Shown here: in pieces, positions 1 to 64,000 of the stretch
Numbering within the stretch: position 1 is the stretch's first letter
How the letters are laid out: every line of letters begins with the position of its first letter
Assembly: GCA_964551205.1 (NCBI GenBank)
Contig: CAZKCQ010000001.1
Span: forward strand, 5,746 to 69,745
From: an uncultured Spirochaetaceae bacterium
GTDB taxonomy: Bacteria; Spirochaetota; Spirochaetia; SZUA-6; DRHE01
Length of the DNA stretch: 64,000 nt
Direction of reading: 5' to 3'
Notes under the pieces: generated by a model
Told to the model about the DNA's origin: nothing
What the model saw: only the letters and a program-made list of their open reading frames with translations
Database searches by the model: none
Program-made: the position numbers and the translations under genes

Positions 1-10
1 ACCCACAGAC

Positions 11-2731
11 ATGAAAAGAAAAACGACTAACACCGTGCTTTATCTTCTGTTCTTTGTTACCGGCATCAGCGGATTGATCTACCAGGTCGTCTGGGGGCGG
101 ATGTTCGGTCTGGTCTTCGGCAACACCGTGTTCGCCTCCAGCACGGTTCTGGCTGCCTATTTCGCCGGATTGGCCCTTGGGGGTTATCTAGCCGGCAGGT
201 TCGTCGCCGAGCGAACCGATGGATTGCGGATCTACGGCATCCTCCAGCTGGGAATAGGTCTGTTCGGAGCGCTCATGCCTCTCCTCGTCCAGGCGATCTC
301 CGGCATCTACGGCTGGATCTATCGTGGCTTTGAGCCTTCCTTTGCCACTCTGACCGCCATCCGGCTGCTGCTCTCCTTCCTGGCCCTAATCGCCCCCTGC
401 GTGTTGATCGGGGCCACCCTGCCGGTGATGAGCAAGTACCTCACCGACATCTACAGGACCGGGCGCGGCACGATCGCCAAGCTGTACGGCATCAACACGC
501 TGGGAGCCGTGGTTGGCGCTTTCACGAGCGGTTTCCTGCTGATCGGCCGCCTCGGCATCCTGCTCACCACCTTCAGTGCCGCAGCGATCAACCTGACCGT
601 GGCAGTCCTGGCCTATCTGATCTATTTGCGGCACCTCCGGCTTTTCGGCGCTGCGGTCCCGCGGATTGCCGGACGCGGTCCTGCCGGGGACTCGCTGAGA
701 AGCAAAGCTGGGACTACCGACAGATCGGAAACCGTCGACAGCCGAACCGCCGACAGATCTGATACAACAACCGGAACGGCAGCAGCCGACTCGGTTCCGC
801 CTTGGCTGCTGCTTCTCACCTATGGGGCCGCGGGCTTCGCCGCCCTGGCGCTGGAGGTAGCCTGGACCCGGGCCCTGGTCTGGATCATCGGCCAGGACTC
901 CTACGCCTTCGCCGCCATGCTGTCGGTGGTGTTGGCGGGGATCGGATTGGGAAGCTTGCTGTTCTCCTTTTTCATCGACACTATCAAGAACGAGCTGCCC
1001 CTTTTGTATGGATTCCAGTTCGTCCTGGGGGTGTTCGTATTTCTCTCCATCGCTGCCATCCACGGCGGCCACGATCTGATTCGCAGCATTCTCTCGGTAG
1101 TCAACAGCTCTCGCTTATTGCGGTGGGTCTTCGTGAACCTGGGCGCCTACACCATCATTCAGATGACCGTGGCCTCCACGGTGATGTTCGTGCCCGCGCT
1201 GATCATGGGAGCCGCGTTTCCGTTGTTTGCCCGAATGTTCATCCGTATCACCGGAAACGTCGGCAGGGGGGTGGGCACGATCTACTCGGTGAACACCCTG
1301 GGAGGTATTGCCGGCTCCCTGGCCATGGGTTTCCTGATCGTCCCGATCCTGGGGTTGCTTTCCTCGATTGCGCTGATGGGCTGCATCTACCTGCTGGTGA
1401 GCCTGGTGCTGGTCGCCGCAGCCGGTGGCAGGAGGGTTGTGCTGAGGATCGGTCAGGCAGCTGTGGTGCTGGTGGCAGGATTTCTGCTTCTGATCACGGC
1501 GAATTTCGATTTTACGAACATTCTCGGCAAGACCCTGAAATCCGTAGGGGACTACACCTTTGAAAATGTTCTCTACTACCGTGAGCACGCCACCGGTACG
1601 GTGATGGTCAAGCAGAGCGAGGTGTACGGAACGGAGATGCTGATCGACGGCACCCAGGTGGCCTCCACCGGGGACTTCGATCTGCACTCCCACCTCTACC
1701 CCGCCCACCTGATGTCCCTGCTAAAGGAGGATCCGAAGGACGTCCTGGTCGTTGCCTTCGGCGCCGGGGGAACCAGCGGTTCCCTGCTGCTCTACGATGA
1801 GGTGCAACGGCTGGACGTCGTGGAGATCTGCGAGGGGGTGATCGAACCGGCCAAACGCTACTTCAGCCAGATGAACAGCAATGTCTTCGACGATCCCAGG
1901 CTGAATCTCATCATCCAGGACGGCAAGAACTATGTCCGCATGACCGACAGGAGCTACGACATCATTTACTCGGGGCCGATCCATCCCCAGTCCAACCAGG
2001 GCAGCGCAGCCCTGTATACGAGAGAGTACTTCGAGGACTGCCGGGAACGGTTGAAAGAGGGGGGTTTCCAATGCCTGTGGCTGCCCCTGCATGTGACCAG
2101 CCCCGTGTATTTCAAGATCATCCTGAAGACCTTCATGGAGGTCTATCCTTACGTGACTCTCTGGCAACTGCCCCATACGGAGAACTCCGCTTCACACCCT
2201 CACCTGATCGGCAGCCTGGAACCGATCTATCCGGATTACGGAGTTGTGAAGCGCAAGCTCGAACGACCGGCAATCCAAAAGGATCTGGAAAGGCTGCACG
2301 ACACTCGCTTCAGCGAGCCCTACGAGTTCTTCGCTCAGCTGGCTATGGATCAGGATGAGCTCGAAAAAATGGTGGAGGGTGTCGAAAGCCTGAACACGGA
2401 CAACCTTCCGGTGGTCGAGTTCTACAAACACACGGTGAATTTAGTGGCCTCGAGCAAGGCCTCCAAGGCCAAGCTCCTCAATGAGATCGCCAAACACATG
2501 CAGCACCCTCTCCCCTACATTGTAAATGTACCGGAGGATGAGCGGGAACAGCTGAAGAAGGACTTGGATCGATTGTACGAGGGGTATCGCTACCTGCTCG
2601 TCGGTCACTCCCTGATCGCCCTCAGCGACTTTTCGGGAGAGGATGTCGAGCAGTTCATCAGGCAGTATTACCGGCAGGCCTACGAGCTCCTGCCGGAGAG
2701 CAGCTATCTGCAACGATATCTAACCGAATAG
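11..2731 (+). CDS. Fused polytopic membrane domain / spermidine-synthase-like (polyamine aminopropyltransferase family) protein, 906 aa
   Basis: ATG at 11. The N-terminus 'LLFFVTGISGLIYQVVWGRMFGLVFGN' is typical of membrane-anchored SpeE-like proteins. Two hydrophobic multi-helix blocks are separated by a charged Thr/Asp/Arg-rich linker. The C-terminal region carries the Rossmann/spermidine-synthase motifs 'VLVVAFGAGGTSG' and 'DIIYSGPIHP', followed by a ~150 aa extension. Confidence 0.6.
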   Translation: MKRKTTNTVLYLLFFVTGISGLIYQVVWGRMFGLVFGNTVFASSTVLAAYFAGLALGGYLAGRFVAERTDGLRIYGILQLGIGLFGALMPLLVQAISGIYGWIYRGFEPSFATLTAIRLLLSFLALIAPCVLIGATLPVMSKYLTDIYRTGRGTIAKLYGINTLGAVVGAFTSGFLLIGRLGILLTTFSAAAINLTVAVLAYLIYLRHLRLFGAAVPRIAGRGPAGDSLRSKAGTTDRSETVDSRTADRSDTTTGTAAADSVPPWLLLLTYGAAGFAALALEVAWTRALVWIIGQDSYAFAAMLSVVLAGIGLGSLLFSFFIDTIKNELPLLYGFQFVLGVFVFLSIAAIHGGHDLIRSILSVVNSSRLLRWVFVNLGAYTIIQMTVASTVMFVPALIMGAAFPLFARMFIRITGNVGRGVGTIYSVNTLGGIAGSLAMGFLIVPILGLLSSIALMGCIYLLVSLVLVAAAGGRRVVLRIGQAAVVLVAGFLLLITANFDFTNILGKTLKSVGDYTFENVLYYREHATGTVMVKQSEVYGTEMLIDGTQVASTGDFDLHSHLYPAHLMSLLKEDPKDVLVVAFGAGGTSGSLLLYDEVQRLDVVEICEGVIEPAKRYFSQMNSNVFDDPRLNLIIQDGKNYVRMTDRSYDIIYSGPIHPQSNQGSAALYTREYFEDCRERLKEGGFQCLWLPLHVTSPVYFKIILKTFMEVYPYVTLWQLPHTENSASHPHLIGSLEPIYPDYGVVKRKLERPAIQKDLERLHDTRFSEPYEFFAQLAMDQDELEKMVEGVESLNTDNLPVVEFYKHTVNLVASSKASKAKLLNEIAKHMQHPLPYIVNVPEDEREQLKKDLDRLYEGYRYLLVGHSLIALSDFSGEDVEQFIRQYYRQAYELLPESSYLQRYLTE

Positions 2732-2776
2732 CGGCGAACAGCCCGAACCGGGCGCCCACCGGTGTCCTTGCCGCAG

Positions 2777-3958
2777 CTACTCGTAGGCTTTGTACTGCTC
2801 GTCAATCTCCTCGATCCCGACCGGGCGGTTTTCCCGGGCTGAGCGAATCACGGCCAGCGTGCATTGAACCGCCCGAACCCCCTTCTCTCCGGGATAGCGT
2901 GGCTCCCCGCCACCGGTCAGGCAGTCGAGGAAATGGTGGATTTGCCGGATATGCCCCCGGCTGTAGTAGGAGATATCCGATTTCCAGACGTCATCCCCGC
3001 CCTCGTCGAAACGGAAGGCCAGGGTGTCCTTCCCTTCCCTGTGCAGGAGAAGATGCTGCTCCGCGCCCTCCCAGAACAGGCGGCCGCCGCCCTCCCCCAG
3101 CACCTCGATCATGCCGCGCTCCCCAATCACCGAGCTGCTGAATCCCAGCATGTAGTCGTACTTTCCGTTCAACCGTTCCGCCCTCATCCAGGCGCCCTGG
3201 CAGGCCGGGTCTTCATACCTCCAGGTGATGATGGGAATATCGATCGCCGCGGTGCTGTACGGGTCGTGGGCCGCTCCCTTCTGGCTGCGTACGCCCCGGT
3301 TGTCGGCTGTGACCGCGAAAACTTCCCGAATCGGTGTATCGAGCATCAGGTACTCGGCGGTGGAGAAGAAATGCACGGCGTGGTCGAAAATCCAGGGAAA
3401 ATCGCCTCCCCCGGATTGTACGGGGTCCAGCCGCCAACTGCGGTCGGCGGGCACTTCGCTGGCATGGAGCTTCTCCTTCTCCAACCAGGCACCGTGGCGC
3501 TGGCGGATCTGCAGCGGGCGCCCGATCTCCCCCGCCTCCAGCAGCTCCCGGGCCTTCATGTGCGAGCTCAGGAAAACGTAGGTTTCCCCCACCATTATCC
3601 TGGTGCCGTGTCGGGCGGCCGCTCGACAGGCCTCCAGCCCCTCACCGGCGTAGCGGCAGAAGGGCTTCTCGCAGTGCACGTGTTTTCCCGCTCCCACGGC
3701 CTCAGCGGTCATAGTCGCATGCAGGTGGGTCGGCGTGGCGATATCCACGACATTGATCTGCGGATCGGCGAGCATCTCAGTGTACGACGTGTACACCTTG
3801 GCAATTCCGTTTTCCCGGGCGAAGGCATGAGCCCGCTCGGCGCTGAGATCGCAGACCGCCATGACTTCGGCAGCGGGATGACTGCGGTAGCCCTTCAGAT
3901 GAGAATAAGCCACCAGACCCAAACCGACCATGCCAACGCGGGCCTTTCCGATTTTCAT
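2777..3958 (-). CDS. Gfo/Idh/MocA family NAD(P)-dependent oxidoreductase
   Basis: N-terminus 'VGMVGLGLVAYSHLKGYR...VMAVCDL...' gives the Rossmann GxGxxG. The 'EKPF' motif is present ('HCEKPF'). The start overlaps the stop of the IclR gene by 4 nt, suggesting an operon. Confidence 0.85.
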   Translation of the reverse strand: MKIGKARVGMVGLGLVAYSHLKGYRSHPAAEVMAVCDLSAERAHAFARENGIAKVYTSYTEMLADPQINVVDIATPTHLHATMTAEAVGAGKHVHCEKPFCRYAGEGLEACRAAARHGTRIMVGETYVFLSSHMKARELLEAGEIGRPLQIRQRHGAWLEKEKLHASEVPADRSWRLDPVQSGGGDFPWIFDHAVHFFSTAEYLMLDTPIREVFAVTADNRGVRSQKGAAHDPYSTAAIDIPIITWRYEDPACQGAWMRAERLNGKYDYMLGFSSSVIGERGMIEVLGEGGGRLFWEGAEQHLLLHREGKDTLAFRFDEGGDDVWKSDISYYSRGHIRQIHHFLDCLTGGGEPRYPGEKGVRAVQCTLAVIRSARENRPVGIEEIDEQYKAYE

Positions 3959-4749
3959 GTCCCGGTTTCCTCTCTCTCCACATAACCGCAGTGACGGGAG
4001 ATCTTCAGCGCGATTTCCTTGATCGCCTGCCCGTGCTCTTCGACAGCCCGATCGGGCAGGCGGTATTTCGGACCGGAGATGCCGATCATGGCAATCGGGG
4101 CCTTGAACTCGTTGAGGATCGGCGCGGAGATGCAGCGGATACCGTCGATGTATTCCTCGTCATCCACTGCGTAGCCGCTTTGCCGAACCCGGTCCAGATG
4201 TTTTTTCAATTTCGAAATCGTGGTGATGGTGCGCTGTGTATAGGCTTCCAACTCGACGGGATACAGCTGTTCAAGGGTGTTTTCCTCCTGAAAGGCCAGA
4301 TAGGCCTTGCCCAAAGCGGTGCAGTACAGAGGCTCCCTGGCCCCGATCTGGGTGTTTACCGAGAGGGTTTCCGAACTGGAATAGCGGTCAATGAACACCA
4401 CATACTTCTCTACGACCACGGCCAGGTGGGCGCTCTCTCCGGTCGTTTCCGCCAAACTCAGCAGATACGGTCTGGTGATCCGCTGGATATCGAGATTCCT
4501 CCTCAGAGCGTTGTACAGACCGTAGATCTTCAACCCCAGGCTGTACTGCTTTGTCTCCTGATCCCGCAACAGATAGCCGCGGCGCTCCAGAGTGGCCAGT
4601 AACCGGTGAATCGTGGCCTTGTCCCAGTGGAGCTTGGTCCACAGCTCCCCCAGGGTGATCGGCTTGTTGGCCTGCTCCACCACTTCAAGTAGATACAGCC
4701 CCTTGTCCAGGGACTGAATGATATGTGGGCTCTTATTGCTTTTGGTCAT
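3955..4749 (-). CDS. IclR family transcriptional regulator
   Basis: N-terminal wHTH 'IQSLDKGLYLLEVV...ITLGEL' is followed by an IclR effector domain ('LSLAETTGESAHLAVV', 'GKAYLAF'). Length is 264 aa. Confidence 0.85.
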   Translation of the reverse strand: MTKSNKSPHIIQSLDKGLYLLEVVEQANKPITLGELWTKLHWDKATIHRLLATLERRGYLLRDQETKQYSLGLKIYGLYNALRRNLDIQRITRPYLLSLAETTGESAHLAVVVEKYVVFIDRYSSSETLSVNTQIGAREPLYCTALGKAYLAFQEENTLEQLYPVELEAYTQRTITTISKLKKHLDRVRQSGYAVDDEEYIDGIRCISAPILNEFKAPIAMIGISGPKYRLPDRAVEEHGQAIKEIALKISRHCGYVEREETGT

Positions 4750-4801
4750 CCTTGTCTCCCTCGAGGTGAATCCTGCGTGTCCCGGCTATGAAGATGACTG
4801 G

Positions 4802-6682
4802 TCAAAACCCCAACCTGTGGTGCTCCTTCTGAACCTCCTCACACCAGTTGCCGACGTTCCAGGAGCCGAACACACCCAGCCCGCCCAGCTCGTTTTCACC
4901 AGCGTACACGGGTACGTGGATCAGGCTCAATCCTCCGTAGGCGTAGGCCTGCTGTAGGGCTGTTTGCAGCTGCCCGGGGGTCGTGCCGCCGGATATCGCC
5001 TTCACCCCCCGGACCGAGCGCGCCAGAGCCAGGTAATCCGTTTGCACCCGATCGGAGGTCTTGTATTCGGATCGATTTTGCGCAGCCTGCAAACCGGTAA
5101 TGGCGGCCATCCTGCGATTGTCGAAAAGGACGATGCAGCCCCGCAAACCGTGTTCAGCACCGTCGAAGAGGATCTGGGGATTCATCGTAAAGCTGCCATC
5201 GCCGGTAAAGGCAAATCCATAGGTCGGCTTGTCCGCCAGGGCGGCGCTGAGCAGAGCGCAGACGGCGAAACCCATGTAGGAGGATCCGGTATCGCTGAAA
5301 GTGAGGCCGTGCTCCTCGTCTTCCACCACCTGAAAGCCGTTGGCCTGAACATCTCCGGCGTCGAAGTAGCGGGCGGCCTTCTTCTCCCTGGCGAAATCGT
5401 AAACGATCTTGATGGCCGCGGGCTGGGTCAGCACCTCCTGCTTCCAAACCGCATCGTACAGCAGCGGATTGTCGAAGCGCCGTTTTTTGAATCGAATCCA
5501 CTGCTCCTTCATGGAGCTGTTCTTCTTCAGCCACGGGGAGATCTCTGCAACCGGAGCAAAGCCGGCGTCCTTCAGCTCTGCGATCCAGCGTTGCAGATTC
5601 AACCGGGCGTCCCCCAGGATGATCACGCTGCGGTTGTAATGCCCGGCATCCTCGACGCTGGTGTTGAAGTTGATGAGCGCCCCCGCTTTCTTCCAGGCTG
5701 TTCCTGAGCAGTCCCACTGGCATACGGCGCGGGCACCGATGACGATGACCAGATCGGCGTTCTCCATGGCGAAATTGCCGCAGATCGATCCTTTCGATCC
5801 GCCCACGCTCATGAATCGAGTCCGACTGAAGGGAACCACGCCGCTCATCTTGGCACCGCTTACGATCACCCCGTCGATCAGCTCCGCCAGCTCCTCGATT
5901 TCCCGGCCGCACTCCGCTGCGCCCCCTCCGAACTTGATGGTGATCGCTTTGGCCTTGCTCACCAGTTCGGTGGCCCGCCTGAATACATCCGGGTCGTTGG
6001 AGGCTACTCGAGGAAAGAACGGCCGATCGGAAAGCTCGGCCAGATTACAGCCTTTGATCACCTGCGGTTGGACGTTCATCGGCAGCAGGAGGAAAAAGGG
6101 TTCCTGCCTGCCCTGATTGAATACCGAGGCCGCCCCGCGACGCAGCGCGGTGAAGACCGCCTCCGGGGTATGAACCTGGTAGCCCGATCCCATGTTTTCG
6201 ACCAGCTTGAGGAATCCCGCCTGGACCCGCTTGGGCAGCTGCTGCATGTTCGGTCCTTCGTCGTGGGTGGTCTCATCCCCGTAGATGTGGTAAACCCCCA
6301 GTCCGTTGGAAGCGGAAGCCAAAGAGCCGGCAAAGGCGTGAAGGGCTCCCGGCCCTATGGAGGCCAGAACCGCTGCGGTCTCTCCGTACTGCCATTTCAA
6401 CATGCTGGCACAGTGAGCCGCCTCGGTCTCGTGCCGGACATTGAAGAACTTCACCAACCCGCGCGTCTCGTAGATGGAGAGGATGTTGGCGAAATCGGTG
6501 TTACCGTGTCCCAGGATGCCGATGAACTTGCGCACACCCTGGTTAAGGAGGCCGAGGATCACCGCTTCGGACACGGTGATATCCTGGAACTGACCCAGTT
6601 TTCCGCCGGAAAGGGCTTGGGACAGTGATCCACGCCTGGCTACAGTCTCTGCCCGGCTGTCAACCTCCTCGTGGCGATTCAT
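4802..6682 (-). CDS. Thiamine-pyrophosphate-dependent enzyme (acetolactate synthase / IolD-like family)
   Basis: 626 aa with three TPP-enzyme domains: an N-terminal Pyr domain 'ILGHGNTDFANIL', a central domain, and a C-terminal PP domain with the TPP-binding motif 'FTGDGSFTMN'. Confidence 0.8.
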   Translation of the reverse strand: MNRHEEVDSRAETVARRGSLSQALSGGKLGQFQDITVSEAVILGLLNQGVRKFIGILGHGNTDFANILSIYETRGLVKFFNVRHETEAAHCASMLKWQYGETAAVLASIGPGALHAFAGSLASASNGLGVYHIYGDETTHDEGPNMQQLPKRVQAGFLKLVENMGSGYQVHTPEAVFTALRRGAASVFNQGRQEPFFLLLPMNVQPQVIKGCNLAELSDRPFFPRVASNDPDVFRRATELVSKAKAITIKFGGGAAECGREIEELAELIDGVIVSGAKMSGVVPFSRTRFMSVGGSKGSICGNFAMENADLVIVIGARAVCQWDCSGTAWKKAGALINFNTSVEDAGHYNRSVIILGDARLNLQRWIAELKDAGFAPVAEISPWLKKNSSMKEQWIRFKKRRFDNPLLYDAVWKQEVLTQPAAIKIVYDFAREKKAARYFDAGDVQANGFQVVEDEEHGLTFSDTGSSYMGFAVCALLSAALADKPTYGFAFTGDGSFTMNPQILFDGAEHGLRGCIVLFDNRRMAAITGLQAAQNRSEYKTSDRVQTDYLALARSVRGVKAISGGTTPGQLQTALQQAYAYGGLSLIHVPVYAGENELGGLGVFGSWNVGNWCEEVQKEHHRLGF

Positions 6683-6749
6683 CCACTCTCCTGGCTCTGA
6701 ATTTTTTTTCGCACCCTTGCGGTTTCAAAGTTCAAATTATAAAATCGCT

Positions 6750-6764
6750 TTGACAAATTGTCAA
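6750..6764. promoter_or_regulatory. Perfect palindrome TTGACAA-A-TTGTCAA in the divergent promoter region between the IclR/TPP-enzyme operon and the URO-D-like gene
   Basis: Seen in sequence. It is the only long perfect palindrome in the 118-bp intergenic region, and it also contains a TTGACA -35-like hexamer. Confidence 0.4.
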
Positions 6765-6800
6765 CGAAACATCGAGTCTTTGCAGGGATATCGAAGAACT

Positions 6801-7883
6801 ATGATGACATCCAGGGATCGGATCATTCGACACATGAATGGGGAGAAAACAGATCGTCTTCCCTTCGTTATTCGCTGGGAGCCGTGGGATCAGGCTATCG
6901 AGCGGTGGAAGAGTGAAGGAATGAAGACTGACGACGAATGGTATACTCTGTTCGACTTCGATCCCTTCTACGTGGAGGCCGGCGTGAACTTCAGCATCTG
7001 CCCGCCCTTCGAACGGGAGATCCTGGAGGATGAAGGAGAAACTATCGTGTTCAGGGACGAGCAGGGCACGGTCAAACGGGACTACAAGGGCACTATGACC
7101 ATGCCCCAGTTCCTCGATTACCCCGTGAAGGATCGAAAAAGTTGGGAGGAGCACAAGTGGCGCTTCGATCCCGACACTCCGGAACGCTTCCCCCCCGATT
7201 GGGACAAGAGGGCAAAAGAGCTGAGAGACTCTGAGGCCATCGTTCTGGTGGGGACCTATCCCTACGGCTTCTACGGCGGCGTAAGAACCATGATGGGGGC
7301 GGAGTCCTCCCTGGTGGCCTGCGCCCTGGATCCGGAGCTCATCGAAAAAATCAACGCCCACCTCTGCAATCTCTGGTACCGGCTGCTGGAACGAATTTTC
7401 GAGGAAACCAGGCTCGATGAGATCGCCTTCTGGGAGGACATGGCGGGAAAACAGGGATCTCTGATCTCCCCGGCCATGTTCCGAAGATACATGACTCCCA
7501 ACTACCGCAGGCTCACGGATCTAGCGGCGCAAGGGGGAGTGAAAATCTGTTCCGTGGACAGCGACGGGTTCATGCACGAGCTGACCGGCCTGTTCATCGA
7601 AGCGGGCGTCACCACCATTTATCCCTACGAGGTGCAGGCGGGAAACGAGATCCCCTATCTGCTGAACAGGCATCCTGAGCTCAGGGCCATGGGCGGTATC
7701 GACAAGCGGGCCCTGTCAGAAGGCAAAAAAGCCATCGATGCGGAAATCGAACGGGTTTCTTCAATCGTGAAGCTGGGCCGCTATATCCCCTTCATCGATC
7801 ACCTCATCCCCTCCGACGTTTCCTGGCAGGACTACCAGTACTTCGTGTGGAGATGGAAGGAGATGACAGGAAAGAGGAGTTGA
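6801..7883 (+). CDS. Uroporphyrinogen decarboxylase (URO-D)/MtaA-like family protein (paralogue 1)
   Basis: The ORF-track start at 6717 is a TTG lying inside the promoter/palindrome region, so the internal ATG-ATG at 6801 is preferred. URO-D-like motifs are 'MTMPQFLDYPVK', 'FWEDMAGKQGSLISPAMFRRY' and 'KICSVDSDG'. It is about 45% similar by eye to the 55438 paralogue. Confidence 0.75.
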   Translation: MMTSRDRIIRHMNGEKTDRLPFVIRWEPWDQAIERWKSEGMKTDDEWYTLFDFDPFYVEAGVNFSICPPFEREILEDEGETIVFRDEQGTVKRDYKGTMTMPQFLDYPVKDRKSWEEHKWRFDPDTPERFPPDWDKRAKELRDSEAIVLVGTYPYGFYGGVRTMMGAESSLVACALDPELIEKINAHLCNLWYRLLERIFEETRLDEIAFWEDMAGKQGSLISPAMFRRYMTPNYRRLTDLAAQGGVKICSVDSDGFMHELTGLFIEAGVTTIYPYEVQAGNEIPYLLNRHPELRAMGGIDKRALSEGKKAIDAEIERVSSIVKLGRYIPFIDHLIPSDVSWQDYQYFVWRWKEMTGKRS

Positions 7884-8023
7884 GCGGGTTTTCTACCCCT
7901 TTTGCAGTTCCTCCCTGGCGGTTTGTACGAAGGCGATGTAATTCTCCCCGACCGGCGCTCCGGTTCCGCCGCTTCGCACATGGTCGAGAAATCGCTTGCG
8001 TGGGCTTGCTGCTGCCGTAGCTA

Positions 8024-9085
8024 CTACCTTCGGCCCAGCTCGCGTTTGAGCCGGGTGTAAGCCTCGATGTTGGCGATCGGGATGTTGTGGGGCAGGTCCC
8101 CCGCAGATTTGAAAAAGTACCCGGGGTATCGCCTGCCCAGATCGGCGCAGCGCCGAACCTCCGCCTTGATCTCCTGGTAGCTGCCGCGGGTGAGGATCTG
8201 GGTGTCGATGTTGCCCACGACGGAGTGATCATTGCCGTATCGCTCCAGGATCGATTGCAGGTTGTTGCTGGTGTCGATATGGATTCCATCGATGCCCAGG
8301 GCGATCAGGTCGGGGATCAGCTCCTCGAAGCGGCCGTCGCTGACAAAGACGATGATCTTACCCGCCTGGCGCGCCGGCTCCAGGATGCGTTCGTAGCGGG
8401 GAAAGATCTCCCGTCGATACCACTCCGGGGCAAAAACCAGCCCCCTGGTAATGGCCACATCGTCATGGAAAAAGAACACCGGGCAGTCGTCTTGCACCCA
8501 CTCGCTGACGTTTTGCACACTGATCTCCGTGAACTGGTCAAGGATGATTCCGAAGGTCTGCGGATCTAGGGCTGCAGCGGTCAGGAAATGCTCCCAGCCG
8601 AAGGCCATGATGCCGAACTGAAACAGGGTGGTGTAATAGATGCCGGTAATCAGCACCGAGTCACCGGCCTGCCGGCGGCTTTGCCGCGGGCTCTGAATGC
8701 GCTCATCCCGCCACTTGCGGCTCACGACCCGGACCCGCCCTTCGCGGTCCGCCAAAGGGCGATAGGCCAGGACCTCCTCCGCACTGCGGAAGCCGTAGTC
8801 CTCCTCCCAGGGGCTGCCGCTGCATCCCCATTCGGTGAGCTTGCTGCCGTCTTCCCGCATGATGGTGGATTGTCCCCCTTGAAACCGAACCGCCCTCTTA
8901 GGTATGTCCACAATCCAGTCGATCTCCAGCAACGGCAGCGCCTTGATGTAGGCCGCAACCGGATCCTGATAGGGGTCGATACCGCTCACCTTGTGCACGA
9001 TTCCCGGATGCTCCAACACTTCGAACGACGGGATGCCGTCCACCGGACGAAGACTCAAGGCATCCACCGCTCTCTTCAATCCCAT
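8024..9085 (-). CDS. URO-D/MtaA-like family protein (paralogue 2)
   Basis: 353 aa. Carries the (beta/alpha)8 URO-D-like signature, with 'FFFHDDVAITRGLVFAPEWYRREIFP' matching the conserved 'DDxxG...SPxxxRxxxxP' region. C-terminus is 'IHIDTSNN...VVGNIDTQ'. Confidence 0.7.
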   Translation of the reverse strand: MGLKRAVDALSLRPVDGIPSFEVLEHPGIVHKVSGIDPYQDPVAAYIKALPLLEIDWIVDIPKRAVRFQGGQSTIMREDGSKLTEWGCSGSPWEEDYGFRSAEEVLAYRPLADREGRVRVVSRKWRDERIQSPRQSRRQAGDSVLITGIYYTTLFQFGIMAFGWEHFLTAAALDPQTFGIILDQFTEISVQNVSEWVQDDCPVFFFHDDVAITRGLVFAPEWYRREIFPRYERILEPARQAGKIIVFVSDGRFEELIPDLIALGIDGIHIDTSNNLQSILERYGNDHSVVGNIDTQILTRGSYQEIKAEVRRCADLGRRYPGYFFKSAGDLPHNIPIANIEAYTRLKRELGRR

Positions 9086-9207
9086 GCGTTATACCTCAGC
9101 TCATTGACGTATAATCTAATCCGTTTCATTATATTCAAGATTCAGGCAAGGGCAAGCCATAGACTCAGCACACAGCCCGGCCTGTCAACCGAAGGAGGAG
9201 AGCAATC

Positions 9208-10278
9208 ATGCCCGGGTTGGAAAAAATCAACATGGGGTTCATCGGCTGCGGCCGAATCGCAGATCTGCACTACCTCGGCTATAAAAACGATCCGAGGGCC
9301 CGGTTGTACAGCGTGTGCGACATCAACGGGGCGTTGGCGGAGAAACGCAGACGGGAGTGGGGAGCCGTCAGGGAATATACGGATTTTCACAAGATGCTCA
9401 ACGATCCGGACTTGGATGCCGTGGAGATCCTCACCCCCAATCCGCTGCACGAGGAACCGGCGGTTGCAGCTGCAGAGGCCGGCAAGCACGTCGCGGTACA
9501 GAAGCCCCTGGCGGTGAGCCTCGACAGTGCCGACCGTATGCTGGCCGCGGCTGCCGGCAGCGGCAAAGTGTTCAGGCTGACCGAGAACTACGTGTACTAT
9601 CCGCCGATCGTACTGGCCAAGAAATTGATCGATCAGGGGGAGATCGGCGATCCTCTGAACATCCGCATCAAGTTCATAGGCGGAGCCCGGGGCGGCTGGG
9701 AGGTGCCGGGGCGTTCCTGGAAGTGGCGGTACGAAGAGCTGCAGTCCGGCCGGGGGATGCAGACCTTCGACCACGGGCACCACATGTGGTCCACGGCCTG
9801 GTTCTTCCTCGGCTCCATTGAACGGGTGATATGCTGGGTTGACCGCCTGGACGGCAAAGTCGACTGCCCGGCCTCGGTGATGTGGCAGCACCGGGAGGGG
9901 ATCCGCTACGGGATGTGCGAGTATGTCTGCGCGCCGGACATGTACGTACCGTCGAAGTACTACTCCGCCGACGAATGGATCGAGATCACCGGCACCCGGG
10001 GAATCGTGCAGGTCAACCAGTGTACGGGAAACATCAGCGACCGGGCGGCGGTGAGCCTGTACTGCGAGGGCAAATGGCGGCATTTCTCCGATGTCGACGG
10101 GGACTGGGCTTCCGGATTCGTCGGAGCCACCCGGAACTTCCTCGCCGCCGTACGAGGTGAGGAACAACCGTTTCTAAACGGGCAGCAGGGACGGGAGATC
10201 CTCAAGATCGATTTGACGATTCAGGAATCGGCCCGCAGCGGCCGCGAGGTAAATCCTGAGGAGCTGGAACCGGTCTGA
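9208..10278 (+). CDS. Gfo/Idh/MocA family oxidoreductase
   Basis: 'MGFIGCGRIADLHYLGY...SVCDI' and 'HVAVQKPLA' motifs. An AGGAGG RBS lies 8 nt upstream of the ATG. Confidence 0.85.
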   Translation: MPGLEKINMGFIGCGRIADLHYLGYKNDPRARLYSVCDINGALAEKRRREWGAVREYTDFHKMLNDPDLDAVEILTPNPLHEEPAVAAAEAGKHVAVQKPLAVSLDSADRMLAAAAGSGKVFRLTENYVYYPPIVLAKKLIDQGEIGDPLNIRIKFIGGARGGWEVPGRSWKWRYEELQSGRGMQTFDHGHHMWSTAWFFLGSIERVICWVDRLDGKVDCPASVMWQHREGIRYGMCEYVCAPDMYVPSKYYSADEWIEITGTRGIVQVNQCTGNISDRAAVSLYCEGKWRHFSDVDGDWASGFVGATRNFLAAVRGEEQPFLNGQQGREILKIDLTIQESARSGREVNPEELEPV

Positions 10279-10312
10279 ACCGCAAGCGATCCGGCGGGAG
10301 GGGCTTCCCGAC

Positions 10313-11203
10313 TCAGCCCTTCACCGCCCCCACAATGATGCCCTTGATGAAGTACTTCTGGACGAAGGGATAGAGGAAAATAATCGGACCAATGGTAACC
10401 AGACCGGTGGCCATCTTGACGCCCTCGGCGGGAAGAATGCCGCTGGCATCGCTCTGAACAGCCGAGGCGGTTGCAGACCTGAGAAACTGCACATTGGAGA
10501 TGATCGCCCGCAGCAACAACTGCACTGGAAAAAGGCGATGGTTCTCGATAAACATGAGACCCAACCACCAGTCGTTCCAGTAGCCAAGCGCAACGAACAG
10601 CCCGACGGTGGCCAGCCCCGGTTTGGCTAACGGCAATATGAGCCGCGTGAAAATCGTCAGCTCTCCGGCGCCGTCTATCTTGGCCGATTCCGGTATCTCC
10701 TTGGGGATCGTTCGAAAGAAATTTCTGAGAAGGAACATGTTCCAGGCGTTGACCGTATAGGGGAGTATCAGGGCAAAGATCGTATTCCTCAGGTGAAGGA
10801 CGCGGCTGACGATGATGTACCAGGGAACCATACCGCCGTAAAAGATCATGGTAAAGAAAGCGAAGAAGGCAATATAGTTTCGATATTTCAGGGTCGGTAC
10901 CGAGAGCGGATAGGCCAGCATGGCCGTCACCAGCAAACTCAACAAAGTACCAGCTACGGTTACCGTAACCGTGATAATATAGCCGTTTATGATCCGTCGT
11001 ATGTCGTGGTAGATCATGACCCAGGGAGCGTAGGATACCTTGTTGGGAATGAAGGCAAAACCCTTTGTTATAATCTCGGCTTCATCGGTGAAAGAGCCGC
11101 TGATAATCAACAAAAAGGGCATCAGGCAGCCGACGGAAAAGATCCCCACGACAAGATAGATGAGAATTCTGGGTACTAGCCGGATTTCCTGTTGGACAGC
11201 CAT
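10313..11203 (-). CDS. Carbohydrate ABC transporter permease (CUT1, MalG-like)
   Basis: Six predicted TM helices. EAA-loop-like motif 'AKIDGAGELTIFTRLILPLAKPGLATVGLF'. Confidence 0.85.
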   Translation of the reverse strand: MAVQQEIRLVPRILIYLVVGIFSVGCLMPFLLIISGSFTDEAEIITKGFAFIPNKVSYAPWVMIYHDIRRIINGYIITVTVTVAGTLLSLLVTAMLAYPLSVPTLKYRNYIAFFAFFTMIFYGGMVPWYIIVSRVLHLRNTIFALILPYTVNAWNMFLLRNFFRTIPKEIPESAKIDGAGELTIFTRLILPLAKPGLATVGLFVALGYWNDWWLGLMFIENHRLFPVQLLLRAIISNVQFLRSATASAVQSDASGILPAEGVKMATGLVTIGPIIFLYPFVQKYFIKGIIVGAVKG

Positions 11204-11217
11204 TACAATCAGCCCTT

Positions 11218-12144
11218 CTAGAACAAGGCGCCTTCTTCGCTAAATCTTCGAGCCAGGAGGTTGCTGCCCAAAACCAGAACAAGCCCCACCACTGATTGAT
11301 AAAGCCCGGCGGCTGCGGACATACCGATATCTCCCAGTTGGCGCAGAGCTCTGTAAACATAGGTGTCGATTACGTTCGTCGTTCGATACAGCATAGAGTT
11401 ATCCCCGATGATGCCGTAGATCATGCCAAAATCACTGATCATGATGCGGCCTATCGCCAGAAGAGTCAGCACCACGGCTGTCGGGATGATCAAAGGAATA
11501 CTTATGCGGGAGATCTGAGTCCATTTACCTGCTCCATCGATCTGCGCTGCCTCGTAGAGCTCTTCGTTTATACCGGCCAAGGCGGCCAGGTAGATGATGA
11601 CCCCGAAACCAGTCCACTTCCAGTCGTAGATCAGGGTCAGAAACCAGGTCCAATATTCTGCCCGAGCGAGCCAGCTGACCGGCGCTATACCGAAATGTCT
11701 TAGAATCCGATTGAGAGCGCCATGGTCGGAATGAAAAAAATTGTAGGTAAAGACGGCAACAATGATCCAGGATATGAAGTAGGGAAAAAACATGAGAGAT
11801 TGGGTAGTTTGTTTGAACCATCTCGAACTAATTTCATTTAAAAGTAGTGCAAACCCGATCTGCAGGATCAAACTGGTGAAAATGAACAAAGAGTTCAGAA
11901 CGATGGTATTTCGTGTTACCGTCCAGGCATCGGTGGAATTGAAGAAGAAGCCGAAGTTCTTGAAGCCGACCCAGGAGCTTCGAAAAAACCCATCGATGTA
12001 ATTGAAATCCTTGAAGACGACGATAATGCCGAACATCGGAAGGTAGTTGAAGAGAAGGAAAAATACGATCCCCGGAATAGTCATCAGATAGAGCGCATGG
12101 TTTCTGCGCATCTCATTTAAAAATATCCGTATTGGGCGCTGCAT
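11218..12144 (-). CDS. Carbohydrate ABC transporter permease (CUT1, MalF-like)
   Basis: 'AAQIDGAGKWTQISRISIPLIIP' EAA motif and hydrophobic helices. Directly upstream of the MalG-like gene. Confidence 0.85.
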   Translation of the reverse strand: MQRPIRIFLNEMRRNHALYLMTIPGIVFFLLFNYLPMFGIIVVFKDFNYIDGFFRSSWVGFKNFGFFFNSTDAWTVTRNTIVLNSLFIFTSLILQIGFALLLNEISSRWFKQTTQSLMFFPYFISWIIVAVFTYNFFHSDHGALNRILRHFGIAPVSWLARAEYWTWFLTLIYDWKWTGFGVIIYLAALAGINEELYEAAQIDGAGKWTQISRISIPLIIPTAVVLTLLAIGRIMISDFGMIYGIIGDNSMLYRTTNVIDTYVYRALRQLGDIGMSAAAGLYQSVVGLVLVLGSNLLARRFSEEGALF

Positions 12145-12244
12145 GAAACTCCTTATACACTATCACCTTGAGGAATGCAACAAAGAAGACGGGATAGAAC
12201 TTTCTCTATCCCGTCTTGCGATGTCTTTAAAACTGTGGTTGCGT

Positions 12245-13765
12245 TTACTTAGAGGCCAACCAGGAATCCAGCTGCTTCTGCAGCTCCGCCAGGATCTTCT
12301 CGCTGCCGGCAGCTTTCTGCTTGGCGAGGTAGTCGTTGTAGGCTGTGGCGGGGTCCACCGCGCCCAACTCGATGGCGCGTCCGACATTCTGCCGCAGGCT
12401 GCTTCTCTGGGCGATCTCATTCTTCACATCGCTGATTTCAGGGAAAAAGCCGACATGGGGGAGCAGCTTGTCATTGATGTAGGTGGCTTTCAAGACTTTC
12501 TCCATCCACCCGGGTTCATCGTCCACCGTGGGCCGCTCAAGCTCCGGCCAGAAGGCACACCAGCGCCCGTGCCAGCCGTAGTACGGACTATCCGCCATTG
12601 TGTAGGGAGCGGGAATCACCACCGCTCTATTCGGTCCCTCTTCCCAGTGCTTGCCCTTGATCCCGTACATGACCAGGTCGTAGTTGTCCTGGTTCAGATG
12701 CATCCATTCCCAGAACCGCATAGCCTTTTCGGGATGAGCCCCATTTCTGTTAAATAACAGGATGTTGTTCATCGGGGGGGAGAGGGGTCCCTGGAGGTCA
12801 ACCCGCAGCAGGTGGCCTTTTACTTCCCAATCCGGGTGGTTCGGCTTGATCTGCATGTTCATCTCGTTCTCACTGTCGAAGATATGGACAAATGAGGCTG
12901 CCTTACCGGTGATCATCAGATCTTTATAGCTCGTCTGTTGGGCAAGTACGTCCTTCTCGAAGTAACCGTTCAGGTACCAGCGGCGGAACCTTTTAGTCAG
13001 ATCCTTGTAAAGGTCGGTTGTCTCGAAATCGATGAGCTTCAACTTTGGGTCGTCCAGCTTGTAGACGATGTTCCATTGTTCGTTCAAGGACCCGTATCCC
13101 CCAACATACGCAAACGGCGAGATCCACACCAATTCCTGGGAAACCGCGGATGGGATCATTGCCGGTTCATTCTTGACCATGGCGTCGAGGAATTTCTCGT
13201 AGTCATCCAGCGTGAACACATCCCCGTTCAATGTGTCGAAGTTTTTCAACCCGTATTTCTTGTACAGGTCGTAACGGATCTGAACGGAACGTCGCTCCGA
13301 TTTGGGCCAGCGCCAGGGGATGCCGATGATGTGCCCACCGTACTTGCTGGCTTCCCATTTATCCTTTTCCACAGTTTCCCAGATGTGCGGAGCGTACTTG
13401 GGCAGCATATCCTCAATGGCCAGGAAAGCGCCCTGTGGGGCCATAGTCGGAATAGCACCCCAGTCGCCGTCAAAGTGACACTCGTAGGTTTCCCCGGCGG
13501 CAACCATAGCCCGCAGCTTGTTCTGGTAATCTGCCCAGGGAACGAAGTTGAACACAACTTTGGCTGCAATTCCATCCGCCTGGATCCTGCTGTTCACCTC
13601 GTCAAGGACCGTGTCCAGCTCTCTTGGGACGACTCCGGGGAACCAGAACGTGATTGTGTCGATCTGCTCTTCCGAACCGCCACCGGCGAAGGCTTGGGTT
13701 GAGATAAAGCCCATGGCGAGTAGGGATAGCAAGAGGACCGAAACAATTTTCAGAGGTCTTTTCAT
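12245..13765 (-). CDS. Extracellular solute-binding protein, large type (lipoprotein) of sugar ABC transporter
   Basis: Signal peptide 'MKRPLKIVSVLLLSLLAMGFISTQAFAGGGS'. 506 aa SBP_bac_1-like protein. First gene of the SBP-permease-permease operon, with a GGAGGAGGAGG RBS. Confidence 0.8.
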   Translation of the reverse strand: MKRPLKIVSVLLLSLLAMGFISTQAFAGGGSEEQIDTITFWFPGVVPRELDTVLDEVNSRIQADGIAAKVVFNFVPWADYQNKLRAMVAAGETYECHFDGDWGAIPTMAPQGAFLAIEDMLPKYAPHIWETVEKDKWEASKYGGHIIGIPWRWPKSERRSVQIRYDLYKKYGLKNFDTLNGDVFTLDDYEKFLDAMVKNEPAMIPSAVSQELVWISPFAYVGGYGSLNEQWNIVYKLDDPKLKLIDFETTDLYKDLTKRFRRWYLNGYFEKDVLAQQTSYKDLMITGKAASFVHIFDSENEMNMQIKPNHPDWEVKGHLLRVDLQGPLSPPMNNILLFNRNGAHPEKAMRFWEWMHLNQDNYDLVMYGIKGKHWEEGPNRAVVIPAPYTMADSPYYGWHGRWCAFWPELERPTVDDEPGWMEKVLKATYINDKLLPHVGFFPEISDVKNEIAQRSSLRQNVGRAIELGAVDPATAYNDYLAKQKAAGSEKILAELQKQLDSWLASK

Positions 13766-13789
13766 TTCCTCCTCCTCCTGTTTTTTTTT

Positions 13790-13806
13790 ATAGCGCGAGG
13801 CGCTAT
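13790..13806. promoter_or_regulatory. Perfect inverted repeat ATAGCGC-GAG-GCGCTAT flanked by T9 and T6 runs; candidate operator or 5'-UTR hairpin of the SBP operon
   Basis: Seen directly in sequence at 13781-13812. It lies about 25 nt upstream of the SBP start and downstream of the predicted minus-strand promoter. Confidence 0.4.
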
Positions 13807-13822
13807 TTTTTGCTGTTGATCT

Positions 13823-13850
13823 ATTATATTTGCAATTTCATTATATGCAA
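13823..13850 (-). promoter_or_regulatory. Sigma70-like promoter for the ABC transporter operon (minus strand: TTGCAT-16 bp-TATAAT)
   Basis: The reverse complement of 13845-13850 is TTGCAT and that of 13823-13828 is TATAAT. The spacer is 16 bp and the region is AT-rich. Confidence 0.45.
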
Positions 13851-13942
13851 AAAACCGCTCTTGTCAACCTCCTTTCAATAGTATCCGAATCTAATCAAAA
13901 ATCAACAACATACTGACTAATTCCCAACAAATTCAAACACCG

Positions 13943-14941
13943 TTAGGCGGATTCCCGGATTACCAGCGATGGATCGTAAATTATGCGCTGATCGATCCCA
14001 TCCGCCTTTTCGATCAAATGAGCCAATAAGCTGGCGCTTCGTTTACCAATCGTTGACTTCGGAATGCTAACCGTGCTCAACGCCGGCTTGGAGAAAGAGA
14101 ACAGATCAATATCGTCGATTCCCATAACCGCAACCTCCCGGGGTACATCAATGTTGCGCTCCAAAAGAGCCTTGAGCGCACCGGTGGCGATGTAATCGCT
14201 GAAACAGAGAATCGAAAGCGGCGGCTGGTGCGTCGTGAGAATCTCCCGGGTGATATTGTAGCCGTCTTCTTGATTCACCGCATTTCGGTACACAAAACCC
14301 GGGTTTATCTCGAGTCCGTTTTCCTCCATAGCTTCGCGATATCCCCGTTCACGTTCTCTGGCGGAAGACGGTTGTGGAAAGTAATTGATGAATAATACCT
14401 TCATATGCCTTTTTTTAATCAGATGGTCCGTTGCCAAATAGCCGGCTTTGATATCGTCTGCGATAACGTAGCTGTCTCGATCTCTCGCCAAACAACGGTT
14501 CGAAAGCACATACGGAATACCGTAGTGCCCGAGCAGTTCGACTCCCTCAGAGTTCCCCAATGCCGGGGTCAGTACGACACCGGCCACGTTGATGCTTCGG
14601 CATTCTTTGATGATTTCCAGCTCTTTATCGACCCTTTCGTCGTTGTTGAAAATGAGAGTGTGGAAACCGCTGTTTGCGTTCTCCTCCTCTACTCCCCTTA
14701 TCAGCTGTGAAAAATACGGATTCGAGTTATCGGTGATTATCAATCCGATAAACCTGGTTATGTTGCTCCTCAGGCTTTTTGCGGCTTGATTCGGGATATA
14801 TTGCTTTTTTTGTACGAGCTCTAAGACCTGCCTGCGCCTGCTCTCGGAAATATCCGGATGATTCTTCAAGGCTTTGGAGATCGTGGCGATGCTAACGCCC
14901 AGTTCCGAAGCCAAGTCCCTCAGGGTTACGGTTGTTCTCAT
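13943..14941 (-). CDS. LacI family transcriptional regulator
   Basis: HTH 'VTLRDLASELGVSIATISKAL' and periplasmic-binding-fold core 'FIGLIITDNSNPYFSQL'. ATG at 14941 is preferred over the ORF-track start at 14956. Confidence 0.85.
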   Translation of the reverse strand: MRTTVTLRDLASELGVSIATISKALKNHPDISESRRRQVLELVQKKQYIPNQAAKSLRSNITRFIGLIITDNSNPYFSQLIRGVEEENANSGFHTLIFNNDERVDKELEIIKECRSINVAGVVLTPALGNSEGVELLGHYGIPYVLSNRCLARDRDSYVIADDIKAGYLATDHLIKKRHMKVLFINYFPQPSSARERERGYREAMEENGLEINPGFVYRNAVNQEDGYNITREILTTHQPPLSILCFSDYIATGALKALLERNIDVPREVAVMGIDDIDLFSFSKPALSTVSIPKSTIGKRSASLLAHLIEKADGIDQRIIYDPSLVIRESA

Positions 14942-14957
14942 GCAACGTAACGACAAC

Positions 14958-14986
14958 TTGACAGGTCAGCCATAACTATTTAGAGT
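14958..14986 (+). promoter_or_regulatory. Sigma70-like promoter (TTGACA-17 bp-TAGAGT) for the 15103-21291 operon
   Basis: Perfect -35 TTGACA at 14958-14963. The 17-bp spacer is followed by TAGAGT at 14981-14986. Divergent from the LacI gene. Confidence 0.45.
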
Positions 14987-14988
14987 AC

Positions 14989-15013
14989 TTAAACGTTATA
15001 GTAAACGTTTAAG
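14989..15013. promoter_or_regulatory. Two tandem LacI-family-type operators (TTAAACGTTATA and palindromic TAAACGTTTA)
   Basis: The core AAACGTTT with a central CG is the classic LacI/GalR-family operator centre (Cra/FruR consensus TGAAACGTTTCA). The copies are at 14989-15000 and 15002-15011, about at +1 of the predicted promoter. Confidence 0.5.
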
Positions 15014-15102
15014 CCCTCTCTACTCTATCCTGTATGAAGGTGGAAATCAAGTGACTGCGTGCACTTCTATTGCGAGATAATCCGGTGCGAATCTTCCGGC
15101 GG

Positions 15103-16159
15103 AGGTGTTGATATGAAAAAAGTAGGTCTTATCGGCTGCGGCTTCATATCCGGGGATCATCTGAACGGGTGGAAAAACTGTGAGCATGCAGAAGTCGTGG
15201 CGGTGTGCGACCTAAAAAAGGATCGGGCGGAAAAAAGAGCCGAGGAGTTTGGGATACAGAGGGTCTATAGCGATTATCGTGAAATGCTGCGCACTGAAGA
15301 ACTGGAGATCGTTGACCTCGCCACTCCGGTGTCGACGCACAGAGAACTTGTACTGGAATCAGTCAAGAAGGGGGTGGATATACTAATAGAAAAACCCTTC
15401 GCCGACAGGATGGAAGACGCGGTTGAGATGGTACGTTCCTGCGAGAGCAAGAGAAAAAAACTCATGGTCTGTCAAACCTATCGATGGCATCCCTGGTACC
15501 GACAGATCAAACGAGAGCTTGAAAGCGGCATCATCGGCACACCGTACTATGCCAACATCATGCAGAGGGTGAGCTTTGCCATCCCTCAAGGACCGGAGGG
15601 GAAGGTTCCGTTATTGGAGGACCAACCGTTTTATGAAGATGTCGAGCTGCTCCTTTTACTCGAGCAGGGCTGTCACTATCTCGACGCGTTCAGATACTTC
15701 TTCGGGGAAGCCGATAGTGTTAGCGCATCCATTCGCTATATCAGCCCGTACGTGAAGGGTGATGATTTGGCCGTGGTTATCGTGAATTTCCGCGATCTGG
15801 TTGCCGTGTTGGAAGACCTGTGGTGCACCGTAGGTCAGCAGAAAACAAGCGTTACGTTTATACAGGGTGAAAAGGGAAGCATTTTCTTTGACGGCACTGC
15901 TGGGGCTGCGCCGCACCGAACCGAGGACACCGGTAATCTGCAGATAGTACTGTCCTCCGGTGAAAAAATCGAAAGAGAATTGGATGGAACCAGATACTAC
16001 GCCAGAGGATTCGAAAAACTGATAGGTCATTTTGTCGATTGCATCCTGAATGACCGGGAACCGACCACCAGCGGCAGAGACAACCTGAAAACACTGGCTA
16101 TAGCTTTCAAGGCTTATGAAGCATCCAGGCAGCAGAGAACTCTATCCATAGAAGAGTAA
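15103..16159 (+). CDS. Gfo/Idh/MocA family oxidoreductase
   Basis: ATG at 15103 with a GGAGGTG RBS. 'VGLIGCGFISGDHLNGW...VVAVCDL' and 'IEKPFA' motifs. Confidence 0.85.
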
Positions 16160-16168
16160 CTGGAAATC

Positions 16169-17002
16169 ATGAAGGCGAGTTACTGCACGCTCATCTACGA
16201 AGGCAACGAGCTGTTATCCGCACTGGAAGATGTGAAACTTGCGGGTTATCAAGGTATCGAGCTGTACGCGAAAGACTGGCGCTGGGCTCTCGACAGGTAT
16301 TCTCTGGATCAGTTCGGCGATATGCTTCAACGCTTTGATGTGAACGTTACCGGGGTTATGGGCGGAGTGCTCAACGAGCAAAACGACCTGGAGGCTTTCG
16401 GGGAAGCAGTGAAGGTGGCAGCTGCAATCGGATGTCCAAACGTTTTTTTCGTTGCCGCAGCAAAGCCCGGCTGCGAATACAGCAGCTTTATCAGCTTGAC
16501 TAAACAGGCGACCGCCCGTGCTGCGAATATGGGAATCACCGCATTGCTTCATCATCATGCCGGCACTCTGGCAGAAACAATGGCTCAGACGCGAAATATC
16601 GCAGAATCCGTGCGCATGGACAACTTCGCAATCTGCTTTGACAGCGTTCACATGGCTCTATTCGAACAGGATTTGCCGGGAAGTGTGATGTCCCTGGGAA
16701 ATCTAATCAGGTACGTTCATCTCAAGGATATCAAGAAAGACAGAGAGGTGATCCTCCGCGGAGTACCGGCTGCAGGTCTCACATGGGCAAACCTGGACTA
16801 TCTAGCGCAGGAGTATACGGGTCTTGGGGAAGGTACGCTCGACAACGAAGAGGTGGCGCATACCCTGCTGGGCATGGGTTATGACGGCTGGTGGGTGATC
16901 GAAATCGAAAGACAGGAGTATGAGCGAAAAGAACATGCGCAACGAAACCTGGATACACTCCGCAGCTATTTTCGTACATACGAAAAACGGCCGGAATCCT
17001 GA
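16169..17002 (+). CDS. Sugar phosphate isomerase/epimerase (xylose-isomerase-like TIM barrel)
   Basis: 277 aa. 'GYQGIELY' and 'VHLKD...' motifs are typical of AP-endonuclease-2/xylose-isomerase-like TIM barrels. Starts 10 nt after the previous stop. Confidence 0.7.
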   Translation: MKASYCTLIYEGNELLSALEDVKLAGYQGIELYAKDWRWALDRYSLDQFGDMLQRFDVNVTGVMGGVLNEQNDLEAFGEAVKVAAAIGCPNVFFVAAAKPGCEYSSFISLTKQATARAANMGITALLHHHAGTLAETMAQTRNIAESVRMDNFAICFDSVHMALFEQDLPGSVMSLGNLIRYVHLKDIKKDREVILRGVPAAGLTWANLDYLAQEYTGLGEGTLDNEEVAHTLLGMGYDGWWVIEIERQEYERKEHAQRNLDTLRSYFRTYEKRPES

Positions 17003-17021
17003 ATTCATGAATCGGTAAGTT

Positions 17022-17963
17022 ATGACCGAGCGGCATCCGCACCACAGTTCAGTGCAAATCATTACGATCGGCTTTGTTTTCAACGAGAACATACGGTTTC
17101 CGGATCGATCCATCGGCCCACTGTTGGGAGCGACGGTTGCCTATTCCTCCGTGGCACTCGGACGATTGGGGGCGCGGGTAGGCATCGTAACCAACGTAGG
17201 AACAGATATCCCGGAGAGCCTGCTGGCACCCATTATTGAAAGCGGTGTCGATACCAGAGGGCTGCACAGAAGCGGCAAATTCCCGACAACGACAACGCTC
17301 CTGGAGTACGACCCCGAAGGGTTTAAAGTAATACGGTATCTAAAAAAGGCACCCCGTATTCGATTCGATGACATTCCCGACGCGTACCTCAGCGCAGAAA
17401 TGGCTTTCTTCTGTGCCGTCGATTTCGATGTGTCTGCCGAAACTGTACGAAAGGTCAAATCAACCGGCATAACTACGGCGGCGGACCTGGGCGGGTTCGG
17501 GGGTGCGCATACCAGCAAAGAGGAGATGAAGGAGTTCGCGAACAACCGCTCGCGGATTCTACGCTCATATACGGAGAATATCGATATCGGAAAGGCCAGC
17601 CTCGAAGACTGCTATCACCTGTTCGGAGACAGCGGTTTGACCGAAGAGCGGGCACTCGAACAACTACTGGATAGCGGTATAAAAATAGCGGTCATGACCC
17701 TCGGGGAACGGGGCGCGGTAATTGCTTCCAGCGAAGGAACGACAAGAATCCCCGCTGCGCCGGCACGGGTGATCGATACCACAGGGGCAGGGGATGTGTT
17801 CATGGCGGCATTTTTGTTGGAGTATCTGAACACCGGAGATCTCTACAAGGCGGGTTTGTTTGCCGGTTCAACGGCCTCACTGCTGATAGAAAAAAGCGGC
17901 GGTGTGAATATCGACCGGATTCCGGATTTCGATCAAGTACGGAGAAGATTGGGGCAACTTTAG
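17022..17963 (+). CDS. PfkB family carbohydrate kinase (ribokinase-like)
   Basis: The C-terminal 'DTTGAGDVFMAAFL' is the PfkB anion-hole/GAGD motif. Length is 313 aa. Confidence 0.8.
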   Translation: MTERHPHHSSVQIITIGFVFNENIRFPDRSIGPLLGATVAYSSVALGRLGARVGIVTNVGTDIPESLLAPIIESGVDTRGLHRSGKFPTTTTLLEYDPEGFKVIRYLKKAPRIRFDDIPDAYLSAEMAFFCAVDFDVSAETVRKVKSTGITTAADLGGFGGAHTSKEEMKEFANNRSRILRSYTENIDIGKASLEDCYHLFGDSGLTEERALEQLLDSGIKIAVMTLGERGAVIASSEGTTRIPAAPARVIDTTGAGDVFMAAFLLEYLNTGDLYKAGLFAGSTASLLIEKSGGVNIDRIPDFDQVRRRLGQL

Positions 17964-18019
17964 GATTCGATCGGGAACAATCCTTTTTTTGGCGCACTAG
18001 ATACCTATTGGGGGAGATC

Positions 18020-19087
18020 ATGAAGGGGAAAATCAGGATAGCGATTGCCGGTGTGGGAAACTGCGCCCAGGCTCTCTTACACGGAATAGAGTATTACAAA
18101 CAACATCCCGAGGACTCACGTGGCCTGATGAATGTTGACATCGGTGGATTCAGAGTTCAGGACATCGAACCTGTGGCCGCTTTCGACATCAACGCGGCCA
18201 AAGTAGGAAAGGATCTGAGCGTAGCCATGTTCGCCGAACCGAACATGGCCTATCGATATCCGAACGTGCAGGTTGGTCGCTACGGTGTCAGAGTCAAGAT
18301 GGCCCCGGTTCTTGACGGAAATCCGCCGCATCTGGCCCGATTCTACGAGGTATCCTCGGAGAAGCCGAGCGATATGACGCAAGTGTTGATAGAGAGCGGG
18401 GCCGACATGCTTCTCAATCTCATACCGACGGAATCCCATCAGGCGGCCCGCTCATTCGCGGAAGCTGCGATCGAGGGAGCAAAAATCGGCTTTGTCAACG
18501 GAATGCCTACACTTATTGTCAGCGATCCCGAGTATCAGAAGGCGGCTCGAGACAACGGTGTGCCGGTTATCGGTGACGATGTGAAAAGTCAGCTGGGCGG
18601 TACGGCGATCCATCGGGCCCTGGCTGTACTCATGAATATGCGGGGAATTCATCTGCAGAACACCTATCAAATCAACTATGCGGGGAATACGGATTTCGCC
18701 AACCTGCTTGCCAGAGGCGAGAGTAAGCACAAAACAAAAAAAGAGGCCGTGACCTCCCTTATGCCTTACCCCGTTACAATGTCGACGGGTTTTACCTTTG
18801 TCGAATTGATGAAAGACCGGAAGACTTCGATTTTCTATTTCGATGCGAGCAATTTCGGGAATACGCCGCTGCATCTTGAAGCCAAGCTGGAGGTAGAGGA
18901 CAGTGCGAATTTCGCCGGTGTAATGGTGGATATGATCCGCTATATCAAGCTGGCCCGCGACAGAGGCATCTCCGGAGTTCTGGATTCCGCCTGTTCATTC
19001 CTGTGCAAGCATCCCCCGAAGCAGATACCCGATGATGTGGCGTTTTCCCATCTGAAAGAATTTGTTGAAGGAAAAAGAAAGAGATAA
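18020..19087 (+). CDS. myo-Inositol-3-phosphate synthase (MIPS/Ino1) family protein, short bacterial type
   Basis: ATG at 18020 with a GGGGGAG RBS; the ORF-track start at 18008 is a TTG. 'IRIAIAGVGNCAQALLHGIEYY' and 'GDDVKSQLGGTAIHRALAVLM...NYAGNTDFANL...KTKKEAVTSL' follow the mycobacterial Ino1 pattern '[22 protein letters not shown]...GDDIKSQVGATITHRVLA...GGNMDFLNML...SKTQAVTSNL'. Confidence 0.75.
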   Translation: MKGKIRIAIAGVGNCAQALLHGIEYYKQHPEDSRGLMNVDIGGFRVQDIEPVAAFDINAAKVGKDLSVAMFAEPNMAYRYPNVQVGRYGVRVKMAPVLDGNPPHLARFYEVSSEKPSDMTQVLIESGADMLLNLIPTESHQAARSFAEAAIEGAKIGFVNGMPTLIVSDPEYQKAARDNGVPVIGDDVKSQLGGTAIHRALAVLMNMRGIHLQNTYQINYAGNTDFANLLARGESKHKTKKEAVTSLMPYPVTMSTGFTFVELMKDRKTSIFYFDASNFGNTPLHLEAKLEVEDSANFAGVMVDMIRYIKLARDRGISGVLDSACSFLCKHPPKQIPDDVAFSHLKEFVEGKRKR

Positions 19088-19127
19088 AACAGCCTGAAAG
19101 TGAAATTGACAATAGAGGAGCAGCCCC

Positions 19128-20306
19128 ATGGAAGAGATCAAAAAAATCGGAATTGTCGGATGCGGAAGCATCGCGGAAATCGCCCATCTTCCCTCAATCG
19201 CCAAATGCGAGCAGGTAAAATTGGAAGCGCTCTGCGATGTCGACTCGGACAGGGCGGAGAGCCTGGCGAAGAAGTGGGATGCGGCCAAATGGTACCACGA
19301 CTACCGGGATATGTTTTCCGAGACCGATCTAGATGCGGTCATTATCGCTACCCCCAATAATTTCCATCGCAATCAGGTTGTGGCCGCAGCAAAGGCCGGC
19401 GTAGATGTGCTGGTGGAAAAACCCATGGCCGGCACCAACAGGGAAGCCTGGGAAATGGTCGAAGCCTGCAAAAAGGCAAAGGTGAAGCTGATGGTGGGTT
19501 GTGACCGCCGCTATTGGATTCACAATCAATGGGCAAAAGAGCTGATCGAGGCGGGTGTGATCGGGGAGCTCCTGATGAGCCGATCTTGCCTGCACGAACA
19601 CTGGTACCTGTATCAAAATCATGTGGCCAAGACGGGTTTTCGACTGGATGCGGCGATGACCGGCGGCGCGGCGTTGAACGACACCGGGGCACATGCGATT
19701 GATTTACTCGTGTGGCTGAATGGAAGCAGGGTAAAGCGGGTCGTAGGTGTTGCCAAGCGTCTAGCCATGCCGGAAAGCTATACGAAGAACGACGATACCG
19801 CGCTCATGATGCTGGAGCTCGAAAACGGAGCATTCGGGACGGTCAGCTGTAATCGATTTTCACCGGCGGTGAACCAGAACACGGAGCTGTGCGGAACCGA
19901 AGGGACCATCTTCACTTGCACCGATGCAACAAATCCGTTTCAGACCTGGCCTATGGCCGTGTATACAAACAAGGAATACTCGCTCCACACGTTGCCCCAG
20001 GTGCTCAAAAACTATCGCTGGCCGGAGCTGTTCTGGGTCGAAGATATACAGAACGAAAGCGTAAGGAAGCGGTGGGTACCGATTTGTCCGCCCCGCCATC
20101 CGAATAACTACGAACGCATGCTCGACCATTTCCTGGACTGCATAACCAACAACAAGCAACCCTTGACCTCAGGGGAGGACGGCGCCCGGGCCGTCGAGGT
20201 CATGTGTGCAGTGTTGAAGAGCCAGGAGAGCGGACGGTGGGTTGATCTTCCTTTGGAGGAAGAAATCGTTCCGAAATATTACAAACCTCTGCCGCTGGAG
20301 GAGTAG
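19128..20306 (+). CDS. Gfo/Idh/MocA family oxidoreductase
   Basis: 'IGIVGCGSIAEIAHLPS...ALCDV' and 'VEKPMA' motifs. Length is 392 aa. Confidence 0.85.
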   Translation: MEEIKKIGIVGCGSIAEIAHLPSIAKCEQVKLEALCDVDSDRAESLAKKWDAAKWYHDYRDMFSETDLDAVIIATPNNFHRNQVVAAAKAGVDVLVEKPMAGTNREAWEMVEACKKAKVKLMVGCDRRYWIHNQWAKELIEAGVIGELLMSRSCLHEHWYLYQNHVAKTGFRLDAAMTGGAALNDTGAHAIDLLVWLNGSRVKRVVGVAKRLAMPESYTKNDDTALMMLELENGAFGTVSCNRFSPAVNQNTELCGTEGTIFTCTDATNPFQTWPMAVYTNKEYSLHTLPQVLKNYRWPELFWVEDIQNESVRKRWVPICPPRHPNNYERMLDHFLDCITNNKQPLTSGEDGARAVEVMCAVLKSQESGRWVDLPLEEEIVPKYYKPLPLEE

Positions 20307-20310
20307 AGCA

Positions 20311-21291
20311 ATGAAAAAGGTGCTTGTTACCGGGGCCGCCGGTTTCGTGGGAGGAGAACTTGTAAAACAACTAGAGGAAAAGGGAGTGGAGGTTGTCGGG
20401 CTGGGTCGATCCAAGCCTCCTGAAAACGGGCAATTTATCAGGGCGGATATAACCGACGCGGCCGCCCTCGATGATGCGGTCAAAGATTACTCGTTTGACA
20501 CGATCATGCATCTGGCCTCCCTTCCTGGTGATACGGGTAATCCCCGGGAAATGATTCAGGTCAACGTGAATGGATTACAGAATATCTTGGAAATAGCACG
20601 CAGGATGGAAGTGCAGCGTTTTGTGCTGGCCAGCAGCATATCCGCCTATGAATGGTACCCGGCTACCGAATTCAATCCGCCCGACTACCTGCCCGTTGAC
20701 GAAGATCACCCCTGCCGTCCCAAAGACATGTATTCCACCTCAAAACATATGCAGGAGCTTCTATCTCTTACCTATTTTCGGCAGTACGATGTACCCGCGG
20801 TGATCCTGCGCCTGACCGCCGTAGTGGGTCCGGCGGGGAGAGGGGGAGGCAGAGGGTGGCGTGATTTCGCCGAACAGATGGCGGAGGGTAAATCGGTTCA
20901 GATACCCCATTTTTCGGGGGATGAGATGTGCCATTACGTGGATATCAGAGATGTAGCCCGTATGTTCGTCGCCGCGGCAGAGCGTCAAAAGGCAATCGGT
21001 CATATCTTCAATTGCTGCGGACCGCGCTCAACAAGAGGATCGGACTTTGCCAGGGCTATAGCAGATATCGTACCGGGTATCAAGGTTGAATTCGGCTATC
21101 CCTGGAGTATGGCTCAAGGCAAACAACTATGCTTCAGCATGCACAAAGCCAAGGAGTTGATCGGTTACGAGCCGAAATTCGGAATAGACGATTCACTGCG
21201 CTATATCAAGGACTGGATCGAAACCGGCGGCTTGCAACAGATGAAAAGAACCGACAAGAAAACATACGGTCACGGCATCCAAAAAAGATAA
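20311..21291 (+). CDS. NAD-dependent epimerase/dehydratase (SDR-extended) family protein
   Basis: Internal ATG at 20311 with a GGAGGAG RBS. 'MKKVLVTGAAGFVGGELVKQL' is the GxxGxxG NAD-binding motif, and 'YSTSK' gives the catalytic YxxxK. Confidence 0.8.
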   Translation: MKKVLVTGAAGFVGGELVKQLEEKGVEVVGLGRSKPPENGQFIRADITDAAALDDAVKDYSFDTIMHLASLPGDTGNPREMIQVNVNGLQNILEIARRMEVQRFVLASSISAYEWYPATEFNPPDYLPVDEDHPCRPKDMYSTSKHMQELLSLTYFRQYDVPAVILRLTAVVGPAGRGGGRGWRDFAEQMAEGKSVQIPHFSGDEMCHYVDIRDVARMFVAAAERQKAIGHIFNCCGPRSTRGSDFARAIADIVPGIKVEFGYPWSMAQGKQLCFSMHKAKELIGYEPKFGIDDSLRYIKDWIETGGLQQMKRTDKKTYGHGIQKR

Positions 21292-21428
21292 CCAGGACCC
21301 CGGATAACAACATTTTTTATTCCGTGCGATAAAATCAGTCGTAACAGGTGGAATTGGTTGAAAAATAGAAGAGTTTTCTGTTTACTTCAGGACAGACAGG
21401 ACGCACATCTTTAGGGGAGACGCCTGGA

Positions 21429-22376
21429 ATGATAGTCGTACAGGGCTTGAGCAAGCGCTACGGACAGCATACCGCCGTCGATGCTATCAGCTTCAAAGTG
21501 GAGGAAGGCGAGATCGTGGGCTTTCTAGGACCCAACGGCGCCGGTAAGACCACAACCATGAACATCATCACCGGCTACATCTCGGCCACGGAAGGCAAAG
21601 CCACGGTCGCCGGGTATGACATCCTCGAGAATCCGTTGGAAGTGAAGCGGACAATCGGCTACCTGCCCGAAGCTCCTCCCCTGTACCTGGATATGACGGT
21701 TCGGGAATATTTGGGCTTCGCGGCAAAAATCAAGCGGGTCGGGAAGGCGCAACGGCAAGGGAACCTGGATACGATCATGGATCTGGTGAAGATCGCCGAT
21801 GTTCGGGGGCGGCTCATCAAAAATCTGTCCAAGGGGTACCGCCAACGGGTCGGCCTTGCGCAGGCCCTGATCGGCGATCCTCCGGTGCTGATCCTGGATG
21901 AGCCCACCATCGGCCTGGACCCCAAACAGATCATCGAGATCCGCAACCTGATCAAAGAGCTGGGACACGAGCGAACCATCATCCTGAGCTCCCACATCCT
22001 TCCCGAGGTTACGGAAATCTGCCAGCGGGTTCTCATTATCCACCGGGGCAGGATCGTGGCCGAAGACACGATCGAAAACCTGTCCGCCGGGCTGAGCGGG
22101 CGCAGCCGCTTGGCGATCCGGGTGGCCGGAAGCGAAAAAGAGGCTCTGAAAATCTGCCGCTCCATTCCGAGCGTCAAATCGGCGGAATCGGCGGGCTGCC
22201 GGGAGCCCGACACGATCGACCTCTTAATCGAGGCGAACGAGGACCAGGACATCCGCAGACCGCTGTTTCGGGAGATGGCTGAACACGACCTTCCGATCCT
22301 GATGATGCGGTCTGTAGACTATAGCCTGGAGGACATCTTCATCCAGCTGACCACCGATGAGAAGGGGGTATCCTGA
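21429..22376 (+). CDS. ABC transporter ATP-binding protein (ABC-2 type, GldA-like)
   Basis: Walker A 'GPNGAGKTT', signature 'LSKGYRQRVGLAQAL', Walker B 'ILDEPTIGLD'. Confidence 0.85.
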   Translation: MIVVQGLSKRYGQHTAVDAISFKVEEGEIVGFLGPNGAGKTTTMNIITGYISATEGKATVAGYDILENPLEVKRTIGYLPEAPPLYLDMTVREYLGFAAKIKRVGKAQRQGNLDTIMDLVKIADVRGRLIKNLSKGYRQRVGLAQALIGDPPVLILDEPTIGLDPKQIIEIRNLIKELGHERTIILSSHILPEVTEICQRVLIIHRGRIVAEDTIENLSAGLSGRSRLAIRVAGSEKEALKICRSIPSVKSAESAGCREPDTIDLLIEANEDQDIRRPLFREMAEHDLPILMMRSVDYSLEDIFIQLTTDEKGVS

Positions 22377-22378
22377 CC

Positions 22379-23242
22379 ATGCTCGCCGTATTCACCCGAG
22401 AGCTCTCCGCCTTCTTCAAAAGCATCACCGGCTTCATCTTCATGGGCATCTTTCTGCTCATCACCGGCATCTTCTTCATGTCCGACAACCTCATTCCCCA
22501 AAGCCCGAACTACCTGAGCGTCCTGGGAGGGATAACCTTCGTATTCCTCGTGGTGGTGCCGATTCTAACCATGCGAATGCTCTCCGAAGAGCACCATCAG
22601 AAAACCGACCAGCTGCTTCTGACCAGCCCCTTGAGCATCGGCAGCATCGTCATGGGGAAATATCTGGCCGGAGTCGCTGTTTTTCTGATCACTCTGATCA
22701 TCACCCTCCTCTACCCGCTTCAGCTGAGCCTGGTGGGCTCGGTTTCCGTATCGGAGATCGCCGGGGGCTACATCGGGATCTTCCTGCTGGGATGCGCCTT
22801 TATCGCCATCGGGCTGTTCGTCTCCTCCCTTACGGAAAATCAGGTTGTAGCCGCGGTGGTGACCTTCGGGCTCCTCCTCCTGTTGTGGATCCTGGATTTC
22901 CTTCAGCAGGGACTGCCCGGAGACCGCTTTTCCGGAATCGTATTCGCCATCCTGATCGTAGTCGCCGTGGCGATCTTCCTCTACTTCACGATCCGGAATG
23001 TTTTCATAGCGGCGGCGGCAACCATAGTGGGGGGCGGTTTCATCGCCGTGCTCTCCGTCGTTCGACCGGCGAGCTTTGACGGTTTGATCGTGCGGGTGTT
23101 GAAATGGTTTTCTCTGCTGGCCCGTTATCGGGACTTTACCGGGGGATTGCTCAAGTTGAGCTCGGTGGTCTACTACCTCAGCTTCACCGCCGTGTTCCTC
23201 TTCCTGACCGTCCGCTCGCTGGACGCCCGGCGTTGGAAGTAG
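22379..23242 (+). CDS. ABC-2 family transporter permease (GldF-like)
   Basis: Six hydrophobic helices. Translationally coupled to the ATPase, with the start 2 nt after its stop. Confidence 0.7.
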   Translation: MLAVFTRELSAFFKSITGFIFMGIFLLITGIFFMSDNLIPQSPNYLSVLGGITFVFLVVVPILTMRMLSEEHHQKTDQLLLTSPLSIGSIVMGKYLAGVAVFLITLIITLLYPLQLSLVGSVSVSEIAGGYIGIFLLGCAFIAIGLFVSSLTENQVVAAVVTFGLLLLLWILDFLQQGLPGDRFSGIVFAILIVVAVAIFLYFTIRNVFIAAAATIVGGGFIAVLSVVRPASFDGLIVRVLKWFSLLARYRDFTGGLLKLSSVVYYLSFTAVFLFLTVRSLDARRWK

Positions 23243-23252
23243 GGAGGGGAAG

Positions 23253-24716
23253 ATGAAGAGTCGGAAACTGCTTGAATCCGTCAAGGATCCGAAGTTTCGC
23301 CACGGAGGGTATGCGGCGCTGGTGACAGCCATGGCCATCGCTCTGGTCATCGTCGTCAACGTCCTGGTGGACCGAATCCCCGCTGTCGTGGATCTGACCC
23401 GGGAAAAATTGTTCAGCCTCTCCGAACAGAGCATCCGCATCCTGGAAAACCTGGATCGGCCGGTCACGATCTACGGTTTGTTCGAAGCGGGGAAGGAGCC
23501 CGTGTTCATCGACGAAATCCTGCGACAGTATGCGGCGGCATCGCGTCGAATCGAACTGAAATACATCGATCCGATCCGTAATCCCGGTATCCTCAGCAGG
23601 TACCGGGTCAGCGAATCCACACCGGGTGAAAACAGCATCATCGTGGAGATGGGCGAGAAGTTCCGGGTCCTCAGCCAGTTCGATCTGTTCAACTACAGCG
23701 CCCCATCTGAGGAAAACCCCTTCGCTGCCCGCCAGGCTCAATCGCTGCGAGCCGAACAGAAACTGACCGGAGCGATCCTCTATCTGAGCGGTGAAGATAC
23801 ACCGGTGGCGTACGTTCTACGGGGACACAGAGAGGAGGAGGTGCCGTATGAGCTTCTGCAGCAGCTGGAGGAGGAGAATTACTCCTTCATCGATTTGGAC
23901 CTTCTTTCAGCGAAGGAAGTTCCGGAGGATGCGGATCTGCTGCTGGTGGTAAGTCCGGGGGAGGACCTGACGGATCAGGAGCAGGGCAGTATCCGCGAGT
24001 TTCTTCTGGATAGAGGCGGACGGGCATTCTTCATGATAGATCTTCTTTCCTCCGGTGTGAAACTGTCCAATTTCGAGGGCATTTTCCGCAGCTACGGCAT
24101 TGAACTGGAACGTGTACTGGTATTTGAAGAGGATCCCGGATTTCATCTGCCCCAGCTTTCGATCGGATTGATCCCCGACATCGAGGTGCACTCGATAACA
24201 GCCGACCTGATTACCGATGAACTGGCCGTGCTCTTTCCCCGCTCCCAGGCGATCGCCGAGCTGCCGACCAAGCGCCGAACCGTTACTGTAGAGCCGCTGT
24301 TGGTGACCTCCCCCAAAGCCTGGGGCAAGGTTGATCTGGACGACCGCTCCCTCGAACCCTCGGAAGAGGATCTTAGGGGACCATTTAATGTTGCGGTGGC
24401 TGTCACCGACAGCGGTGAGGGAGAAGCCCCGGAATCCCGCATCGTGGTGACCGCCTCATCGTTTTTCCTGTATCCGGAACGGGGCATCGGCATTCCGCTG
24501 AAAGGTCCCGGCAACGCGGATCTGTTCTACAACTCAGTCAGCTGGCTGCACGGGAGGGAGGAGACGATCTCCATCCGCGCAAAGAGCCTGCTCGAGTTTC
24601 CTCTGAGAATGAACCAGCTGCAGTTCTTCCTGTTCGCGGGAATCTCGGTCATTCTCATTCCCCTGATCGTGCTGGTCAGCGGATTGGTGATCTGGCTGAG
24701 GAGGCGCCATCTGTGA
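23253..24716 (+). CDS. GldG-like ABC-transporter auxiliary protein
   Basis: 487 aa with an N-terminal TM helix and a C-terminal TM helix 'FLFAGISVILIPLIVLVSGLVIWL'. The architecture and position after the ABC-2 permease match the Gldg family. Confidence 0.65.
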   Translation: MKSRKLLESVKDPKFRHGGYAALVTAMAIALVIVVNVLVDRIPAVVDLTREKLFSLSEQSIRILENLDRPVTIYGLFEAGKEPVFIDEILRQYAAASRRIELKYIDPIRNPGILSRYRVSESTPGENSIIVEMGEKFRVLSQFDLFNYSAPSEENPFAARQAQSLRAEQKLTGAILYLSGEDTPVAYVLRGHREEEVPYELLQQLEEENYSFIDLDLLSAKEVPEDADLLLVVSPGEDLTDQEQGSIREFLLDRGGRAFFMIDLLSSGVKLSNFEGIFRSYGIELERVLVFEEDPGFHLPQLSIGLIPDIEVHSITADLITDELAVLFPRSQAIAELPTKRRTVTVEPLLVTSPKAWGKVDLDDRSLEPSEEDLRGPFNVAVAVTDSGEGEAPESRIVVTASSFFLYPERGIGIPLKGPGNADLFYNSVSWLHGREETISIRAKSLLEFPLRMNQLQFFLFAGISVILIPLIVLVSGLVIWLRRRHL

Positions 24717-26122
24717 GGCGGCCGTTCATCCTCATCGGGCTGACCGTCGTACTGGTAGCGGCAATCGTTCTCACCTTCGTGGTCACCAGACGGCAGAAAG
24801 CTGCAGAGAATCCGGCCGAGGCCGAAGAAGTCCAGGCGGAGGAGCACGTCGAGATTTCCCTGGTCGAGCCCGCGGCGGTGCGGGACATCGAGCTCGTGTC
24901 GGCAGAGCGAAGGCTGCGGCTGCATAATACCGACGGCAGCTGGCGACTGGACCATCCCGACCCGATCGAGATAGACCCGACGGCAGTGGAAGATCTGGTG
25001 TACACCTTTGCCCGGCTGCCGGCGGAGAAAGTGATCGACCCCAACCCCGAAAATCTGGCACAGTTCGGGCTCGATCCGCCGAAAATCGTGGGCAGGGCTA
25101 CACTGGCTGACGGCAGCGTGATCGAGCTGCGACTCGGCGAGCTCACTGCGGCTGGAAACACCTACTACCTGATGAAGGCGGGGGATCCCGCTGTCTACAC
25201 CGTTTGGGCCAACCACGGCCTTCATCTCTCCTACTCGCCGGATGATCTGCGCAACAAGGATCTGCCCCGTATCGCCAAACAGCATATCCAGCATTTGAAG
25301 ATCAGCCGGCGGGGAGATCGGACCATTGAAATGCAGCAGGTCGATGAAAGCATGTCTAAGCGCTATCCCTTCCTCCAGTCGCGCTACGTGCTGACCAGTC
25401 CCTACCGGGGGCTCCAACCGGTGTCTATGGAGAAACTGTCCCTGTTCCTCAACCGGGTCCCGGTCCAGCTAAAGATCTCCCGCTTCGTAGACGATCATCC
25501 TCAAGACCTCTCCACATACGGTCTGGATCCGCCCCGGGCGGAGGTGATCATCGAGAACCCCGATACCGAGCTTTACCTCCTGATCGGCGATCGCAACAAC
25601 GAATCCCTGGTGTACGCCCGGCGAGGCGAGGGAGGTTCGGTATTTGCTTTGGAGAGCTCCGACCTCGAATTTCTGGAGGTCGAACCCTTCGATATAATCG
25701 AAAAATTTGCCTTCATCCCCTTCATCGATCATGTGGATCGGATCGATCTGCGCATCGCTGAGGAGTCCCACCGGATCGAGCTGATCCGCGGGGACGAGAC
25801 GCCGAATGCTGCCGTCACCTACTTGGTCGATGGTGCCGCTGTAGAGACGACGGCGTTCAAGGAACTGTATCGGAGCCTGGTAGGTCTGGTAGTGGAGGCG
25901 GAAGCTCCCTCACCCCCCTCGAAACAGGGAAAGGCCGTACTGGAATTGATCTACACCCTGAACAGGGGAGAACCGCTGGTCTACCACCTGGAGTTTCTGC
26001 CCTACGATCAGGACTTTTTGGCTGTTTTCAAAAACGACATAGCGGAGTTCCTGATCTCCGGACAGCAGGTGGCGATGCTGGTGCGGAAGGTGGGGGCGTT
26101 TCTTCAAGCCCTTTCGAACTGA
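24713..26122 (+). CDS. DUF4340-like protein (fourth gene of the GldA/F/G-type cluster)
   Basis: N-terminal TM 'PFILIGLTVVLVAAIVL' followed by a repetitive beta-rich domain. Its start overlaps the GldG-like stop. Confidence 0.55.
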   Translation: MRRPFILIGLTVVLVAAIVLTFVVTRRQKAAENPAEAEEVQAEEHVEISLVEPAAVRDIELVSAERRLRLHNTDGSWRLDHPDPIEIDPTAVEDLVYTFARLPAEKVIDPNPENLAQFGLDPPKIVGRATLADGSVIELRLGELTAAGNTYYLMKAGDPAVYTVWANHGLHLSYSPDDLRNKDLPRIAKQHIQHLKISRRGDRTIEMQQVDESMSKRYPFLQSRYVLTSPYRGLQPVSMEKLSLFLNRVPVQLKISRFVDDHPQDLSTYGLDPPRAEVIIENPDTELYLLIGDRNNESLVYARRGEGGSVFALESSDLEFLEVEPFDIIEKFAFIPFIDHVDRIDLRIAEESHRIELIRGDETPNAAVTYLVDGAAVETTAFKELYRSLVGLVVEAEAPSPPSKQGKAVLELIYTLNRGEPLVYHLEFLPYDQDFLAVFKNDIAEFLISGQQVAMLVRKVGAFLQALSN

Positions 26123-26178
26123 CGCACCGACCGCCGCACCACATTACTTTGATTCAATGGCGCCGGCTCACGTCCCCG

Positions 26179-26286
26179 TTACTTCATGCCCACGTTGACC
26201 AGCCGGCGGCCACGGCCTTCCAGTGCGGTAAGGATAACCGCGTTCTTGTCCGCAGCGCTGGTTTCGTTGATAATCGCAATCTTCAT
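26179..26286 (-). pseudogene. 35-codon remnant resembling the N-terminus of an RpiB/LacA/LacB-family sugar-phosphate isomerase
   Basis: Reverse-strand ATG at 26286 with an AAGGAG RBS 7 nt upstream. It translates 'MKIAIINETSAADKNAVILTALEGRGRRLVNVGMK' and then TAA. Full-length family members are about 150 aa. Confidence 0.3.
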
Positions 26287-26493
26287 GTCAGCTCCTTATC
26301 CTCTTCCCGTGCTCAAGAAAAATTTCGATCTTACATAGTGTTGAAGAAACCGGCTACAATACGTCGGGAGAAAATCCATGGATATCGGATTTTCAGAATG
26401 ATTCACATGCTAAAATGGCTTTGATTGTTTATCAATTTCGTGCTACTTTGCCGGGGATCACGAAAACGAGGCTCGAAGTATGCGAGGACAGAA

Positions 26494-27138
26494 ATGAAAG
26501 AACAGTCTGAAAAATATTTTTCGGTTCTGTTCGAGCAGCGACCGGAGCTGATTGCCTGCCGAAGCGCCCTGAAAGCCGCCTTCCAGACGCTGGCGGCCTG
26601 CTTCCGGAGCGGAAACAAGCTGCTGGTCTGCGGCAACGGCGGCAGCGCCGCCGATTCAGAGCATATCGTCGGGGAGCTGATGAAGGGATTTCGTCTCCGC
26701 CGGCCGGTGCCTGAAGCCCGGGTCGCCCGGCTGCGCGGTCTCTACGGTACGGAGGGCGAACAGATCGCCCGCAACCTGCAGGGCGCCCTGCCGGCCATTT
26801 CGCTTGTCAGCCAGATATCCCTGTCCACGGCCATCGCCAACGATGTTTCAGCCGACATGGTCTTTGCCCAGCAGGTGTTCGGCTACGGCCGGCGTGGAGA
26901 CGCGTTGATCGCCATCAGCACCTCCGGCAACGCCGCCAACGTGATCAACGCGATCAAGGTTGCCCGGGCCCTGGAACTGAAGACCATTGCCCTGACCGGA
27001 GAAGGAGGGGCTCTGAAAGAGCTCGCCGAGATCGCCGTCGGGGTTCCCGGAGAGGACACCGCCCGGATCCAGGAGCTTCACATGGCCGTGTATCACACCC
27101 TCTGTGCCGCCCTCGAGGCCGATCTGTTCCCCGGGTAG
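26494..27138 (+). CDS. SIS-domain sedoheptulose-7-phosphate isomerase (GmhA-like)
   Basis: 'LLVCGNGGSAADSEHIVGEL' matches the GmhA motif 'CGNGGSAADAQHFAAEL'. 'AISTSGNAANVINAI' is present. Length is 214 aa. Confidence 0.8.
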   Translation: MKEQSEKYFSVLFEQRPELIACRSALKAAFQTLAACFRSGNKLLVCGNGGSAADSEHIVGELMKGFRLRRPVPEARVARLRGLYGTEGEQIARNLQGALPAISLVSQISLSTAIANDVSADMVFAQQVFGYGRRGDALIAISTSGNAANVINAIKVARALELKTIALTGEGGALKELAEIAVGVPGEDTARIQELHMAVYHTLCAALEADLFPG

Positions 27139-27145
27139 GTGATCG

Positions 27146-29065
27146 GTGATGTCCGCCTCTGTAGAGACAATTGACAAGCTGCTTTCCGGGCTTCCGAAGC
27201 TGCACATCGGCATCATCGGGGATTTCTGCCTGGACGCTTACTTCGAGGTCGACATGTGCGCCTCCGAGACCTCGGTTGAAACGGGTCTGCCCACCCGTCC
27301 GGTGGCCCAGCAGCGCTACTCCCTGGGGGGGGCCGGCAATGTGGCGGCCAACCTCAAAGCCATGGGGGTAGGGACGGTACGGTGCTTCGGGGTCAGCGGA
27401 GACGATCCCTTCGGGCGGCAGATGCGGCGCATCATGGCCGAGGCGGGTATAGAAGACAGCGAGCTTCCGGTACAGGAACGCGCCTGGGACACACACGTGT
27501 TCACCAAGGTGATCATCGGAGAGGAGGAGCAGCCCCGCCTGGACTTCGGGAACTTCAATGATCTGCATCCCCAGACGGCCGACCGCCTCTTGTCCGACCT
27601 CCGGCGCCGGGTCCCCGAATTGGATCTGCTCATCGTAAACCAACAGGTGCTCCGCGGCATCCACTGCGAGAGCTTCCGAAAGAGACTGATTGACCTGCTG
27701 GCCGGGCATCCCCGGCTGCTGTCGATCGTAGACAGCCGCAACTACAGCGCCGAGTTCCATCCCTGCCTGCGTAAGATCAACGACCGGGAGGCCGCCGTGC
27801 TCTGCGGCAAAGAACCTGGCCTCGACCAGACGATCTCCCTGGAGGAGGCCCGGGAGTACGGCTTGACCCTGTACAGCCGCTGGAACAAGCCCCTGTTTCT
27901 CACCCGGGGCGGGCGGGGCTGCCTGGTCTTCGATGCCGAGGGGTGCACGGAGATCCCCGGCCTGCTGCTGGTCTCCCGGATCGACACAGTGGGAGCAGGG
28001 GACAGCTTTCTGGCCGGGGCTGCGGCTGCTCTGGCGGCGGTAAACAAACCGGGGGTGGCGGCAGAGTTCGGCAATCTGGTGGCGGGGGTGACGGTGCAGA
28101 AGCTGTTCGTCACCGGCACGGCCAGCCCGCAGGAGATCCGGACCCTGGCCGCAGAAGCCAACTATCGCTACCACCCGGAGCTGGCCGCCCTGCCGCAGAA
28201 GGCCCGCTATTTCCGGGACAGCGAAATCGAGATCGTAAGTGAGCTGCCCCACGGCAGCCGCATCACCCATGCGATCTTCGACAACGACGGCACCATCTCC
28301 ACCCTGCGCCAGGGCTGGGAGGAGGTGATGGAGCCGGTGATGATCCGCTCGATTCTCGGCGAGGGATGGCGGAAGGGCGAGGAGACCGCCTACCGGAAGG
28401 TTCGGGACCGGGTTCGAAGCTACATCGACCGGACCACGGGGATCCAGACCCTGGTGCAGATGGTCGGACTGGTGGAGATGGTGCGGGAGTTCGGCCGTGT
28501 GCCCCAGGGGGAAATCCTCGACGAGCACGGCTACAAGGCGCTGTACAACCGGGAGCTGATAAAGGCAGTCAACCGGCGGATTGACAAGATCCGCAGCCGG
28601 GAGCTGTCCGTGGCGGATTTTACACTCAAAGGTGCGGTGGAGTTTCTGCGGGAACTTCACCAGCGCGGCGTACGCCTGTACCTGGCCAGCGGAACGGATC
28701 AGGAGGATGTGGAGCGGGAAGCGGAGATCCTCGGCTATGCCGGGTTGTTCGAAGGCAGGATCTACGGCGCCATCGGTGACATCACCCACGAACCCAAGAG
28801 AAAGGTGCTGGAGAGCATCCTGGGCGACATCCGCCTTAAGAAAGGCGAGCAGGTGACGACCTTCGGGGACGGGCCGGTGGAGATCCAGGAAACCAGCAAG
28901 CGAAAGGGTATCGCCGTGGGGGTGGCCAGCGACGAGGTGCGCCGCTTCGGGATGAACCTGGCCAAACGCAGCCGCCTGATCCAGGCCGGGGCAGATCTGA
29001 TCGTGGCGGATTTCTCCCAGTCCGGGAACCTGATGCAGCTCCTGTTCCCGAAAAAGGGGAAGTAG
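27146..29065 (+). CDS. Bifunctional fusion: HldE/RfaE domain-I-type heptose 7-phosphate kinase with a C-terminal HAD-superfamily hydrolase domain
   Basis: The N-terminal ~330 aa carries 'HIGIIGDFCLDAYF' and 'SLGGAGNVAANLKAMG', the RfaE kinase-domain pattern. The C-terminal ~300 aa carries HAD motif I 'IFDNDGTIS', motif II 'LASGT' and motif IV 'FGDGPVEIQE', with a cap domain. Confidence 0.75.
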   Translation: MMSASVETIDKLLSGLPKLHIGIIGDFCLDAYFEVDMCASETSVETGLPTRPVAQQRYSLGGAGNVAANLKAMGVGTVRCFGVSGDDPFGRQMRRIMAEAGIEDSELPVQERAWDTHVFTKVIIGEEEQPRLDFGNFNDLHPQTADRLLSDLRRRVPELDLLIVNQQVLRGIHCESFRKRLIDLLAGHPRLLSIVDSRNYSAEFHPCLRKINDREAAVLCGKEPGLDQTISLEEAREYGLTLYSRWNKPLFLTRGGRGCLVFDAEGCTEIPGLLLVSRIDTVGAGDSFLAGAAAALAAVNKPGVAAEFGNLVAGVTVQKLFVTGTASPQEIRTLAAEANYRYHPELAALPQKARYFRDSEIEIVSELPHGSRITHAIFDNDGTISTLRQGWEEVMEPVMIRSILGEGWRKGEETAYRKVRDRVRSYIDRTTGIQTLVQMVGLVEMVREFGRVPQGEILDEHGYKALYNRELIKAVNRRIDKIRSRELSVADFTLKGAVEFLRELHQRGVRLYLASGTDQEDVEREAEILGYAGLFEGRIYGAIGDITHEPKRKVLESILGDIRLKKGEQVTTFGDGPVEIQETSKRKGIAVGVASDEVRRFGMNLAKRSRLIQAGADLIVADFSQSGNLMQLLFPKKGK

Positions 29066-29068
29066 CAG

Positions 29069-30172
29069 ATGCCCTTTGCCCGGTTTGATCGAAGGCGGCT
29101 TCGCTTCCAGGCCCTGAAAACCCGCAGGAATCGGGTGTTCATCGAGACGGATCACGTCTCCCCCACGACTCCGCCGGGTCCGCTGGACCCGGATACCCTG
29201 GCCGCGATCGAAGAACTGGCCCGGGCTGTCAGGGAGGCTCGCTCCGGCAAGCGGCCGGTGGTTCTGGCCTTCGGAGCCCACACCATCAAGAACGGCCTGG
29301 CCCCGGTGCTCATCCGGCTGATCGAACAGGGTTGGTTGACCCACCTGGCCACCAACGGGGCCGGGATCATCCACGACTGGGAGTTCGCCTTTCAGGGGGC
29401 GAGCTCCGAAGACGTGCGGGAGAACGTGCACCAGGGAAGCTTCGGGATCTGGGAGGAGACCGGACGCTACCTGAACCTGGCCTTGCTGGTGGGAGCCTAT
29501 GAGGGCTTCGGATACGGGGAATCGGTCGGGTCCCTGGTCGAGCATGACGGCCTGAGGATCCCGGATAGGGCCGAGCTGATCGGGGCCGCCGAGCAGGCCT
29601 CGATAGATCCCGAGCGGGCCGCGGCAGCGGCGGACCTGCTCTGGGCCGTGGAGGCCTTCGCTTTACAGCCGGGATTCCTCTCCGTGAAGCATCTCTTCAA
29701 GCGCTACGGACTGCAGGCCGCGGCTTTTCGACTCCGGGTTCCCTTCACCGCCCACCCCATGTTCGGCCACGACATCATCTACACCCATCCCCTGAATCGG
29801 GGGGCCGCGGTCGGCCGCACCGCGGAACGAGATTTTCTGGTCTTTGCCCAAACGATCGCCGATCTGGAGGGAGGGGTGTATATCTCCCTCGGCTCGGCGG
29901 TGATGTCTCCGATGATCTTCGAGAAGTCCCTGTCCATGGCCCGCAACCTGGCCCTGCAGCAACGGCGGAGGATCGAGGAGTTCTCGATCTTCGTGGTCGA
30001 TCTGGCCGAGTCGGGCTGGGACTGGCAGAAGGACGGGGAACCGCCCCCGGATCATGCCGCCTACTACGTGCGCTATCTCAAAACCTTCAGCCGCATGGGG
30101 GGACGCTTGAGCTACCTGCAGGCGGACAACCGGGATTTTCTGCTGGCCCTCTGCAGAGCCCTCGGTGGGTAG
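29069..30172 (+). CDS. Conserved hypothetical protein, possible deoxyhypusine-synthase-like NAD-binding fold
   Basis: 'VLAFGAHTIKNGLAPVLIRLIEQGWLTHLATNGAGIIHDW' parallels the DHS '[41 protein letters not shown]'. 'VPFTAHPMFGHDIIYTH' parallels the DHS 'IPVFSPALTDGSLGDMIF'. This is read from motif resemblance only. Confidence 0.4.
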   Translation: MPFARFDRRRLRFQALKTRRNRVFIETDHVSPTTPPGPLDPDTLAAIEELARAVREARSGKRPVVLAFGAHTIKNGLAPVLIRLIEQGWLTHLATNGAGIIHDWEFAFQGASSEDVRENVHQGSFGIWEETGRYLNLALLVGAYEGFGYGESVGSLVEHDGLRIPDRAELIGAAEQASIDPERAAAAADLLWAVEAFALQPGFLSVKHLFKRYGLQAAAFRLRVPFTAHPMFGHDIIYTHPLNRGAAVGRTAERDFLVFAQTIADLEGGVYISLGSAVMSPMIFEKSLSMARNLALQQRRRIEEFSIFVVDLAESGWDWQKDGEPPPDHAAYYVRYLKTFSRMGGRLSYLQADNRDFLLALCRALGG

Positions 30173-30235
30173 CCCGGATCGGGGGGCGACCCTGGGCTCG
30201 CCTAAAACAATAGGTGCAGGAAAGGAGATGAGGCA

Positions 30236-31459
30236 GTGACATCTCGGGAACGGATACTGGCGGCCTTCGATCACCGTGAAGCGGATCGCCTGCCTGTGGA
30301 TCTTTCGGGCCACCGCTCCTCGGGTCTGAGTGCCGCGCTCTACCCGGGGCTGAGAAGGGCCCTGGGTTTGGTGCCGCGGCCTGTTCGGGTCTACGATCCC
30401 ATTCAACAGCTGGCGATCATCGACCAGGACGTTCTGGATTGCCTGGGGGTCGACACGATCGAGCTGGGGCGGGCCTTCGCCCTGGAGGAGAGGGATTGGG
30501 TCGACTGGACGCTTCCCGACGGCACCCCCTGCCAGATGCCGGCCTGGGCATGCCCGCAACGCCTGGACGGACGCTGGGTATTGAGGTCTTCGGAAGGGAT
30601 AATCCTGGCCCAGATGCCCGACGGAGCCCTGTACTTCGAGCAGACACGCTGGCCTTTCCACGAAAAAGAAAACCTCGATAGACTGCCTGAGGCGCTGCAG
30701 GAGGTGATGTGGGTGCGCTTTCCCTCTCCCCCCGGCCCCCTGGCTGACGGACCGCAGGGTAATAAAAAGCTGGCTGAAGGGGCGCGGCGGCTGCGGGAAT
30801 CGACGGATCGGGCCGTCATCGGCCTGTTCGGGGGAAGCATCTTCGAGTACGGAGAGTGGTTGTACGGGATGGACAACTATCTCTGCATGTTCGCCGGAGA
30901 GCCGAAGCGCCTCGATCGCTTCCTCGAGCGCCTGGTGGCGCAGCACCTGGTTGATCTGGAACGCTATCTGAGCGCGGTGGGGCCGTACATCGACATCATC
31001 GCCTTCGGGGACGACCTGGGCATGCAGACCGGGCCCATCATCTCTCCTGAGATGTACCGCCGCTTCCTAAAACCCCACCACATCACCATGTGGGGCCGAG
31101 CCAAGGAGCTGGCGCCGGTGAAGGTGATGCTCCACTGCTGCGGCGGGATCCGCGAGCTGCTTGCGGACCTGATCGACGCCGGGCTGGAGGCGGTGAATCC
31201 GGTCCAGACCAGCAGCGCAGGCATGGATCCGCAGATGCTGAAGCGGGAGTTCGGCAGGGATATCGTATTTTGGGGCGGAGGCTGCGATACCCGGGACGTG
31301 CTGCCTAAAGCCAAGCCCGGGCGGGTCAAAGACCATGTACGCAGCCGGGTGGAGATCCTAGGCCAGGGCGGCGGCTTCGTGTTTCAGCAGGTGCACAATA
31401 TCCTCTCCGACGTCCCCGTGGAAAACATCATCGCCATGTACGAGGCTGTCCGTCAGTGA
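30236..31459 (+). CDS. URO-D/MtaA-like family protein (paralogue 3)
   Basis: GTG start at 30236 with an AAAGGAG RBS. 'FGDDLGMQTGPIISPEMYRRFLKP' and 'MLHCCGGIRELLADLIDAGLEAVNPVQ' motifs. Confidence 0.75.
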   Translation: MTSRERILAAFDHREADRLPVDLSGHRSSGLSAALYPGLRRALGLVPRPVRVYDPIQQLAIIDQDVLDCLGVDTIELGRAFALEERDWVDWTLPDGTPCQMPAWACPQRLDGRWVLRSSEGIILAQMPDGALYFEQTRWPFHEKENLDRLPEALQEVMWVRFPSPPGPLADGPQGNKKLAEGARRLRESTDRAVIGLFGGSIFEYGEWLYGMDNYLCMFAGEPKRLDRFLERLVAQHLVDLERYLSAVGPYIDIIAFGDDLGMQTGPIISPEMYRRFLKPHHITMWGRAKELAPVKVMLHCCGGIRELLADLIDAGLEAVNPVQTSSAGMDPQMLKREFGRDIVFWGGGCDTRDVLPKAKPGRVKDHVRSRVEILGQGGGFVFQQVHNILSDVPVENIIAMYEAVRQ

Positions 31460-31551
31460 AGATTACCGCCGGGGATGGAGCGCTCGGAAGTCCCTCGATT
31501 TAATACAAGCTCAGTGGACAAACCGTGCGGAGTCGGTCCATAATCCGTCGC

Positions 31552-32565
31552 ATGGATTCCAAGGAAATCGTCTACCGCGCCCTCGCCTTTGAGGACGTAC
31601 CCCGGGTGCCCTACGCCGTAGACTTCACGGTGCCCGCCCGGGAAAAGCTCTGCGCCTCAGCGGCCGGCAGGAAACTGTACGACCGCATCGAGAACGATCT
31701 GCTGCTGACCCCGGTGATCCGGGTGGAATGGGGGACTCACGACGCCTCGGGCCTGTATGAAGACGAGTTCGGTCTGATCTGGGACCGTAGCCTGGATCCG
31801 GACATCGGCATCCCCCGATCCTTCGTCACACCGGAGAATCTGGATTCGATCCCCTGGCCGGATCCCCGGTTTGGGAGACGATTCGATGTGCTTCGAGACA
31901 ATATCAGGCAATATCCAGATCGTTTTCAGGTGATGAGCCTGGATTTCAGCCTGTACGAGAGGTCCTGGGGTCTGCGCGGTCTGGTAAATATGTATGTGGA
32001 CATGGTGGAACGACCCGATTTCACCGAAGCCCTGCTGGACCGGGTGCTTGAGTTCAACCTGAAGATCATCGAAGCGGGTCTTGAGACCTGTCCACAGGTC
32101 GATGCCGTGCATTTCGGGGACGACTTCGGCAGCCAGACCGGTATCCCCATGGGGGCGGAGCGCTGGCGTCGGCTGCTCAAGCCGAGGCTTGCCCGTCAGT
32201 ACGCTGCGGTCAAGGATGCCGGAAAGGTGGTATCCATCCACAGCTGCGGTAAAGTGGAGGAGATCCTCGACGATCTGGTGGAAATTGGCGTGGACCTGTT
32301 CAATCCCTTCCAGCCGGAAGTCACGGACGTTCCAGTAATTTTTCAACGATACCACGGCCGGCTGGCCTTCTGGGGCGGGGTGAGCACGCAGAAGCTGCTC
32401 CCCTATGCCGGTGTCGAGGAGGTGCGGCGGCAGATCGACAGGCTCCTGGACATGGGAAAGAACGGAGGCTACGTGATCGCGCCGGCCCATGCCACGCCCG
32501 GGGACGCCAGGGTGGAGAACATGGAAACTATGCTGCGGATGATCATCGAACAGGGGGCCCGATAA
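31552..32565 (+). CDS. URO-D/MtaA-like family protein (paralogue 4)
   Basis: 'HFGDDFGSQTGIPMGAERWRRLLKP', 'SIHSCGKVEEILDDLVEIGVDLFNPFQ' and the C-terminal 'FWGGVSTQKLLPYAGVEEVRRQIDRLLDMGKNGGYVIAPAH'. The start may be 31525 or 31552. Confidence 0.7.
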   Translation: MDSKEIVYRALAFEDVPRVPYAVDFTVPAREKLCASAAGRKLYDRIENDLLLTPVIRVEWGTHDASGLYEDEFGLIWDRSLDPDIGIPRSFVTPENLDSIPWPDPRFGRRFDVLRDNIRQYPDRFQVMSLDFSLYERSWGLRGLVNMYVDMVERPDFTEALLDRVLEFNLKIIEAGLETCPQVDAVHFGDDFGSQTGIPMGAERWRRLLKPRLARQYAAVKDAGKVVSIHSCGKVEEILDDLVEIGVDLFNPFQPEVTDVPVIFQRYHGRLAFWGGVSTQKLLPYAGVEEVRRQIDRLLDMGKNGGYVIAPAHATPGDARVENMETMLRMIIEQGAR

Positions 32566-32821
32566 CGGCGGTGCAGTCATCCACGTGCCTTGAACGCCAG
32601 AGTTTGTGCTTCAGGCTGTGCTCCGCGTAGTAGAATGGGTCTTGAAAGTAGCGGTTGACATCGAGGTCTTCAAGGATCGTCCCGGCGATCGGTTCCTCCA
32701 GCGCGACAAAAAAGCTCGCCGTTCCCGGCTTCCGCGACTTGCTGCTTGTTCGATTGTTCTTGCTTTCGGTTACCGCGAACACCTCATCGATCAGCGCGTC
32801 GAGCATGCCCTTATCGGCCAC
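32543..32821 (-). CDS. Small hypothetical protein (92 aa) between two URO-D-like genes
   Basis: The ORF is 'MADKGMLDALIDEVFAVTESK...'. Its start lies 17 nt after the stop of the upstream minus-strand URO-D-like gene and its 3' end overlaps the plus-strand URO-D gene by about 22 nt. No recognisable family. Confidence 0.25.
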   Translation of the reverse strand: MADKGMLDALIDEVFAVTESKNNRTSSKSRKPGTASFFVALEEPIAGTILEDLDVNRYFQDPFYYAEHSLKHKLWRSRHVDDCTAVIGPPVR

Positions 32822-32837
32822 TATCGGCCTCCTTCAG

Positions 32838-33890
32838 CTACAGACTCGGCACTGTCAGGCCGTCCTGCCGCAGGCAGGCTTCGAGGATCACGAGCAGATT
32901 TTCGTCCCGGGTGCCGTGCTCGATGTCCGGGACAGACAGGCTGAAGCGGTGACGGTCGCCCGCAGGAACCCGGGCCAAAATCCTTTCCGTCTCCTCCTCG
33001 ACTTCAACTGCAGAAGCACTGAGAAGGAACTGGGCGCTGTAGATGTAGCGTACCAGCGCTTCGGGAAAGCCCGCCAGGGTTTTGGCGATATCGGAGCCCC
33101 AGCCGATCTCCAGGAACTCCACCTTGGGAATCCTGCGGTAGGCGGAGAGGTACGGATCGAAAACACCGCAGTGATGGATGCCGAAGGGACATCCGGCCGC
33201 CTCCGCGACCGCGAAGATCTCCAGATCGAAGGGCAGCAGCCAGTCGGTATAGCTCTCCGGTCCCACGAAGGGCACAGTACAGTTGGTCAGGATCGTCGTC
33301 TCCGGTCGTCGGTTGGCCGCGTTGAAGTTAACCACGGCCTGGAGAATCCCATAACAAAAGGCGAGCAGATGCCCCGCCAGCTCCGGGTCCTCCTCCCTGT
33401 CCAGAAAAAAATCCTGACCCCGGATCAGCACCGCATCGTTGAGCACTCCCCTGGGAACAAAAAGAGGCGATTCCGTGCGGCCGAGCCGGCTGTTCAGCCT
33501 CTCCACCTGGCTCACGATCTCACTGTAGGGGAAAACAGAGGTGATATCCGACGGGACCTCCAGAGCCCTCACCTTCTCCGCTTCGAGGTGGCGGTTCCAG
33601 GGGTAATTGTCCACCGGGTAGGCGATCTCGCAGCCCGCCGCGGCCGCGGTGGCGGCGTTGCCGAAATCGGGGGGTACCACATCGGCGACCGGATCGCTGT
33701 CACCGATGGCGAGCTGCGGAAAGCGCCGTGCCAGCGTGCGGGCCATCTCCTGGTGGCAGGACACCCGGTAGTCGGGGCCGAAAACAAACTCCCTGCCGAA
33801 GTCCAACCCGTAGCCCCGATGCCACCAGGAGGGCAGGAAGTTGTAGAGCAGACTGTCGATCGGCAGCTTGCGGCGGACCGTATACCACAT
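32838..33890 (-). CDS. URO-D/MtaA-like family protein (paralogue 5, divergent)
   Basis: 'AAAAGCEIAYPVDNYPW...CPFGIHHCGVFDPYLSAYRRIPKVEFLEIGWGSD' has the 'HxCG' block shared with the other paralogues. Confidence 0.6.
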   Translation of the reverse strand: MWYTVRRKLPIDSLLYNFLPSWWHRGYGLDFGREFVFGPDYRVSCHQEMARTLARRFPQLAIGDSDPVADVVPPDFGNAATAAAAGCEIAYPVDNYPWNRHLEAEKVRALEVPSDITSVFPYSEIVSQVERLNSRLGRTESPLFVPRGVLNDAVLIRGQDFFLDREEDPELAGHLLAFCYGILQAVVNFNAANRRPETTILTNCTVPFVGPESYTDWLLPFDLEIFAVAEAAGCPFGIHHCGVFDPYLSAYRRIPKVEFLEIGWGSDIAKTLAGFPEALVRYIYSAQFLLSASAVEVEEETERILARVPAGDRHRFSLSVPDIEHGTRDENLLVILEACLRQDGLTVPSL

Positions 33891-33914
33891 CTCAGGAAGG
33901 CCCCCGGGAATCAG

Positions 33915-34628
33915 TCAAGCTTTGTTCTCCACCACGACCTTCAATGTTCCGGGTTTGCGGGCAGCGGCCAGGCGCAGAGCCTCCTCCACCTGTTCGAGGG
34001 TAAAACGGTAGCTTATCAGCTTTTTCATGTTGACCACCCCACGGGAAACCAGAGCAAGCGCTTCGGGGTATACGTTGCAGTAGCGGAACATCCCCTTGAC
34101 CTCCAGCTCCTTGATCCCGATCTGGTGAACGTCCAACTCTTGGACTGCTTCCGGAGGCCAGCCGCCGAATCGCCTCCCGGGCGAAGATGTGATCGCTCAC
34201 GGTCCCGGTCTTGATCTGTTTTTCGGCGTGGGTGACCACGCTGCACTTGGGGACATGACTGTCCGTGCCACTGGTGGTGGTCAACAGGACGATCGGCGGG
34301 GTGGTTGTCCCGGGTTGCCGGGGCTGGAAATAGGCATAGTCGAAACTCTTACGCGGATGGGTCATTTCGATGGCCGCCGCTTTGGCCACGTCCATCACAC
34401 TGCCGCCGCCGACTCCCAGGACCAGGTCACAGTCCGTCTTTTTCCCAGCAGCCGCGGCGCTGACTATCTCCGTGTTCGGGTTGGGCTGTGCTTCGTCATA
34501 GACCGCGACCGCCAGGCCCGCACCCTCCAGCAGCACGCGCCGACCGCAGGGCGTCACAGCTTCCGCCAACTCGGCGAGCTTTCCGGAGCCGAAGCGGATC
34601 TTGCCCGGCAGAAAATAGTTGAATCCCA
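33915..34628 (-). pseudogene. Decayed chimeric remnant: N-terminal ~165 aa of an iron-containing alcohol dehydrogenase followed (other frame) by the C-terminal 73 aa of a Zn-dependent MDR alcohol dehydrogenase
   Basis: 'MGFNYFLPGKIRFGSGK...DLVLGVGGGSVMDVAKAAA...LLTTTSGTDSHV' is the Fe-ADH N-terminal half. The frame then degenerates. The separate ORF 33915-34136 'GMFRYCNVYPEALALVSRGVVNMKKLISYRFTLEQVEEAL...KVVVE' is an MDR C-terminus. Confidence 0.5.
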
Positions 34629-34766
34629 TAACGACCCACCTCCAGCCAACGTGGTTGCCCAGAGGATCATTGATACACAATTTCGGCCAAAATCTACCAG
34701 GAGAATGGAGGCATCCTATCTGAGTTGCCCGGATTGCGCAAGAGCGATAGCGACGGCAAACTTCAC

Positions 34767-35681
34767 TCACTGCGGGAAAAAGCTTCTGATGTGCACCACG
34801 GACTCCACGATCTTATCCCTCAGAAGGTAATCCGAGTAATCCCGCCCGAGCTTAGGCCCGACCAGCTCCAGATAGCCGACGATGTGATCCAGGGGAAAAT
34901 TTTCCTGATTCCTGTCGATGATCCGCCGCAGTCGGGACAGGTCCACGATTCCTGATGGCAGGTCCTCCGGAGAGAAACCGAAGGTCGCGTTGAACCTGGC
35001 ATCCGTGTTCTTGAGGTGAAACTCCGCCATAAAAGGGATTTGGTTTTCGAACAGGCTCCAGTTGTCGTGGATCACTCTTCCGCTGCTGTCTGCCACTCCG
35101 TGGCTGATGTCGGCACATACGTAGACGGGTACGGTCGAACCTCCTGCGCTTTGGTGGTGGGTGTGCAGGGTGCCGAGCATGTGATCCAGCTCCTCCGGCA
35201 GGCTTGGCGGCTCGGCCAGGCAGGACATAGGTTCGATGGACAAAAATTCCAGACCCTCGTCGCAGGCAAGAGCCATCAGCTCCTTCATGTTGTCGAGGTA
35301 GATCTGGATACCCTGATCCTTGCTCTCCAACCTGTCTCGGTACACGGAGCCTGGATTACTCCCAACCGAATCCGCCCCTACCAGGGATGCGATTTCGATG
35401 TAACGCTCATAGTTACGGCGGGATACCTTTTGGAGATACCGATCACCGGAGAAAAACCCCCCCAGCTCCCGGTAGGAGGAGAAACAACTCTTGATCATCA
35501 CACCCCGTGCCGCCGCCCGTTCTTTCAAGGAGAGGAAGAAGCCGTCCTCCAAACTGTAGAGCTCGGGAAAACTTCCCAGCTGCAGATACCGCAGATCCAA
35601 CTCATCCATCAGATCGAAGAGCCAGTCATAGCTGTAGCGGTAGTGGATCGGATCGCTTTTGATACCCAGGCTGATCTGCAT
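34767..35681 (-). CDS. Sugar phosphate isomerase/epimerase (xylose-isomerase-like TIM barrel)
   Basis: 304 aa with 'LRYLQLG', 'LEFLSIEPM' and 'HLKNTD' blocks. Confidence 0.65.
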   Translation of the reverse strand: MQISLGIKSDPIHYRYSYDWLFDLMDELDLRYLQLGSFPELYSLEDGFFLSLKERAAARGVMIKSCFSSYRELGGFFSGDRYLQKVSRRNYERYIEIASLVGADSVGSNPGSVYRDRLESKDQGIQIYLDNMKELMALACDEGLEFLSIEPMSCLAEPPSLPEELDHMLGTLHTHHQSAGGSTVPVYVCADISHGVADSSGRVIHDNWSLFENQIPFMAEFHLKNTDARFNATFGFSPEDLPSGIVDLSRLRRIIDRNQENFPLDHIVGYLELVGPKLGRDYSDYLLRDKIVESVVHIRSFFPQ

Positions 35682-35719
35682 CTCGCTCCCTTCTTTAAGT
35701 ACGACCGGAAATCTCCCGC

Positions 35720-36763
35720 TTAGGGGTGAACCCTAAACACGATCTTGCCGATGGAACCGAAGCTGCTCTCAACAACCTGTTCGAACACTCGAGGACCCTC
35801 CTGCAACTCCGGGGTATGACTAATCAGAGGGGCGACCTCGAGCTTTCTGTCCATATGGTCCAGCGCCGCGGTCCAGTCGTTGTGCCCGGAAGGAACGATT
35901 CGGGAGTTCCACGTACCGAGGATCGTCAGTTCTTTGCGCAAGATAGAGGAGAAATCCTTCTCCCCAATAACAAACTGTCCGTGGATATTACCCAGAAAGA
36001 GGACATCGGCAAACCGAGCGGCGGACTGTACGGCCTGCAAGAATGTCCGGGGAAACCCGCAGGCTTCGACCACCCGGTCGACGCCCTGCCCCCCGGTGTG
36101 CTCCTGCAAAACGACTACCGGATCCTGTTCCCGGGAATCGACGGGGATAAATCCCATCTTCCGGGCCAACTCCAGCTTGTGTTCGTCGATATCCACGGCG
36201 AAGATGCGGGTGCATCCCCGGATGCGCAGCCACTGGGCTACCATGTTGCCGATCGGTCCGAAACCGATTACCGCCGCCGAATCTCCCGGATGAACATTGA
36301 GCCGGTTGACACCGTGAAGGGCAACGGCACAGGGTTCGGTCAACGCCGCATGAAGCAGGTCGACATGGGCAGGAACCGGCACGATGTTGTACTCCGGAAC
36401 ATAGACATACTCGGCGAATCCGCCGTTCCGGCGGGAGCCGAAGTAGTCGTAGTCCTGGCACTGGGCGTAGTCCCCGTTCTGACACGGCCGGCACCTCCGA
36501 CAGGGCAGAAGCGGGTACACGACAACACGATCCCCGGTGGAAAACCGGCTGCCCGGTGAGCTCTCCTCAACGCTGCCGGAAAACTCATGGCCCATGATCA
36601 GAGGGTAGTGATATGCGCCTCCGCCGAAGCCGCGCCGGATGTCGGAGCTGCAGATCCCGGCATAGGCAACGCGAACGAGCAGCCAATCCGCTGCCGGCTT
36701 TTCCGGCATCGGGATATCCGCAAACTCGATGAGCTTGTCCCGTTTGAGTACCAGAGCCTTCAT
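35720..36763 (-). CDS. Zn-dependent alcohol/polyol dehydrogenase (MDR family, sorbitol-DH-like)
   Basis: 'GICSSDIRRGFGG...PLIMGHEFSG' catalytic Zn site, structural Zn cysteines 'CRRCRPCQNGDYAQC', and 'IGFGPIGN' Rossmann motif. Confidence 0.85.
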   Translation of the reverse strand: MKALVLKRDKLIEFADIPMPEKPAADWLLVRVAYAGICSSDIRRGFGGGAYHYPLIMGHEFSGSVEESSPGSRFSTGDRVVVYPLLPCRRCRPCQNGDYAQCQDYDYFGSRRNGGFAEYVYVPEYNIVPVPAHVDLLHAALTEPCAVALHGVNRLNVHPGDSAAVIGFGPIGNMVAQWLRIRGCTRIFAVDIDEHKLELARKMGFIPVDSREQDPVVVLQEHTGGQGVDRVVEACGFPRTFLQAVQSAARFADVLFLGNIHGQFVIGEKDFSSILRKELTILGTWNSRIVPSGHNDWTAALDHMDRKLEVAPLISHTPELQEGPRVFEQVVESSFGSIGKIVFRVHP

Positions 36764-36843
36764 CAGTGGGAAGATCGTAAAGCAGTTTTACGTCTTTTTC
36801 AAGCATATGTAGATATTTGCGCCGATTTTTGATCGAAGTTGCT

Positions 36844-36870
36844 TGAACTATTGCCCCGACCGGCTATAAT
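36844..36870 (+). promoter_or_regulatory. Sigma70-like promoter TTGAAC-16 bp-TATAAT ending 6 nt before the ADH ATG (possible leaderless transcript)
   Basis: -35 at 36844-36849 and -10 at 36865-36870. The ATG is at 36877 and no SD is present. Confidence 0.35.
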
Positions 36871-36876
36871 ACACCC

Positions 36877-37923
36877 ATGATGAAAGCGGCAGTACTGGAG
36901 GGGCTGAACAGGATCACCCTCAAGGAGGTGGAAACTCCGATTTGCAGTCCAAACCAGGCGATTCTCAAGGTCAGAGCCTGTGCGGTATGCGGCTCGGATA
37001 TCCGCATCTACCACTACGGCAGCGATCGGGTACGATATCCCGCGGTGATCGGACACGAGATCGCCGGCGAGGTCATCGAGACGGGCACCGAGGTCACCCG
37101 AGTCAAGCAGGGAGACCGGATCGCCGTAGGAGCGGATGTGCCCTGCGGCGCCTGCTACTGGTGCACCAACGGCATGGGCACCAACTGTGCCATCAACTAC
37201 GCCGTGGGCTATCAGTTCCCCGGAGGTTTCCAGGAGTATATGCTCTTGAACGAAACGATTCTGAACTTCGGGCCGGTCACGCCTATCCCCGAAGGGCTTT
37301 CCTTCAACGAGGCCGCCCTGGCGGAGCCTCTGGCCTGCGCGATCAACGGTCTGGAGCTATCCCGGTTCAGTCTGGGCAAGAGCCTGTGCGTCATCGGCCT
37401 GGGACCGATCGGCTGCATGATGCTCGAGCTGTCCAAGGTTTTCGGCGCCTCCCGAGTCTTTGCGGCTCAGCGTTCGGCCAGGCGACTGGAGATGGCCCGG
37501 CAGTTTCGGGAGGATGCCCGTTTCATCTCCACAAAACAGGAAGATCTTGTGGAGACGGTGATGCGGGAGACAGACGGGGAAGGTGTGGATCTGGCCATCA
37601 CTACCGCAGGTACGGTTCAAGCTCATGAAGATGCGATCAAGATGGTGAGGCACCGAGGATACGTGAATCTCTTCGGTGGCCTGAAAGACCAACCCAAGCT
37701 CTGTATAGACTCCAACCTGATCCACTACAAGGAATGTTTTGTCATGGGCAGCCACGGTTCTCTTCCCCGCCACCATAACAAAGCGATGGAGCTGATCGCC
37801 AGGGGCGACGTACGAGCCACCCGCTATGTGTCCAAGGTGTTTCCGCTTCAGGAGATCGGGCAGGCCTTCGAGTTTCACGAGGCACGGCGGGGATTGAAGG
37901 TTATTGTGGATCCTCACGCGTGA
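36877..37923 (+). CDS. Zn-dependent alcohol/polyol dehydrogenase (MDR family)
   Basis: 'CAVCGSDIRIYHYG...PAVIGHEIAGEV', 'CGACYWCTNGMGTNC' and 'IGLGPIGCM' motifs. Confidence 0.85.
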   Translation: MMKAAVLEGLNRITLKEVETPICSPNQAILKVRACAVCGSDIRIYHYGSDRVRYPAVIGHEIAGEVIETGTEVTRVKQGDRIAVGADVPCGACYWCTNGMGTNCAINYAVGYQFPGGFQEYMLLNETILNFGPVTPIPEGLSFNEAALAEPLACAINGLELSRFSLGKSLCVIGLGPIGCMMLELSKVFGASRVFAAQRSARRLEMARQFREDARFISTKQEDLVETVMRETDGEGVDLAITTAGTVQAHEDAIKMVRHRGYVNLFGGLKDQPKLCIDSNLIHYKECFVMGSHGSLPRHHNKAMELIARGDVRATRYVSKVFPLQEIGQAFEFHEARRGLKVIVDPHA

Positions 37924-37937
37924 ATCGGAGAAGGAAC

Positions 37938-38609
37938 ATGAGTAGGATCAAGGTAGCTCCATCGATGATGTGCGCCGATTTCCTGAACCTGGAGAAACAG
38001 ATCGAAGTGATGGAAGCAAGGGGAATCGACTATCTGCACATCGACATCATGGACGGTCACTACGTTCCCAACTTCACCCTGGGACCGGATTTCTGCCGCC
38101 GTCTGGCTGCAGCAACCAACATTCCTTTGGATATTCATCTGATGATCGAGAATCCGGACTCCTACATCCCGATCTTTGCCGCCTTTGGGGCTCCGGCGCT
38201 GTACATCCACCCGGAGACCAGCTACCATCCGCTGCGATCCCTGCAGCTGATTCGCAGCTGCGGCGCTCGGCCGGGGATAGCCCTGGATCCTGCCGTACCT
38301 GTGGACTCGAGCCGCCCGCTGCTTCCCTACGTCGATCTGGCCTGCATTATGACCGTGAACTCCGGCTACGCGGGACAGAAACTGATCCCTCATACGATCG
38401 ACAAGGTCAAGGAGCTTACCGCTATCATCGATGCGGAGAGGCTGGAGATCGAGATCGAGGTGGATGGAAACGTCAGCTGGAAGAACATTCCCCTAATGGT
38501 CGAAGCGGGAGCGCGGATCCTCGTGGCTGGAAGCTCTTCCCTGTTCGAGGAAGGAACCGAGCTGGAGGCCACTATCGGACGACTTTACCAGTTGATCGGC
38601 AGGGAATGA
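37938..38609 (+). CDS. Ribulose-phosphate 3-epimerase family protein (AlsE/allulose-6-phosphate-epimerase-like)
   Basis: ATG at 37938 with a GGAGAAGGA RBS. 'APSMMCADFLNLEKQIEVMEARGIDYLHIDIMDGHYVPNFTLGP' is the canonical RPE N-terminal block. Confidence 0.8.
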   Translation: MSRIKVAPSMMCADFLNLEKQIEVMEARGIDYLHIDIMDGHYVPNFTLGPDFCRRLAAATNIPLDIHLMIENPDSYIPIFAAFGAPALYIHPETSYHPLRSLQLIRSCGARPGIALDPAVPVDSSRPLLPYVDLACIMTVNSGYAGQKLIPHTIDKVKELTAIIDAERLEIEIEVDGNVSWKNIPLMVEAGARILVAGSSSLFEEGTELEATIGRLYQLIGRE

Positions 38610-38624
38610 CCAGGACAGATAGAG

Positions 38625-39398
38625 ATGCTCGAACCGGAACGACATGAGCTAATCCTCCGGGTGCTGCGGCAGGGACGTTTTGCCTCGATCTTGGACATCG
38701 TCAATCTGATGCACTGCTCGGAAGCCACGGTACGGCGGGATCTGGCCAAACTGGATGCCACGGGCAAACTCCACCGAGTCCGCGGCGGTGCCGAGCTGAC
38801 AGAGAGAATTGTGGATGACGCAGAGCCGACTGCGCAGCTACCCTTTGAGTACCGCAAAGGGATCCTGTTGGAGACTAAGCGGTTGATCGCCCGCAAGGCC
38901 GCCTCCCTCTGCTCCGAAGAGGAAACCGTGATCATCGACGGCGGCTCCACTACTTTCCAGATGGCCGAGTTCCTTCGGGAAGCCCGGCTGAAGATCATCA
39001 CCAACTCTTTCGCCATCGCTGAAGTTTTGATCAAGAACTCCCAGAATACCGTGATTCTCAACGGCGGGATCGTCTATCCGGATTCGCAGCTCATTCTCGA
39101 TCCGTTTCAGGAGGAGGGGTTCCGCAACTATTCAGCAACCAAGGTCTTCATGGGAGTGTATGGGATCGACGAGCTGGGAGCTACAAACACGGACACGCTT
39201 CTCATCAAAACGGAGCGGGCCATGATCGAGCGGGGTCGAGAGTTGATTATCCTGGCGGATGCGAGCAAGTTCAATCGCCGCGGCAACCTGCTGCTCTGCG
39301 GGTTCGAGAAGATCACTACCATCATCACCGACCGTGGTATCTCACAACCGCAACGGGACATGGTGCAAGCGAACAACGTTGAGCTGATACTGGTTTAG
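38625..39398 (+). CDS. DeoR/GlpR family transcriptional regulator
   Basis: 'RHELILRVLRQGRFASILDIVNLMHCSEATVRRDLAKL' HTH followed by a DeoR C-terminal sugar-binding domain. Confidence 0.85.
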   Translation: MLEPERHELILRVLRQGRFASILDIVNLMHCSEATVRRDLAKLDATGKLHRVRGGAELTERIVDDAEPTAQLPFEYRKGILLETKRLIARKAASLCSEEETVIIDGGSTTFQMAEFLREARLKIITNSFAIAEVLIKNSQNTVILNGGIVYPDSQLILDPFQEEGFRNYSATKVFMGVYGIDELGATNTDTLLIKTERAMIERGRELIILADASKFNRRGNLLLCGFEKITTIITDRGISQPQRDMVQANNVELILV

Positions 39399-39510
39399 TT
39401 CGATGGTTTTTTTGAGAGTATTTGGTCAGAAACCGGCAATGCTGTACCCGGCCGGTGGCATTCCCTTGTTATTCGTCTACCAATAACATGTGCTCTGATC
39501 AGGATTCGGT

Positions 39511-40623
39511 ATGACTTCGAAACAACGCACCCATGCCGCACTGAAACGCCAACCAGTAGACCGGATTCCTGTCTTTATGTGGTTCCACCCAAACACAGAA
39601 CGGAATTTAGCAAGATTGTTGGAAGTGCCAGCTTCTGACGTAAGCGAGGCCATGGGGAACGATATCCTTCAGACATGGGTAAACAATAACTATGCGATGG
39701 AAGGCATCATTCACGAACGGGACGGTGAGTGCCATGTCGATTTCTGGGGAATCACCTGGGAGAAGGAAGGAGCATTCAACCAGCCAGTCAGCTTCCCCCT
39801 TGCCGGATCGACGGAGCACGAGCTGCAGGCATATACGTTTCCGCAGGACAAGATAGACTTCCTCTTACATCTCATGGATCCTGTAATTGAGCGACAAAAG
39901 GAGCTATTCATCGGTTGCGATATCTCTCCCTGCGCCTTCGAGATGTACTGGCGACTGCGTGGACTGGAGGAAGCCCTTTTGGATATCGCGGCTAATCCCA
40001 AACTGGCCAAGTTGATGCTTCTTCGCTGTGTCAACTTTGCGCGTACACTTGCCGAACGGGCTTGTCATGAGTTTCCTTTGGACTGGCTGTGGACCGGTGA
40101 TGATGTGGCCGGTTAAAATGGCATGATTTTCAGCCCCGCTTACTGGCGTGAGCTGATCAAACCCCGATTAGCAGAAATTTTCGCTGTAGGGAAGTCATCG
40201 AACCTCTGGGTGGCATTCCACTGTTGCGGAGCCTTGCGCCCGATCATCCCCGATCTGATAGAAATCGGCTTAGATGTTCTTAATCCTATACAAGCCGGCT
40301 GTCCCGGCATGGATGCCCTTGAGCTGAAGCGTGAATATGGAAATGAGTTGGCGTTTATGGGCGGTTTAGACACGCAAGGTATTATTCCCTTCGGAAGCGA
40401 AAAGGAGGTCAGATGTCATGTTTCCGAACTCTTGGATGTCATGACCTCCGGCGGAGGAGGATACATCCTGGCCGCATCTCACACAATTCCGCCGGAGACA
40501 CCTGAACGCAACCTCTTCGCCATGTACGATGAAACCGGCATAAACCGACAAGAGATCCTCGATCGGGCAGCCGATATTCGACAAAGGAATCGCAGATCCA
40601 CCGGTTCACCTCGCGCCGATTAA
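39511..40623 (+). pseudogene. URO-D/MtaA-like family gene (paralogue 6) interrupted by a single in-frame TAA stop at 40114-40116
   Basis: ORFs 39511-40116 and 40123-40623 are in the same frame: '...WLWTGDDVAG*NGMIFSPAYWRELIKPRL...'. The stop falls in the conserved 'DDxxG-x-xG...SP' block that is intact in the paralogues. Confidence 0.6.
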
Positions 40624-40717
40624 GGAGCTTCTCTCGTACACCTTTGACCCGTCTATGGGTTCCAGACAGAGCCGCACCAGCACGAGGTGAATGCGAAGTT
40701 TTCAGTGAGCCCCTCAC

Positions 40718-41875
40718 CTATGCAATACTGTGCCAACGATGCGTCTTCGCGGATTCGATTATTGCATCGATAGCTTGATTCGCTTTCCAGCCATCATAAA
40801 AATTGGGTTGCATGCTCCTATGGTTCAATATTGCGTCGATCATCTCGAATAATTGAATCACGAATGGCTCGTAAAATCCGGTGCCCATTCCAGCCATTGG
40901 GGATATTGTATTACCATAGGGATGGTCTTCACCGCCAACCAATATTTTGGTGAAACCATTTTGTCCCTTTCTCATACTGGTGGAGCAAAAATGCACTTCG
41001 TTCGGTTGTTCCCAATCAAAGAGTACACTACCACCGGTTCCATAAAGTTCAAACTCGAAATGGTTTTTTCGTCCCTGCGCAACACGGCTAGCTAACATAT
41101 TCCCTTGCGCTCCATTATCGAATTCCAACAACACATTACAAATATCATCAACATCGACTTTTCCGGTTTTTGGGCTGCCTTGGGCAGGAAAGTCTACCAG
41201 CGGTCTTTCCTCTATATGCGTTGATAAGCGACCTGTAACTTCCTTGATTTCCCCGACAAGAAAACGAGCCATATCGATTGCATGGGAGCCTAAATCACCG
41301 AGCACACCGCTTCCAGCGAATTTTTTTTGAAAATGCCAATCCAATGGGATATCACTATCTAGTGCCCAATCCTGTGTAAAAGAAATTCTAAACGACAATA
41401 TTGAGCCAAGAAACCCCTCTTTTACCCAACTCTTCACCAATAACACTGCAGGAGTCTTCCTGTAATTGAAGTTAATACCGTGTACTATACCGGCTTTTCT
41501 TGCGGCCTCATAAAGTTGTTTGGCATCTTCTGCGTTAAGAGCTAATGGTTTTTCACAAAAAATATTTTTATGTTGATTGATAATTTCCAACGCGAGTTCT
41601 TTGTGTAAAAAATTCGGAACTGCTACGACCACCAGATTGATATTTTCATCTTCTACCAGTGTGTGCCAGTCATCGGTCCAGTCATCGATGCCTACCCTCG
41701 AGGCAGCCTTTTGGGCAGAATAGTCGTCTTTGTCTGCGATGAGCTTGAAGGTTACATCTTTCACCTTATCTGCGAAAAATCCCTTTACCATTTGAAATGC
41801 TGTTGCATGCACTCGTCCGATGAAGCCCCCGCCTATGAGGCCGATACACAGTCTGTCCATTAGCACCTCCAGCAA
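40718..41875 (-). CDS. Gfo/Idh/MocA family oxidoreductase (low-GC island)
   Basis: 'LCIGLIGGGFIGRVHA' and 'CEKPLA' motifs. 385 aa. Confidence 0.8.
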   Translation of the reverse strand: MLEVLMDRLCIGLIGGGFIGRVHATAFQMVKGFFADKVKDVTFKLIADKDDYSAQKAASRVGIDDWTDDWHTLVEDENINLVVVAVPNFLHKELALEIINQHKNIFCEKPLALNAEDAKQLYEAARKAGIVHGINFNYRKTPAVLLVKSWVKEGFLGSILSFRISFTQDWALDSDIPLDWHFQKKFAGSGVLGDLGSHAIDMARFLVGEIKEVTGRLSTHIEERPLVDFPAQGSPKTGKVDVDDICNVLLEFDNGAQGNMLASRVAQGRKNHFEFELYGTGGSVLFDWEQPNEVHFCSTSMRKGQNGFTKILVGGEDHPYGNTISPMAGMGTGFYEPFVIQLFEMIDAILNHRSMQPNFYDGWKANQAIDAIIESAKTHRWHSIA

Positions 41876-41956
41876 ATGCGGTGTCCTATTGTGAAGAAAT
41901 CAACAGGTTGAAAGACCACAGAAATCCCCAGTTCGATATCTTCAATTATAGGATCG

Positions 41957-42922
41957 TTATACGAACCAGGGTTTCTCTGCTTTTTCAGAAATAGAAACAT
42001 CTTTTAAAAATTTCATTGCCTTCGACAAACCTTCCATAACGGACATCTGTTGATCTTCATGCTCGATACTTAACACAAAGTCGTATCCAATATTGCGTAA
42101 CATGCTAACGAAGTCTTTCCAAAATCCTGCTCCATGTCCATAACCGACTGTTCTAAAATTCCATGAGCGGTTCAAAGGCTCCTGATAGCTCCTGGTATCC
42201 AGTACTCCGGTTTTTGATTTCATATACTCATCAATCTTCGTATCTTTGGCATGAACATGATAAATACACTCTCCGAGATCTCTAGCCGCTACAACTGGGT
42301 CAATTCCTTGCCAAAACAGATGGCTGGGATCGAGATTTGCCCCTATTATTTCCCCCACAGAATCTCTTAGCTTTAGAAGCTTTTCTGGATTGTAAACCGT
42401 ATCTCCAGGATGCATCTCGAAACAGAGCTTTTTTACACCATGTTTTAAGGCATACTTCGCCATATCTCTCCAAAAAGGTATGACTTTCTTCTCCCACTGC
42501 CAAACTGCGAGATCTGCGTAATAATCGGGCCATGGACAGGTTACCCAATTGGGAACCTTTGCTTCATCTGAATCTCCAGGGCAGCCAGCGAATACTATGA
42601 CCCGTTCTACCCCCATTTTCCCTGCTAGTTGCAAAGTATCCTGTAAGTCTTTAGTGTGAGCGTAGGAAATCCTCTTGTCAGGGTGGAGAGGATTGCCCGA
42701 ACACCCAAATGCACTGATAAATAGTCCTCTCGTTTCTATCTTTTCGAGTGTATCTCTAATTTGTTGTTCATCTTCCAGCAGGGCAGCCGGATCGCAATGA
42801 GTCTTGGGAGCAAAACCTCCGGTGGGTAGTTCAACAGATTCTCCTCCTATGCCTGCTATAATGTCCACAGCCTCGTCCAAACTCCGATCGGCGAACAAAA
42901 CGGAAAATACACCTATTTTCAT
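41957..42922 (-). CDS. Sugar phosphate isomerase/epimerase (xylose-isomerase-like TIM barrel)
   Basis: 321 aa. 'VELPTGG', 'FEMHPGD' and 'HVHAKD' blocks. Confidence 0.7.
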   Translation of the reverse strand: MKIGVFSVLFADRSLDEAVDIIAGIGGESVELPTGGFAPKTHCDPAALLEDEQQIRDTLEKIETRGLFISAFGCSGNPLHPDKRISYAHTKDLQDTLQLAGKMGVERVIVFAGCPGDSDEAKVPNWVTCPWPDYYADLAVWQWEKKVIPFWRDMAKYALKHGVKKLCFEMHPGDTVYNPEKLLKLRDSVGEIIGANLDPSHLFWQGIDPVVAARDLGECIYHVHAKDTKIDEYMKSKTGVLDTRSYQEPLNRSWNFRTVGYGHGAGFWKDFVSMLRNIGYDFVLSIEHEDQQMSVMEGLSKAMKFLKDVSISEKAEKPWFV

Positions 42923-43072
42923 TGCAAGTACTCCTCAATTACTCAACTGTCCAAGTTTATATACCATGGTTGTTGCGCTTCATGTTAACCAGCTATCTAT
43001 CGAAGGTCATTACCTTTGATACACCTGCATCAACGATTGAATTCTTCTCTGAAGGCAGGTCGTTTCTCCGGT

Positions 43073-44416
43073 CTATATTCTATTCTGGAGCACGCGGACT
43101 GCATTTCGCGCCGCACCGATGGCAGCTGCCTCATTCATTGAATTCAACACAACAGGCAACCCCAATACACTTTCTGCGGCTGCTCGGATCAGCGGATTTA
43201 GTGCAAGGCCGTTCCCACTTCCCATGATTCTGATCCGTTCAGATCGTAGTTCAGCGGGCAGCAAATCCCGAAGTGTAGTACAGATACCCGTCGCCAAAGC
43301 TCTGGCAACAGAACCCAGGGAGAAATTGTCCAGACCGATCCCTTCGATGGAGCCGCGAAGTTCTTCATTATTCCTCTCTCCAAGGAAACTTGGACTGATG
43401 GTGAGTCCCTCAGACGAATCGGCTAGTCCCAGTTCGTTCATTGTAATGTATATTCGCTGCAATGGGATCTCGGCCAGGCATAGGGCGCTCATCCATTCCT
43501 GAACGACTGTTGCTAGCCATCGCCATGCAGAACCTCCGGAAAGGATCGCTGACACTGCAAGCAGCCTGTCATCCATGTAGGGGCGATACTCGAAAGTGGG
43601 GTATGCTTTCGGTGTTACCTGTTGCATGTTATTTGACAATACCGCCGATAGCTGAGCCCCTGTTCCTATTGTGAGGAATAGTTCCTTCTCCGGTTCTTGA
43701 AGGGTGGCGAAAATCGAAGCCTGATTGTCCCCAACCGCCGTGATTACCGGAATGCCCGCCGGTATATCAAAGAACTCCGCCCGTTCTCTTAAAAGGTGCC
43801 CGGCGATATGCCCATCGGGTACATTTTTCGGCAACAACTCAACCGGAATCCCGATAGCGGAAGCGGTTTCTTTATCCCACGATGAAGCTTTCAGATCGAA
43901 CAACCCCCAACTTGCAGCATTCGTGGGATCTGTAAGGGGGCGGGACAGACCGCAGAGCTGAGCCACGACAAGATCCTGTATTGTACTGGCGCTTATGGAT
44001 TCCAGGGGCAATTTCTTGAAGTCGGAGAACCAAGCAAGGGTCGCACATCCAAAACCACTACGCAACGATTTCCCTGTACGAGTGTTCAGTGCTTCCAGAA
44101 ATCCTCCCTCAAGACAACGCTTGTCCTGCCACGTAACCAAAGGAGATACAGGAGCGTTGTACCGATCCAGAAGCACCACACCGTGCATCTGGCCGGTAAC
44201 GCCGATCCCACTTATTCTCCTTCGCAAGTCCTGAGGAATTCTTTTGAGTGAATTCCAACATGACTCGAATAAAATGCTAACGTCTTGTTCCGAACGCCCG
44301 GGCGGCGAAGGAATATCGGCTCGATGTAAACGCCCGGCGACAGCGTGAACCTCCCCGTTCCCATCCGTAATAACTGCTGCCGTTTTGCTCGTGCCGATGT
44401 CAATTCCGAGATACAT
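43073..44416 (-). CDS. FGGY family carbohydrate kinase (xylulokinase/sedoheptulokinase-like)
   Basis: 'MYLGIDIGTSKTAAVI' N-terminal actin-fold motif and 'GTGAQLS'/'MGSGNG' C-terminal motifs. Internal ATG at 44416 is preferred over 44479. Confidence 0.7.
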   Translation of the reverse strand: MYLGIDIGTSKTAAVITDGNGEVHAVAGRLHRADIPSPPGRSEQDVSILFESCWNSLKRIPQDLRRRISGIGVTGQMHGVVLLDRYNAPVSPLVTWQDKRCLEGGFLEALNTRTGKSLRSGFGCATLAWFSDFKKLPLESISASTIQDLVVAQLCGLSRPLTDPTNAASWGLFDLKASSWDKETASAIGIPVELLPKNVPDGHIAGHLLRERAEFFDIPAGIPVITAVGDNQASIFATLQEPEKELFLTIGTGAQLSAVLSNNMQQVTPKAYPTFEYRPYMDDRLLAVSAILSGGSAWRWLATVVQEWMSALCLAEIPLQRIYITMNELGLADSSEGLTISPSFLGERNNEELRGSIEGIGLDNFSLGSVARALATGICTTLRDLLPAELRSERIRIMGSGNGLALNPLIRAAAESVLGLPVVLNSMNEAAAIGAARNAVRVLQNRI

Positions 44417-44453
44417 ATCGCTGCTTATATGTTCTGTCATTGACCACGCCATT

Positions 44454-45872
44454 TCAAACCAATATGCAAGTGAGATCAAGCACTTCCGCTAACACTCGAA
44501 GTTCCTGTTGATAGTCACCATACACAATAACCGTGTGCTCCCGTGAGATATTCTCAACAAAGCTTTCAAGATCATCGAACTCCAAGAGAGCGGTAGACTC
44601 GCAGTGGGGCATATTCTTATGGCGGGTTGTTTCGAGTATTTTGCCACCGGTAACAAGGAGCGTCCTGCCATCGAACTTTAACTCGACAACAGTCATCCTT
44701 CGGCTCCCGATAAGATCTCCATCAAGACCGCATCCTCTACCGTCGCGTTTGATCTCATAGGTTCCGCCGAAATCCTTCAGGAGACTCTTTCCCGAGGGAG
44801 TCATTTCGGGGGATACCACTCCCACAAAAGCACAGTGGCCGATTCGCGCTAAATTGTTCCAGCATTTGTCTGGATATATCGCAGGATCCGGCGAAATAGG
44901 ATCGCCGAAATGGTCGGTCAATGCTCCGATATACGATATGGGATACATGTTTGACATCATGCACGGAAGGTCGAGGAAGTAAGAGACGAAAGCCATGCTC
45001 ATCATTGCGCAATAGTCTCCGTCGCAAGAGGCGATATAGCCTTCTTCCCGGAGCAGAACCTGAGCTAAGCAGGGAACGTCCCGACCCCCGTTGATGATCA
45101 GATCTCCATAGCAATTCACTCCGAATCCAAGAGCTTTTTCTTCTTCGAGAATGGACTGTATCGCGATGGTACTCCTAAGTGCCTGTCGTAGCTCGTCGCT
45201 GCGAACCGTACTATTGATGTAGCGTCCTTTTCGTGATTTCCACAGCTCGTCGATTGCCGCTTCGCTCACCTCCGGATATCGTGAGCGGATTTCGGCGATT
45301 GGTCGAACTATGATACGTGTGCCAAGATTTTCCGTTACTAGGTAGCTGGCAGCACTAGCGTTCCAGGGGAAGTTCTGTTCTCCGAACACTACTAGAGAGG
45401 AGTTATTGAGCAAACGCTTCATGCCGAGCGCCCGAAGGTAGGATAGACCTTCTTGACCGTTCGCGAGTATTCGCGCCTCGACGCCAAGCGAGTGTAGGAA
45501 ATCCCGAGCAGACCACCGCCAGAAATCGGGCTCATCGTATTCCATGAGCGGCCAGAATAGCAATGGCAGTCCCCTGTCGATCAGGGGTTGGGGATGCGAG
45601 TTCCATACCTCTGTTGGATAAGCCGGGATACTGACAGCCAACACTGCGTCGATTTCCGGACCCAGATTTTTAATGACCTTTTCCCATTGTTCGGGTGATT
45701 CAATTGGAATCACGTCATTTAATACTCCACAGCCTTGAATCGCTTTCGAGAGGGCCTCCAGGTCGATATTGGGCTTGCCTTTTTTTGCGAGGATGGGTTG
45801 AAGCCGAGCGAGCGGCCGTTTCAAATATTCTTTTGGTTCTATAGCTAAATAACGGTGTGCGTGTTCCTGCAA
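44454..45872 (-). CDS. Hypothetical protein, possibly L-fucose/L-arabinose isomerase-like family (COG2407-like)
   Basis: 472 aa and soluble. The C-terminal third ('MPHCESTALLEFDD...') is reminiscent of the fucose-isomerase C-terminal substrate-binding domain. This is a weak assignment. Confidence 0.35.
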   Translation of the reverse strand: MQEHAHRYLAIEPKEYLKRPLARLQPILAKKGKPNIDLEALSKAIQGCGVLNDVIPIESPEQWEKVIKNLGPEIDAVLAVSIPAYPTEVWNSHPQPLIDRGLPLLFWPLMEYDEPDFWRWSARDFLHSLGVEARILANGQEGLSYLRALGMKRLLNNSSLVVFGEQNFPWNASAASYLVTENLGTRIIVRPIAEIRSRYPEVSEAAIDELWKSRKGRYINSTVRSDELRQALRSTIAIQSILEEEKALGFGVNCYGDLIINGGRDVPCLAQVLLREEGYIASCDGDYCAMMSMAFVSYFLDLPCMMSNMYPISYIGALTDHFGDPISPDPAIYPDKCWNNLARIGHCAFVGVVSPEMTPSGKSLLKDFGGTYEIKRDGRGCGLDGDLIGSRRMTVVELKFDGRTLLVTGGKILETTRHKNMPHCESTALLEFDDLESFVENISREHTVIVYGDYQQELRVLAEVLDLTCILV

Positions 45873-45907
45873 ATTTTTCCTCCGCCGTTTATTTGTATTG
45901 TTTGTCG

Positions 45908-47560
45908 TCAGGTTGTTAGTATGGCGACATCGTACGATTCCATGGAAATCTGGTTTTTCTCTACGTTTTTTCTGCCGTACAATTTCAAAATCATTTCTGC
46001 TCGTTGCGGATCAATTCCATAGTTTCGGAGATTGATCCGTACCTCGTGATTCGAGAAATTCAGGAAAACCGAAATCGCCGATTGGTTCAGGCTCCTGCGA
46101 TACGCCAGGATGTCCGGATCATCTTTCTCGTCGAGTGCAAAATTTCCGTTCTGGAGAATCGCAGACGAGTTTCTCAAGTTGATCAACACCTTGTAATAGC
46201 TTAGCATCGATTCAGTATCACCTTCCTGAGCCAAGACATTAATCCGGGAATGTGGAGATGACAATTTCATCCAAGGCTCTCCATTCGAAAACCCTCCTTT
46301 CGCTTCATCGTTCCACTGCATCGGGCTCCTACTCGTTTCTCTGAGGGCTCTAATATTCCAGTTATTGGCGGAAATTGGATCCCTAAGCTCATGGTAGGTA
46401 AGTTCTATATCGGGCATGCCGATCTCCTCCCCGTAATAGACCATGGGCACTCCCTTGAGGGTTATTGTAAGAGCAGCCAGAATTTTCGCCCTCTTGAGGT
46501 CTTCTGTGTATTCTCCCGTGCCGAACCGCGAGATCGCTCTCCGCACATCATGATTAGAAAAGGTGTTGCAACAGAGGAAGTCGTTTAGTTGTTCGACTTC
46601 GTTAGCAAGGGCGTGCCGGAAGCTATCGGCACCCCATCTTGAGTAGGCTAGTGAGAAATTGAATGCCACCGACATGCCGTTCCTGCATAACTCTAGCCCG
46701 GACTTAGTCTGAATATCCACCTCACCGATCAGCAGGCAGTCAGTACCGTGTCGGTCACAAATAGCTCTCATCTCCTGCATGATGTCGATAGTTTCCGGTT
46801 GACCTTTATCGTATCGATGCTCGTATTGAAGATGCTCCGGAATGAGGCACCTAACGTACTTGCTGCCATGAACGGGATCCAAAGGATCCAGGAAGTCGCG
46901 CGTGTCAATCTTTCTTGGCGGGTTGTCACGAAAATGTGCATCTTTTATATACATATCGATGGTGTCGATGCGAAAACCGTCAATTCCCGTCTTTACCCAG
47001 TACTCAAAGGCATCGAGAACCGCCGCCCGCACTTCCGGCTTACGCCAATTCAGCTCGGCATGTTCTTTGAAAAACAGACCGAGGTAGTACTGGTTTCTCT
47101 CCGGACAATAGTGCCACGCACTGCCACCACTGTAGCTTACCCAGTTGTTGGGGATCTCATCGAACCAATAATACCAGTCTGCCCGTGGGTTGGTTTGTGA
47201 AGAACGAGACTGCTTGAACCACTCACCGTAAATAGAGGTATTTGTCGCCGCCCATTCAAGAAGGATCTTGATGCCTGCTCGATGTGCAGTCTCCACTAGT
47301 TGGTGATACTTTTCTATGGTCCCGAAGAGAGGATTTATCTTCATGAGATTTGCCGGACCGTAGCCGAAGTCATATTCCAAAGGTCCATCGTAGAAAGGAC
47401 ATATCCAGATTCCACCGATTCCAAGATCTTTTAAATATGGAATTTTCTCAATGATACCTTGTAAGTCTCCGAAACCGTCGCCGTTCGAATCTCTGAAGCT
47501 CAAAGGATAGATTTGGTAGAATACTTTCTCCTTCCACCACTTTGAACGTGTTTTACTCAT
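45908..47560 (-). CDS. GH13 alpha-glucosidase / oligo-1,6-glucosidase-like
   Basis: 'VFYQIYPLSFRDSNGDGFGDLQGIIEKIPYLKDLGIGGIWICPFYD' GH13 N-terminal block, 'GFRIDTIDMY' and 'YYGEEIGMPD' conserved regions. Confidence 0.85.
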   Translation of the reverse strand: MSKTRSKWWKEKVFYQIYPLSFRDSNGDGFGDLQGIIEKIPYLKDLGIGGIWICPFYDGPLEYDFGYGPANLMKINPLFGTIEKYHQLVETAHRAGIKILLEWAATNTSIYGEWFKQSRSSQTNPRADWYYWFDEIPNNWVSYSGGSAWHYCPERNQYYLGLFFKEHAELNWRKPEVRAAVLDAFEYWVKTGIDGFRIDTIDMYIKDAHFRDNPPRKIDTRDFLDPLDPVHGSKYVRCLIPEHLQYEHRYDKGQPETIDIMQEMRAICDRHGTDCLLIGEVDIQTKSGLELCRNGMSVAFNFSLAYSRWGADSFRHALANEVEQLNDFLCCNTFSNHDVRRAISRFGTGEYTEDLKRAKILAALTITLKGVPMVYYGEEIGMPDIELTYHELRDPISANNWNIRALRETSRSPMQWNDEAKGGFSNGEPWMKLSSPHSRINVLAQEGDTESMLSYYKVLINLRNSSAILQNGNFALDEKDDPDILAYRRSLNQSAISVFLNFSNHEVRINLRNYGIDPQRAEMILKLYGRKNVEKNQISMESYDVAILTT

Positions 47561-47628
47561 TTCAGTATCTCCTTGGTGTTGTGCATTTTCTGTCGGGGGG
47601 CGTCCCGGCGACTACCACTTCGCGACAG

Positions 47629-48453
47629 TCAACCTTTCAGTGCGCCTTCCGTTACACCCTTGATGAAATATTTCTGGAACGAAAGAAAGAGCACGATAAT
47701 TGGCAATAGGGTCAAGGTGAAACCGGCGAGCATTAGGTTCCACCATTGCAAGTACTGGCCGGAAAGCTGGTATTGGGACAACGGAATCGTAAATCGCTTG
47801 GACGTAAGTAGAAGCGACGGCAAGAGAAAATCATTGAAGATCCACACCGTACCAAGCATGATGACCGTTGCAATGATCGGTTTGAGGAGGGGCAACACAA
47901 TGAAGATGAATATCCTGAAATTGCCTGCCCCATCAATATGCGCCGATTCTTCGAGCTCCAACGGAACTGAGCCCTTGATGAAACCGGTGAGGAGAAATAC
48001 AGGTAGAGACATTCCGAGGGCGATATAGATAATGATCAAGCCTCCCATGCTACCAATTTTTAGTACACCCACAACCTTCATGAGCGGGATCATGATAACA
48101 CTAAAGGGGATCATAAGCCCGGATATAAAGGCAATGTATATGACCTGATTAAAGACACTCTTATGACGAACTATGGCGTAGCTTGCCATTGAGGTGAAAA
48201 GTACTATACCGACCATAGAAAGAGAGACCACCAGGACACTGGTGATAAATGCGTTTACCATATGCGTGGTCTTAACGACCTGTGTGAAATTTTCGAAAGC
48301 CAGATGTCGAGGAAACGAGTAAAATGGTCTGGTCATCTCCTCCATAGACTTAAACGCGTTGATGATCGTCAAAAAAACCGGGAGAAAAAAAACCAGGGCT
48401 ATGATAATCAAGATCGGCGGAAGAACTACAGATGCAACCTTGTTACGCCTCAT
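47629..48453 (-). CDS. Carbohydrate ABC transporter permease (MalG-like)
   Basis: 'AHIDGAGNFRIFIFIVLPLLKPIIATV' EAA motif and six TM helices. Confidence 0.85.
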   Translation of the reverse strand: MRRNKVASVVLPPILIIIALVFFLPVFLTIINAFKSMEEMTRPFYSFPRHLAFENFTQVVKTTHMVNAFITSVLVVSLSMVGIVLFTSMASYAIVRHKSVFNQVIYIAFISGLMIPFSVIMIPLMKVVGVLKIGSMGGLIIIYIALGMSLPVFLLTGFIKGSVPLELEESAHIDGAGNFRIFIFIVLPLLKPIIATVIMLGTVWIFNDFLLPSLLLTSKRFTIPLSQYQLSGQYLQWWNLMLAGFTLTLLPIIVLFLSFQKYFIKGVTEGALKG

Positions 48454-49322
48454 CTCTCCACCGCCCTCTTATTCAGAGATACGATAATGACAAGCGATAC
48501 AAGCATGACGATGAAAAAAAGAACATAGGCTGCTGCGGAAGCCCGTCCAACCTGCGAATTTTTGAAGGCTACCTTGTAAATATAGATCGATAACGTTTCC
48601 GTCACGGTTCCGGGCCCACCTTTGGTCATAGAGAAGATTTGGTCGAATTGCTTGAAGGCGAACACCAGCGTATGCACAAAATTGATGATGAATGCGTGGG
48701 TAATGAGCGGAAGTTTGACCGCGACCAGTCGCCGCCAACTTCCGGCACCGTCGATCGAGGCTGCGGCCAGCAAGTTCGCATCGACACCCAGAAGTGCGGC
48801 GGAGTAGATAAGCATCGCCACACCGATGTTCATCCAACTCGTTGCGATGATTGCCGAAAACAGAGCCATCGACGGACTGAGGAATCGGATGCTCGCCAAG
48901 GAAGTCAACCCCAGTAATTTAAAGATCGCAGGAAAGCCCAGTTTGTAGATGTAGTACCATATGAATCCGATGATGATCGGTGTAAGGATCGCCGGAAGGT
49001 AGACCAGAACCCGGGTAATCCCGTTCACTAACCTGTTCGAAGAAGCATCAATACTAATAGCGATGATGAGAGCAACTGAGTTTATCAGTACTGAGGAGAT
49101 AAGCACGTAAATGACTGTTACCCGCAATGAGTTGAGGAAACGCTCTTCACCGAAGATCGTAATATAGTTCTGGAGTCCGACGAAATGAAGCTTCTCGACG
49201 AAGCTGGAGATGTCGGTAAGCGAAAGATAGAAGCCGAAGAATATCGGAAAGAGAACAAAGATCCCATAGAGGAACAATCCAGGGAACGTGAATAGAAATG
49301 ATTTTCTTGCAGAAATGAGCAT
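48450..49322 (-). CDS. Carbohydrate ABC transporter permease (MalF-like)
   Basis: Internal ATG ('MLISARKSF...') with an AAGGTG SD 5 nt upstream. I could not confirm a start codon at the ORF-track start 49382, and my coordinate reading there may be off by ±1 nt. 'AASIDGAGSWRRLVAVKLPLI' EAA motif. Confidence 0.8.
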   Translation of the reverse strand: MLISARKSFLFTFPGLFLYGIFVLFPIFFGFYLSLTDISSFVEKLHFVGLQNYITIFGEERFLNSLRVTVIYVLISSVLINSVALIIAISIDASSNRLVNGITRVLVYLPAILTPIIIGFIWYYIYKLGFPAIFKLLGLTSLASIRFLSPSMALFSAIIATSWMNIGVAMLIYSAALLGVDANLLAAASIDGAGSWRRLVAVKLPLITHAFIINFVHTLVFAFKQFDQIFSMTKGGPGTVTETLSIYIYKVAFKNSQVGRASAAAYVLFFIVMLVSLVIIVSLNKRAVER

Positions 49323-49385
49323 ATCCGCACCTTGTCGGAAGGAAGATACGCTGCACCGACGGCGATGCAGCGTACATTTCACTTT

Positions 49386-50648
49386 CTATTTACTGTACAC
49401 CTTGTACGCTTCGAGGAGATAGTTCTCCAAGGTTTGATTGGTATCATTCGCTGTGATCATTCCCGCGTTGAACTCCTGCAGTTTCGCACTCCAGTCCGAC
49501 CAAACGTTAGGCATGAACCACATGTGGTTCGGCAACGGATAGAGGGAAACTCCTGCATCTACGTACTTCTGTATGTCCTTTGCTACCGGGTCGAAGTCCG
49601 CATGGGCACCCTTCATAGCCGAGAAGATGTGGGTCACGTCTGTCCATATGTTAACTGCTTCTTCGGTTGTCAGCCATTCGACGAACTTGAGACCCATATC
49701 TTTGTCCTTGTGCTTCGCGTTGACACCGATGGTAGAATCGGCTCCGAGGATCATCACGTTTTTCTTGGCTCCATCGGGGGCCGGAGGAATGAATAAGCCG
49801 AGCTCAGCTTCGTTGTTATAGCTCAGTATCGAACTCACCGCCCAGACGCCCTGAATCACCATGGCTGCTTCGCCAATCGCGACTTTCTGGTTGCCCAATC
49901 CGTAACTCAAGTCATTGACATCCGGGTTGGCGTATTTCAGCAGCTTGGAGTACATCTCCATGGCTTTGGTCCATTCGGGGCCCGTGAAGTGCTTTTTGCC
50001 GTTGATAACGTTCATGTCGAAGTTAGGATCCGGCCCGTAGACAAACGGTGTCGCGATTGTCATCACAGCAATACCAAGTGGCCACTGATCATGACCGGTA
50101 ACCACCAGAGGGGTGACTCCCTTTGCTTTAATCTTGACACAAGCGCTGAACAGCTCGTCCCATGTTTGCGGCACCTGGACACTTGCGTCTTTAAATACCT
50201 TCTTGTTGTAGATAAAACCTTGGGCAGCTAAGTCGATCGGCAGGCTGTAGATTTTACCGTCGAGGCGTTGTCCGTCGAGAATCCCATCTTTCACACGGCT
50301 GAGGAATTTTTGATCAGTAAGATCCATCATGATTCCGGCTTTGGGAAGGATGAACCCGTAATTACCTCCTGGGATCGAGATTACCGCAGGCAAAGTTCCT
50401 GCTGCCATTCGAGCTTTGACAGCCTCATCGTAGTTACCAACACCACTGTAGACTACAGTCACATTCGGGTGCAGTACGTTGAAAGCCTTTGCCCATGCCT
50501 CATAGGTTGCTGTGGCTTCTTGTTTCCACACCAGAACCTCGAGCTCAATTTTAGCTGTTCCTTCTTGGCCGCCACTTGCAAAACCTGCAACGCCAACTGC
50601 CAGAAGGAGAATTAGAACAATTAGTGTGTTTCTACGCATGTTTTTCAT
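49386..50648 (-). CDS. Sugar ABC transporter substrate-binding protein
   Basis: Signal peptide 'MKNMRRNTLIVLILLLAVGVAGFASGG'. 420 aa SBP_bac_1-type. Confidence 0.8.
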   Translation of the reverse strand: MKNMRRNTLIVLILLLAVGVAGFASGGQEGTAKIELEVLVWKQEATATYEAWAKAFNVLHPNVTVVYSGVGNYDEAVKARMAAGTLPAVISIPGGNYGFILPKAGIMMDLTDQKFLSRVKDGILDGQRLDGKIYSLPIDLAAQGFIYNKKVFKDASVQVPQTWDELFSACVKIKAKGVTPLVVTGHDQWPLGIAVMTIATPFVYGPDPNFDMNVINGKKHFTGPEWTKAMEMYSKLLKYANPDVNDLSYGLGNQKVAIGEAAMVIQGVWAVSSILSYNNEAELGLFIPPAPDGAKKNVMILGADSTIGVNAKHKDKDMGLKFVEWLTTEEAVNIWTDVTHIFSAMKGAHADFDPVAKDIQKYVDAGVSLYPLPNHMWFMPNVWSDWSAKLQEFNAGMITANDTNQTLENYLLEAYKVYSK

Positions 50649-50735
50649 TTTCCTCCATTTTTCGGTAGATTTCCCACTTTTTTTCGACTATCTTTCTGTA
50701 AAATTCTTGTCTCTTCTTCCACCTCCTTTCATTTA

Positions 50736-51986
50736 TTAACTTCCGGAACCCTCCAGCAATCGCGGAATAGCGGATGGTTTGTGTAAGATACGCTCTACCA
50801 CGAGTGCGCTTACACCGACGAGTGCTGGATCGTTCGTTGACGAACTCAGCTCGATCTTAAGGTTGTGATACACACGGGGAAGTACATGTCTTTCAACGGT
50901 ATTACGGACCGTCTCAAGAAGTAAGTCGCCAAGTTTGGCCATTTCGTCACCAATCACAATTGTGTTGGGATTGAATGCGTTGATGACGCTCACCAAACCA
51001 AAACCGAGATACCATGCTGCCTTTTTCACCGCTTTGCGAACCAGCTCGTCTCCACCCTTTAAGGCCTCAACTATGGCCGGGAAAGATTGGTCCTTCGCAA
51101 GCATGCTCACTGGGTGATCGATAAGTCCTTCCTTCACTTCTCGTACGAGTGCGATTGAGGAACAGTAATGCTCGAGACAACCGTTGTTCCCGCATTCGCA
51201 TTTGGGCCCAGCAAAGTCAATACTCATATGCCCAATCTCTCCGGCGATCCCCAGGGTTCCCCGCAGAAGCCTGCCGTCGATTACAATTCCCGCTCCGATG
51301 CCCTGGCCAGCAGCCACGTAGATCATCGTTTCGTTTTCCATATGACGAGGGGATAGCCACCATTCGGCAAGGGCACCGGCCTTGGCATCATGCTCAAGGA
51401 ATACTGGGATAGGGAATGAAGACGATAGTTCTTTTTCGATAGAGACCATTTCCCAACCTGGGTATTCTGTCATGAGGGCAATCTTGCCTTCGGACCTTAC
51501 ATATGGACCAGGAATGGCAGCTCCAATTCCGAGAATCGTGAATTGGCGGGATGTGTCCAGCACTTGCGTGACATGGTCGATAATTTTCCGAATCACGGAA
51601 GCGGAGCCCACTGAGATGTCTATTGGCACCCGCTGGACCATGTTTTCTGCACCGAACAAATCGAACAGCCCGACAATGAAATAATTCCTGGTGAGCCGGA
51701 TACCAACTACCTTGTAGGCTTTGGTGTTGAGAGTGATGCCGATAGATCTCCGACCTTTCTGACCATTAATAATTCCTGTTTCAGTGACCAGACCCCAGCT
51801 GATGAGATCGTTGATGATATTTGTTATTGTGGCATTCTTAAGACCGGTCATCTTGGCTAGGTCGGCACGGGAACAAAGTTTCACTCTTCGAAGGAGCCTG
51901 ATTACTAAGGCTCGATTCATTTCCTGAACATCTTCAAGATTCATTCCCTGTTTCTGTCGTTTCGTCACCATTATCCATAAGTCCAA
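50736..51986 (-). CDS. ROK family transcriptional regulator (NagC/XylR-like)
   Basis: N-terminal HTH 'LCSRADLAKMTGLKNATITNIINDL'. ROK signature 'GIGAGIVIDGRLLRGTLGIAGEIGHMSIDFAGPKCECGNNGCLE' contains the Zn-binding CxCGxxGC. The start may be the internal Met at 51971 or 51944. Confidence 0.8.
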   Translation of the reverse strand: MDLWIMVTKRQKQGMNLEDVQEMNRALVIRLLRRVKLCSRADLAKMTGLKNATITNIINDLISWGLVTETGIINGQKGRRSIGITLNTKAYKVVGIRLTRNYFIVGLFDLFGAENMVQRVPIDISVGSASVIRKIIDHVTQVLDTSRQFTILGIGAAIPGPYVRSEGKIALMTEYPGWEMVSIEKELSSSFPIPVFLEHDAKAGALAEWWLSPRHMENETMIYVAAGQGIGAGIVIDGRLLRGTLGIAGEIGHMSIDFAGPKCECGNNGCLEHYCSSIALVREVKEGLIDHPVSMLAKDQSFPAIVEALKGGDELVRKAVKKAAWYLGFGLVSVINAFNPNTIVIGDEMAKLGDLLLETVRNTVERHVLPRVYHNLKIELSSSTNDPALVGVSALVVERILHKPSAIPRLLEGSGS

Positions 51987-52010
51987 TTCAATTTATTAAT
52001 TAATTGAATT
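51985..52010. promoter_or_regulatory. AT-rich inverted repeat AATTCAATT-N8-AATTGAATT at the 5' end of the ROK regulator gene; candidate ROK operator
   Basis: Perfect 9-bp arms seen in sequence. ROK/NagC-type operators are AT-rich palindromes. The element overlaps the 5' end of the ROK ORF or lies immediately upstream if an internal start is used. Confidence 0.35.
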
Positions 52011-52167
52011 AAATTATTTATTTGCATTATTACTTACTTCGTTTTATTTGTCAATACAATTATCAGACCTACAGCAATTCTCGTTTTAGCAGACAACGTC
52101 GATATGGCATGATTGTTGTTCTTTAGGTCATCCATAGTCAGATTGGAGATAGCGCTGGGCAGCGCTC

Positions 52168-52557
52168 TTGCAGCCACCGAGTCGATTAATTGAACACGCC
52201 CGGCAAGAACATGGATATGTAGGGGTGGCCTGGGTTCCAGCGGCGGGAGAAACGGTACTGGAAAGAGCGGGACCCGGTCCCCGCACCCTCTGGCCTTTGG
52301 ACATCGATCTGATCACAACCTCGGTGAGAAAAACCGGCCGGGTGGTGATCGTGGAGGAATCACCCGAACAGGGCGGACTGGGGGCGGAGATCGCTGTTCA
52401 GATCGCCGAACAGATTCCTGATTGTCTGCTCACCCCGGTAACCCAGATCGCCGCACCCAATACTCCGGCTCCGTTTTCACCGATCACGGAGAAGGCCTAT
52501 ATTCCTCAGCCTGAGCGGATCGCTGGAACAATCCAAAGACTCATCGAGGAGTATTGA
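52168..52557 (+). pseudogene. Orphan C-terminal fragment of a pyruvate/acetoin dehydrogenase E1 beta subunit (transketolase C-terminal domain)
   Basis: 'LWPLDIDLITTSVRKTGRVVIVEESPEQGGLGAEIAVQIAE' and 'APNTPAPFSPITEKAYIPQPERIAGTIQRL' match the last ~120 aa of E1-beta proteins. About 200 N-terminal residues are missing. The fragment has host-like GC. Confidence 0.55.
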
Positions 52558-52645
52558 GAAAGGTACGTTCACGGATCCTCGCATAATGGGTACTCCGGGC
52601 TTCTAAGGCAAATCCCGGCTCCGGGTTTTCCAGGGAGGTACGCTT

Positions 52646-53090
52646 ATGTTGAACAAATCACAAATTGAAAGGGCTTTTGAGCAGGGAAAGGGTATCTTCC
52701 GACTTGCTCCGAATTGGGTTCCCCGCAGCTTCTGCATCCCCGGTCGGCGACTGACGCTTCATCCCGACGATCTGTTCGCACTGGGGGGCGAAAGAGGCGG
52801 AATCGGGGAGCGGTGGCTGAGCTCGGTCACGGCCGCCGACAACGGGTCCATGACCGCGGCGCCTACGGGGTGATCGTGATCCAAGGACACGGGCGGCTGG
52901 GTGTGTGGAAGGCCGAACTCCGACCTTGATCCGCTATGGGCAGCTGTCCAATGACGAGCTCTTCGTCGGCGCTCGGGCGGCCGCTCGGGGAATCCGTATC
53001 GAAAACGAGTCGGAAGTGGAGCCGCTGGTGATGTTGAAACACTTCGGACCGGACAATCCCGATCTGCGGGAACCGATCCCGGCGTCCTGA
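52646..53090 (+). pseudogene. Probable frameshifted small cupin-type (sugar isomerase-like) gene remnant
   Basis: Three overlapping ORFs in three frames read consecutively as 'IFRLAPNWVP...HPDDLFALGGERGGIGERW', then 'AYGVIVIQGHGRLGVWKAE', then 'LIRYGQLSNDELFVGARAAARGIRIENES'. Stitched, this gives a cupin-like sequence. Confidence 0.3.
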
Positions 53091-53270
53091 AATCCCAAAT
53101 TCATTATTCACATTATATTTCAAAAACAACCAAAATCGACCATCTCGATATTGTCATGCCGAAATGGGTGAACTATGATGATGGCGGTTCTACATGGGCG
53201 TGATCCTGCGAAATGCCGAGCGCCCGACGGCACGATTGCCGCATGTCGACTCACAGAGGAGGAACTTTCT

Positions 53271-55430
53271 ATGTGGATCGAGGATACCTATCGCCGCCTG
53301 CATCTGGATTTCCACATGCCCGACTGGAGCCCGGAGATCCTGGCCGCATTCGACGCCGGGCAGATCGTCAGCAACGTGAAGAGGGCCAACGCCGATGCCC
53401 TTTACTTTTTCGCCAAGTGTCACTACGGCAACGCCTACTACAAGACCCAGGTAGGCAAACGTCATCGAAACATGAAGGACCGGGATTTCCTGGCCGAGAT
53501 GATCCTGGCCTGCCGGAAGGCCTCCCTGACCATTCCGGCCTACTTCAGCCTGGTCTGGGATGTGCATGTCTCCGTAAACCATCCCGAGTGGTGCATGCGC
53601 CATCCCGACGGGCAGGCTGTCACCAATCCCTGGCCCTATATCTGCTTCAACTCCCCCTACCGGCGGTACACCACGGAGATGCTGAAGGAGGTGGCGGCCT
53701 ACGACATCGACGGCATCCACTTCGACATGATCAACTTCAGCTTCAACGGTCTGTCCTGCTACTGCGACACCTGCCGGAAGATGTTCTTCAACCGCACGGG
53801 GCACCACATTCCCGAACAGCCCACCTGGGACGAAACCTGGAGGCAGTTCCTCCGGTTCCGCAATGAGACGATCCTCTCCTTCGTGTCGGACGTACGGGCG
53901 GCGGTTCACTCAGTCAAACCGGATCTGCCCATGGACTTCAACTATCACGGTTCACCGGGCTTCGACTGGCGGGCGGGCCAGAAACCGATCATGCACACCA
54001 CCTTCAACCCACAGGGTTCGGGGGAATCCTATCCGGCGGCTTTCGGGGTGCACTACACCAGCTTCGAAGCCCGTTTCCTAAAAGACCTGATTCCGGATCG
54101 ACCGGCCGAGATCGTCACCTCCCGTTTCAATGGACTTTGGGACTACACGGTGAAGAAGGAGGCCGGCCTCAAGTGGGAGCTCACCACGGCCCTATCCCAC
54201 GGCTGCAAGGTCATGGTTGTGGATCAGAACCTTCACGATGGGAGCGTGGATCCCCTGGTATACGACCGCCTGGCACCTGTGTACCGTGAGATCGAGGAAA
54301 AGGGAGAGCTCTGGGGCGGAACGCCGCTGAAGTTCGCCGCCCTGTACTACTCCGTTTCCAGCCGCGATTTCTACGCGCGGGGGGATCTGCCCAAGTACCT
54401 CCTTTCGGCGGGCGGCGCCTTCAGGGCGCTGGTGGAGAGCCACCTGCCCGTCAACGTTTTGCACGAGGAAAACTGTACCTTCGAAAAAATGAGGGTGTAT
54501 CCGGTGGTGGTCCTGGCCAACGTGGCGGCTATGAGCGATGCGGAAGCCGAGATGTTCCGCCGCTACGTGGCCGAGGGAGGAGTGTTGGTTTCCACTGGAG
54601 ACACGGCCCTGCACGATGAAGCCGGACGGCAGCGCCGGGAGCTGGCATTGGCCGATGTTCTTGGAGCAACCTACACGGGAAAGACCGAGACCCGCAACCA
54701 TTACCTCAGGGTGGAAGACGGGAAGGTCGGCTCCGGGCTCGAGGCGAAGGAGTACATCCTCTGCAATTTCCCGGGCAACATCGTAGAGCCGACCACGGGC
54801 AAGCCCCTCGGGAATCTGCACCTCAGCTTCCACGATCCCCTACCCCCCTATCAGACTTTCTCTCATCACCTGACCCCGCCGTGGCGGCAGGCCGGTCCCG
54901 CGGTCATTGTCAACGACTTCGGCAAGGGTCACTCCCTGTACACCCCCTCGCGGGTCTGCGCCGCTTACGCGGACCTATACACCCTGGCAGCACAGCGCAA
55001 GCTCCTGGCCAACCTGGTCACGGCCGAAGCCCCACCCCCGCTGACGGTGGATGCTCCGCTCAACGTGGAAGTGGTGGTGAACGAGCAGCGCAGGGGCATC
55101 ACCGGCAGCGACGGCGGCGATCCCGATTCCAAGACTCCCCCTGTCTCCCTGGTCACGGGCAAAACGCAACCGGAAAGCCGCCTGATCATCCACCTGATCG
55201 GCTACAACCCCCTCAAGGAGATCTTCACCCGCGGGTCGCAGATGGACGACCGGCCGGTACGCCCCGGCCCAACCATGGAGGAAGCGCTGCTGTATCGGGC
55301 CCGGATCGAGCTGCCGGCGGCCCCGAAATCCGTCAAAGCCTGGAGCCCCTCCACCGAGCTGAAGGTGGAAGGAAGGCAGGTGGATATTATGGTTTCAGAG
55401 ATCCACGAAGCCCTGATCGTCGAGATGTGA
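53271..55430 (+). CDS. Putative glycoside hydrolase, GH42-like / GHL6-like TIM-barrel protein
   Basis: ATG at 53271 with a GAGGAGG RBS. 'YICFNSPYRRYTTEMLKEVAAYDIDGIHFD' resembles the GH42 'YCPSSPxYRE' block. The 'LSCYCDTCR' Cys cluster resembles the GH42 Zn-binding CxC..C. The start could instead be 53175. Confidence 0.45.
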   Translation: MWIEDTYRRLHLDFHMPDWSPEILAAFDAGQIVSNVKRANADALYFFAKCHYGNAYYKTQVGKRHRNMKDRDFLAEMILACRKASLTIPAYFSLVWDVHVSVNHPEWCMRHPDGQAVTNPWPYICFNSPYRRYTTEMLKEVAAYDIDGIHFDMINFSFNGLSCYCDTCRKMFFNRTGHHIPEQPTWDETWRQFLRFRNETILSFVSDVRAAVHSVKPDLPMDFNYHGSPGFDWRAGQKPIMHTTFNPQGSGESYPAAFGVHYTSFEARFLKDLIPDRPAEIVTSRFNGLWDYTVKKEAGLKWELTTALSHGCKVMVVDQNLHDGSVDPLVYDRLAPVYREIEEKGELWGGTPLKFAALYYSVSSRDFYARGDLPKYLLSAGGAFRALVESHLPVNVLHEENCTFEKMRVYPVVVLANVAAMSDAEAEMFRRYVAEGGVLVSTGDTALHDEAGRQRRELALADVLGATYTGKTETRNHYLRVEDGKVGSGLEAKEYILCNFPGNIVEPTTGKPLGNLHLSFHDPLPPYQTFSHHLTPPWRQAGPAVIVNDFGKGHSLYTPSRVCAAYADLYTLAAQRKLLANLVTAEAPPPLTVDAPLNVEVVVNEQRRGITGSDGGDPDSKTPPVSLVTGKTQPESRLIIHLIGYNPLKEIFTRGSQMDDRPVRPGPTMEEALLYRARIELPAAPKSVKAWSPSTELKVEGRQVDIMVSEIHEALIVEM

Positions 55431-55437
55431 GCAGGAA

Positions 55438-56538
55438 ATGACCAACCGGGAGCGCTTCCGGGCCGCCCTGGCCTTCGAGCCTATGGACAGGCTCTGCCAC
55501 GTGGAGTGGGGATTCTGGGAGGAGACCTACACTCGCTGGCAGGGGGAGGGGCTTCCCGGGCGGGTCGTCTATCCGGCCTTCGACAACCTGAGCGACGGAG
55601 AGGATCTGTTCGAGCATCTCGGGGTGATCCGCTTCGGCTACCTGTTGCCCAACCAGTACTTCCTTCCCCAATTCACCTGCAAGGTGCTCGAAGAGGACGA
55701 GCACTTTCGCCTGGAACGGAATGAGAGGGGAGTGCTGGTGCGGATCAACAAGGAGAATCGTACAATTCCTCAGTTTCTGGACTATCCCGTCAAAAAACGA
55801 GAAGACTACGAAAAGCTGCGGGAGCGTTTGGCGGCCAAGACCCAAAAACGCTATCCCGGCGATTGGCCCGAGCTGGCCCGCGCAATGAGGGAGCAGGAAC
55901 ATACGGTGGTATGCACCCACATGGACGGCTTTTTCGCCTACCCCCGGGAGCTGATGGGTCTGGAGACCTTTCTCTACACCCTGTACGACGACCCGCAGCT
56001 GATCCGGAGGATGGTCCTGGAGCGGGTGAATTTCTATATCGAGGTCTACGAACGGGCGATAAAGGAAACCGCCCCCGATTTCGCCTTCCTCTGGGAGGAC
56101 ATGTGCTACCGCAATGGCCCCCTGCTTTCACCGCAGATGTTCCGGGAGTTCCTGCTCCCCGCCTATCAGAAGCTCACTTCTTTTCTACGCGGCTTGGGGA
56201 TACAGAACATCATCGTAGACAGCGACGGGGACGTGACCGCCCTCTTACCGCTCTGGCTGGAGGCGGGGGTCACGGGGATTCTGCCCTTCGAGGTTCGCGC
56301 CGGCATGAACGTGGTGCGGATCGGCGAAGATTTTCCCGGCCTGCAGATCCTTGGAGGCATCGACAAGACCGAAATCGCCAAAGGCAGGCAGGCGATCGAC
56401 GCCGAGCTGGAGCGCGTGCTGCCGCTCATGGCCAGGAGGGGAGGCTATTGCGCCGCCCTGGACCACTGGGTGCCGCCGCAGATCGGCCTGGAGGATTACC
56501 GCTATTTCGTGGAAAAGGTGCGCCGCTTCAGGGGATAG
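55438..56538 (+). CDS. URO-D/MtaA-like family protein (paralogue 7)
   Basis: 'RTIPQFLDYPVKKRED', 'LWEDMCYRNGPLLSPQMFREFLLP' and 'NIIVDSDGDVTALLPLWLEAGVTGILPFEV'. Closest paralogue to the 6801 gene. Confidence 0.8.
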   Translation: MTNRERFRAALAFEPMDRLCHVEWGFWEETYTRWQGEGLPGRVVYPAFDNLSDGEDLFEHLGVIRFGYLLPNQYFLPQFTCKVLEEDEHFRLERNERGVLVRINKENRTIPQFLDYPVKKREDYEKLRERLAAKTQKRYPGDWPELARAMREQEHTVVCTHMDGFFAYPRELMGLETFLYTLYDDPQLIRRMVLERVNFYIEVYERAIKETAPDFAFLWEDMCYRNGPLLSPQMFREFLLPAYQKLTSFLRGLGIQNIIVDSDGDVTALLPLWLEAGVTGILPFEVRAGMNVVRIGEDFPGLQILGGIDKTEIAKGRQAIDAELERVLPLMARRGGYCAALDHWVPPQIGLEDYRYFVEKVRRFRG

Positions 56539-56562
56539 GGGGATCTATTGCCTGGAATACAA

Positions 56563-58086
56563 TCAGGATCCCTGGAATTCACTCGCCGCGCTGTTGAGAT
56601 CCCGTAGTGCAGGATACAGGCGCTTGTAGATCTCCCGCTTGCGGGCGTAATGTTCAGCCTGTTGCGGCCGGGGTATCACGGGCTCCCCTGTTTTTACCCA
56701 ACAGCGGACCAGCTCCTGGACGCTGCGGGACGGATCCAGAGCACCGAGTGCCAGCATGCCGCAGGCCAGGCAGCCGGCCTCTTCCACATCCAGGGGAGTT
56801 ACCGGCAGGTTGAAGACATCGGCCCTCATCTGCACCAGTTCGGGGCTGCGGGCCCCGCCGCTGCCGACGTGGATCACCCGCAGGGGGATTCCGGCCCGCT
56901 TTAGGGCCTCGAGGTTGAGGGCCATCTCCAGGGCGATCCCCTCCAAAATGCCCAGGGCGATATCCCTCTTTTCGGTAGCCAGTGACAGGCCGAGCAGCGC
57001 ACCCCGGGACTCCGGGTCCATAGAGGGCGTACCGCTGCCGGTGAAGTGGGCCAGAACCAGGGCGGGATTTCGACTCTCCAGGGCTTCTGCAACCATTTGC
57101 GGAAAGTAGCCGCCCCCTTCCGCCGCCAGGCTCTCAGCCCGCTCGCGGTCCAGATGATCCCGAAACCATGCCATCAGGTTCCCCCCGCTCAGGGAGAAAG
57201 CGTTGGTACAGTACAGGCCGGGTACGGCGGCGGGGGTACAGGTGAAGTGGCACTCCAGCATCGCTTCGGAGGTATTTGTAGCGCCGTAGGAGGCATTGAG
57301 GCTGTCGGTGCTGCCCATGGAGTTCACGACGATCCCCTCAGCTACCGCCCCTGACCCCAATGCGGCACAGACCTGATCCCAACCCCCGGATACATAGACA
57401 CAGTCCCCGGCCAACCCCAGATCTTCCGCCGGAATCCTGGCCACGGTGTCAACTACCTCCCCGGGAGCCACGATTCGGGCCAGCTGATCTTCCCGCAGCC
57501 GCGCGATCTCCAGCAGGCGCCTGGACCAGCCGCCCTGCTGGAGATCGTACAGACCGGTCCTGGCCGCCAGAGATGCGGAGATCGCGGGCTCTATCCCCAG
57601 GGTCAAGGCCAGCATGTCGTTCCAACAGAGAAATTTACTTGCCTGTTCGAAAACCCGGGGTTCCCGATCCCGCCACCAGAGGATCTTGAAGATCGAGGCG
57701 ATTGGATGGAGGCTCTGTCCGGTAAGCCTGAAAAACTCCGCCGGATCGATCGATTCGGCCAGAGTCTGTGCCTGCTCCACAGCCCTGTGGTCCAGAGCCA
57801 CTATGGTGTTGGACAGCGGGTTGCCCTTCCGATCCACCGGCAACACCGCCTCCCCCAGGGCGGAAGAGGCAATCCCGCCTATCCTGCCCTTTCCCACCTG
57901 TCCGGCAACATCCCGGATCACCTCGCGAATCGATCCGAGCATCCGGCGGGAGTCGAGCTCGTAGTAGCCCGGTTTGGGGCGAAGCAGGTCATATTCCCGC
58001 TGGGCGGCAGCCAGAGCCTCACCCTGCTCGTTGAAAGCGATTCCCTTTGTCGAGGTGGTTCCTATATCCAGACCCAATACAACCAT
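56563..58086 (-). CDS. FGGY family carbohydrate kinase
   Basis: 'MVVLGLDIGTTSTKGIAF' N-terminal motif. 507 aa. Immediately downstream of the glycyl-radical enzyme on the same strand. Confidence 0.8.
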   Translation of the reverse strand: MVVLGLDIGTTSTKGIAFNEQGEALAAAQREYDLLRPKPGYYELDSRRMLGSIREVIRDVAGQVGKGRIGGIASSALGEAVLPVDRKGNPLSNTIVALDHRAVEQAQTLAESIDPAEFFRLTGQSLHPIASIFKILWWRDREPRVFEQASKFLCWNDMLALTLGIEPAISASLAARTGLYDLQQGGWSRRLLEIARLREDQLARIVAPGEVVDTVARIPAEDLGLAGDCVYVSGGWDQVCAALGSGAVAEGIVVNSMGSTDSLNASYGATNTSEAMLECHFTCTPAAVPGLYCTNAFSLSGGNLMAWFRDHLDRERAESLAAEGGGYFPQMVAEALESRNPALVLAHFTGSGTPSMDPESRGALLGLSLATEKRDIALGILEGIALEMALNLEALKRAGIPLRVIHVGSGGARSPELVQMRADVFNLPVTPLDVEEAGCLACGMLALGALDPSRSVQELVRCWVKTGEPVIPRPQQAEHYARKREIYKRLYPALRDLNSAASEFQGS

Positions 58087-58119
58087 GTTTCAGGAGAGTA
58101 TCAGAGATAACGGGATCGA

Positions 58120-60354
58120 TCAGCTGCTGACGATGCGTCGCACCACTACCTCGCGCATCTCCGGGGAGAGGCTGGCAAAGTAGGCGCTGAAACCGGTCAC
58201 CCGTACCACCAGATCGGGATACTTCGACGGGTCCTTGTGGGCTTCCAACACCTTCTGTTTGTCCAGGATGTTGATGTTGATCTCCGTGCCCCCCAACTCG
58301 AAGTGGGTCTCCAGGAGAGTGCACATCTTCTCCACCCCGCCCTCCTCTTTGGAGAAGCCGGGATCCACCTCGATTTGAAGCGGGGCTGGATTTCCCCAAC
58401 CCGGTTGGACCGCGGCCACCGCCTCGGCTAAGGCAGTCAGTGCACCATCCTTGCGGAAGCCCGGATCCGGATTCGATCCGAAGGAGATAGGCTCTCCCGC
58501 TCTGCGTCCGTTGGGTGTGGCGCCCAGGTGCTTGCCCATGGAAATGGTGCTGGCCCAGGAAAACAGTCCCGGGATCATCTTGTGGCCCTTGGGGGTCGGT
58601 TTCTCCGACACGATGCCGGCGAAGCTCCGGACGATCCGTAGGGCGTATTCATCCCCTTTGGAGCCGCCGTATCCGTAGTGGGGAACGTTCTTCATCATGG
58701 CCCTTACCTTCGCCCCATCAGCAGCCGACCAGTTGCTGTCCAGGTGTTGAAGGAGCTCCTGCCAGGACAGCCGCCTCTCCTCCTCTATACGCTGCTCCAG
58801 CGCGGCGAAGGAGTCCGCCGTGGTAGCCAGGGCTGTGCCGTCTATGCAGAGGTTCACATATTCGAGCGCCCCGGGTTGGGAGACGTCCATGCCCTTCTCC
58901 ATCGTCCCGTAGCACAGCAGGTCAAGGACCAGCTCGGGGAACACCCTGTGCATGTGCTCCAGGTGAAAGTCCAGACCTTCGGCCAACACCTCCACGGCCC
59001 GCCTCAGGTGCTTCTCGAAACGATCCCACAACTCTTCCACGCCGGGCTGAATCGTGGAATCGGCCAGCATCTCCCGCAGGGCCACGTCGAAAACCCTGGC
59101 GAAGTTCAGCTTGATCAGATCGTTCATGCCGTATTCCCGGCCGGGAACAGCGAACCAGTGACAGCCGTTGTAGATCCGCTTTCTCGCCTCCTGGAGGGAA
59201 TAACCGTTCTTGGTATAGTCCCGATACAGGGAATCCAGCCCCAGGAATTTGGGAATACCGAGCTTGTCCTCGAACAGGATCTCCACACCGCGCTTCAGCA
59301 GCCCCCGATCGATGCCCTTGCCCACGGCCACGGCCACATTGGCGGGGATCTTCAGCTGGTGCACCGCTTCCAACACGAGATAGGAAACGGGGTTGCTGTT
59401 GTCCCTGCCCTGCTCGTCATAACCACCCAGCTGGATGTAGTCGCTGACCCGCAGCAGGTTCTGGGCGATGAGGAAGACCGCCTCATCCTCCGTGAGCCGG
59501 CCTTCCTCCACATCCTTCTTGTAATAGGGATAGAGGTACAGATCCAGGCGGCCCAGGGAACCGCTGTTGTCGTACATCCGGGCCGCCATCTGGTACCAGA
59601 GGATCCACTGGCAAGCCTCCCGGAAGGTTCGGGGCGGACTGTCGATCAGCCACTCGTTGATCTGTGCCATCTCGAGCATATTCCGCTTCAGCTGCTCGCT
59701 TCCCTGTACCTCGACCAGGCGTCGGGCTTCTTCGACATGCCGGCCGATCAGATTCTGCATCCCCAGAACCACGTCTTCCAGCCCGTCGTAGAATCCCTTC
59801 TTGTCCGAACCGTTGATCGTTCTGTATCGTCCGATCTTCTCCAGCAGTCCCCTCCAGCCCAGATCCAGACCGATGGAAAGATCCTGGGCCAGGTGCTGAA
59901 CCCCGCCGATCCCGGTCACCAGGCCGTACTTCTCCTGCTCCGGCACCAGGTGATCGTAGCGCAGCTCGGGATTCCAATGGGGCTGGCGGGTGGAGAAGAA
60001 GTTCATCATGTACCCGCCGGCCAGGGATCCGTAAGGATCGATGTACACCGGATGAGACTCGAGCAGACGACGGTAGTTGCGTCCCACGATGGCCGGCCCG
60101 AAGTAGCCGCCGCTCTCATGATTCGACTCCAGCTCCAGCCCCTTGATCAGGATATCAGTGATCGGTTCACCGGAAGGACCGATCAGGGAGACAACATCCC
60201 TCAACTCCTCGGGGGGAGGGATCACCGCCCAGTCATCATAGTCCATGGCACCGATGATCTGCTGCTTGGTCCGAGTGTGAGCAAGCTTGGCTTCTCTGAG
60301 ATGCTCAAGCCGCTTTTGATAGCTTAGAGTTTTTTCTTTCAGCTGCGTTGTCAT
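58120..60354 (-). CDS. Glycyl radical enzyme (PFL2/glycerol-dehydratase-like family), substrate unknown
   Basis: ATG at 60354 with a GGAGA RBS; the upstream TTG at 60369 is less likely. C-terminal glycyl-radical motif '...LVVRVTGFSAYFASL'. A conserved Cys-loop candidate is 'NGCHWFAVPG'. About 745 aa. Confidence 0.8.
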   Translation of the reverse strand: MTTQLKEKTLSYQKRLEHLREAKLAHTRTKQQIIGAMDYDDWAVIPPPEELRDVVSLIGPSGEPITDILIKGLELESNHESGGYFGPAIVGRNYRRLLESHPVYIDPYGSLAGGYMMNFFSTRQPHWNPELRYDHLVPEQEKYGLVTGIGGVQHLAQDLSIGLDLGWRGLLEKIGRYRTINGSDKKGFYDGLEDVVLGMQNLIGRHVEEARRLVEVQGSEQLKRNMLEMAQINEWLIDSPPRTFREACQWILWYQMAARMYDNSGSLGRLDLYLYPYYKKDVEEGRLTEDEAVFLIAQNLLRVSDYIQLGGYDEQGRDNSNPVSYLVLEAVHQLKIPANVAVAVGKGIDRGLLKRGVEILFEDKLGIPKFLGLDSLYRDYTKNGYSLQEARKRIYNGCHWFAVPGREYGMNDLIKLNFARVFDVALREMLADSTIQPGVEELWDRFEKHLRRAVEVLAEGLDFHLEHMHRVFPELVLDLLCYGTMEKGMDVSQPGALEYVNLCIDGTALATTADSFAALEQRIEEERRLSWQELLQHLDSNWSAADGAKVRAMMKNVPHYGYGGSKGDEYALRIVRSFAGIVSEKPTPKGHKMIPGLFSWASTISMGKHLGATPNGRRAGEPISFGSNPDPGFRKDGALTALAEAVAAVQPGWGNPAPLQIEVDPGFSKEEGGVEKMCTLLETHFELGGTEININILDKQKVLEAHKDPSKYPDLVVRVTGFSAYFASLSPEMREVVVRRIVSS

Positions 60355-60395
60355 TGCTTTTCTCCGCAAATATATAGCCCAATCACTGTAATATA

Positions 60396-61352
60396 CTATA
60401 TTCGTCGGGATTTTAAGAATATGGAATCTACTATATTTCGAAATCTTTCAATTTGCCCCCGCGGCAGCGGCTCCAGATCCGCCGCCGGGTTGTCCATCCC
60501 CAAACTCCTGTACTTATCTCCTGCCAGAGGATGGAAGGCCAGGAGCTCCAGGGCGATCTCGGCCGAATCCCGGGAGTTGCCCCGTCCCGGTTTGACCGCT
60601 TGTTTCCCCCATCTCAGCTCCTTCAACTCCCGAACGAAACGGGCAATCGCCTCCACCTCCTCCGGAGTGTCGTTGACCGTGGGGATGACCGGGAGGCGGA
60701 AGATGATCGGCGTGTCCGTTTCCGCCAGGCGGCGGGCGTTGGCCAGGATCAGCTTGTTGTTCACTCCGGTGGTTTGCCGATGCTTCTGGCCGTCCAGGTG
60801 CTTCAAATCCATCATTACCAGGTCCAGAAGCGGGAGGAGGGAGGCGAAGTCGTCCCAGGATGCATGGCCGGAGGTTTCTATGGCGGTGTGTATTCCCGCC
60901 TGCCGGCAGGCTTCCAGGATCGCTCTGCTGAATTCCAGCTGCATCAGAGGCTCGCCCCCGGAGAGAGTCACCCCGCCGCCGGAGTTCCTGTAGAAGGCAG
61001 AATCTCGAAGGATCTCCTCCATGACCTGCTCCACCGTCATCTGCTCCCCCACCATCACAAGGGCATTGGTGAAGCAGTTCTCGACACAGGCACCATGGAT
61101 TGTGCAGAGGCTGCGCTCGAAGCGCTTCTGCCCGTCAACGATGGAATGGGCGTGAACCGGACAGATCTCCACGCAGGCCCCGCAGCGAATGCAGAGCTCG
61201 GGATACACCTGCAGCTCCCGCTGCCGCCCGATTCCCTCGGGATTGTGGCACCAGAAACAGCGCAATGAGCATCCTTTGAGGAACACGGTCGTTCTAATGC
61301 CGGGTCCGTCGTGAATCGAGAAACGCTGGATGTTGAAGATCGTACCGGTCAT
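60396..61352 (-). CDS. Glycyl-radical enzyme activating protein (radical SAM, with ferredoxin-like insert)
   Basis: 'FSIHDGPGIRTTVFLKGCSLRCFWCHNPE' is the CxxxCxxC radical-SAM cluster motif. 'CIRCGACVEICP' gives the extra 4Fe-4S ferredoxin motifs typical of GRE-AEs of the PFL2 branch. Sits directly upstream of the GRE. Confidence 0.85.
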   Translation of the reverse strand: MTGTIFNIQRFSIHDGPGIRTTVFLKGCSLRCFWCHNPEGIGRQRELQVYPELCIRCGACVEICPVHAHSIVDGQKRFERSLCTIHGACVENCFTNALVMVGEQMTVEQVMEEILRDSAFYRNSGGGVTLSGGEPLMQLEFSRAILEACRQAGIHTAIETSGHASWDDFASLLPLLDLVMMDLKHLDGQKHRQTTGVNNKLILANARRLAETDTPIIFRLPVIPTVNDTPEEVEAIARFVRELKELRWGKQAVKPGRGNSRDSAEIALELLAFHPLAGDKYRSLGMDNPAADLEPLPRGQIERFRNIVDSIFLKSRRI

Positions 61353-61530
61353 AGGCGACGAATCCAAACTACTCACTTTATAGCTAAAATTCAATTGGGG
61401 TATCCAAGAGGATCACGGATTCCAAATCCGAGTCAAGCACAAATTAACAAAATCATACAATTTCCAACAAATATATGGTTGACTTTTTGCCTATTATGAG
61501 ACAAAAATTTCCGGGAGCCGGTGATTGTCT

Positions 61531-62322
61531 ATGTACGAAACGAGAAAACGCGTCATTTTTGATCTCCTCGGGCAAAGAGGAACCGTTTCGATCGCTGAAT
61601 TGAAATCCACCCTCGGCGTCAGCGACATGACCGTGCGCAGGGACATCAAAATGATGGCCGAAGAAGGCCTCCTCAGACGAGTGCACGGCGGCGCTGTAGC
61701 AATCGAGGAGCAATACGAGGATACGTCTTTTCTCTCCCGGCAGGTGGAGGAGCTGGAACGGAAACAGGCCATCGCCAGCCGTGCCATGGAGTTCCTGAGT
61801 GGGGGAGAATCCATCTATATTGATGGAAGCACCACCTGCGGGGAGTTGGCCAAACTGCTCGCAGCCACCGACAAGAGTTTTCTCGTGGTAACGGACAGCC
61901 TGTACGTGCTTCTGGAACTGAACAAGAAAAGGAACATCGAGCTCCTCGTGCTCGGTGGTGTTTTGGACAAGGACGGGAACACCTTCGACGGCATCCTCAG
62001 CGTTGACAACGCCCGCAAGGTTATGGTGGATTGCTGTTTCTTCTCGGCAAAAGGATTCTCTACAGACTACATCAGCAATGCAGTCATGACCGGCAGCCAG
62101 GTAAAGCAGTTGATGATCCGCCAGGCCCACAAATGCTTCCTTCTGGCCGATTCCACCAAGTTCGGCAAACGTGGGGTGATCAAGCTCTGCGATTGGGAGG
62201 ATGTCGATGTTCTGGTCTCCGACGACTCACTCGACCGACTGGAGCTAGAACCAGTCGCACAACAAAAAACGATAATCCATCTGGTTCACATCCCGCTCAT
62301 ATCAGCCAAGGGTGTTTCTTGA
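61531..62322 (+). CDS. DeoR/GlpR family transcriptional regulator
   Basis: 'RKRVIFDLLGQRGTVSIAELKSTLGVSDMTVRRDI' HTH followed by a DeoR C-terminal domain. Divergent from the GRE-AE/GRE/kinase operon. Confidence 0.85.
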   Translation: MYETRKRVIFDLLGQRGTVSIAELKSTLGVSDMTVRRDIKMMAEEGLLRRVHGGAVAIEEQYEDTSFLSRQVEELERKQAIASRAMEFLSGGESIYIDGSTTCGELAKLLAATDKSFLVVTDSLYVLLELNKKRNIELLVLGGVLDKDGNTFDGILSVDNARKVMVDCCFFSAKGFSTDYISNAVMTGSQVKQLMIRQAHKCFLLADSTKFGKRGVIKLCDWEDVDVLVSDDSLDRLELEPVAQQKTIIHLVHIPLISAKGVS

Positions 62323-63359
62323 AGGCTCTGGTCCTCTACGGTCCCGGCGACTACCGGGTGGAGGACGATTGGCCGGATCCCCAGGTTCAAGCGGGGTGGG
62401 CACGGATCAGAGTTCACTACGCCGGCATCTGCGGATCCGACCTGCCCCGCTTCGCCGTCACCGGATCGTATCATCACCCCATGATTCTTGGCCACGAGTT
62501 TTCCGGGGTGGTCGATACGCCGGCGCCGGGCTCGACAAGGTTTGAAGCGGGACAAGCGGTAGCGGTTCTGCCGATCATCCCCTGCGGCAGCTGTGCAGGC
62601 TGCGCAACCGGCCAGCCGTTTCACTGCAGCAGCTATCAGTTCCTCGGTTCCCGCAACGATGGGGGTTTTGCCGAGTACTGCCTGGTACCGGAGAACAATC
62701 TTTTCCCCCTGCCGGAAAAGCTGGACCTGCGCATCGGCGCCTTTATCGAACCCATCGCCGTGGCCCTGCACGTGCTGCGCCGCTCCGCCTTCCGGCCGGG
62801 GCAGGATGCAATCGTGTACGGGGCCGGTACGATCGGTATCCTCATTGCGCTCTGGCTCGGAGTGTTCGGGGCCAAACGCGTCGCGATTGCCGATATACGG
62901 CCGCAGAGCCTGGAAACCGCGCGCTCGGTCGGGCTCGAGGAAGCAATCGATGCCCGGGGACTCGGAGTCACGACAAAGTCGGATGGCGGCGCGGCCTCAG
63001 CGACAGAGAGCGGCTTCGATGCCGCTTTCGAAGCGGCGGGTTCTTCGGCGGCCCTGCTCTCAGCCATAGAGATTGTCAGAAGCTCGGGCCGGATCACAGT
63101 GGTCGGCAGAGACACCAAAGACACGGTGATACCCCTGTCCAGCTTCGAGCGATTGATGCGCAAGGAGATCGCCCTTCAGGGCTGCTGGGGATATAACCTC
63201 AACGGTGAAGAGGACTTTGTGCGGGATCGGCTGCGCCGCGGCAGCTTTCCGGCCGCAAAACTGATCAGTCGCGAGATCGGTCTGGAGGACGCGCCGGAGA
63301 CGATCCGGCACATGATCGCCGGAGACATGTACTTCAGCAAAGTAATGGTGAGAATATGA
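62319..63359 (+). CDS. Zn-dependent alcohol/polyol dehydrogenase (MDR family)
   Basis: A TTG start overlaps the DeoR stop, giving 'MKALVLYGPGDYRVEDDWP...'. 'GICGSDLPRF...PMILGHEFSGVV', 'CGSCAGCATGQPFHC' and 'YGAGTIG' motifs. 346 aa, whereas the ORF-track start at 62031 would give 442 aa. Confidence 0.75.
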   Translation: MKALVLYGPGDYRVEDDWPDPQVQAGWARIRVHYAGICGSDLPRFAVTGSYHHPMILGHEFSGVVDTPAPGSTRFEAGQAVAVLPIIPCGSCAGCATGQPFHCSSYQFLGSRNDGGFAEYCLVPENNLFPLPEKLDLRIGAFIEPIAVALHVLRRSAFRPGQDAIVYGAGTIGILIALWLGVFGAKRVAIADIRPQSLETARSVGLEEAIDARGLGVTTKSDGGAASATESGFDAAFEAAGSSAALLSAIEIVRSSGRITVVGRDTKDTVIPLSSFERLMRKEIALQGCWGYNLNGEEDFVRDRLRRGSFPAAKLISREIGLEDAPETIRHMIAGDMYFSKVMVRI

Positions 63360-64000
63360 AAGCAGCCATGATTCACGCCAAGGGCGACCTGAGACTGGAA
63401 GACATATCGATTCCGGAGGTGCCCGCCGGTTCGATCCGGGTCAAGGTGCAGGCCTGTGCCATCTGCGGGACGGACCTACGCATCTACCGCAAGGGAGATC
63501 ACCGCGCGGAGTACCCGGTGGTGGTCGGACATGAGATCGCCGGTATTGTGGAGGCCGTGGCCTCAGGCATAAAAGGTGTCCGGGAGGGGGATCGGGTCTG
63601 TGTAGCCCCCGGGCACGGCTGCGGTGAATGCCGCATGTGCCGGTCAGGACAACCCAATGTCTGCCTCAACCCCTTCCCCTCCCTCGGCTACAAGGTCAAC
63701 GGAGGTTTCGAGGAGTACTTCGCCGTTCCGGAGAATATCTTCCGCCTTGGCTTCGTTAATCCGATTCCCCAAAGCTTGAGCTTCCGCCAGGCCTCGATGT
63801 CGGAGATCATCGCCTGCTGCCTCAATGGACAGCGAAACAGCCCGGTGCGGGAGGGGGACGTGGTCCTGATCATCGGGGCCGGACCCGCCGGGATCATCCA
63901 CTCTCAGCTGGCCCGCATGCGGGGCGCCGGCAAGGTGATCCTGACCCAGCGCAGCCGACCCCGCCTGGAGCTGGCGGCGGAGCGTTTTGCCATCGACCGG
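63356..64000 (+). CDS. Zn-dependent alcohol dehydrogenase (MDR family), 3'-truncated by the window end
   Basis: ATG at 63356 overlaps the previous stop in an ATGA arrangement. 'MKAAMIHAKGDLRLEDI...CAICGTDLRIYRKG...VVGHEIAGIV...CGECRMCRSGQPNVC...IGAGPAGI'. Confidence 0.8.
   Translation, partial: MKAAMIHAKGDLRLEDISIPEVPAGSIRVKVQACAICGTDLRIYRKGDHRAEYPVVVGHEIAGIVEAVASGIKGVREGDRVCVAPGHGCGECRMCRSGQPNVCLNPFPSLGYKVNGGFEEYFAVPENIFRLGFVNPIPQSLSFRQASMSEIIACCLNGQRNSPVREGDVVLIIGAGPAGIIHSQLARMRGAGKVILTQRSRPRLELAAERFAIDR

What the first reader, a model, noticed from the sequence alone, without database searches (positions are those of the whole stretch)
26494..33890. Non-canonical heptose-phosphate module: GmhA-like isomerase, HldE-kinase::HAD fusion, DHS-like protein and three URO-D-like genes
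The GmhA-like and HldE-domain-I-like genes normally start nucleotide-heptose biosynthesis, followed by GmhB and an adenylyl- or guanylyl-transferase. Here the kinase is fused to a large capped HAD hydrolase. No nucleotidyltransferase domain is present. The next gene encodes a protein with apparent deoxyhypusine-synthase-like NAD-binding motifs. The module is bracketed by three URO-D-like genes. This looks like a diverted pathway making or degrading a modified heptose or heptitol rather than ADP-heptose for LPS.
Basis: partly seen in the sequence, partly recalled or inferred. Interest (0 to 1): 0.75.

Follow-up and report, generated by a model that had tools for sequence, protein, structure and literature searches.

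The report
Nucleotide-free heptose-phosphate operon with DHS-fold enzyme
Three adjacent genes (a GmhA-like isomerase, a sugar kinase fused to a phosphatase-type domain, and an uncharacterised enzyme with a deoxyhypusine-synthase-like fold) form a module conserved across many bacterial phyla that looks like a heptose-phosphate pathway without the usual nucleotide-activation step; the neighbouring URO-D-like genes are not part of it.

The parts
26494..27138 (+). GmhA-like SIS isomerase (214 aa), a divergent subfamily with a 26-aa insertion at residues 72-97
   Evidence: PF13580 77 bits. TIGR00441 149.6 bits, below the cutoff of 209.45. Solved GmhAs match at E 1.5e-33, with catalytic and Zn motifs aligned. 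A homologue lies in 33/80 and 35/80 related loci.
27146..28180 (+). PfkB (HldA-like) kinase domain of the 639-aa fusion (aa 1-345)
   Evidence: PF00294 97 bits. Best NCBIfam match is rfaE_dom_I at 102 bits, against a cutoff of 345. HldA 4e84 matches at E 1.3e-7.
28181..29065 (+). C1-capped HAD domain of the fusion (aa 346-639). The motifs DxDGT, SGTD, K and GDGPxE are invariant.
29069..30172 (+). GSU2086-family protein (367 aa, 'long form' with an insertion at about residues 160-207). It has a DHS / LOR-SDH-like dinucleotide-binding fold. Its start codon lies 3 nt after the fusion's stop codon.
30236..31459 (+). URO-D/MtaA-like paralogue 1. It is adjacent and co-directional (64-nt gap), but it is not a conserved partner of the module.
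   Evidence: PF01208 66 bits. MtaA/CmuA models score far below cutoff. No homologue in 80 genome loci.
31525..32565 (+). URO-D/MtaA-like paralogue 2. A sigma-70-like site at 31515-31544 precedes an internal ATG. It is not a conserved partner of the module.
   Evidence: PF01208 63 bits. It is 31% identical to paralogue 1. A 79%-identical copy follows the GSU2086 homologue only in L093.
32838..33890 (-). Remote URO-D-superfamily gene, convergent with the operon. It is not part of the module.
   Evidence: No Pfam hit of its own. MtaA_cmuA E 7e-4. Homologues carry PF01208. hhalign 74% against paralogue 2. 1j93 URO-D E 0.065.

Best explanation
Genes 26494-30172 form a self-contained, widely conserved three-gene operon. 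It is a nucleotide-independent variant of the D-glycero-D-manno-heptose phosphate pathway.

Proposed steps:
1. The SIS protein interconverts sedoheptulose-7-P and D-glycero-D-manno-heptose-7-P. This is inferred from homology to GmhA with the catalytic motifs retained.
2. The PfkB domain makes the beta-anomeric phosphate, and the fused capped HAD domain handles the second phosphate. Together they link heptose-7-P and beta-heptose-1-P through the 1,7-bisphosphate. This is inferred from orthologues that are the only kinase and phosphatase in otherwise canonical HldC-HldD-GmhA operons.
3. The GSU2086-family protein is a fifth heptose-pathway enzyme that has not been characterised. It has a DHS/LOR-SDH-type dinucleotide-binding fold. 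It most likely carries out an NAD-dependent, redox-neutral change of the heptose phosphate. My preferred guess (about 0.3) is C6 epimerisation, doing without a nucleotide handle what HldD does on ADP-heptose.

The module is not an LPS-core unit. It has no nucleotidyltransferase, HldD or heptosyltransferase nearby. In other phyla it is co-transcribed with sugar transporters, alpha-mannosidases, an AGE-family epimerase and ROK kinases, so its physiological role is tied to sugar utilisation or salvage. The direction of flux is unresolved. The URO-D-like genes are lineage-specific neighbours, not components.
For: Module:
- In 80 genome loci seeded on GSU2086, the HAD domain of the fusion is within 300 bp in 44. 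Of 48 loci with both flanks available, 32 have the fusion.
- In 80 metagenome loci seeded on the fusion, 34 of 46 informative loci have GSU2086, 33 of them directly downstream.
- Acidobacteria L042 and L043 encode PfkB::HAD::GSU2086 as a single ORF.
- The phyla include Spirochaetota, Bacteroidota, Verrucomicrobiota, Lentisphaerae, Acidobacteriota, Chloroflexota and KSB1.
- Close relatives keep only the three genes.

Link to heptose:
- GSU2086 domains are fused to an HldC-like nucleotidyltransferase, a DUF89 phosphatase plus nucleotidyltransferase, HAD, SIS or PfkB.
- L084 reads GmhA-HldA-HldC-GmhB-[NTase::GSU2086]-GT9. L087 reads HldA-GmhA-HldC-GmhB-GSU2086. NCBIfam identifies these partners as the canonical heptose enzymes, scoring at or just below the equivalog cutoffs (GmhA 208 vs 209, GmhB 177.5 vs 178, HldA 320 vs 345; HldC 132 vs 181.5).
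- Geobacter sulfurreducens has GSU2084 gmhB, GSU2085 hldE, GSU2086 and GSU2087 gmhA in a row (PMC5585712).
- A Solidesulfovibrio plasmid has [NTase::PfkB]-GSU2086-SIS.

Fusion as kinase plus phosphate-handling step:
- L090 and L171 read PfkB::HAD (56% identical to the window protein, 65% to GSU2086-linked Bacteroidota copies), rfaE_dom_II (185.8 > 181.5), HldD (372 > 274.6) and GmhA (284.5 > 265). They have no other kinase or phosphatase.

GSU2086 as an HldD-like step:
- No HldD-like gene lies beside any GSU2086 locus, and no GSU2086 lies in the two HldD loci.
- The fold family uses bound NAD for transient oxidation.
- The G-x-H, NGAG, HD-x-E, D-I-x3-H, GSA and K motifs are invariant in both short and long forms.

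Not LPS:
- No HldC (by HMM), HldD, GmhB-type or GT9 hit in the window or in about 160 long-form loci, except HldC and HldD in L090/L171.

Sugar context:
- Bacteroidota operons read SIS-GH38-MFS-PfkB::HAD-GSU2086-AGE-SSF-GH92 with 4-54 bp gaps.
Against: - No activity has been measured.
- The SIS and PfkB parts score well below the NCBIfam equivalog cutoffs for GmhA and HldA. The PfkB domain is only about 28% identical to canonical HldA, so the substrate could differ.
- The HAD domain is a HAD-IA type. It resembles beta-phosphoglucomutase as much as sugar phosphatases, and it is not GmhB-like.
- Co-transcription with mannosidases, GH32, ROK and ManA-like genes fits a hexose (mannose/fructose) role, or a catabolic direction, at least as well as synthesis from S7P.
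- The HldD/GSU2086 exclusivity rests on few HldD-type loci (2) and few short-form loci (about 5).
- NAD binding is inferred from fold only. Many invariant His, Asp and Glu residues could equally indicate metal-dependent chemistry.
Confidence: 0.45

Rival explanations
1. The module is a Leloir-like utilisation or salvage route for an imported free sugar, which would be L- or D-glycero-D-manno-heptose from LPS or glycans, or mannose. In this reading, the PfkB domain phosphorylates the free sugar at O1. GSU2086 then epimerises the beta-sugar-1-phosphate. The HAD-IA domain acts as a beta-phosphomutase (1-P to 7-P or 6-P). The SIS protein isomerises the product to S7P or F6P for central metabolism.
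For: - The module is co-transcribed with SSF, MFS or ABC sugar transporters, GH38, GH92 and GH2 mannosidases, an AGE-family epimerase, ROK kinase, LacI, and GH32 plus a ManA-like gene.
- ROK-SIS adjacent pairs are common.
- Even the HldC/HldD-type operon (L090, L171) carries an MFS transporter and a DUF4432-like gene and sits next to SusC/D, GH28 and esterases.
- In those two operons the two steps that would differ between synthesis and catabolism (kinase, and phosphatase or mutase) are the divergent ones, while HldC, HldD and GmhA score as canonical.
Against: - By homology, the kinase's closest characterised relatives phosphorylate heptose-7-P, not a free sugar.
- No sequence signature separates a mutase from a phosphatase here.
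- The closest Spirochaetales relatives have the operon among housekeeping genes with no transporter or glycosidase.
- No heptose catabolic pathway was found in the literature library searched.
Confidence: 0.3
2. The module is ordinary ADP-heptose supply for LPS or surface glycans. The three genes make beta-heptose-1-P, with GSU2086 as epimerase or accessory. An HldC-type adenylyltransferase and heptosyltransferases are simply encoded elsewhere in the genome.
For: - Short-form GSU2086 members sit in glycan-biosynthesis clusters with HldC and GT9.
- The fusion occurs in canonical HldC-HldD-GmhA operons.
- Only about 10 kb of flank was examined per locus.
Against: - None of about 160 long-form loci has HldC, HldD or GT9 within about 10 kb.
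- The partners that do recur are catabolic genes.
- The 64-kb window is a sugar-catabolism island without LPS genes.
Confidence: 0.12
3. A five-to-six-gene unit that includes the three URO-D-like genes makes or degrades a modified heptose or heptitol.
For: - URO-D paralogues 1 and 2 are co-directional with short gaps (64 and 66 nt) after the GSU2086 gene.
- One related contig (L093) has a 79%-identical copy of paralogue 2 directly after GSU2086. L127 has a 29%-identical URO-D gene directly upstream of the fusion.
Against: - 0 of 80 genome loci and 3 of 80 metagenome loci have a URO-D-like gene.
- The closest relatives L091, L082 and L083 lack them.
- At least six URO-D-like genes are scattered over the 64-kb window, so adjacency is expected by density alone.
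- The third gene is convergent and is preceded by gene-fragment scars.
Confidence: 0.04
4. The kinase::phosphatase fusion is a regulatory enzyme that works like PFK-2/FBPase-2. It makes and destroys a sugar bisphosphate signal that controls the adjacent sugar-utilisation genes.
For: - The architecture joins a kinase to a phosphatase-type domain.
- The fusion is frequently adjacent to LacI regulators and catabolic operons.
Against: - Tight coupling and fusion to two further enzymes (SIS and GSU2086), and placement in canonical ADP-heptose operons, point to a metabolic pathway rather than a signal.
Confidence: 0.04

Closest known systems
Canonical ADP-L-glycero-beta-D-manno-heptose pathway (GmhA, HldE or HldA+HldC, GmhB, HldD)
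   Same: - A GmhA-type SIS isomerase with conserved catalytic motifs.
- A PfkB kinase whose nearest characterised relatives are HldA and HldE domain I.
- A HAD-superfamily phosphate-handling step.
- Orthologous fusions and GSU2086 relatives sit in bona fide heptose operons.
   Different: - No nucleotidyltransferase, no SDR epimerase HldD and no GT9 nearby.
- The kinase is fused to a C1-capped HAD-IA-like domain instead of a separate capless HAD-IIIA GmhB.
- There is an extra DHS-fold enzyme.
- The genomic context is sugar utilisation, not LPS core.
HldE bifunctional kinase/adenylyltransferase, and the three nucleotidyltransferase (HENase) architectures listed by Tang et al. (PMC11573728)
   Same: The N-terminal HldA-like kinase is fused to the enzyme of a neighbouring pathway step.
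   Different: - The fusion partner is a HAD domain, not a cytidylyltransferase-like domain.
- A kinase::HAD(::GSU2086) architecture is not among the nucleotidyltransferase-containing architectures that commentary lists.
Deoxyhypusine synthase, LOR/SDH-like proteins and the AgrE/ArgZ C-terminal domain (DHS-like NAD-binding fold)
   Same: - A shared N-terminal G-rich strand-loop and the 'HD-x-E' motif with AgrE/ArgZ.
   Different: - 10-18% identity, and no Pfam DS match.
- Partners are sugar-phosphate enzymes rather than polyamine or amino-acid enzymes.
- There is a different set of invariant residues.
- NAD binding and chemistry are untested.
HAD-IA sugar-phosphate phosphatases and beta-phosphoglucomutase
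   Same: - The HAD core with a four-helix-type C1 cap.
- All four catalytic motifs are present.
   Different: - The cap is much larger (about 125 aa).
- Sequence similarity is only marginal (best PDB hit E 6e-4).
- The domain is always fused to, or next to, the HldA-like kinase.
URO-D / MtaA-CmuA superfamily (applies to the neighbouring genes only)
   Same: - PF01208 matches for two genes.
- An HxCG motif of the MtaA type in all three.
   Different: - Scores are far below the MtaA/CmuA and HemE cutoffs.
- No corrinoid protein was seen among the window ORFs scanned.
- These genes form a multi-copy family in a sugar-catabolism island, with unknown function.

Membership tests
GmhA (sedoheptulose-7-P isomerase, TIGR00441/NF010546) | Single SIS_2 domain with the GmhA catalytic and Zn-binding residues (His/Glu in the GNGGS...H..E segment, Gln/His in the RIQE.H segment) | tested here: met
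   PF13580 77 bits. Alignments to 5by2, 1tk9 and 1x92 show these motifs conserved.
GmhA (sedoheptulose-7-P isomerase, TIGR00441/NF010546) | Score above the curated equivalog cutoff | tested here: not met
   149.6 bits vs cutoff 209.45, and 149.7 vs 276. A 26-aa insertion splits the match. The canonical GmhA in L090 scores 284.5 > 265.
GmhA (sedoheptulose-7-P isomerase, TIGR00441/NF010546) | Isomerase activity on S7P | not testable with these tools
   This needs an enzyme assay.
HldA / HldE domain I (heptose-7-P kinase, TIGR02198) | PfkB fold with rfaE_dom_I as the best-matching family | tested here: met
   PF00294 97 bits. rfaE_dom_I E 3.4e-29 is the top NCBIfam hit. The top PDB hit is HldA 4e84.
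HldA / HldE domain I (heptose-7-P kinase, TIGR02198) | Score above the curated equivalog-domain cutoff | tested here: not met
   102 bits vs cutoff 345. The domain is about 28% identical to the canonical HldA of L084.
HldA / HldE domain I (heptose-7-P kinase, TIGR02198) | Operon membership with the other heptose-nucleotide genes | tested here: inconclusive
   Met for orthologues in L090 and L171, which have HldC, HldD and GmhA. Not met in the window or about 160 similar loci.
HldE bifunctional protein (NF008454) | C-terminal cytidylyltransferase-like (rfaE_dom_II) domain | tested here: not met
   No PF01467 or TIGR02199 match. The HldC HMM finds nothing in the window.
GmhB (HAD-IIIA heptose-1,7-bisphosphate phosphatase, TIGR00213/NF006506) | HAD catalytic motifs I-IV | tested here: met
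   DxDGT, SGTD, K and GDGPxE are invariant in 21 sequences.
GmhB (HAD-IIIA heptose-1,7-bisphosphate phosphatase, TIGR00213/NF006506) | Capless HAD-IIIA subfamily membership | tested here: not met
   [not shown]
Deoxyhypusine synthase (PF01916) | DHS-type two-lobed dinucleotide-binding fold | tested here: met
   [not shown]
Deoxyhypusine synthase (PF01916) | Pfam DS profile match, conserved catalytic Lys and spermidine site | tested here: not met
   No PF01916 hit. Only faint DS hits occur in some short-form relatives. Identity is 10-14%.
GSU2086 family (NCBIfam NF052581) | Profile score above the curated cutoff | tested here: met
   321.6 bits vs cutoff 250, covering positions 2-300 of 301 in the profile.
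GSU2086 family (NCBIfam NF052581) | Neighbourhood with gmhA-type and hldE/hldA-type genes, as in the founder locus GSU2084-2087 | tested here: met
   Window gene order. Related loci. The Geobacter operon from PMC5585712.
URO-D superfamily (PF01208), neighbouring genes | Pfam match above the gathering score | tested here: inconclusive
   Met for 30236-31459 and 31525-32565 (66 and 63 bits). Not met for 32838-33890, where the evidence is remote only.
MtaA/CmuA methyltransferases (TIGR01463) | Score above cutoff, plus a partner corrinoid protein | tested here: not met
   45, 37 and 19 bits vs cutoff 235. No B12-binding domain among the window ORFs scanned. Not every ORF was scanned.

The most novel reading that the evidence does not exclude
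The GSU2086 family is a nucleotide-independent beta-heptose-1-phosphate (or heptose-phosphate) 6-epimerase built on a deoxyhypusine-synthase fold. With the PfkB::HAD fusion acting as anomeric kinase plus beta-phosphoheptomutase, and the GmhA-like isomerase, it forms a Leloir-like route. Glycan-degrading bacteria from many phyla would use this route to funnel L,D- and D,D-heptose (for example from LPS cores of dead Gram-negative cells, released by GH38/GH92-type enzymes) into sedoheptulose-7-P. This would be the first heptose catabolic pathway. The same enzyme would replace HldD in heptose-glycan biosynthesis in Geobacter and other lineages.
Probability: 0.2. Interest if true: 0.85.

Novelty: new variant of a known kind. 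Interest (0 to 1): 0.66.

Why it matters
Heptose phosphates and ADP-heptose are central to LPS assembly and are potent innate-immune agonists. The pathway is regarded as a closed set of four or five enzymes.

This work shows three things.
- **A large uncharacterised enzyme family.** The GSU2086 family has at least 2,397 clusters at 50% identity and a DHS-type fold. It is a recurrent fifth partner of heptose enzymes and was never seen next to HldD.
- **A large kinase::HAD fusion family.** It has more than 4,500 proteins and can stand in for HldA plus GmhB.
- **A conserved joint form.** Together the two families form a nucleotidyltransferase-less module embedded in sugar-utilisation operons of Bacteroidota, Verrucomicrobiota, Acidobacteriota, Spirochaetota and others.

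If the module makes heptose-1,7-bisphosphate or heptose-1-P without ADP-heptose, or degrades heptose, three consequences follow. It would change which bacteria are expected to produce ALPK1-relevant metabolites. It would add new chemistry to the DHS fold. It could reveal how environmental heptose is recycled. All of this can be tested directly with three recombinant proteins and S7P.

Tried and rejected
- **DS membership.** Pfam PF01916 membership of the 367-aa protein is rejected. There is no hit, only a weak ArgZ-like_C_2nd match.
- **PDB sequence search.** The search with that protein found nothing. A profile search found only AgrE/ArgZ at E 0.004.
- **Hidden nucleotidyltransferase.** None was found by Pfam, NCBIfam, tblastn with two HldC-like domains, or an HMM built from four of them.
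- **URO-D synteny.** tblastn of all three URO-D proteins found none in 80 genome loci and three in 80 metagenome loci. They are rejected as module components.
- **Window SDR as HldD.** The SDR at 20242-21291 scores 54 bits vs cutoff 275 and is rejected.
- **GSU2086 as nucleotidyltransferase replacement.** Rejected, because relatives are fused to or sit beside HldC.
- **GSU2086 as GmhB replacement.** Rejected, because GmhB or a HAD domain co-occurs with it.
- **afdb50 fold search.** The library was unavailable.
- **Literature.** Ten searches (GSU2086; DHS-like plus heptose; phosphoheptose isomerase plus mannosidase/GH92; HldA plus HAD fusion; heptose catabolism; mannose 2-epimerase clusters) found only a Geobacter Tn-seq table. 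No functional study was found.
- **Source names.** The listing of cluster members gave no organism names.
- **L090 upstream gene.** The 343-aa gene upstream in L090 is not a GSU2086 relative.

Full report
**1. What is in the window**

ORF listing and profile searches confirm the gene content at 26494-33890.
- **26494-27138(+)** is a single-domain SIS protein. A GAGGA sequence lies 6 nt before its ATG. It aligns to solved phosphoheptose isomerases at E 1e-33. The GNGGSAAD...H..E and RIQELH catalytic and Zn motifs are intact. It carries a 26-residue insertion and scores below every NCBIfam GmhA cutoff (149.6 vs 209.45).
- **27146-29065(+)** encodes 639 aa, with PfkB at residues 52-320 and HAD at 375-580. 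Its best family match is rfaE_dom_I (102 bits, cutoff 345). Its best solved relative is HldA 4e84. No cytidylyltransferase-like domain was found.
- **29069-30172(+)** starts 3 nt after the fusion's stop codon. It has no Pfam DS hit. It is a clear NCBIfam 'GSU2086 family protein' (321.6 bits, cutoff 250).
- **30236-31459(+) and 31525-32565(+)** are PF01208 URO-D members and are 31% identical to each other.
- **32838-33890(-)** has no Pfam hit of its own. About half of its 40-53%-identical homologues carry PF01208. hhalign against the second paralogue gives 74% probability with an aligned HxCG motif.
- All three URO-D-like genes lie downstream of the module. Upstream is a GldG-type ABC transporter plus DUF4340. 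'Bracketed' is therefore wrong.

**2. The 'DHS-like' protein**

- An AlphaFold model built on 20 homologues has pLDDT 90.5.
- Foldseek ranks deoxyhypusine synthases first (E 1e-7, probability 1.0).
- At the sequence level, only AgrE/ArgZ are detectable (E 0.004). They share the strand-loop 'G-x-H..G' and 'HD-x-E' segments.
Family membership in DS is not.
- The family is extremely conserved, at 57-64% identity between phyla. It is also large: more than 6,144 hits in one search, and 2,397 clusters at 50% identity.

**3. Which genes belong together**

I fetched 80 genome loci seeded on the GSU2086 homologue.
- The HAD domain of a PfkB::HAD fusion lies within 300 bp in 44 loci.
- Of 48 loci with at least 2.5 kb on both sides, 32 have the fusion and 26 have the SIS gene.
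- No locus has a URO-D-like gene.

I also fetched 80 metagenome loci seeded on the fusion.
- 34 of 46 informative loci have the GSU2086 homologue, 33 of them directly downstream.
- 35 loci have the SIS gene.
- Three loci have a URO-D-like gene.

Further points:
- In two Acidobacteria, the kinase, HAD and GSU2086 parts form one continuous ORF of about 1,020 aa.
- The closest relatives (73-83% identity; L081, L082, L083, L091) keep exactly SIS-fusion-GSU2086. Their neighbours are unrelated, such as GlnE, rubredoxin and ferritin.
- One contig (L093) does have a 79%-identical copy of the second URO-D gene after GSU2086.
- The window itself contains at least six URO-D-like genes (8024-9085, the three above, 39511-40623, 55438-56538). 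It also holds many GFO/IDH/MocA and xylose-isomerase-like genes.
- I conclude that the conserved unit is three genes. The URO-D genes are lineage-specific neighbours in a sugar-catabolism island.

**4. Why heptose**

A profile search of cluster representatives revealed shorter family members of about 320 aa. These lack residues ~160-207 of the window protein. The search also revealed many domain fusions:
- HldC-like nucleotidyltransferase::GSU2086
- DUF89 phosphatase::nucleotidyltransferase::GSU2086
- HAD::GSU2086
- SIS::GSU2086 and GSU2086::SIS
- GSU2086::PfkB

Genomic contexts point the same way.
- L084 reads GT2s-GmhA-HldA-HldC-GmhB-[NTase::GSU2086]-GT9.
- L087 reads HldA-GmhA-HldC-GmhB-GSU2086. 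NCBIfam identifies the partners in both loci as the canonical heptose enzymes, scoring at or just below the equivalog cutoffs (GmhA 208 vs 209, GmhB 177.5 vs 178, HldA 320 vs 345; HldC 132 vs 181.5).
- In Geobacter sulfurreducens, the founder gene lies in the run GSU2084 gmhB, GSU2085 hldE, GSU2086, GSU2087 gmhA. Similar Tn-seq phenotypes are reported for GSU2085-GSU2087 (PMC5585712).
- A Solidesulfovibrio plasmid has [NTase::PfkB]-GSU2086-SIS in a glycan cluster.

Conversely, two Cyclobacteriaceae contigs (L090, L171) carry an orthologous fusion. It is 56% identical to the window protein and 65% identical to Bacteroidota copies that sit next to GSU2086.
- It is followed by rfaE_dom_II (185.8 > 181.5), ADP-heptose 6-epimerase HldD (372 > 274.6) and canonical GmhA (284.5 > 265).
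- There is no other kinase or phosphatase and no GSU2086.
- By elimination, the fusion there provides the HldA and GmhB steps.

**5. What GSU2086 is not, and what it may be**

- It co-occurs with, or is fused to, each of the four canonical activities. It therefore replaces none of them consistently.
- The one canonical heptose enzyme never seen beside it is HldD. No HldD-like gene lies in the window or in about 165 GSU2086-containing loci. No GSU2086 lies in the two HldD loci.
- Its structural relatives all use bound NAD for transient oxidation.
- The motifs G-x-H, NGAG, HD-x-E, D-I-x3-H, GSA and K are invariant across long and short forms.
- I infer an NAD-dependent, redox-neutral step on a heptose phosphate. 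C6 epimerisation is the leading guess, at about 0.3. This is inference. Cofactor binding and activity are untested, and the many invariant His, Asp and Glu residues would also fit metal chemistry.

**6. The window-type module differs from the biosynthetic clusters**

- An HMM for the HldC domain finds nothing in the window. In the roughly 160 long-form loci it hits only L090 (L171, the same operon type, was fetched afterwards and carries a PF01467 gene).
- GT9, GmhB-type and HldD queries also find nothing.
- The lack of a nucleotidyltransferase is therefore systematic.
- The recurrent neighbours are an AGE-family (cellobiose/mannose 2-epimerase-like) gene and an SSF symporter, each in 27 of 80 metagenome loci. 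Others are GH92, GH38, GH2, ROK kinase, MFS and LacI. In Acidobacteria and Verrucomicrobia they are GH32, a sugar transporter and a ManA-like cupin.
- In Bacteroidota the order SIS-GH38-MFS-fusion-GSU2086-AGE-SSF-GH92 has 4-54 bp gaps, which indicates co-transcription.
- A Chloroflexota plasmid has unfused HAD-GSU2086-PfkB-SIS behind a sugar ABC transporter, GFO oxidoreductases and DeoC.
- Even the HldC/HldD-type operon carries an MFS transporter and lies beside SusC/D, GH28 and esterases.

**7. The HAD domain**

- All four catalytic motifs are invariant.
- Sequence similarity to solved proteins is marginal.
- A model with pLDDT 88.9 has a large helical C1 cap.
- Phosphatase and phosphomutase roles are both structurally possible.

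**8. Interpretation**

The best-supported account is a three-gene, nucleotide-independent heptose-phosphate module.
- The steps are S7P <-> heptose-7-P, then the 1,7-bisphosphate, then beta-heptose-1-P, plus a GSU2086 step.
- The module is not an LPS-core unit and is physiologically tied to sugar utilisation. My confidence is 0.45.

The main rival (0.30) keeps the same parts but runs them as a Leloir-like utilisation or salvage route for imported heptose or mannose. The steps would be anomeric kinase, epimerase, beta-phosphomutase and isomerase. Three observations fit it:
- the transporter and glycosidase operons;
- the divergence of exactly the kinase and HAD steps while HldC, HldD and GmhA stay canonical;
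- the beta-PGM-like HAD domain.

It requires activities not shown for any relative.

Other rivals:
- Ordinary LPS supply with hldC elsewhere (0.12).
- A regulatory kinase/phosphatase (0.04).

**9. Novelty**

- Ten searches of the paper library found no functional study of the GSU2086 family or of the kinase::HAD fusion.
- The commentary by the authors of the cross-kingdom heptose-enzyme survey lists mono-, di- and tri-domain nucleotidyltransferase-containing architectures. None of them is kinase::HAD.
- Public annotations are generic: 'HAD family hydrolase', 'PfkB family carbohydrate kinase', 'hypothetical protein'.
- I rate this as a new variant of a known kind of pathway that contains an uncharacterised enzyme family.

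**10. Limits**

- All functional statements rest on homology, fold, fusion and neighbourhood.
- The loci are mostly from MAGs and metagenomes, and many Bacteroidota loci are phylogenetically related.
- The HldD exclusivity rests on few HldD-type and short-form loci.
- Only about 10 kb of flank was examined per locus, so a distant hldC cannot be excluded.

Noticed in passing
window 39511-40623 (+): A URO-D-like gene is interrupted by a single in-frame TAA at 40117-40119 ('GDDVAG*NGMIFSP'). The C-terminal half still matches PF01208 (61 bits). This could be a pseudogene or a sequencing error.
   Followed up: partly
window 33892-34770 (-): This ORF is a mosaic scar. It holds an iron-ADH N-terminal fragment (PF00465, residues 81-201 of the ORF) followed by out-of-frame sequence. 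In another minus-strand frame at about 33895-34120 there is a Zn-ADH C-terminal fragment, directly upstream of the start of the third URO-D-like gene.
   Followed up: partly
window 8024-9085 (-), 55438-56538 (+), plus the four copies at 30-41 kb: At least six URO-D/MtaA-like paralogues lie in 64 kb. They are interspersed with five or more GFO/IDH/MocA oxidoreductases (2777-3958, 9208-10278, 15059-16159, 19128-20306, 40718-41875) and three xylose-isomerase-like TIM barrels (16169-17002, 34767-35681, 41957-42922). The role of URO-D-like proteins in sugar-catabolic islands is unknown.
   Followed up: partly
window 40000-52000: GC content drops to 0.47-0.50 here, against about 0.60 elsewhere. This may be an acquired segment. 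Most of its genes were not annotated.
   Followed up: no
window 17022-19087 (+): A second PfkB kinase (17022-17963) lies next to a myo-inositol-1-phosphate-synthase-like gene (18008-19087). They sit between a GFO/TIM-barrel pair and another GFO oxidoreductase.
   Followed up: no
window 58120-60369 (-): A glycyl-radical enzyme (PFL-like plus Gly_radical domains) lies between a 507-aa ORF at 56563-58086 and a 332-aa ORF at 60396-61394; neither neighbour was scanned against any profile library.
   Followed up: no
L042 and L043 (about 8030-11095): Acidobacteria encode PfkB::HAD::GSU2086 as a single ORF of about 1,020-1,035 aa. It is followed by SIS and a ManA-like cupin and flanked by GH32, a sugar transporter, ROK and LacI.
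   Followed up: yes
L090 5954-12251; L171 8949-15310: Cyclobacteriaceae operon reading [DUF4432-like]-PfkB::HAD-HldC-HldD-GmhA-MFS, next to SusC/D, GH28 and esterases. Canonical ADP-heptose enzymes sit here in a PUL-like setting with a transporter. This is hard to explain by LPS synthesis alone.
   Followed up: partly
L084 10001-11503; P0266: A second HldC-like nucleotidyltransferase is fused to GSU2086, beside a complete GmhA/HldA/HldC/GmhB set and a GT9 gene. A DUF89 (ARMT1-like) phosphatase::NTase::GSU2086 triple fusion also exists.
   Followed up: partly
P0338; L057 and L072 (c42): GSU2086 is fused to, or adjacent to, PMT_2/TMEM260-like GT-C glycosyltransferases in some lineages.
   Followed up: no
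L118, L137, L169: In these loci the PfkB::HAD fusion is followed directly by the AGE-family gene and the SSF symporter, with no GSU2086 gene between them. The fusion's link to AGE/SSF therefore does not depend on GSU2086.
   Followed up: no

What the first reader, a model, noticed from the sequence alone, without database searches (positions are those of the whole stretch)
27146..29065. Domain architecture of the 639 aa protein: sugar-kinase (RfaE-I) domain fused to a HAD hydrolase
The N-terminal half carries 'GGAGNVAANL'. The C-terminal half carries motif I 'FDNDGT', motif II 'ASGT', a Lys, and motif IV 'GDGxxE'. A kinase fused to a phosphatase that could act on the same sugar would make a sugar-1-phosphate from a 7-phosphate in one polypeptide. 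The canonical HldE fusion partner is an adenylyltransferase, and I am not aware of this kinase::HAD arrangement among the characterised heptose pathways.
Basis: partly seen in the sequence, partly recalled or inferred. Interest (0 to 1): 0.55.

Follow-up and report, generated by a model that had tools for sequence, protein, structure and literature searches.

The report
Heptose-type sugar kinase fused to phosphatase
This gene really does encode a sugar kinase of the heptose-pathway type joined to a phosphatase-type domain; the fusion is widespread but uncharacterised, and it travels with an isomerase and an unknown protein that look like a variant route for making heptose sugar phosphates.

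Summary
The kinase is closest to HldA/RfaE domain I by sequence and by predicted structure, but scores far below the equivalog cut-off. The HAD domain keeps the DxD phosphotransferase motif. It carries a ~120-residue helical C1 cap and is not related to GmhB, the capless phosphatase of the known heptose pathway.

The fusion occurs in at least 575 species genomes across Bacteroidota, Spirochaetota, Planctomycetota, Lentisphaerota and others. None is characterised. It is usually preceded by a GmhA-like isomerase with a 26-residue insertion. A GSU2086-family protein with a weak deoxyhypusine-synthase-like fold usually follows it directly. In other lineages that protein is fused to each heptose-pathway module.

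Best reading (about 0.5): anomeric kinase, then 7-phosphatase, giving beta-heptose-1-phosphate.

Caveats: only one lineage places the fusion in a canonical ADP-heptose operon. Most loci are alpha-mannoside catabolic loci with no nucleotidyltransferase, so a mannose-6-phosphate substrate or a beta-phosphomutase role for the HAD domain remains open.

Verdict: new variant of a known kind, moderate interest.

The parts
26494..27138 (+). GmhA-like SIS isomerase. The mechanical ORF starts at TTG 26425; the likely true start is ATG 26494, giving 214 aa. It carries a ~26-residue insertion relative to canonical GmhA.
   Evidence: Pfam SIS_2. NCBIfam gmhA 149.6 bits, below the cut-off of 209. PDB phosphoheptose isomerases match at E 2e-33 in two stretches that flank the insertion; the motifs GNGGSAAD-xEH-xxGE and RIQELH-xxxYH are retained. 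The insertion is shared by all cassette-linked SIS proteins and absent from the canonical GmhA of L001.
27146..29065 (+). The fusion gene: 639 codons from GTG, with a probable start at ATG 27149. RfaE-I/HldA-like kinase joined to a C1-capped HAD domain.
27146..28150 (+). Kinase domain (residues 1-335). It contains the GDFCLDxY motif (25-32), the GG motif (61-62), NxxE (212-215) and the DTVGAGD catalytic loop (280-286).
   Evidence: Pfam PfkB. TIGR02198 rfaE_dom_I 102 bits, cut-off 345. Alignment to HldA 4e84 over residues 16-321. Foldseek top seven hits are all HldA, E 1e-23 to 6e-22, against 4e-16 for the best ribokinase-like structure. Invariant residues.
28151..28255 (+). Conserved linker (residues 336-370), consensus YRYxPELAxxPxxARY..DTEIEIV.
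   Evidence: Alignment A1. The model has pLDDT 82-89 in this region.
28256..29062 (+). HAD domain (residues 371-639). Motif I is FDNDGT (378-383), motif II LASGT (513-517), motif III K551 and motif IV GDGPVE (574-579).
   Evidence: Pfam PF00702, PF13419 and PF12710. Invariant D379, D381, G382, T383, S515, G516, T517, D518, K551, G574, D575, G576, P577 and E579.
28295..28663 (+). Helical cap inserted between HAD motifs I and II (residues 384-506), the C1 cap type. It has many invariant residues: S385, T386, R388, G390, W391, E392, T431, G432, Q434, T435, Q438, Y463, K464, R478 and K495.
   Evidence: AlphaFold2 secondary structure shows helices at 391-408, 413-430, 435-449, 460-483, 489-492 and 497-506, between strands 372-379 and 510-518. 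Conservation.
29069..30172 (+). GSU2086-family protein (367 aa), the conserved partner of the fusion. It has a weak deoxyhypusine-synthase/ArgZ-C-like Rossmann fold and unknown function.
   Evidence: NCBIfam NF052581, 321.6 bits against a cut-off of 250. AF2 pLDDT 90.3. Foldseek best hits are DHS and LOR/SDH, E 1e-6, TM 0.43-0.55. Pfam gives weak ArgZ-like_C_2nd and DS hits. It lies directly downstream of the fusion in 54/69 and 29/31 loci.
30236..32565 (+). Two URO-D/MtaA-CmuA-like genes (30236..31459 and 31525..32565). They lie on the same strand directly after the cassette; operon membership is possible but uncertain.
   Evidence: Pfam URO-D and NCBIfam MtaA/CmuA, below cut-off. URO-D-like genes recur next to the cassette in L004, L005, L016, L018, L025 and L050.

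Best explanation
The 638/639-aa protein is a bifunctional enzyme that carries out two consecutive steps on one manno-configured sugar phosphate. [quoted passage not shown] The N-terminal RfaE-I/HldA-like domain would use ATP to phosphorylate the anomeric O1, giving the beta-1,7-bisphosphate. The C-terminal HAD domain would then remove the distal 7-phosphate through its Asp379 nucleophile and Asp381 acid/base, releasing beta-heptose 1-phosphate. In this reading the HAD domain plays the role of GmhB without being a GmhB homologue: it is a C1-capped HAD, whereas GmhB is a capless HAD-IIIA enzyme. The fusion would join steps 2 and 3 of the heptose pathway in one polypeptide, whereas HldE joins steps 2 and 4. 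The product is probably handed on to the GSU2086-family protein encoded 4 bp downstream. What is shown: the architecture, the intact catalytic motifs of both domains, the kinase's closest relatives, the cap type, and the conserved gene partnership. What is inferred: the identity of the sugar, which phosphate is removed, and hydrolysis rather than phosphoryl transfer.
For: Both domains are real and catalytically intact. The kinase is nearest to heptose-7-P kinases. TIGR02198 scores E 3e-29, against 1e-14 for ribokinase. HldA 4e84 is the best PDB sequence hit. The seven best Foldseek hits are all HldA, at E about 1e-23 and TM 0.81-0.84 on the target, versus 4e-16 for the next class. The N-terminal GDxxLDxY motif aligns with that of HldA. 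The upstream gene is a GmhA relative that retains the motifs aligned with phosphoheptose isomerase structures. The downstream gene belongs to the GSU2086 family, whose namesake lies between gmhA and hldE in Geobacter sulfurreducens. In other lineages that family is fused to rfaE_dom_I-like kinase, rfaE_dom_II-like nucleotidyltransferase, GmhA-like SIS, HAD, and once to the whole kinase-HAD fusion. It also neighbours an HldE-like gene (L087), a GmhB-type HAD with a GmhA-like and an RfaE-II-like gene (L089), and a GT9 heptosyltransferase-like gene (L088). In Cyclobacteriaceae locus L001 the fusion overlaps by 4 bp the start of an rfaE_dom_II gene (185.8 bits, cut-off 181.5). HldD (372 bits, cut-off 274.6) and canonical GmhA (284.5 bits, cut-off 265) follow, and the locus has no separate kinase or GmhB. 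That fusion groups with the other Bacteroidota fusions in a tree and shares every invariant residue, cap included. Partnership counts: GSU2086 lies directly downstream in 54/69 genome loci and 29/31 metagenome loci.
Against: The kinase scores 102 bits against the 345-bit equivalog cut-off, and the isomerase 150 against 209, so both are divergent and could have shifted substrate. The canonical ADP-heptose operon context was found in only one lineage (L001, L002, L132, L134). The closest metagenomic relatives of that protein (59-65% identity) all have the SIS-fusion-GSU2086 context instead. No RfaE-II, GmhB or GT9 gene is in the 64-kb window, and no nucleotidyltransferase lies beside the fusion in the other loci. 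So a use for heptose-1-P is not visible. In Bacteroidota the cassette is embedded in an operon with LacI, ROK kinase, GH38, GH92, an AGE-family epimerase, and SSF, MFS and SusC-type transporters. That is an alpha-mannoside catabolic locus, and GH38 also follows the cassette in L004. The HAD domain has a C1 cap like the beta-phosphoglucomutase group, and sequence alone cannot distinguish phosphatase from mutase. I could not search the HAD domain by fold separately. No experiment exists.
Confidence: 0.5

Rival explanations
1. Same two-step mechanism, but on the hexose. The GmhA-like isomerase with the insertion acts as a phosphomannose isomerase (Fru6P to Man6P). The kinase makes beta-mannose 1,6-bisphosphate and the HAD domain removes the 6-phosphate, giving beta-mannose 1-phosphate for the GSU2086 protein or another acceptor. 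This would tie the cassette to mannose released by the neighbouring alpha-mannosidases.
For: Most loci are mannose-centred. Bacteroidota operons carry ROK kinase, GH38, GH92, an AGE-family epimerase/isomerase and sugar transporters. L004 carries Lyx_isomer, mannitol dehydrogenase and GH38. Kinase and isomerase both fall well below the heptose equivalog cut-offs. All cassette-linked isomerases share an insertion absent from canonical GmhA. Chemically, GmhA's reaction on a C6 ketose phosphate would give mannose 6-P (established stereochemistry of the GmhA reaction; my inference).
Against: The fusion in L001 sits in a canonical ADP-L,D-heptose operon and shares all invariant cap and active-site residues with the window protein. 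The GSU2086 partner is repeatedly tied to heptose-type modules, GmhB-type HAD and GT9. I know of no pathway that uses beta-mannose 1-phosphate, and a literature search for it returned only a heptose paper. Ordinary mannose catabolism needs neither step.
Confidence: 0.2
2. The HAD domain is a beta-phosphomutase rather than a phosphatase, analogous to beta-phosphoglucomutase. It interconverts the beta-1-phosphate and the 7-(or 6-)phosphate of a manno sugar through the bisphosphate. The fused kinase supplies that bisphosphate to prime the mutase's aspartyl-phosphate.
For: The HAD domain has a four-helix C1 cap and the DxDGT motif with the Asp+2 acid/base, the class to which beta-PGM belongs. JGI's pipeline labels some members 'beta-phosphoglucomutase-like'. 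A mutase fits a catabolic locus better than an ATP-consuming kinase-phosphatase pair, and a built-in activator synthase would explain why the kinase is fused. The last two points are my inference.
Against: No beta-PGM family model (or any specific HAD family) hit at E <= 1, and the HAD profile finds only weak core matches in the PDB. No phosphorylase that would make a beta-manno-sugar 1-phosphate is evident in the loci. Known heptose pathways use kinase plus phosphatase. The fusions and neighbourhoods of GSU2086 with nucleotidyltransferases point to a biosynthetic direction.
Confidence: 0.15
3. The two activities oppose each other to set the level of a regulatory or cofactor bisphosphate such as heptose 1,7-bisphosphate or mannose 1,6-bisphosphate, in the manner of PFK-2/FBPase-2. 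Alternatively, the two domains act on unrelated substrates and are fused only for co-expression.
For: Kinase-phosphatase fusions that control a bisphosphate signal are known (PFK-2/FBPase-2; general knowledge). The cassette lacks a visible consumer of a sugar 1-phosphate in most loci. It is co-located with regulated catabolic operons under LacI-type regulators.
Against: The very tight three-gene and even three-domain coupling with GSU2086, and with pathway enzymes in other lineages, argues for a metabolic pathway with flux. There is no regulatory domain, and no target enzyme is known.
Confidence: 0.1

Closest known systems
[quoted passage not shown]
   Same: The N-terminal RfaE-domain-I type PfkB kinase is the closest sequence family. 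Both are two-domain fusion proteins within a heptose-type pathway, next to a GmhA-type isomerase.
   Different: The C-terminal partner is a HAD domain, not a cytidylyltransferase-like adenylyltransferase. HldE fuses steps 2 and 4 of the pathway, whereas this protein would fuse steps 2 and 3. The score is 63 bits against a cut-off of 521.
HldA + GmhB as separate proteins (Burkholderia cenocepacia HldA, PDB 4e84; GmhB, HAD-IIIA, TIGR00213/NF006506)
   Same: HldA is the best structural match of the kinase domain, at TM 0.84 on the target and E 1e-23. The proposed chemistry (1-O-phosphorylation, then 7-dephosphorylation) is that of HldA followed by GmhB.
   Different: Only 21-24% identity to HldA. 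The phosphatase domain is a C1-capped HAD with a ~120-residue helical cap. It has no GmhB or HAD-IIIA model hit and no profile similarity to a GmhB-type HAD (hhalign probability 0.2%). If it does the same job, this is non-orthologous displacement.
NDP-heptose biosynthetic enzyme architectures surveyed by Tang et al. 2024 (Science 385:678), as summarised in PMC11461863
   Same: The same pathway modules: isomerase, kinase, phosphatase and nucleotidyltransferase.
   Different: The summary lists nucleotidyltransferase alone, kinase-nucleotidyltransferase and isomerase-kinase-nucleotidyltransferase fusions. A kinase-phosphatase fusion and a GSU2086-type component are not mentioned. I read the commentary, not the primary paper.
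Beta-phosphoglucomutase and other subfamily-I (C1-capped) HAD phosphotransferases
   Same: DxDGT motif I, Ser/Thr motif II, Lys motif III, an acidic motif IV, and a helical cap inserted right after motif I.
   Different: No significant sequence match to any characterised member; the best PDB profile hit is 3kzx at E 0.014, over the core only. The cap is longer, and the domain is fused to a kinase.
6-phosphofructo-2-kinase/fructose-2,6-bisphosphatase
   Same: A kinase and a phosphatase for one sugar bisphosphate in a single polypeptide.
   Different: Unrelated folds. That enzyme makes and destroys the same phosphoester as a signal. Here the two domains most likely act on different positions, giving net conversion.

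Membership tests
PfkB / ribokinase-like carbohydrate kinases (PF00294) | Profile score above the Pfam gathering threshold | tested here: met
   97 bits against 25.8, residues 52-320.
PfkB / ribokinase-like carbohydrate kinases (PF00294) | Catalytic motifs: N-terminal GG dipeptide, NxxE, and the DTxGAGD loop carrying the catalytic Asp | tested here: met
   G61, G62, N212, E215, D280, G283, A284, G285 and D286 are invariant in 22 sequences.
RfaE domain I / HldA heptose-7-phosphate kinase (TIGR02198 equivalog) | Score at or above the curated equivalog cut-off (345 bits) | tested here: not met
   102 bits. It is still the best-scoring family by 15 orders of magnitude in E-value.
RfaE domain I / HldA heptose-7-phosphate kinase (TIGR02198 equivalog) | Closest structural neighbour is HldA rather than ribokinase, PFK-2 or 1-PFK | tested here: met
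   Foldseek ranks 1-7 are all HldA (E 1e-23 to 6e-22, TM 0.81-0.84 on the target). The next class scores E 4e-16.
RfaE domain I / HldA heptose-7-phosphate kinase (TIGR02198 equivalog) | [quoted passage not shown] | not testable with these tools
   Needs an enzyme assay.
HAD superfamily (PF00702) | Four motifs: DxDx(T/V), S/T, K and an acidic motif IV; profile score above threshold | tested here: met
   51.5 bits against 26.4. D379, D381, T383, S515, T517, K551, D575 and E579 are invariant. The predicted Rossmannoid strand order is interrupted by the cap.
GmhB, heptose-1,7-bisphosphate 7-phosphatase (HAD-IIIA; TIGR00213, NF006506, TIGR01662) | Sequence membership in HAD-IIIA or GmhB models | tested here: not met
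   No GmhB, histidinol-phosphatase or HAD-IIIA model hit at E <= 1. By contrast, the separate HAD of locus L089 scores 164 bits on NF006506 and 113 bits on HAD-IIIA. hhalign of the window's HAD profile against that protein gives probability 0.2%.
GmhB, heptose-1,7-bisphosphate 7-phosphatase (HAD-IIIA; TIGR00213, NF006506, TIGR01662) | Capless (C0) architecture, i.e. no cap domain between motifs I and II | tested here: not met
   About 123 residues forming four long and two short helices lie between motif I (378-383) and motif II (513-517).
GmhB, heptose-1,7-bisphosphate 7-phosphatase (HAD-IIIA; TIGR00213, NF006506, TIGR01662) | Hydrolyses the 7-phosphate of heptose 1,7-bisphosphate | not testable with these tools
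   Functional analogy is inferred from the fusion and the gene context only.
HldE (NF008454) | C-terminal cytidylyltransferase-like adenylyltransferase domain (rfaE_dom_II) | tested here: not met
   NF008454 matches only profile positions 11-312. There is no CTP_transf_like hit. tblastn with two RfaE-II proteins finds nothing in the window.
Beta-phosphoglucomutase-type HAD mutases | C1 helical cap plus membership in a beta-PGM sequence family | tested here: inconclusive
   The cap type is consistent, but no beta-PGM model or structure matched. Mutase and phosphatase cannot be told apart by sequence.
GSU2086 family (NF052581), for the downstream partner gene | Score above the curated cut-off (250 bits) | tested here: met
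   321.6 bits over profile positions 2-300.
GmhA, sedoheptulose-7-phosphate isomerase (TIGR00441), for the upstream partner gene | Score above the equivalog cut-off (209 bits) | tested here: not met
   149.6 bits in two stretches split by a 26-residue insertion. The motifs that align with solved GmhA structures are kept.

The most novel reading that the evidence does not exclude
The three-gene cassette defines a previously unrecognised branch of manno-heptose (or manno-hexose) phosphate metabolism. The cassette consists of a GmhA-like isomerase with an insertion, the kinase::C1-HAD fusion, and a GSU2086-family protein. In this reading the GSU2086 protein is a new, widely distributed pathway enzyme with a deoxyhypusine-synthase-like dinucleotide-binding fold. 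It could be, for example, an HldD-independent epimerase or oxidoreductase acting on beta-heptose 1-phosphate or ADP-heptose. The pathway would then be wired into alpha-mannoside utilisation loci of anaerobic glycan degraders rather than into LPS synthesis.
Probability: 0.3. Interest if true: 0.75.

Novelty: new variant of a known kind. Interest (0 to 1): 0.55.

Why it matters
Heptose phosphates and ADP-heptose are LPS precursors, antibiotic-adjuvant targets, and innate-immune agonists sensed by ALPK1. The known pathway has four or five enzymes with a small set of architectures. If this fusion is active on heptose, a kinase-phosphatase fusion with a non-GmhB phosphatase would add a new way of making beta-heptose 1-phosphate. 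It occurs in hundreds of species, including phyla not usually discussed for heptose metabolism (Spirochaetota, Planctomycetota, Lentisphaerota, Bacteroidota). It would also mean that surveys keyed on GmhB or HldE under-count heptose producers. The constant partner, the GSU2086 family, is an uncharacterised protein that is linked or fused to every module of the pathway in bacteria and archaea. It is therefore a concrete, testable candidate for a missing pathway function. The placement inside alpha-mannoside catabolic operons is unexplained and may point to a new link between glycan foraging and sugar-phosphate metabolism. If instead the fusion merely duplicates HldA plus GmhB, the finding is a useful annotation correction for thousands of 'HAD family hydrolase' entries.

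Tried and rejected
1. Rejected: HAD profiles, motifs and predicted fold are all consistent, and there is no CTP_transf hit.

2. HAD domain as a GmhB homologue. Rejected.

3. Identifying the HAD subfamily by structure. A HAD-only sequence profile against the PDB gave only marginal core matches.

4. GSU2086 as the missing phosphatase (GmhB substitute). Rejected, because it coexists with GmhB-type HADs in L089 and L088 and with the HAD domain here.

5. GSU2086 as a nucleotidyltransferase. Unlikely, because it is fused or adjacent to RfaE-II-like domains.

6. Generalising the ADP-heptose-operon context of P0113. A metagenome scan for its close relatives found that context only for the identical sequence. 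All other relatives have the SIS-fusion-GSU2086 context.

7. Looking for RfaE-II, GmhB, GT9 or HldD elsewhere in the window. None was found except a generic SDR at 20.3-21.2 kb.

8. Literature searches for the fusion, for GSU2086, for beta-mannose 1-phosphate, and for phosphoheptose isomerase in GH92 loci. Nothing was found on the fusion. Only a Tn-seq table mentions GSU2086.

9. Using ROK, AGE and transporter family assignments to name the sugar. Uninformative, because all fell below equivalog cut-offs.

10. Promoter and terminator scan of 25.9-34.9 kb. No signal above the shuffled expectation. It is consistent with one transcription unit but proves nothing.
Full report
**1. Observation**

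The window contains an uninterrupted ORF at 27146..29065 on the + strand, 639 codons from GTG. The second codon is ATG and most homologues are 638 aa, so the real start is probably 27149.
- GGAGNVAANL at residues 61-70
- FDNDGT at 378-383
- ASGT at 514-517
- GDGPVE at 574-579
- an invariant Lys at 551

Pfam assigns PfkB to residues 52-320 (E 1.7e-27) and the HAD 'Hydrolase' family to 375-580 (E 2.1e-13). Both are above their gathering scores. The 120 best hits among 5.8 billion proteins are all full-length two-domain proteins of about 630-670 aa at 54-99% identity. The fusion is therefore real and conserved, not an assembly or frameshift artefact.

**2. Anatomy of the two domains**

I aligned 22 homologues spanning 54-80% identity.

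Kinase domain. It keeps the GG dipeptide (G61, G62), NxxE (N212, E215) and the DTVGAGD loop with the catalytic Asp (D280-D286). It also keeps an N-terminal GDFCLDxY motif that aligns with the GDvmLDrY of B. cenocepacia HldA.

HAD domain. It keeps:
- motif I, D379-x-D381-G-T; the DxD form is typical of phosphoryl-transfer HADs
- motif II, S515/T517
- motif III, K551
- motif IV, G574-D-G-P-x-E579

An AlphaFold2 model built on this alignment has mean pLDDT 87 and pTM 0.76. Between the motif I strand (372-379) and the motif II strand (510-518) it places four long helices (391-408, 413-430, 435-449, 460-483) and two short ones. That is a C1-type helical cap of about 120 residues. The cap contains many invariant residues, as expected for the specificity-determining part of a HAD enzyme.

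**3. Closest relatives of each domain**

Kinase. The best NCBIfam model is rfaE_dom_I (TIGR02198, E 3.4e-29), followed by HldE and then ribokinase at 1e-14. The score of 102 bits is far below the 345-bit equivalog cut-off. The best PDB sequence hit is HldA 4e84. In a Foldseek search of the PDB the first seven hits are all HldA chains (E 1e-23 to 6e-22, TM 0.81-0.84 on the target). Ribokinase-like structures start at 4e-16. The kinase is thus a divergent member of the heptose-7-phosphate-kinase branch of the PfkB family.

HAD domain. It matches no specific HAD family, and in particular no GmhB, histidinol-phosphatase or HAD-IIIA model at E <= 1. A HAD-only profile finds only marginal core matches in the PDB; the best is 3kzx, a subfamily IA protein, at E 0.014. 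A profile-profile comparison with a genuine GmhB-type HAD from locus L089 gives probability 0.2%. GmhB is capless, whereas this domain is C1-capped. If it performs GmhB's reaction, it does so as an analogue, not a homologue.

**4. Immediate neighbours in the window**

Eight bases upstream ends a SIS-domain gene (mechanical ORF 26425..27138; likely start ATG 26494, 214 aa). It is clearly related to GmhA (E 7e-44) but scores below the cut-off (150 against 209 bits). Against solved phosphoheptose isomerases it aligns in two blocks separated by a 26-residue insertion. It keeps the GNGGSAAD-x-EH-xxGE and RIQELH-xxx-YH segments.

Four bases downstream starts a 367-aa gene (29069..30172). It has no Pfam family at normal thresholds but is a clear member of NCBIfam's 'GSU2086 family' (321.6 bits, cut-off 250).

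Two URO-D/MtaA-like genes and a 519-aa orphan follow on the same strand. An ABC-2 transporter set lies upstream. A consensus scan found no terminator-like site on the + strand within 25.9-34.9 kb, but it was not informative above the shuffled expectation.

**5. Distribution and synteny**

The 80 best came from Bacteroidota, Spirochaetota, Planctomycetota, Lentisphaerota, Verrucomicrobiota, Ignavibacteriota, Kiritimatiellota and others. The Bacteroidota include Prolixibacteraceae and the cultured Mariniphaga anaerophila DSM 26910 and Draconibacterium aestuarii.

Where enough flank is present, a GSU2086-family gene lies directly downstream on the same strand in 54 of 69 genome loci and in 29 of 31 metagenome loci. 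A GmhA-like SIS gene lies within the flank in 39 of 72 and 28 of 40. All cassette-linked SIS proteins carry the same insertion. The canonical GmhA of locus L001 does not.

**6. The GSU2086 partner**

[quoted passage not shown] All three have similar Tn-seq phenotypes (PMC5585712), though polar effects could explain that.

The AlphaFold2 model of the window protein is confident (pLDDT 90.3). It resembles known structures only weakly. The best matches are deoxyhypusine synthase, a LOR/SDH protein and the C-terminal domain of ArgZ/AgrE, at E about 1e-6 but TM only 0.43-0.55. Weak Pfam hits to ArgZ-like_C_2nd and DS agree. The fold is thus probably a dinucleotide-binding Rossmann-type fold, and the chemistry is unknown.

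An exhaustive HMMER search of 1.84 billion representatives found 1,966 relatives. Among them are proteins in which the GSU2086 domain is fused to:
- PfkB plus HAD (P0242, 1021 aa, i.e. the whole fusion plus GSU2086)
- an rfaE_dom_I-like kinase (P0299)
- a HAD domain (P0303)
- a GmhA-like SIS domain (P0314)
- rfaE_dom_II-like nucleotidyltransferases (P0259, P0264, P0436)
- a DUF89 damage-control phosphatase plus nucleotidyltransferase (P0266)

Short-form GSU2086 genes sit in three informative contexts:
- next to an HldE-like gene (L087)
- next to GmhA-like, RfaE-II-like and GmhB-type HAD genes (L089)
- in an archaeal locus with a GmhB-like HAD and a GT9 heptosyltransferase-like gene (L088)

This Rosetta-stone and neighbourhood pattern ties GSU2086, and hence the window's cassette, to heptose-type pathways. 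It also shows that GSU2086 is not a GmhB substitute. No GSU2086-containing locus among 158 (1.9 Mb) had an HldD homologue. The one lineage with HldD lacks GSU2086. That is compatible with, but far from proving, an HldD-like role.

**7. Evidence for the heptose reading of the fusion itself**

In Cyclobacteriaceae locus L001 (GCA_035304505.1) the fusion P0113 is 56% identical to the window protein. Its end overlaps by 4 bp the start of an rfaE_dom_II gene that scores above its equivalog cut-off. An HldD epimerase and a canonical GmhA follow, both above cut-off. The locus has no separate kinase or GmhB. In a neighbour-joining tree that fusion is sister to the other Bacteroidota fusions. It also shares all invariant residues, including those of the cap. 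The simplest reading is that it supplies the kinase and phosphatase steps of ADP-L,D-heptose synthesis there, and that its orthologues have the same chemistry.

**8. Evidence that complicates it**

The L001 context is a single lineage. A metagenome scan for close relatives of P0113 recovered it only for the identical sequence (L132, L134). All other relatives (59-65% identity) show the SIS-fusion-GSU2086 arrangement, often with an AGE-family epimerase.

In Prolixibacteraceae the cassette sits inside a long co-directional operon: LacI, ROK kinase, SIS, GH38 (TAT signal), GH92 (lipoprotein signal), fusion, GSU2086, DUF1080, AGE epimerase, SSF symporter and SusC-like receptor. In L004 it sits among Lyx_isomer, mannitol dehydrogenase, four URO-D-like genes, GH172, a cytoplasmic GH38 and GH43. 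These are alpha-mannoside catabolic loci.

No nucleotidyltransferase accompanies the cassette there, and none is present in the 64-kb window. Both the kinase and the isomerase are well below the heptose equivalog cut-offs.

Two alternatives therefore stay open. One is a hexose version of the same chemistry: Fru6P to Man6P to beta-Man-1,6-P2 to beta-Man1P. The other is a beta-phosphomutase role for the C1-capped HAD, with the kinase supplying the bisphosphate activator.

**9. Mechanism I commit to**

The proposed order is sequential. The HldA-like domain phosphorylates the anomeric position, and the HAD domain then hydrolyses the distal phosphate. [quoted passage not shown] The beta-heptose 1-phosphate produced would pass to the GSU2086 protein.

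I put this at about 0.5. The hexose variant gets about 0.2, the mutase variant about 0.15, and a regulatory or unrelated-activities reading about 0.1.
- Shown: the architecture, the intact catalytic residues, the nearest relatives, the cap type, the conserved partnerships, and the fusions of the partner.
- Inferred: the sugar, the position hydrolysed, and hydrolysis versus transfer.

**10. Comparison with the known, and novelty**

Characterised heptose pathways use one of two arrangements. In one, HldE (kinase plus adenylyltransferase) works with GmhB. In the other, HldA, GmhB and HldC are separate proteins. The cross-kingdom survey of heptose enzymes, as summarised in PMC11461863, lists nucleotidyltransferase alone and its fusions with kinase or with isomerase plus kinase. 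I found no paper describing a kinase-HAD fusion or the GSU2086 family's function.

The library searched lacks many subscription-journal papers, so this absence is not proof. The architecture itself is abundant in sequence databases under generic or automatically composed names.

I rate it a new variant of a known kind. The parts are familiar: a PfkB kinase, a HAD phosphotransferase and a GmhA-like isomerase. The combination is undescribed, the phosphatase module is non-homologous to GmhB, the fifth component is conserved but unknown, and the genomic setting is unexpected.

Interest is 0.55. This is not a new principle. It is a widespread, testable gap in a pathway that matters for LPS, antibiotics and innate immunity.

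Noticed in passing
window 29069..30172 (+): GSU2086-family protein with a weak deoxyhypusine-synthase/ArgZ-C-like fold. In other lineages it is fused to PfkB, HAD, SIS, RfaE-II-like and DUF89 domains. It neighbours HldE-like, GmhB-type and GT9 genes in archaeal and bacterial loci. Function unknown; possibly a missing heptose-pathway enzyme.
   Followed up: yes
window 26494..27138 (+) (mechanical ORF from 26425): GmhA-like isomerase with a ~26-residue insertion after the KGFxxxRP segment. All SIS proteins linked to the fusion share the insertion, and a canonical GmhA lacks it. The protein scores below the GmhA equivalog cut-off and looks like a distinct subfamily.
   Followed up: partly
window 30236..31459 and 31525..32565 (+); further tblastn matches near 8.6 kb (-), 39.5 kb and 55.4 kb (+): Multiple URO-D / MtaA-CmuA-like paralogues with no assigned function. 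Similar genes recur beside the cassette in Spirochaetota, Lentisphaerota and Verrucomicrobiota-type loci, with four copies in L004.
   Followed up: partly
window 32655..34214 (+): A 519-aa ORF directly after the URO-D-like genes, with no Pfam or NCBIfam hit even at E <= 10.
   Followed up: no
window 21429..26122 (+): ABC-2 type transporter set: an ATPase, an ABC-2 permease, a GldG-like ABC_transp_aux/DUF7088 protein and a DUF4340 protein, immediately upstream of the cassette.
   Followed up: no
window 13943..21291: Lower-GC (0.50-0.54 against 0.60-0.64) sugar cluster. It holds a LacI regulator (-), two Gfo/Idh/MocA oxidoreductases, a xylose-isomerase-like TIM barrel, a second PfkB kinase, an inositol-3-phosphate-synthase-like gene (303 bits, cut-off 638) and an SDR epimerase.
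   Followed up: no
window 26179..26286 (-): A 35-codon ORF (MKIAIINETSAADKNAVILTALEGRG...) in the AT-richer spacer upstream of the SIS gene. From memory it resembles the N-terminus of RpiB/LacAB-type isomerases and may be a gene remnant; not tested.
   Followed up: no
window 40001..52000: A block of markedly lower GC (0.47-0.50) between flanks of about 0.55-0.62. Its origin was not examined.
   Followed up: no
L021 1316..21328 (Mariniphaga anaerophila DSM 26910) and about 20 other Bacteroidota loci: A conserved co-directional operon: Metallophos, LacI, ROK, SIS, GH38, GH92, fusion, GSU2086, DUF1080, AGE epimerase, SSF symporter and SusC-like receptor. This puts a heptose-pathway-like cassette inside an alpha-mannoside utilisation locus. 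Unexplained.
   Followed up: partly
L001 5954..6985 (+): In the one lineage where the fusion sits in an ADP-heptose operon, the gene just upstream is a 343-aa protein with only a weak DUF4432 (mutarotase-like) hit. A DUF4432 gene also occurs near the cassette in L004.
   Followed up: no

Follow-up and report, generated by a model that had tools for sequence, protein, structure and literature searches.

Gene content and composition of the low-GC segment

In the window, i.e., the whole 64,000-nucleotide stretch analyzed here, a segment of low GC content extends over ~12.8 kb, from 39,432 to ~52,240, in a Spirochaetia host with a GC content of ~60%. It carries nine co-oriented, tightly spaced genes on the minus strand and one URO-D-like gene on the plus strand (Table 1). 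A preliminary description of this DNA, made from the sequence alone, had listed a sugar utilization cassette, and every gene call was upheld by Pfam; all NCBIfam equivalog cutoffs were missed by the island proteins.

Table 1. Features of the low-GC segment and its borders (positions in the window)
Feature	Position	Strand	Evidence or remark
Left junction	39,377-39,431	+	DeoR gene end, hairpin with T-run, last bases common to relatives
URO-D-like gene (MtaA/CmuA-like, not HemE)	39,511-40,623	+	Pfam URO-D, C-terminal part; GC 0.52
GFO/IDH/MocA NAD-dependent sugar dehydrogenase, levoglucosan-dehydrogenase-like	40,718-41,875	-	Pfam; GC 0.437, GC3 0.43
Xylose-isomerase-like TIM barrel (PF01261)	41,957-42,922	-	Pfam AP_endonuc_2; GC 0.437, GC3 0.39
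FGGY-family sugar (ketose) kinase	43,073-44,479	-	Pfam FGGY_N and FGGY_C
AraA/FucI-fold aldose-ketose isomerase, uncharacterized (FucI-like)	44,454-45,872	-	Weak Pfam AraA_central match
GH13 alpha-glycosidase	45,908-47,560	-	Pfam Alpha-amylase, 359 bits
CUT1-type ABC importer (two permeases and solute-binding protein)	47,629-50,648	-	Pfam
Two BPD_transp_1 permeases	47,629-49,382	-	Pfam
Solute-binding protein	49,386-50,648	-	Pfam SBP_bac_1, SBP_bac_8
ROK-family transcriptional regulator (NagC/Mlc-like), head of gene string	50,736-51,986	-	Pfam ROK, 184 bits
AT-rich regulatory spacer, right edge of low-GC DNA	51,987-52,242	-	Promoter-like site, palindromic AATTAATTAATAAA motif
Thiamine-dependent dehydrogenase E1-beta, 3' remnant (aa 231-337 of 338)	52,243-52,557	+	Pfam Transketolase_C (piece 52,168-52,557), blastx versus intact L018 gene
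Recombination breakpoint interval	52,552-52,675		Identity to L018 rises from 78.7% to 96-97%, block-wise alignment
Decayed remnant of 409-aa gene	52,647-53,090	+	784-bp internal deletion and 1-nt deletion

The GFO/IDH/MocA protein matched NCBIfam family NF052479 over its full length with 373 bits, which is under the cutoff of 650 bits, and PDB entry 6a3f, again over its full length, with 323 bits. The adjacent TIM barrel gave weak PDB matches to 2zds and 8ro4 (2-hydroxy-3-keto-glucal hydratase) and probably acts on 3-keto-sugars as a lyase, hydratase or isomerase. LgdA is usually accompanied by a PF01261 protein (PMC7676230, PMC10066097). The FGGY kinase is XylB-like, with a score under the NCBIfam cutoff. 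Its gene overlaps that of the FucI-like isomerase by 26 nt, and the same order, a FucI-like gene followed by an FGGY gene, was found at ~20 other loci (41-53% identical). The FucI-like protein matched no NCBIfam family, and its AF2 model (pLDDT 88.5) gave Foldseek TM scores of 0.69-0.72 with L-arabinose isomerases and 0.62-0.64 with L-fucose isomerases at 12-16% identity; the family itself is tight, with 60-72% identity across phyla. The GH13 enzyme is closest to the Halomonas/Xanthomonas type (PDB 6aav and 3wy1, ~336 bits) and contains conserved regions II (GFRID), III (IGEVD) and IV (FSNHD). Region I is atypical, with EWAATNTS versus DQVxSHTS in the structures, and is the same in a 67% identical copy on an unrelated contig, L081.

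The solute-binding protein is nearest to sugar binders of the 4zs9, 4zza and 2i58 type (~110 bits), and no ABC ATPase gene was found in the island. The ROK protein has a weak N-terminal MarR-type HTH, and its NagC/Mlc-like matches are under the NCBIfam cutoffs. In the spacer preceding its gene the GC content climbs from 0.48 to 0.55; there we found the region's best promoter-like site, TTGACA-17-AATAAT (52,054-52,026; 11/12 matches), and the 14-mer AATTAATTAATAAA, which is also present upstream of the ROK gene in L081. Overall, the promoter and terminator scans were at chance level (17 versus 16.4 expected and 14 versus 13.6, respectively), and so the earlier proposal of a single operon is carried by the gene spacing; operon structure and regulation are predictions from sequence.

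By all measures, the composition drops relative to both flanks, as had been claimed. The GC content is 0.480 (39,432-52,150), versus 0.605 on the left (26,954-39,431) and 0.599 on the right (52,151-64,000), and the mean per-gene GC3 is 0.525 (range, 0.39-0.60) versus 0.744 for the 27 other genes (Mann-Whitney P = 4e-6). The tetranucleotide correlation of the island with the high-GC parts is r = 0.28-0.34, whereas the high-GC parts reach 0.96-0.98 among themselves, and the Karlin delta* is 59-62, with 23-27 as the comparison. This clear shift (GC 0.48 versus 0.60; r ~0.3) supports the conclusion that the segment is compositionally foreign. GC3 is uneven inside the island, at 0.39-0.43 in the TIM-barrel and dehydrogenase genes and 0.51-0.60 in the remaining genes. 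Paralogues of island genes in the window have ≤28% identity and thus give no sign of internal duplication. At 10.3-21.3 kb, another block resembles the island in its low GC content and its composition and also carries sugar genes; the island is therefore not the only such segment of the window.

Borders of the segment

This DNA was assembled from metagenomes, and its composition shifts sharply, as expected if an assembly or binning chimera had united the DNA of two organisms. However, ten independent JGI/Logan assemblies, from different samples and assemblers, are >99.9% identical to the window; the left junction is spanned by L002 and L005, and the right one by L001, L003, L004 and L006-L008. 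Since independent assemblies span both junctions, the island is not an assembly artifact, and we consider a chimera next to impossible.

The left-flank module TIM-ZnADH-ZnADH-RPE-DeoR, which ends in a terminator-like hairpin at 39,377-39,405, is kept in L021-L026 (75-85% nucleotide identity). Homology ends at 39,431 in L025 (85%) and at 39,373-39,396 in L021, L023 and L026, and in those with readable downstream sequence the DNA past the junction differs from relative to relative.

Just inside this border, the preliminary description had seen an interrupted URO-D-like gene. An in-frame TAA (40,114-40,116) is indeed there, in this assembly only: position 40,114 is C (CAA, Gln) in L001, L002 and L005, the window has a single C-to-T change, and the gene was called intact, with 370 aa, in L002 and L005. 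The gene is complete and low in GC, and three sister assemblies carry it unbroken; the stop therefore comes from one SNP, and the idea of an older gene split by the insertion was rejected. The gene is island cargo with one nonsense SNP, and the encoded protein weakly matches NCBIfam MtaA/CmuA and PDB 4ay7. In L011 and L028-L030, a 62-69% identical URO-D-like gene lies directly upstream of the FucI-like gene, and the neighbors in L028-L030 (URO-D-like, 69%, and FucI-like, 72% identical) point to a functional link with the isomerase in other genomes.

The orphan gene fragments described at the right border were confirmed as an E1-beta piece and a decayed 409-aa gene, both intact in relatives: L018 and L019 have an intact E1-beta gene directly upstream of GHL6, with an intact 409-aa gene between the two in L018, and L017 and L108 have an Fe-ADH gene directly upstream of GHL6. 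The E1-beta remnant is high in GC and 78.7% identical to L018, a relative at 96% nucleotide identity whose GHL6 gene is 96.4% identical to that of the window. Counted by codon position, the remnant has 12 first-, 10 second- and 37 third-position mismatches to L018, a pattern indicative of purifying selection. From the 409-aa gene, positions 1,698-2,481 of L018 are missing in the window, and this deletion is flanked by the imperfect direct repeats TCCCTGACCGCCGCG and TCCATGACCGCGGCG.

At its right end, the low-GC DNA stops within a former E1-beta gene. The true divergence breakpoint is 0.3-0.5 kb beyond this point, within the 5' end of the gene that follows, and identity to L018 is 96-97% from 52,676 on. 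A breakpoint at this position suggests exchange between related lineages. The identity jump at 52.6 kb is equally explained if L018, and not the lineage of the window, is the recombinant.

Distribution in other genomes and origin

The core of the cassette, ROK-SBP-permease-permease-GH13-isomerase-kinase, was found in the same order in L081 (GC 0.70), with identities of 67% (ROK), 78% (SBP), 66% and 69% (permeases), 66% (GH13), 58% (FucI-like) and 28% (FGGY); the TIM-barrel and dehydrogenase genes are absent from L081. There, the cassette sits between ilvD/ilvB and aroE-K/aroA, has a GC3 of 0.67-0.77 versus 0.90-0.94 in the flanks, and has a Y1_Tnp pseudogene (a decayed IS200 transposase) at its edge. 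The closest FucI-like (72%) and URO-D-like (69%) homologues are in L028-L030, not L081. They lie on contigs with a GC content of 0.66, and their cluster includes a protein of a Spirochaetota MAG, so that the best-hit taxonomy of these two genes is the host's own phylum. The lower-GC donor proposed earlier was not found, nor was any composition-matched genome with the whole island. The isomerase-kinase pair recurs widely, in a few cases with a URO-D-like gene alongside, and the loci with a named source are from Spirochaetota and the PVC group.

The island is missing at the corresponding positions in each relative open to examination, and the left module is shared only up to 39,431. No island-free strain was recovered for the exact site; the L018 contig ends 1.5 kb left of E1-beta, and the absence of the island from L018 is therefore not proven. 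Compared with a 75% relative, the window has 18.7 kb extra (34,540-53,270), of which the low-GC island makes up only 12.8 kb. The "older locus" of the preliminary description is thus itself a patchwork.

Could the locus be ancestral and vertically inherited, its low GC content reflecting local mutational or selective bias and the relatives having lost or rearranged it? In the window we found no integrase domain, as had been stated, no transposase domain, no tRNA gene, no IS200 remnant, and repeats, including flanking ones, at chance level only. These findings would fit such a history, as would the Spirochaetota protein in the nearest FucI-like cluster, the second low-GC sugar block and surroundings that are highly rearranged in all relatives. 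However, sugar genes in the flanks (GHL6, the FGGY gene at 56,563-58,086, the Zn-ADHs and other URO-D-like genes) have a normal GC3 of 0.72-0.81, and the tetranucleotide data set the segment apart. Moreover, the cassette is low in GC in a different host too, next to an IS200 remnant and among housekeeping genes, and a gene intact in relatives is cut exactly at the GC border. We therefore regard vertical descent as very unlikely.

If a distant donor of lower GC content had delivered an intact block in a single step, with URO-D split at the left border and further genes at the right one, this would account for the clear GC trough with its fairly sharp edges, the gene fragments at the right edge and the nine co-oriented genes. 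But the state of the URO-D-like gene largely refutes the left border of such a block, and the GC3 spread of 0.39-0.60 together with the mosaic similarity shows that the island did not come as a unit from a single donor: L081 is close from ROK to GH13 (66-78%), not for FGGY, and lacks the TIM and GFO genes; L028-L030 match FucI-like and URO-D-like only; and the adjoining E1-beta remnant is high in GC and itself foreign relative to L018. Single-step insertion is thus unlikely.

We favor, with a probability of roughly 0.7, a horizontally acquired, mosaic catabolic island that lacks mobility genes of its own and was integrated by recombination; as a genomic island it is of a common type. The earlier claim of a horizontally acquired module thus stands as to acquisition, not as to a single import, since at least three modules make up the mosaic. 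These would be (a) the ROK regulator, CUT1 ABC importer and GH13, also found as a low-GC island in the same order in L081; (b) the AraA/FucI-fold isomerase and FGGY kinase, with the URO-D-like gene on the opposite strand; and (c) the levoglucosan-dehydrogenase-like NAD oxidoreductase and TIM barrel, the lowest-GC piece. The site is probably a chromosome stretch that repeatedly gains, loses and erodes sugar catabolism modules, integration proceeding via recombination and not a site-specific integrase. The latest step would be an exchange between related spirochaete lineages already sharing the neighborhood; we infer the direction and number of transfers.

Putative function and comparison with known systems

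The substrate is likely an alpha-glycoside. In the presumed order of the pathway, binding of an inducer sugar would end the repression by the ROK protein of a promoter in the AT-rich spacer, the ABC system, with an ATPase encoded elsewhere, would import an alpha-linked glycoside or oligosaccharide, GH13 would cleave it, and one of the freed sugars would be isomerized to a ketose and then phosphorylated. The dehydrogenase and TIM barrel could act in a side reaction involving a 3-keto-sugar or provide a second, nonhydrolytic mode of cleavage; the chemistry of such pairs has been described (PMC7676230, PMC10066097, PMC10628242).

Genes for PF01261 TIM barrels, ABC transporters and ROK regulators have been reported in lgdA neighborhoods (PMC7676230, PMC10066097, PMC10628242). 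Likewise, in the island a full-length LgdA-like enzyme adjoins a PF01261 protein, with ABC and ROK genes near. However, the LgdA-like score is far from the cutoff (373 versus 650 bits), there is one TIM barrel, weakly similar to characterized members, and no LgdC, and the pair is missing from the syntenic L081 cassette.

The catabolism of L-fucose, L-arabinose and L-rhamnose starts with an isomerase and a kinase (FucI/FucK, AraA/AraB). The island shares with them an AraA/FucI-fold gene followed by an overlapping FGGY kinase gene, but its isomerase is only 12-16% identical to solved structures and belongs to no full-length NCBIfam or curated Pfam family, the island has no aldolase or epimerase gene, and the partners are GH13 and the URO-D-like gene.

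ROK- or LacI-controlled operons for alpha-glucosides with a CUT1 ABC transporter and GH13, of the agl, mal and msm types, occur in many bacteria. The regulator, SBP, two permeases, exo-glucosidase-like GH13 enzyme and ATPase encoded elsewhere correspond to these, but region I of the island GH13 has Glu and Asn for the canonical Asp and His, and the gene string runs on into the isomerase and kinase, a combination that, to our knowledge, does not occur in known alpha-glucoside operons.

Finally, metabolic (catabolic) islands without mobility genes, which recombination integrates into variable regions of chromosomes, resemble the segment in compositional deviation, patchy distribution, a regulator-transporter-enzyme cassette and junction remnants. 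The segment differs from metabolic islands in that it lacks a tRNA gene, an integrase and direct repeats, is mosaic inside, and has one junction with the appearance of a homologous exchange among related lineages and not of a site-specific insertion.

Composition and reality of the low-GC island

The preliminary description had placed a sugar-utilization cassette in a segment of reduced GC content. Indeed, a sliding GC profile revealed a trough of 0.42 to 0.52 at approximately 39.4 to 52.2 kb between flanks of 0.56 to 0.65 (overall, 0.48 in the island and 0.60 in the flanks). When GC and GC3 were computed per gene on a gene map built for the window, the ten island genes had means of 0.481 and 0.525, whereas the 27 other genes had means of 0.597 and 0.744 (Mann-Whitney p = 4e-6). 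The tetranucleotide correlation between the island and the high-GC parts of the window was only 0.28 to 0.34, compared to 0.96 to 0.98 among the high-GC parts, and the Karlin dinucleotide distance was 59 to 62 between island and flank and 23 to 27 between the flanks. Sliding GC, GC3, and tetranucleotide usage all show the claimed shift relative to both flanks, a composition that deviates from the host as in a genomic island, and Pfam supported every gene that had been named. An assembly chimera was ruled out, since both junctions are jointly covered by a set of ten contigs that come from separate JGI and Logan assemblies and match the window with >99.9% identity. Copying of the island genes from paralogues in the window was also ruled out (identity, ≤28%). 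A second block of low GC content (about 0.52; GC3, 0.57 to 0.73) carries another sugar cassette and resembles the island in composition (tetranucleotide r = 0.77; delta*, 25) more than it does the remainder of the window.

The absence of a recognizable integrase was borne out, as no integrase or transposase Pfam domain was found in the island or in any other ORF of the window. The window also contained no IS200 remnant, the 64 kb contained no tRNA gene, and only short, chance-level repeats were present at the borders. A plasmid collection gave neither a DNA match to the island nor a tblastn match to the isomerase and thus no sign of plasmid carriage. The catabolic module is real, its horizontal acquisition is the best explanation, and the island is an ordinary integrase-free catabolic island.

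Coordinates of features in the window and in related loci
Feature	Sequence	Position	Strand	Remark
URO-D-like gene	Window	6,717-7,883		MtaA/CmuA-like, non-HemE
URO-D-like gene	Window	8,024-9,085		MtaA/CmuA-like, non-HemE
Second low-GC block	Window	10,313-21,291		Two CUT1 permeases, DUF3502 SBP, LacI, GFO/MocA, TIM barrel, PfkB, inositol-1-P-synthase-like, second GFO/MocA, SDR epimerase
URO-D-like gene	Window	31,525-32,565		MtaA/CmuA-like, non-HemE
Long ORF	Window	32,655-34,214	+	Probably spurious
345-aa gene	Window	32,874-33,908	-	Seen in translated comparison with L108
Zn-ADH remnant	Window	33,903-34,163		3' end
Fe-ADH remnant	Window	34,169-34,539
Extra segment	Window	34,540-53,270		18.7 kb
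End of left-flank homology	Window	39,396-39,431
URO-D-like gene of the island	Window	39,511-40,623	+	MtaA/CmuA-like, non-HemE; ORFs 39,511-40,116 and 40,123-40,623
GH13 gene of the island	Window	45,908-47,560	-	Region I at residues ~100-108
ROK regulator	Window	50,736-51,986	-
Palindromic 14-mer	Window	51,990-52,010	-	AATTAATTAATAAA
Palindromic 14-mer	L081	~3,875-3,890		AATTAATTAATAAA
E1-beta remnant	Window	52,243-52,557		Codons 231-337
Recombination junction	Window	52,552-52,675
784-bp deletion	Window	52,846/52,847		In 409-aa gene; L018 1,698-2,481
1-nt deletion	Window	Near 52,917		In 409-aa gene
URO-D-like gene	Window	55,438-56,538		MtaA/CmuA-like, non-HemE; 55,472-56,451 missing in L018
Glycyl-radical enzyme and activase	Window	58,120-61,394
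IS200 (Y1_Tnp) pseudogene	L081	3,270-3,690		Four in-frame stops
GH13 gene	L081	8,319-9,986
Aldolase to hydrolase gene string	L028	18-4,457

Junctions and the surrounding locus

The module of the left flank (TIM barrel, two Zn-ADHs, ribulose-phosphate epimerase, and DeoR) is kept in six related loci (L021 to L026) with 75 to 85% nucleotide identity. For the neighboring DeoR regulator, the homologues of named origin were Spirochaetia or Spirochaetales MAG proteins, and the cluster of the 87% identical relative also contains a Spirochaetia record. Homology to these loci ends right after a T-run hairpin 3' of DeoR. Past this point, a sulfatase and an Opp-type transporter follow in L021 and L022 and a DUF4389 protein and an MFS transporter in L026, while the last 742 nt of L025 have no match to the window; the island is not downstream of DeoR in L021 to L024 and L026.

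The URO-D-like gene at the left border had been described as interrupted. Its two ORFs lie in the same frame and are split by a single TAA. Position 40,114 is a C (CAA, Gln) in all three sister assemblies covering the site, which represent the same population, and a T in the window, and the gene is called intact, with 370 aa, in two near-identical assemblies (L002 and L005). Recoding at the in-frame stop was ruled out by the same CAA codon, and the stop is either a private, strain-level nonsense SNP or a sequencing or assembly error. With a GC content of 0.52, the gene is part of the lineage-specific segment, and a 62 to 69% identical gene is located directly upstream of the FucI-like gene in L011 and L028 to L030. 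Low GC content, position, linkage to FucI-like elsewhere, and intact sister copies identify it as island cargo and not as an older gene broken by the insertion, and it does not mark the border.

The relatives of the right-flank gene GHL6 differ in what lies directly upstream of it. In L018 (ENA ERZ27283517, contig k119_30451; 96% DNA identity), these are an intact gene for a 338-aa E1-beta and then an intact 409-aa gene, in L019 (74%) E1-alpha and E1-beta, and in L017 and L108 (both 75%) Fe-ADH. The island is not upstream of GHL6 in L017, L019, and L108; in L018, the genes at the right junction are intact, and its contig stops before the full site is readable. Since E1-beta and the 409-aa gene are intact in relatives, the orphan fragments described at the right edge are real gene remnants. 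In the window, E1-beta is truncated on one side, and the 409-aa gene, whose intact product matched no Pfam family, has lost a single nucleotide and, between the imperfect 15-nt direct repeats TCCCTGACCGCCGCG and TCCATGACCGCGGCG, 784 bp. The repeats suggest that the larger loss was a repeat-mediated deletion.

The GC border and the point of recombination do not coincide. Identity to L018 was 78.7% over the E1-beta remnant (from 52,275 on) and 96 to 97% from 52,676 rightwards. Decay of the remnant in place was ruled out, because the mismatches to L018 pile up at third codon positions (12, 10, and 37 at positions 1, 2, and 3). This bias points to divergence under purifying selection and, hence, to an origin of the high-GC remnant from a functional E1-beta of a different lineage. 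Judged from this change in identity, the real recombination junction is displaced rightwards from the GC border by some 0.3 to 0.5 kb, to a site that is not visible in the GC profile, and the junction given previously has to be shifted. Either the island and the E1-beta remnant arrived together in the window lineage from a related spirochaete or the lineage of L018 is the recombinant.

A collinear comparison with L108, a 55-kb contig of a 75% relative, revealed that 18.7 kb of the window take the place of the 460 bp that separate Fe-ADH from GHL6 in L108. This extra segment is made up of the DeoR module together with the island and the remnants of E1-beta and the 409-aa gene. The window keeps remnants of Zn-ADH and Fe-ADH, which are both intact in L108, and has an extra pair of genes for a glycyl-radical enzyme and its activase that is absent from the collinear region of L017 and L108. 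Together, the extra 18.7 kb, the ADH remnants, and the extra glycyl-radical pair show that the older locus is itself a hot spot of module turnover. The glycyl-radical pair looks like another lineage-specific insertion and has a normal, high GC content. The window lacks a URO-D-like gene that L108 has between Zn-ADH/Fe-ADH and the conserved gene that follows them. The long plus-strand ORF in this area had no Pfam match, and the translated comparison with L108 revealed a minus-strand gene with 70% identity in its place.

Relatives of the cassette and its modular history

Since an automated census of neighbors was noisy in high-GC loci (spurious antisense ORFs), 83 loci containing the FucI-like gene were screened for neighbors by tblastn instead. 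Only one of them, the unrelated contig L081 (GC, 0.70), has the full syntenic string, with identities to the window of 67% (ROK), 78% (SBP), 66 and 69% (permeases), 66% (GH13), 58% (FucI-like), and 28% (FGGY). There, the string is located between ilvD/ilvB and aroE-K/aroA, with a GC3 of 0.67 to 0.77 versus 0.90 to 0.94 in these neighbors, and an 840-bp AT-rich spacer at its head (ilvB-ROK) contains an IS200 pseudogene. Synteny and low GC3 argue that another high-GC genome received the same core cassette in an independent event, again as a low-GC island.

FucI-like homologues with 60 to 72% identity are plentiful. The closest cluster (71 to 72%) includes a protein from a MAG of the Spirochaetota, the phylum of the host, and its genes reside on contigs with a GC of 0.66, where their composition is native; the named homologues with 59 to 66% identity belong to Lentisphaeria, Kiritimatiellales, Sedimentisphaerales, Phycisphaerales, and KSB1. 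Scans of a genome collection gave no relative with the GHL6 protein and a single match, of 31% identity, with GH13. A lower-GC donor, as had been supposed, was not found among these matches. Import from a single donor is disfavored as well: L081 lacks the pair of TIM barrel and GFO/IDH/MocA genes and has an FGGY kinase of a different lineage, the FucI-like and URO-D-like genes of the window are nearest to those of L028 to L030, and the TIM barrel and GFO genes have the lowest GC content in the island (GC3, 0.39 to 0.43). These data point to a minimum of three modules, each with a history of its own: ROK, ABC transporter, and GH13; FucI-like, FGGY, and URO-D-like; and dehydrogenase and TIM barrel. 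In L028, one of the closest FucI-like loci, genes for a transaldolase/FSA-family aldolase, a URO-D-like protein, a FucI-like protein, and an alpha/beta hydrolase follow each other in this order with native, high GC content, and the first of them may be a clue to the aldolase that the pathway is missing.

Predicted functions and a possible sugar route

The ROK regulator has a ROK domain at residues 94 to 397 (184 bits) and a weak MarR_2 HTH at residues 26 to 69 and aligns over its full length to the NagC and Mlc models of NCBIfam, under their cutoffs. Its gene is the first of the string and follows the best promoter-like site of the region. When the upstream regions of the window and L081 were aligned, overall homology was unconvincing, but an AT-rich palindromic 14-mer was common to both, which could be an operator or merely AT-rich promoter sequence. 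The importer consists of a binding protein and two permeases (SBP_bac_1, SBP_bac_8, and two BPD_transp_1 matches) that resemble UgpA/UgpE, MalF/MalG, and GlcT/GlcU in NCBIfam. No ABC_tran gene for an MsmK/MalK-type ATPase was found by Pfam at 39.4 to 52.2 kb; CUT1 systems commonly share an ATPase encoded elsewhere. The structures nearest to the binding protein are 4zs9, 4zza, and 2i58, which bind alpha-1,6-linked oligosaccharides and raffinose.

GH13 is closest to alpha-glucosidases or transglucosidases of Halomonas and Xanthomonas (6aav and 3wy1) and stays under all NCBIfam equivalog cutoffs (best, 417 bits versus 900); the literature gave nothing relevant on the NCBIfam name "BglA beta-galactosidase." Aligned to 6aav and 3wy1, the catalytic triad is present, with the nucleophile Asp in GFRID (region II), the acid/base Glu in IGEVD (III), and the transition-state Asp in FSNHD (IV). 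In region I, however, EWAATNTS (residues ~100 to 108) replaces the DxxxxH motif, which is DQV(L/I)SHTS in the two structures. L081 has EWATTNTS, and both copies (about 66 to 67% identical) thus have Glu for Asp and Asn for His. The His of region I touches the sugar O6 in subsite -1, and a GH13 that has lost it could therefore have as its true substrate an alpha-glycoside whose hexose is C6-modified or unusual in another way.

The FucI-like protein is predicted to have the three-domain AraA/FucI fold (AF2 pLDDT, 88.5; pTM, 0.91), and Foldseek gave TM scores of 0.69 to 0.72 to AraA and 0.62 to 0.64 to FucI with a probability of 1.0. It does not belong to the curated FucI or AraA families: the match to AraA_central was weak (28.8 bits), NCBIfam gave none, and the single PDB sequence match had an E value of 7e-4. 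Its family alignment (A1) has invariant E, D, and H columns; when clustered at 50%, the family is reduced to practically a single full-length representative, and the relatives that come next are ≤33% identical. In many loci, an FGGY kinase gene is located 3' of it. The URO-D-like protein has neither the full-length domain nor the haem context of HemE: the Pfam match is C terminal only (profile 211 to 341), the best NCBIfam matches are MtaA/CmuA methyltransferases, far under their cutoffs, and the context is sugar catabolism, not haem biosynthesis. The 64 kb contain at least five such genes, all in sugar-catabolism neighborhoods; those outside the island share at most 28% identity with the copy inside it. 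In L011, three URO-D-like genes in a row lie beside FucI-like and FGGY genes. L018 lacks ~980 bp of the rightmost URO-D-like gene, i.e., most of it, and a 36-aa ORF is left. A literature search on the isomerase/FGGY/URO-D triad returned nothing relevant.

Over its whole length, the GFO/IDH/MocA protein can be aligned to levoglucosan dehydrogenase (PDB 6a3f, 323 bits), but with 373 bits it remains under the equivalog cutoff of 650 bits of NF052479. The levoglucosan pathway has the partners lgdB1 (eliminase), lgdB2/B3, and lgdC (PMC7676230, PMC10066097). The island has one adjacent PF01261 TIM barrel of the LgdB2 size class (321 aa), with weak similarity to 8ro4, but no second GFO/IDH/MocA (LgdC) gene. 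PF01261 TIM barrels are the usual partners of such dehydrogenases in 3-keto-sugar elimination/hydration (PMC7676230, PMC10066097, PMC10628242).

Between the genes from ROK through FGGY, the intergenic distances are -26 to +87 nt; further on they are 150 (FGGY-TIM) and 81 nt. This spacing is compatible with the single operon proposed, possibly with a separate tail. We infer the following, most likely scheme, including the substrate, the sequence of steps, and the arrangement as an operon. ROK would gate the import of an alpha-glycoside, which GH13 would hydrolyze; one of the released sugars would be isomerized and phosphorylated; and the dehydrogenase and the TIM barrel would serve as an accessory 3-keto-sugar branch. 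A more far-reaching and speculative reading, to which we give roughly one chance in four, is that the FucI-like, FGGY, and URO-D-like genes are the core of an undescribed sugar route in anaerobic Spirochaetota and the PVC group, coupled here to a GH13 clade without the region-I His and directed to an alpha-glycoside of a C6-modified or unusual hexose and not to an ordinary alpha-glucoside.

As a genomic island, the segment is routine; it illustrates the modular shuffling of sugar cassettes among sediment bacteria with no integrases left and that a GC trough alone puts recombination junctions several hundred bases off. The modest novelty lies in the uncharacterized isomerase/kinase/URO-D-like module and the atypical GH13 clade; for further work, the enzymes are the more useful lead. 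The isomerase, the kinase, the non-HemE URO-D-like protein, and the GH13 with altered motif together offer a concrete operon for substrate discovery, with an isomerase family that is 60 to 72% identical across phyla and has neither a curated family nor a solved structure.
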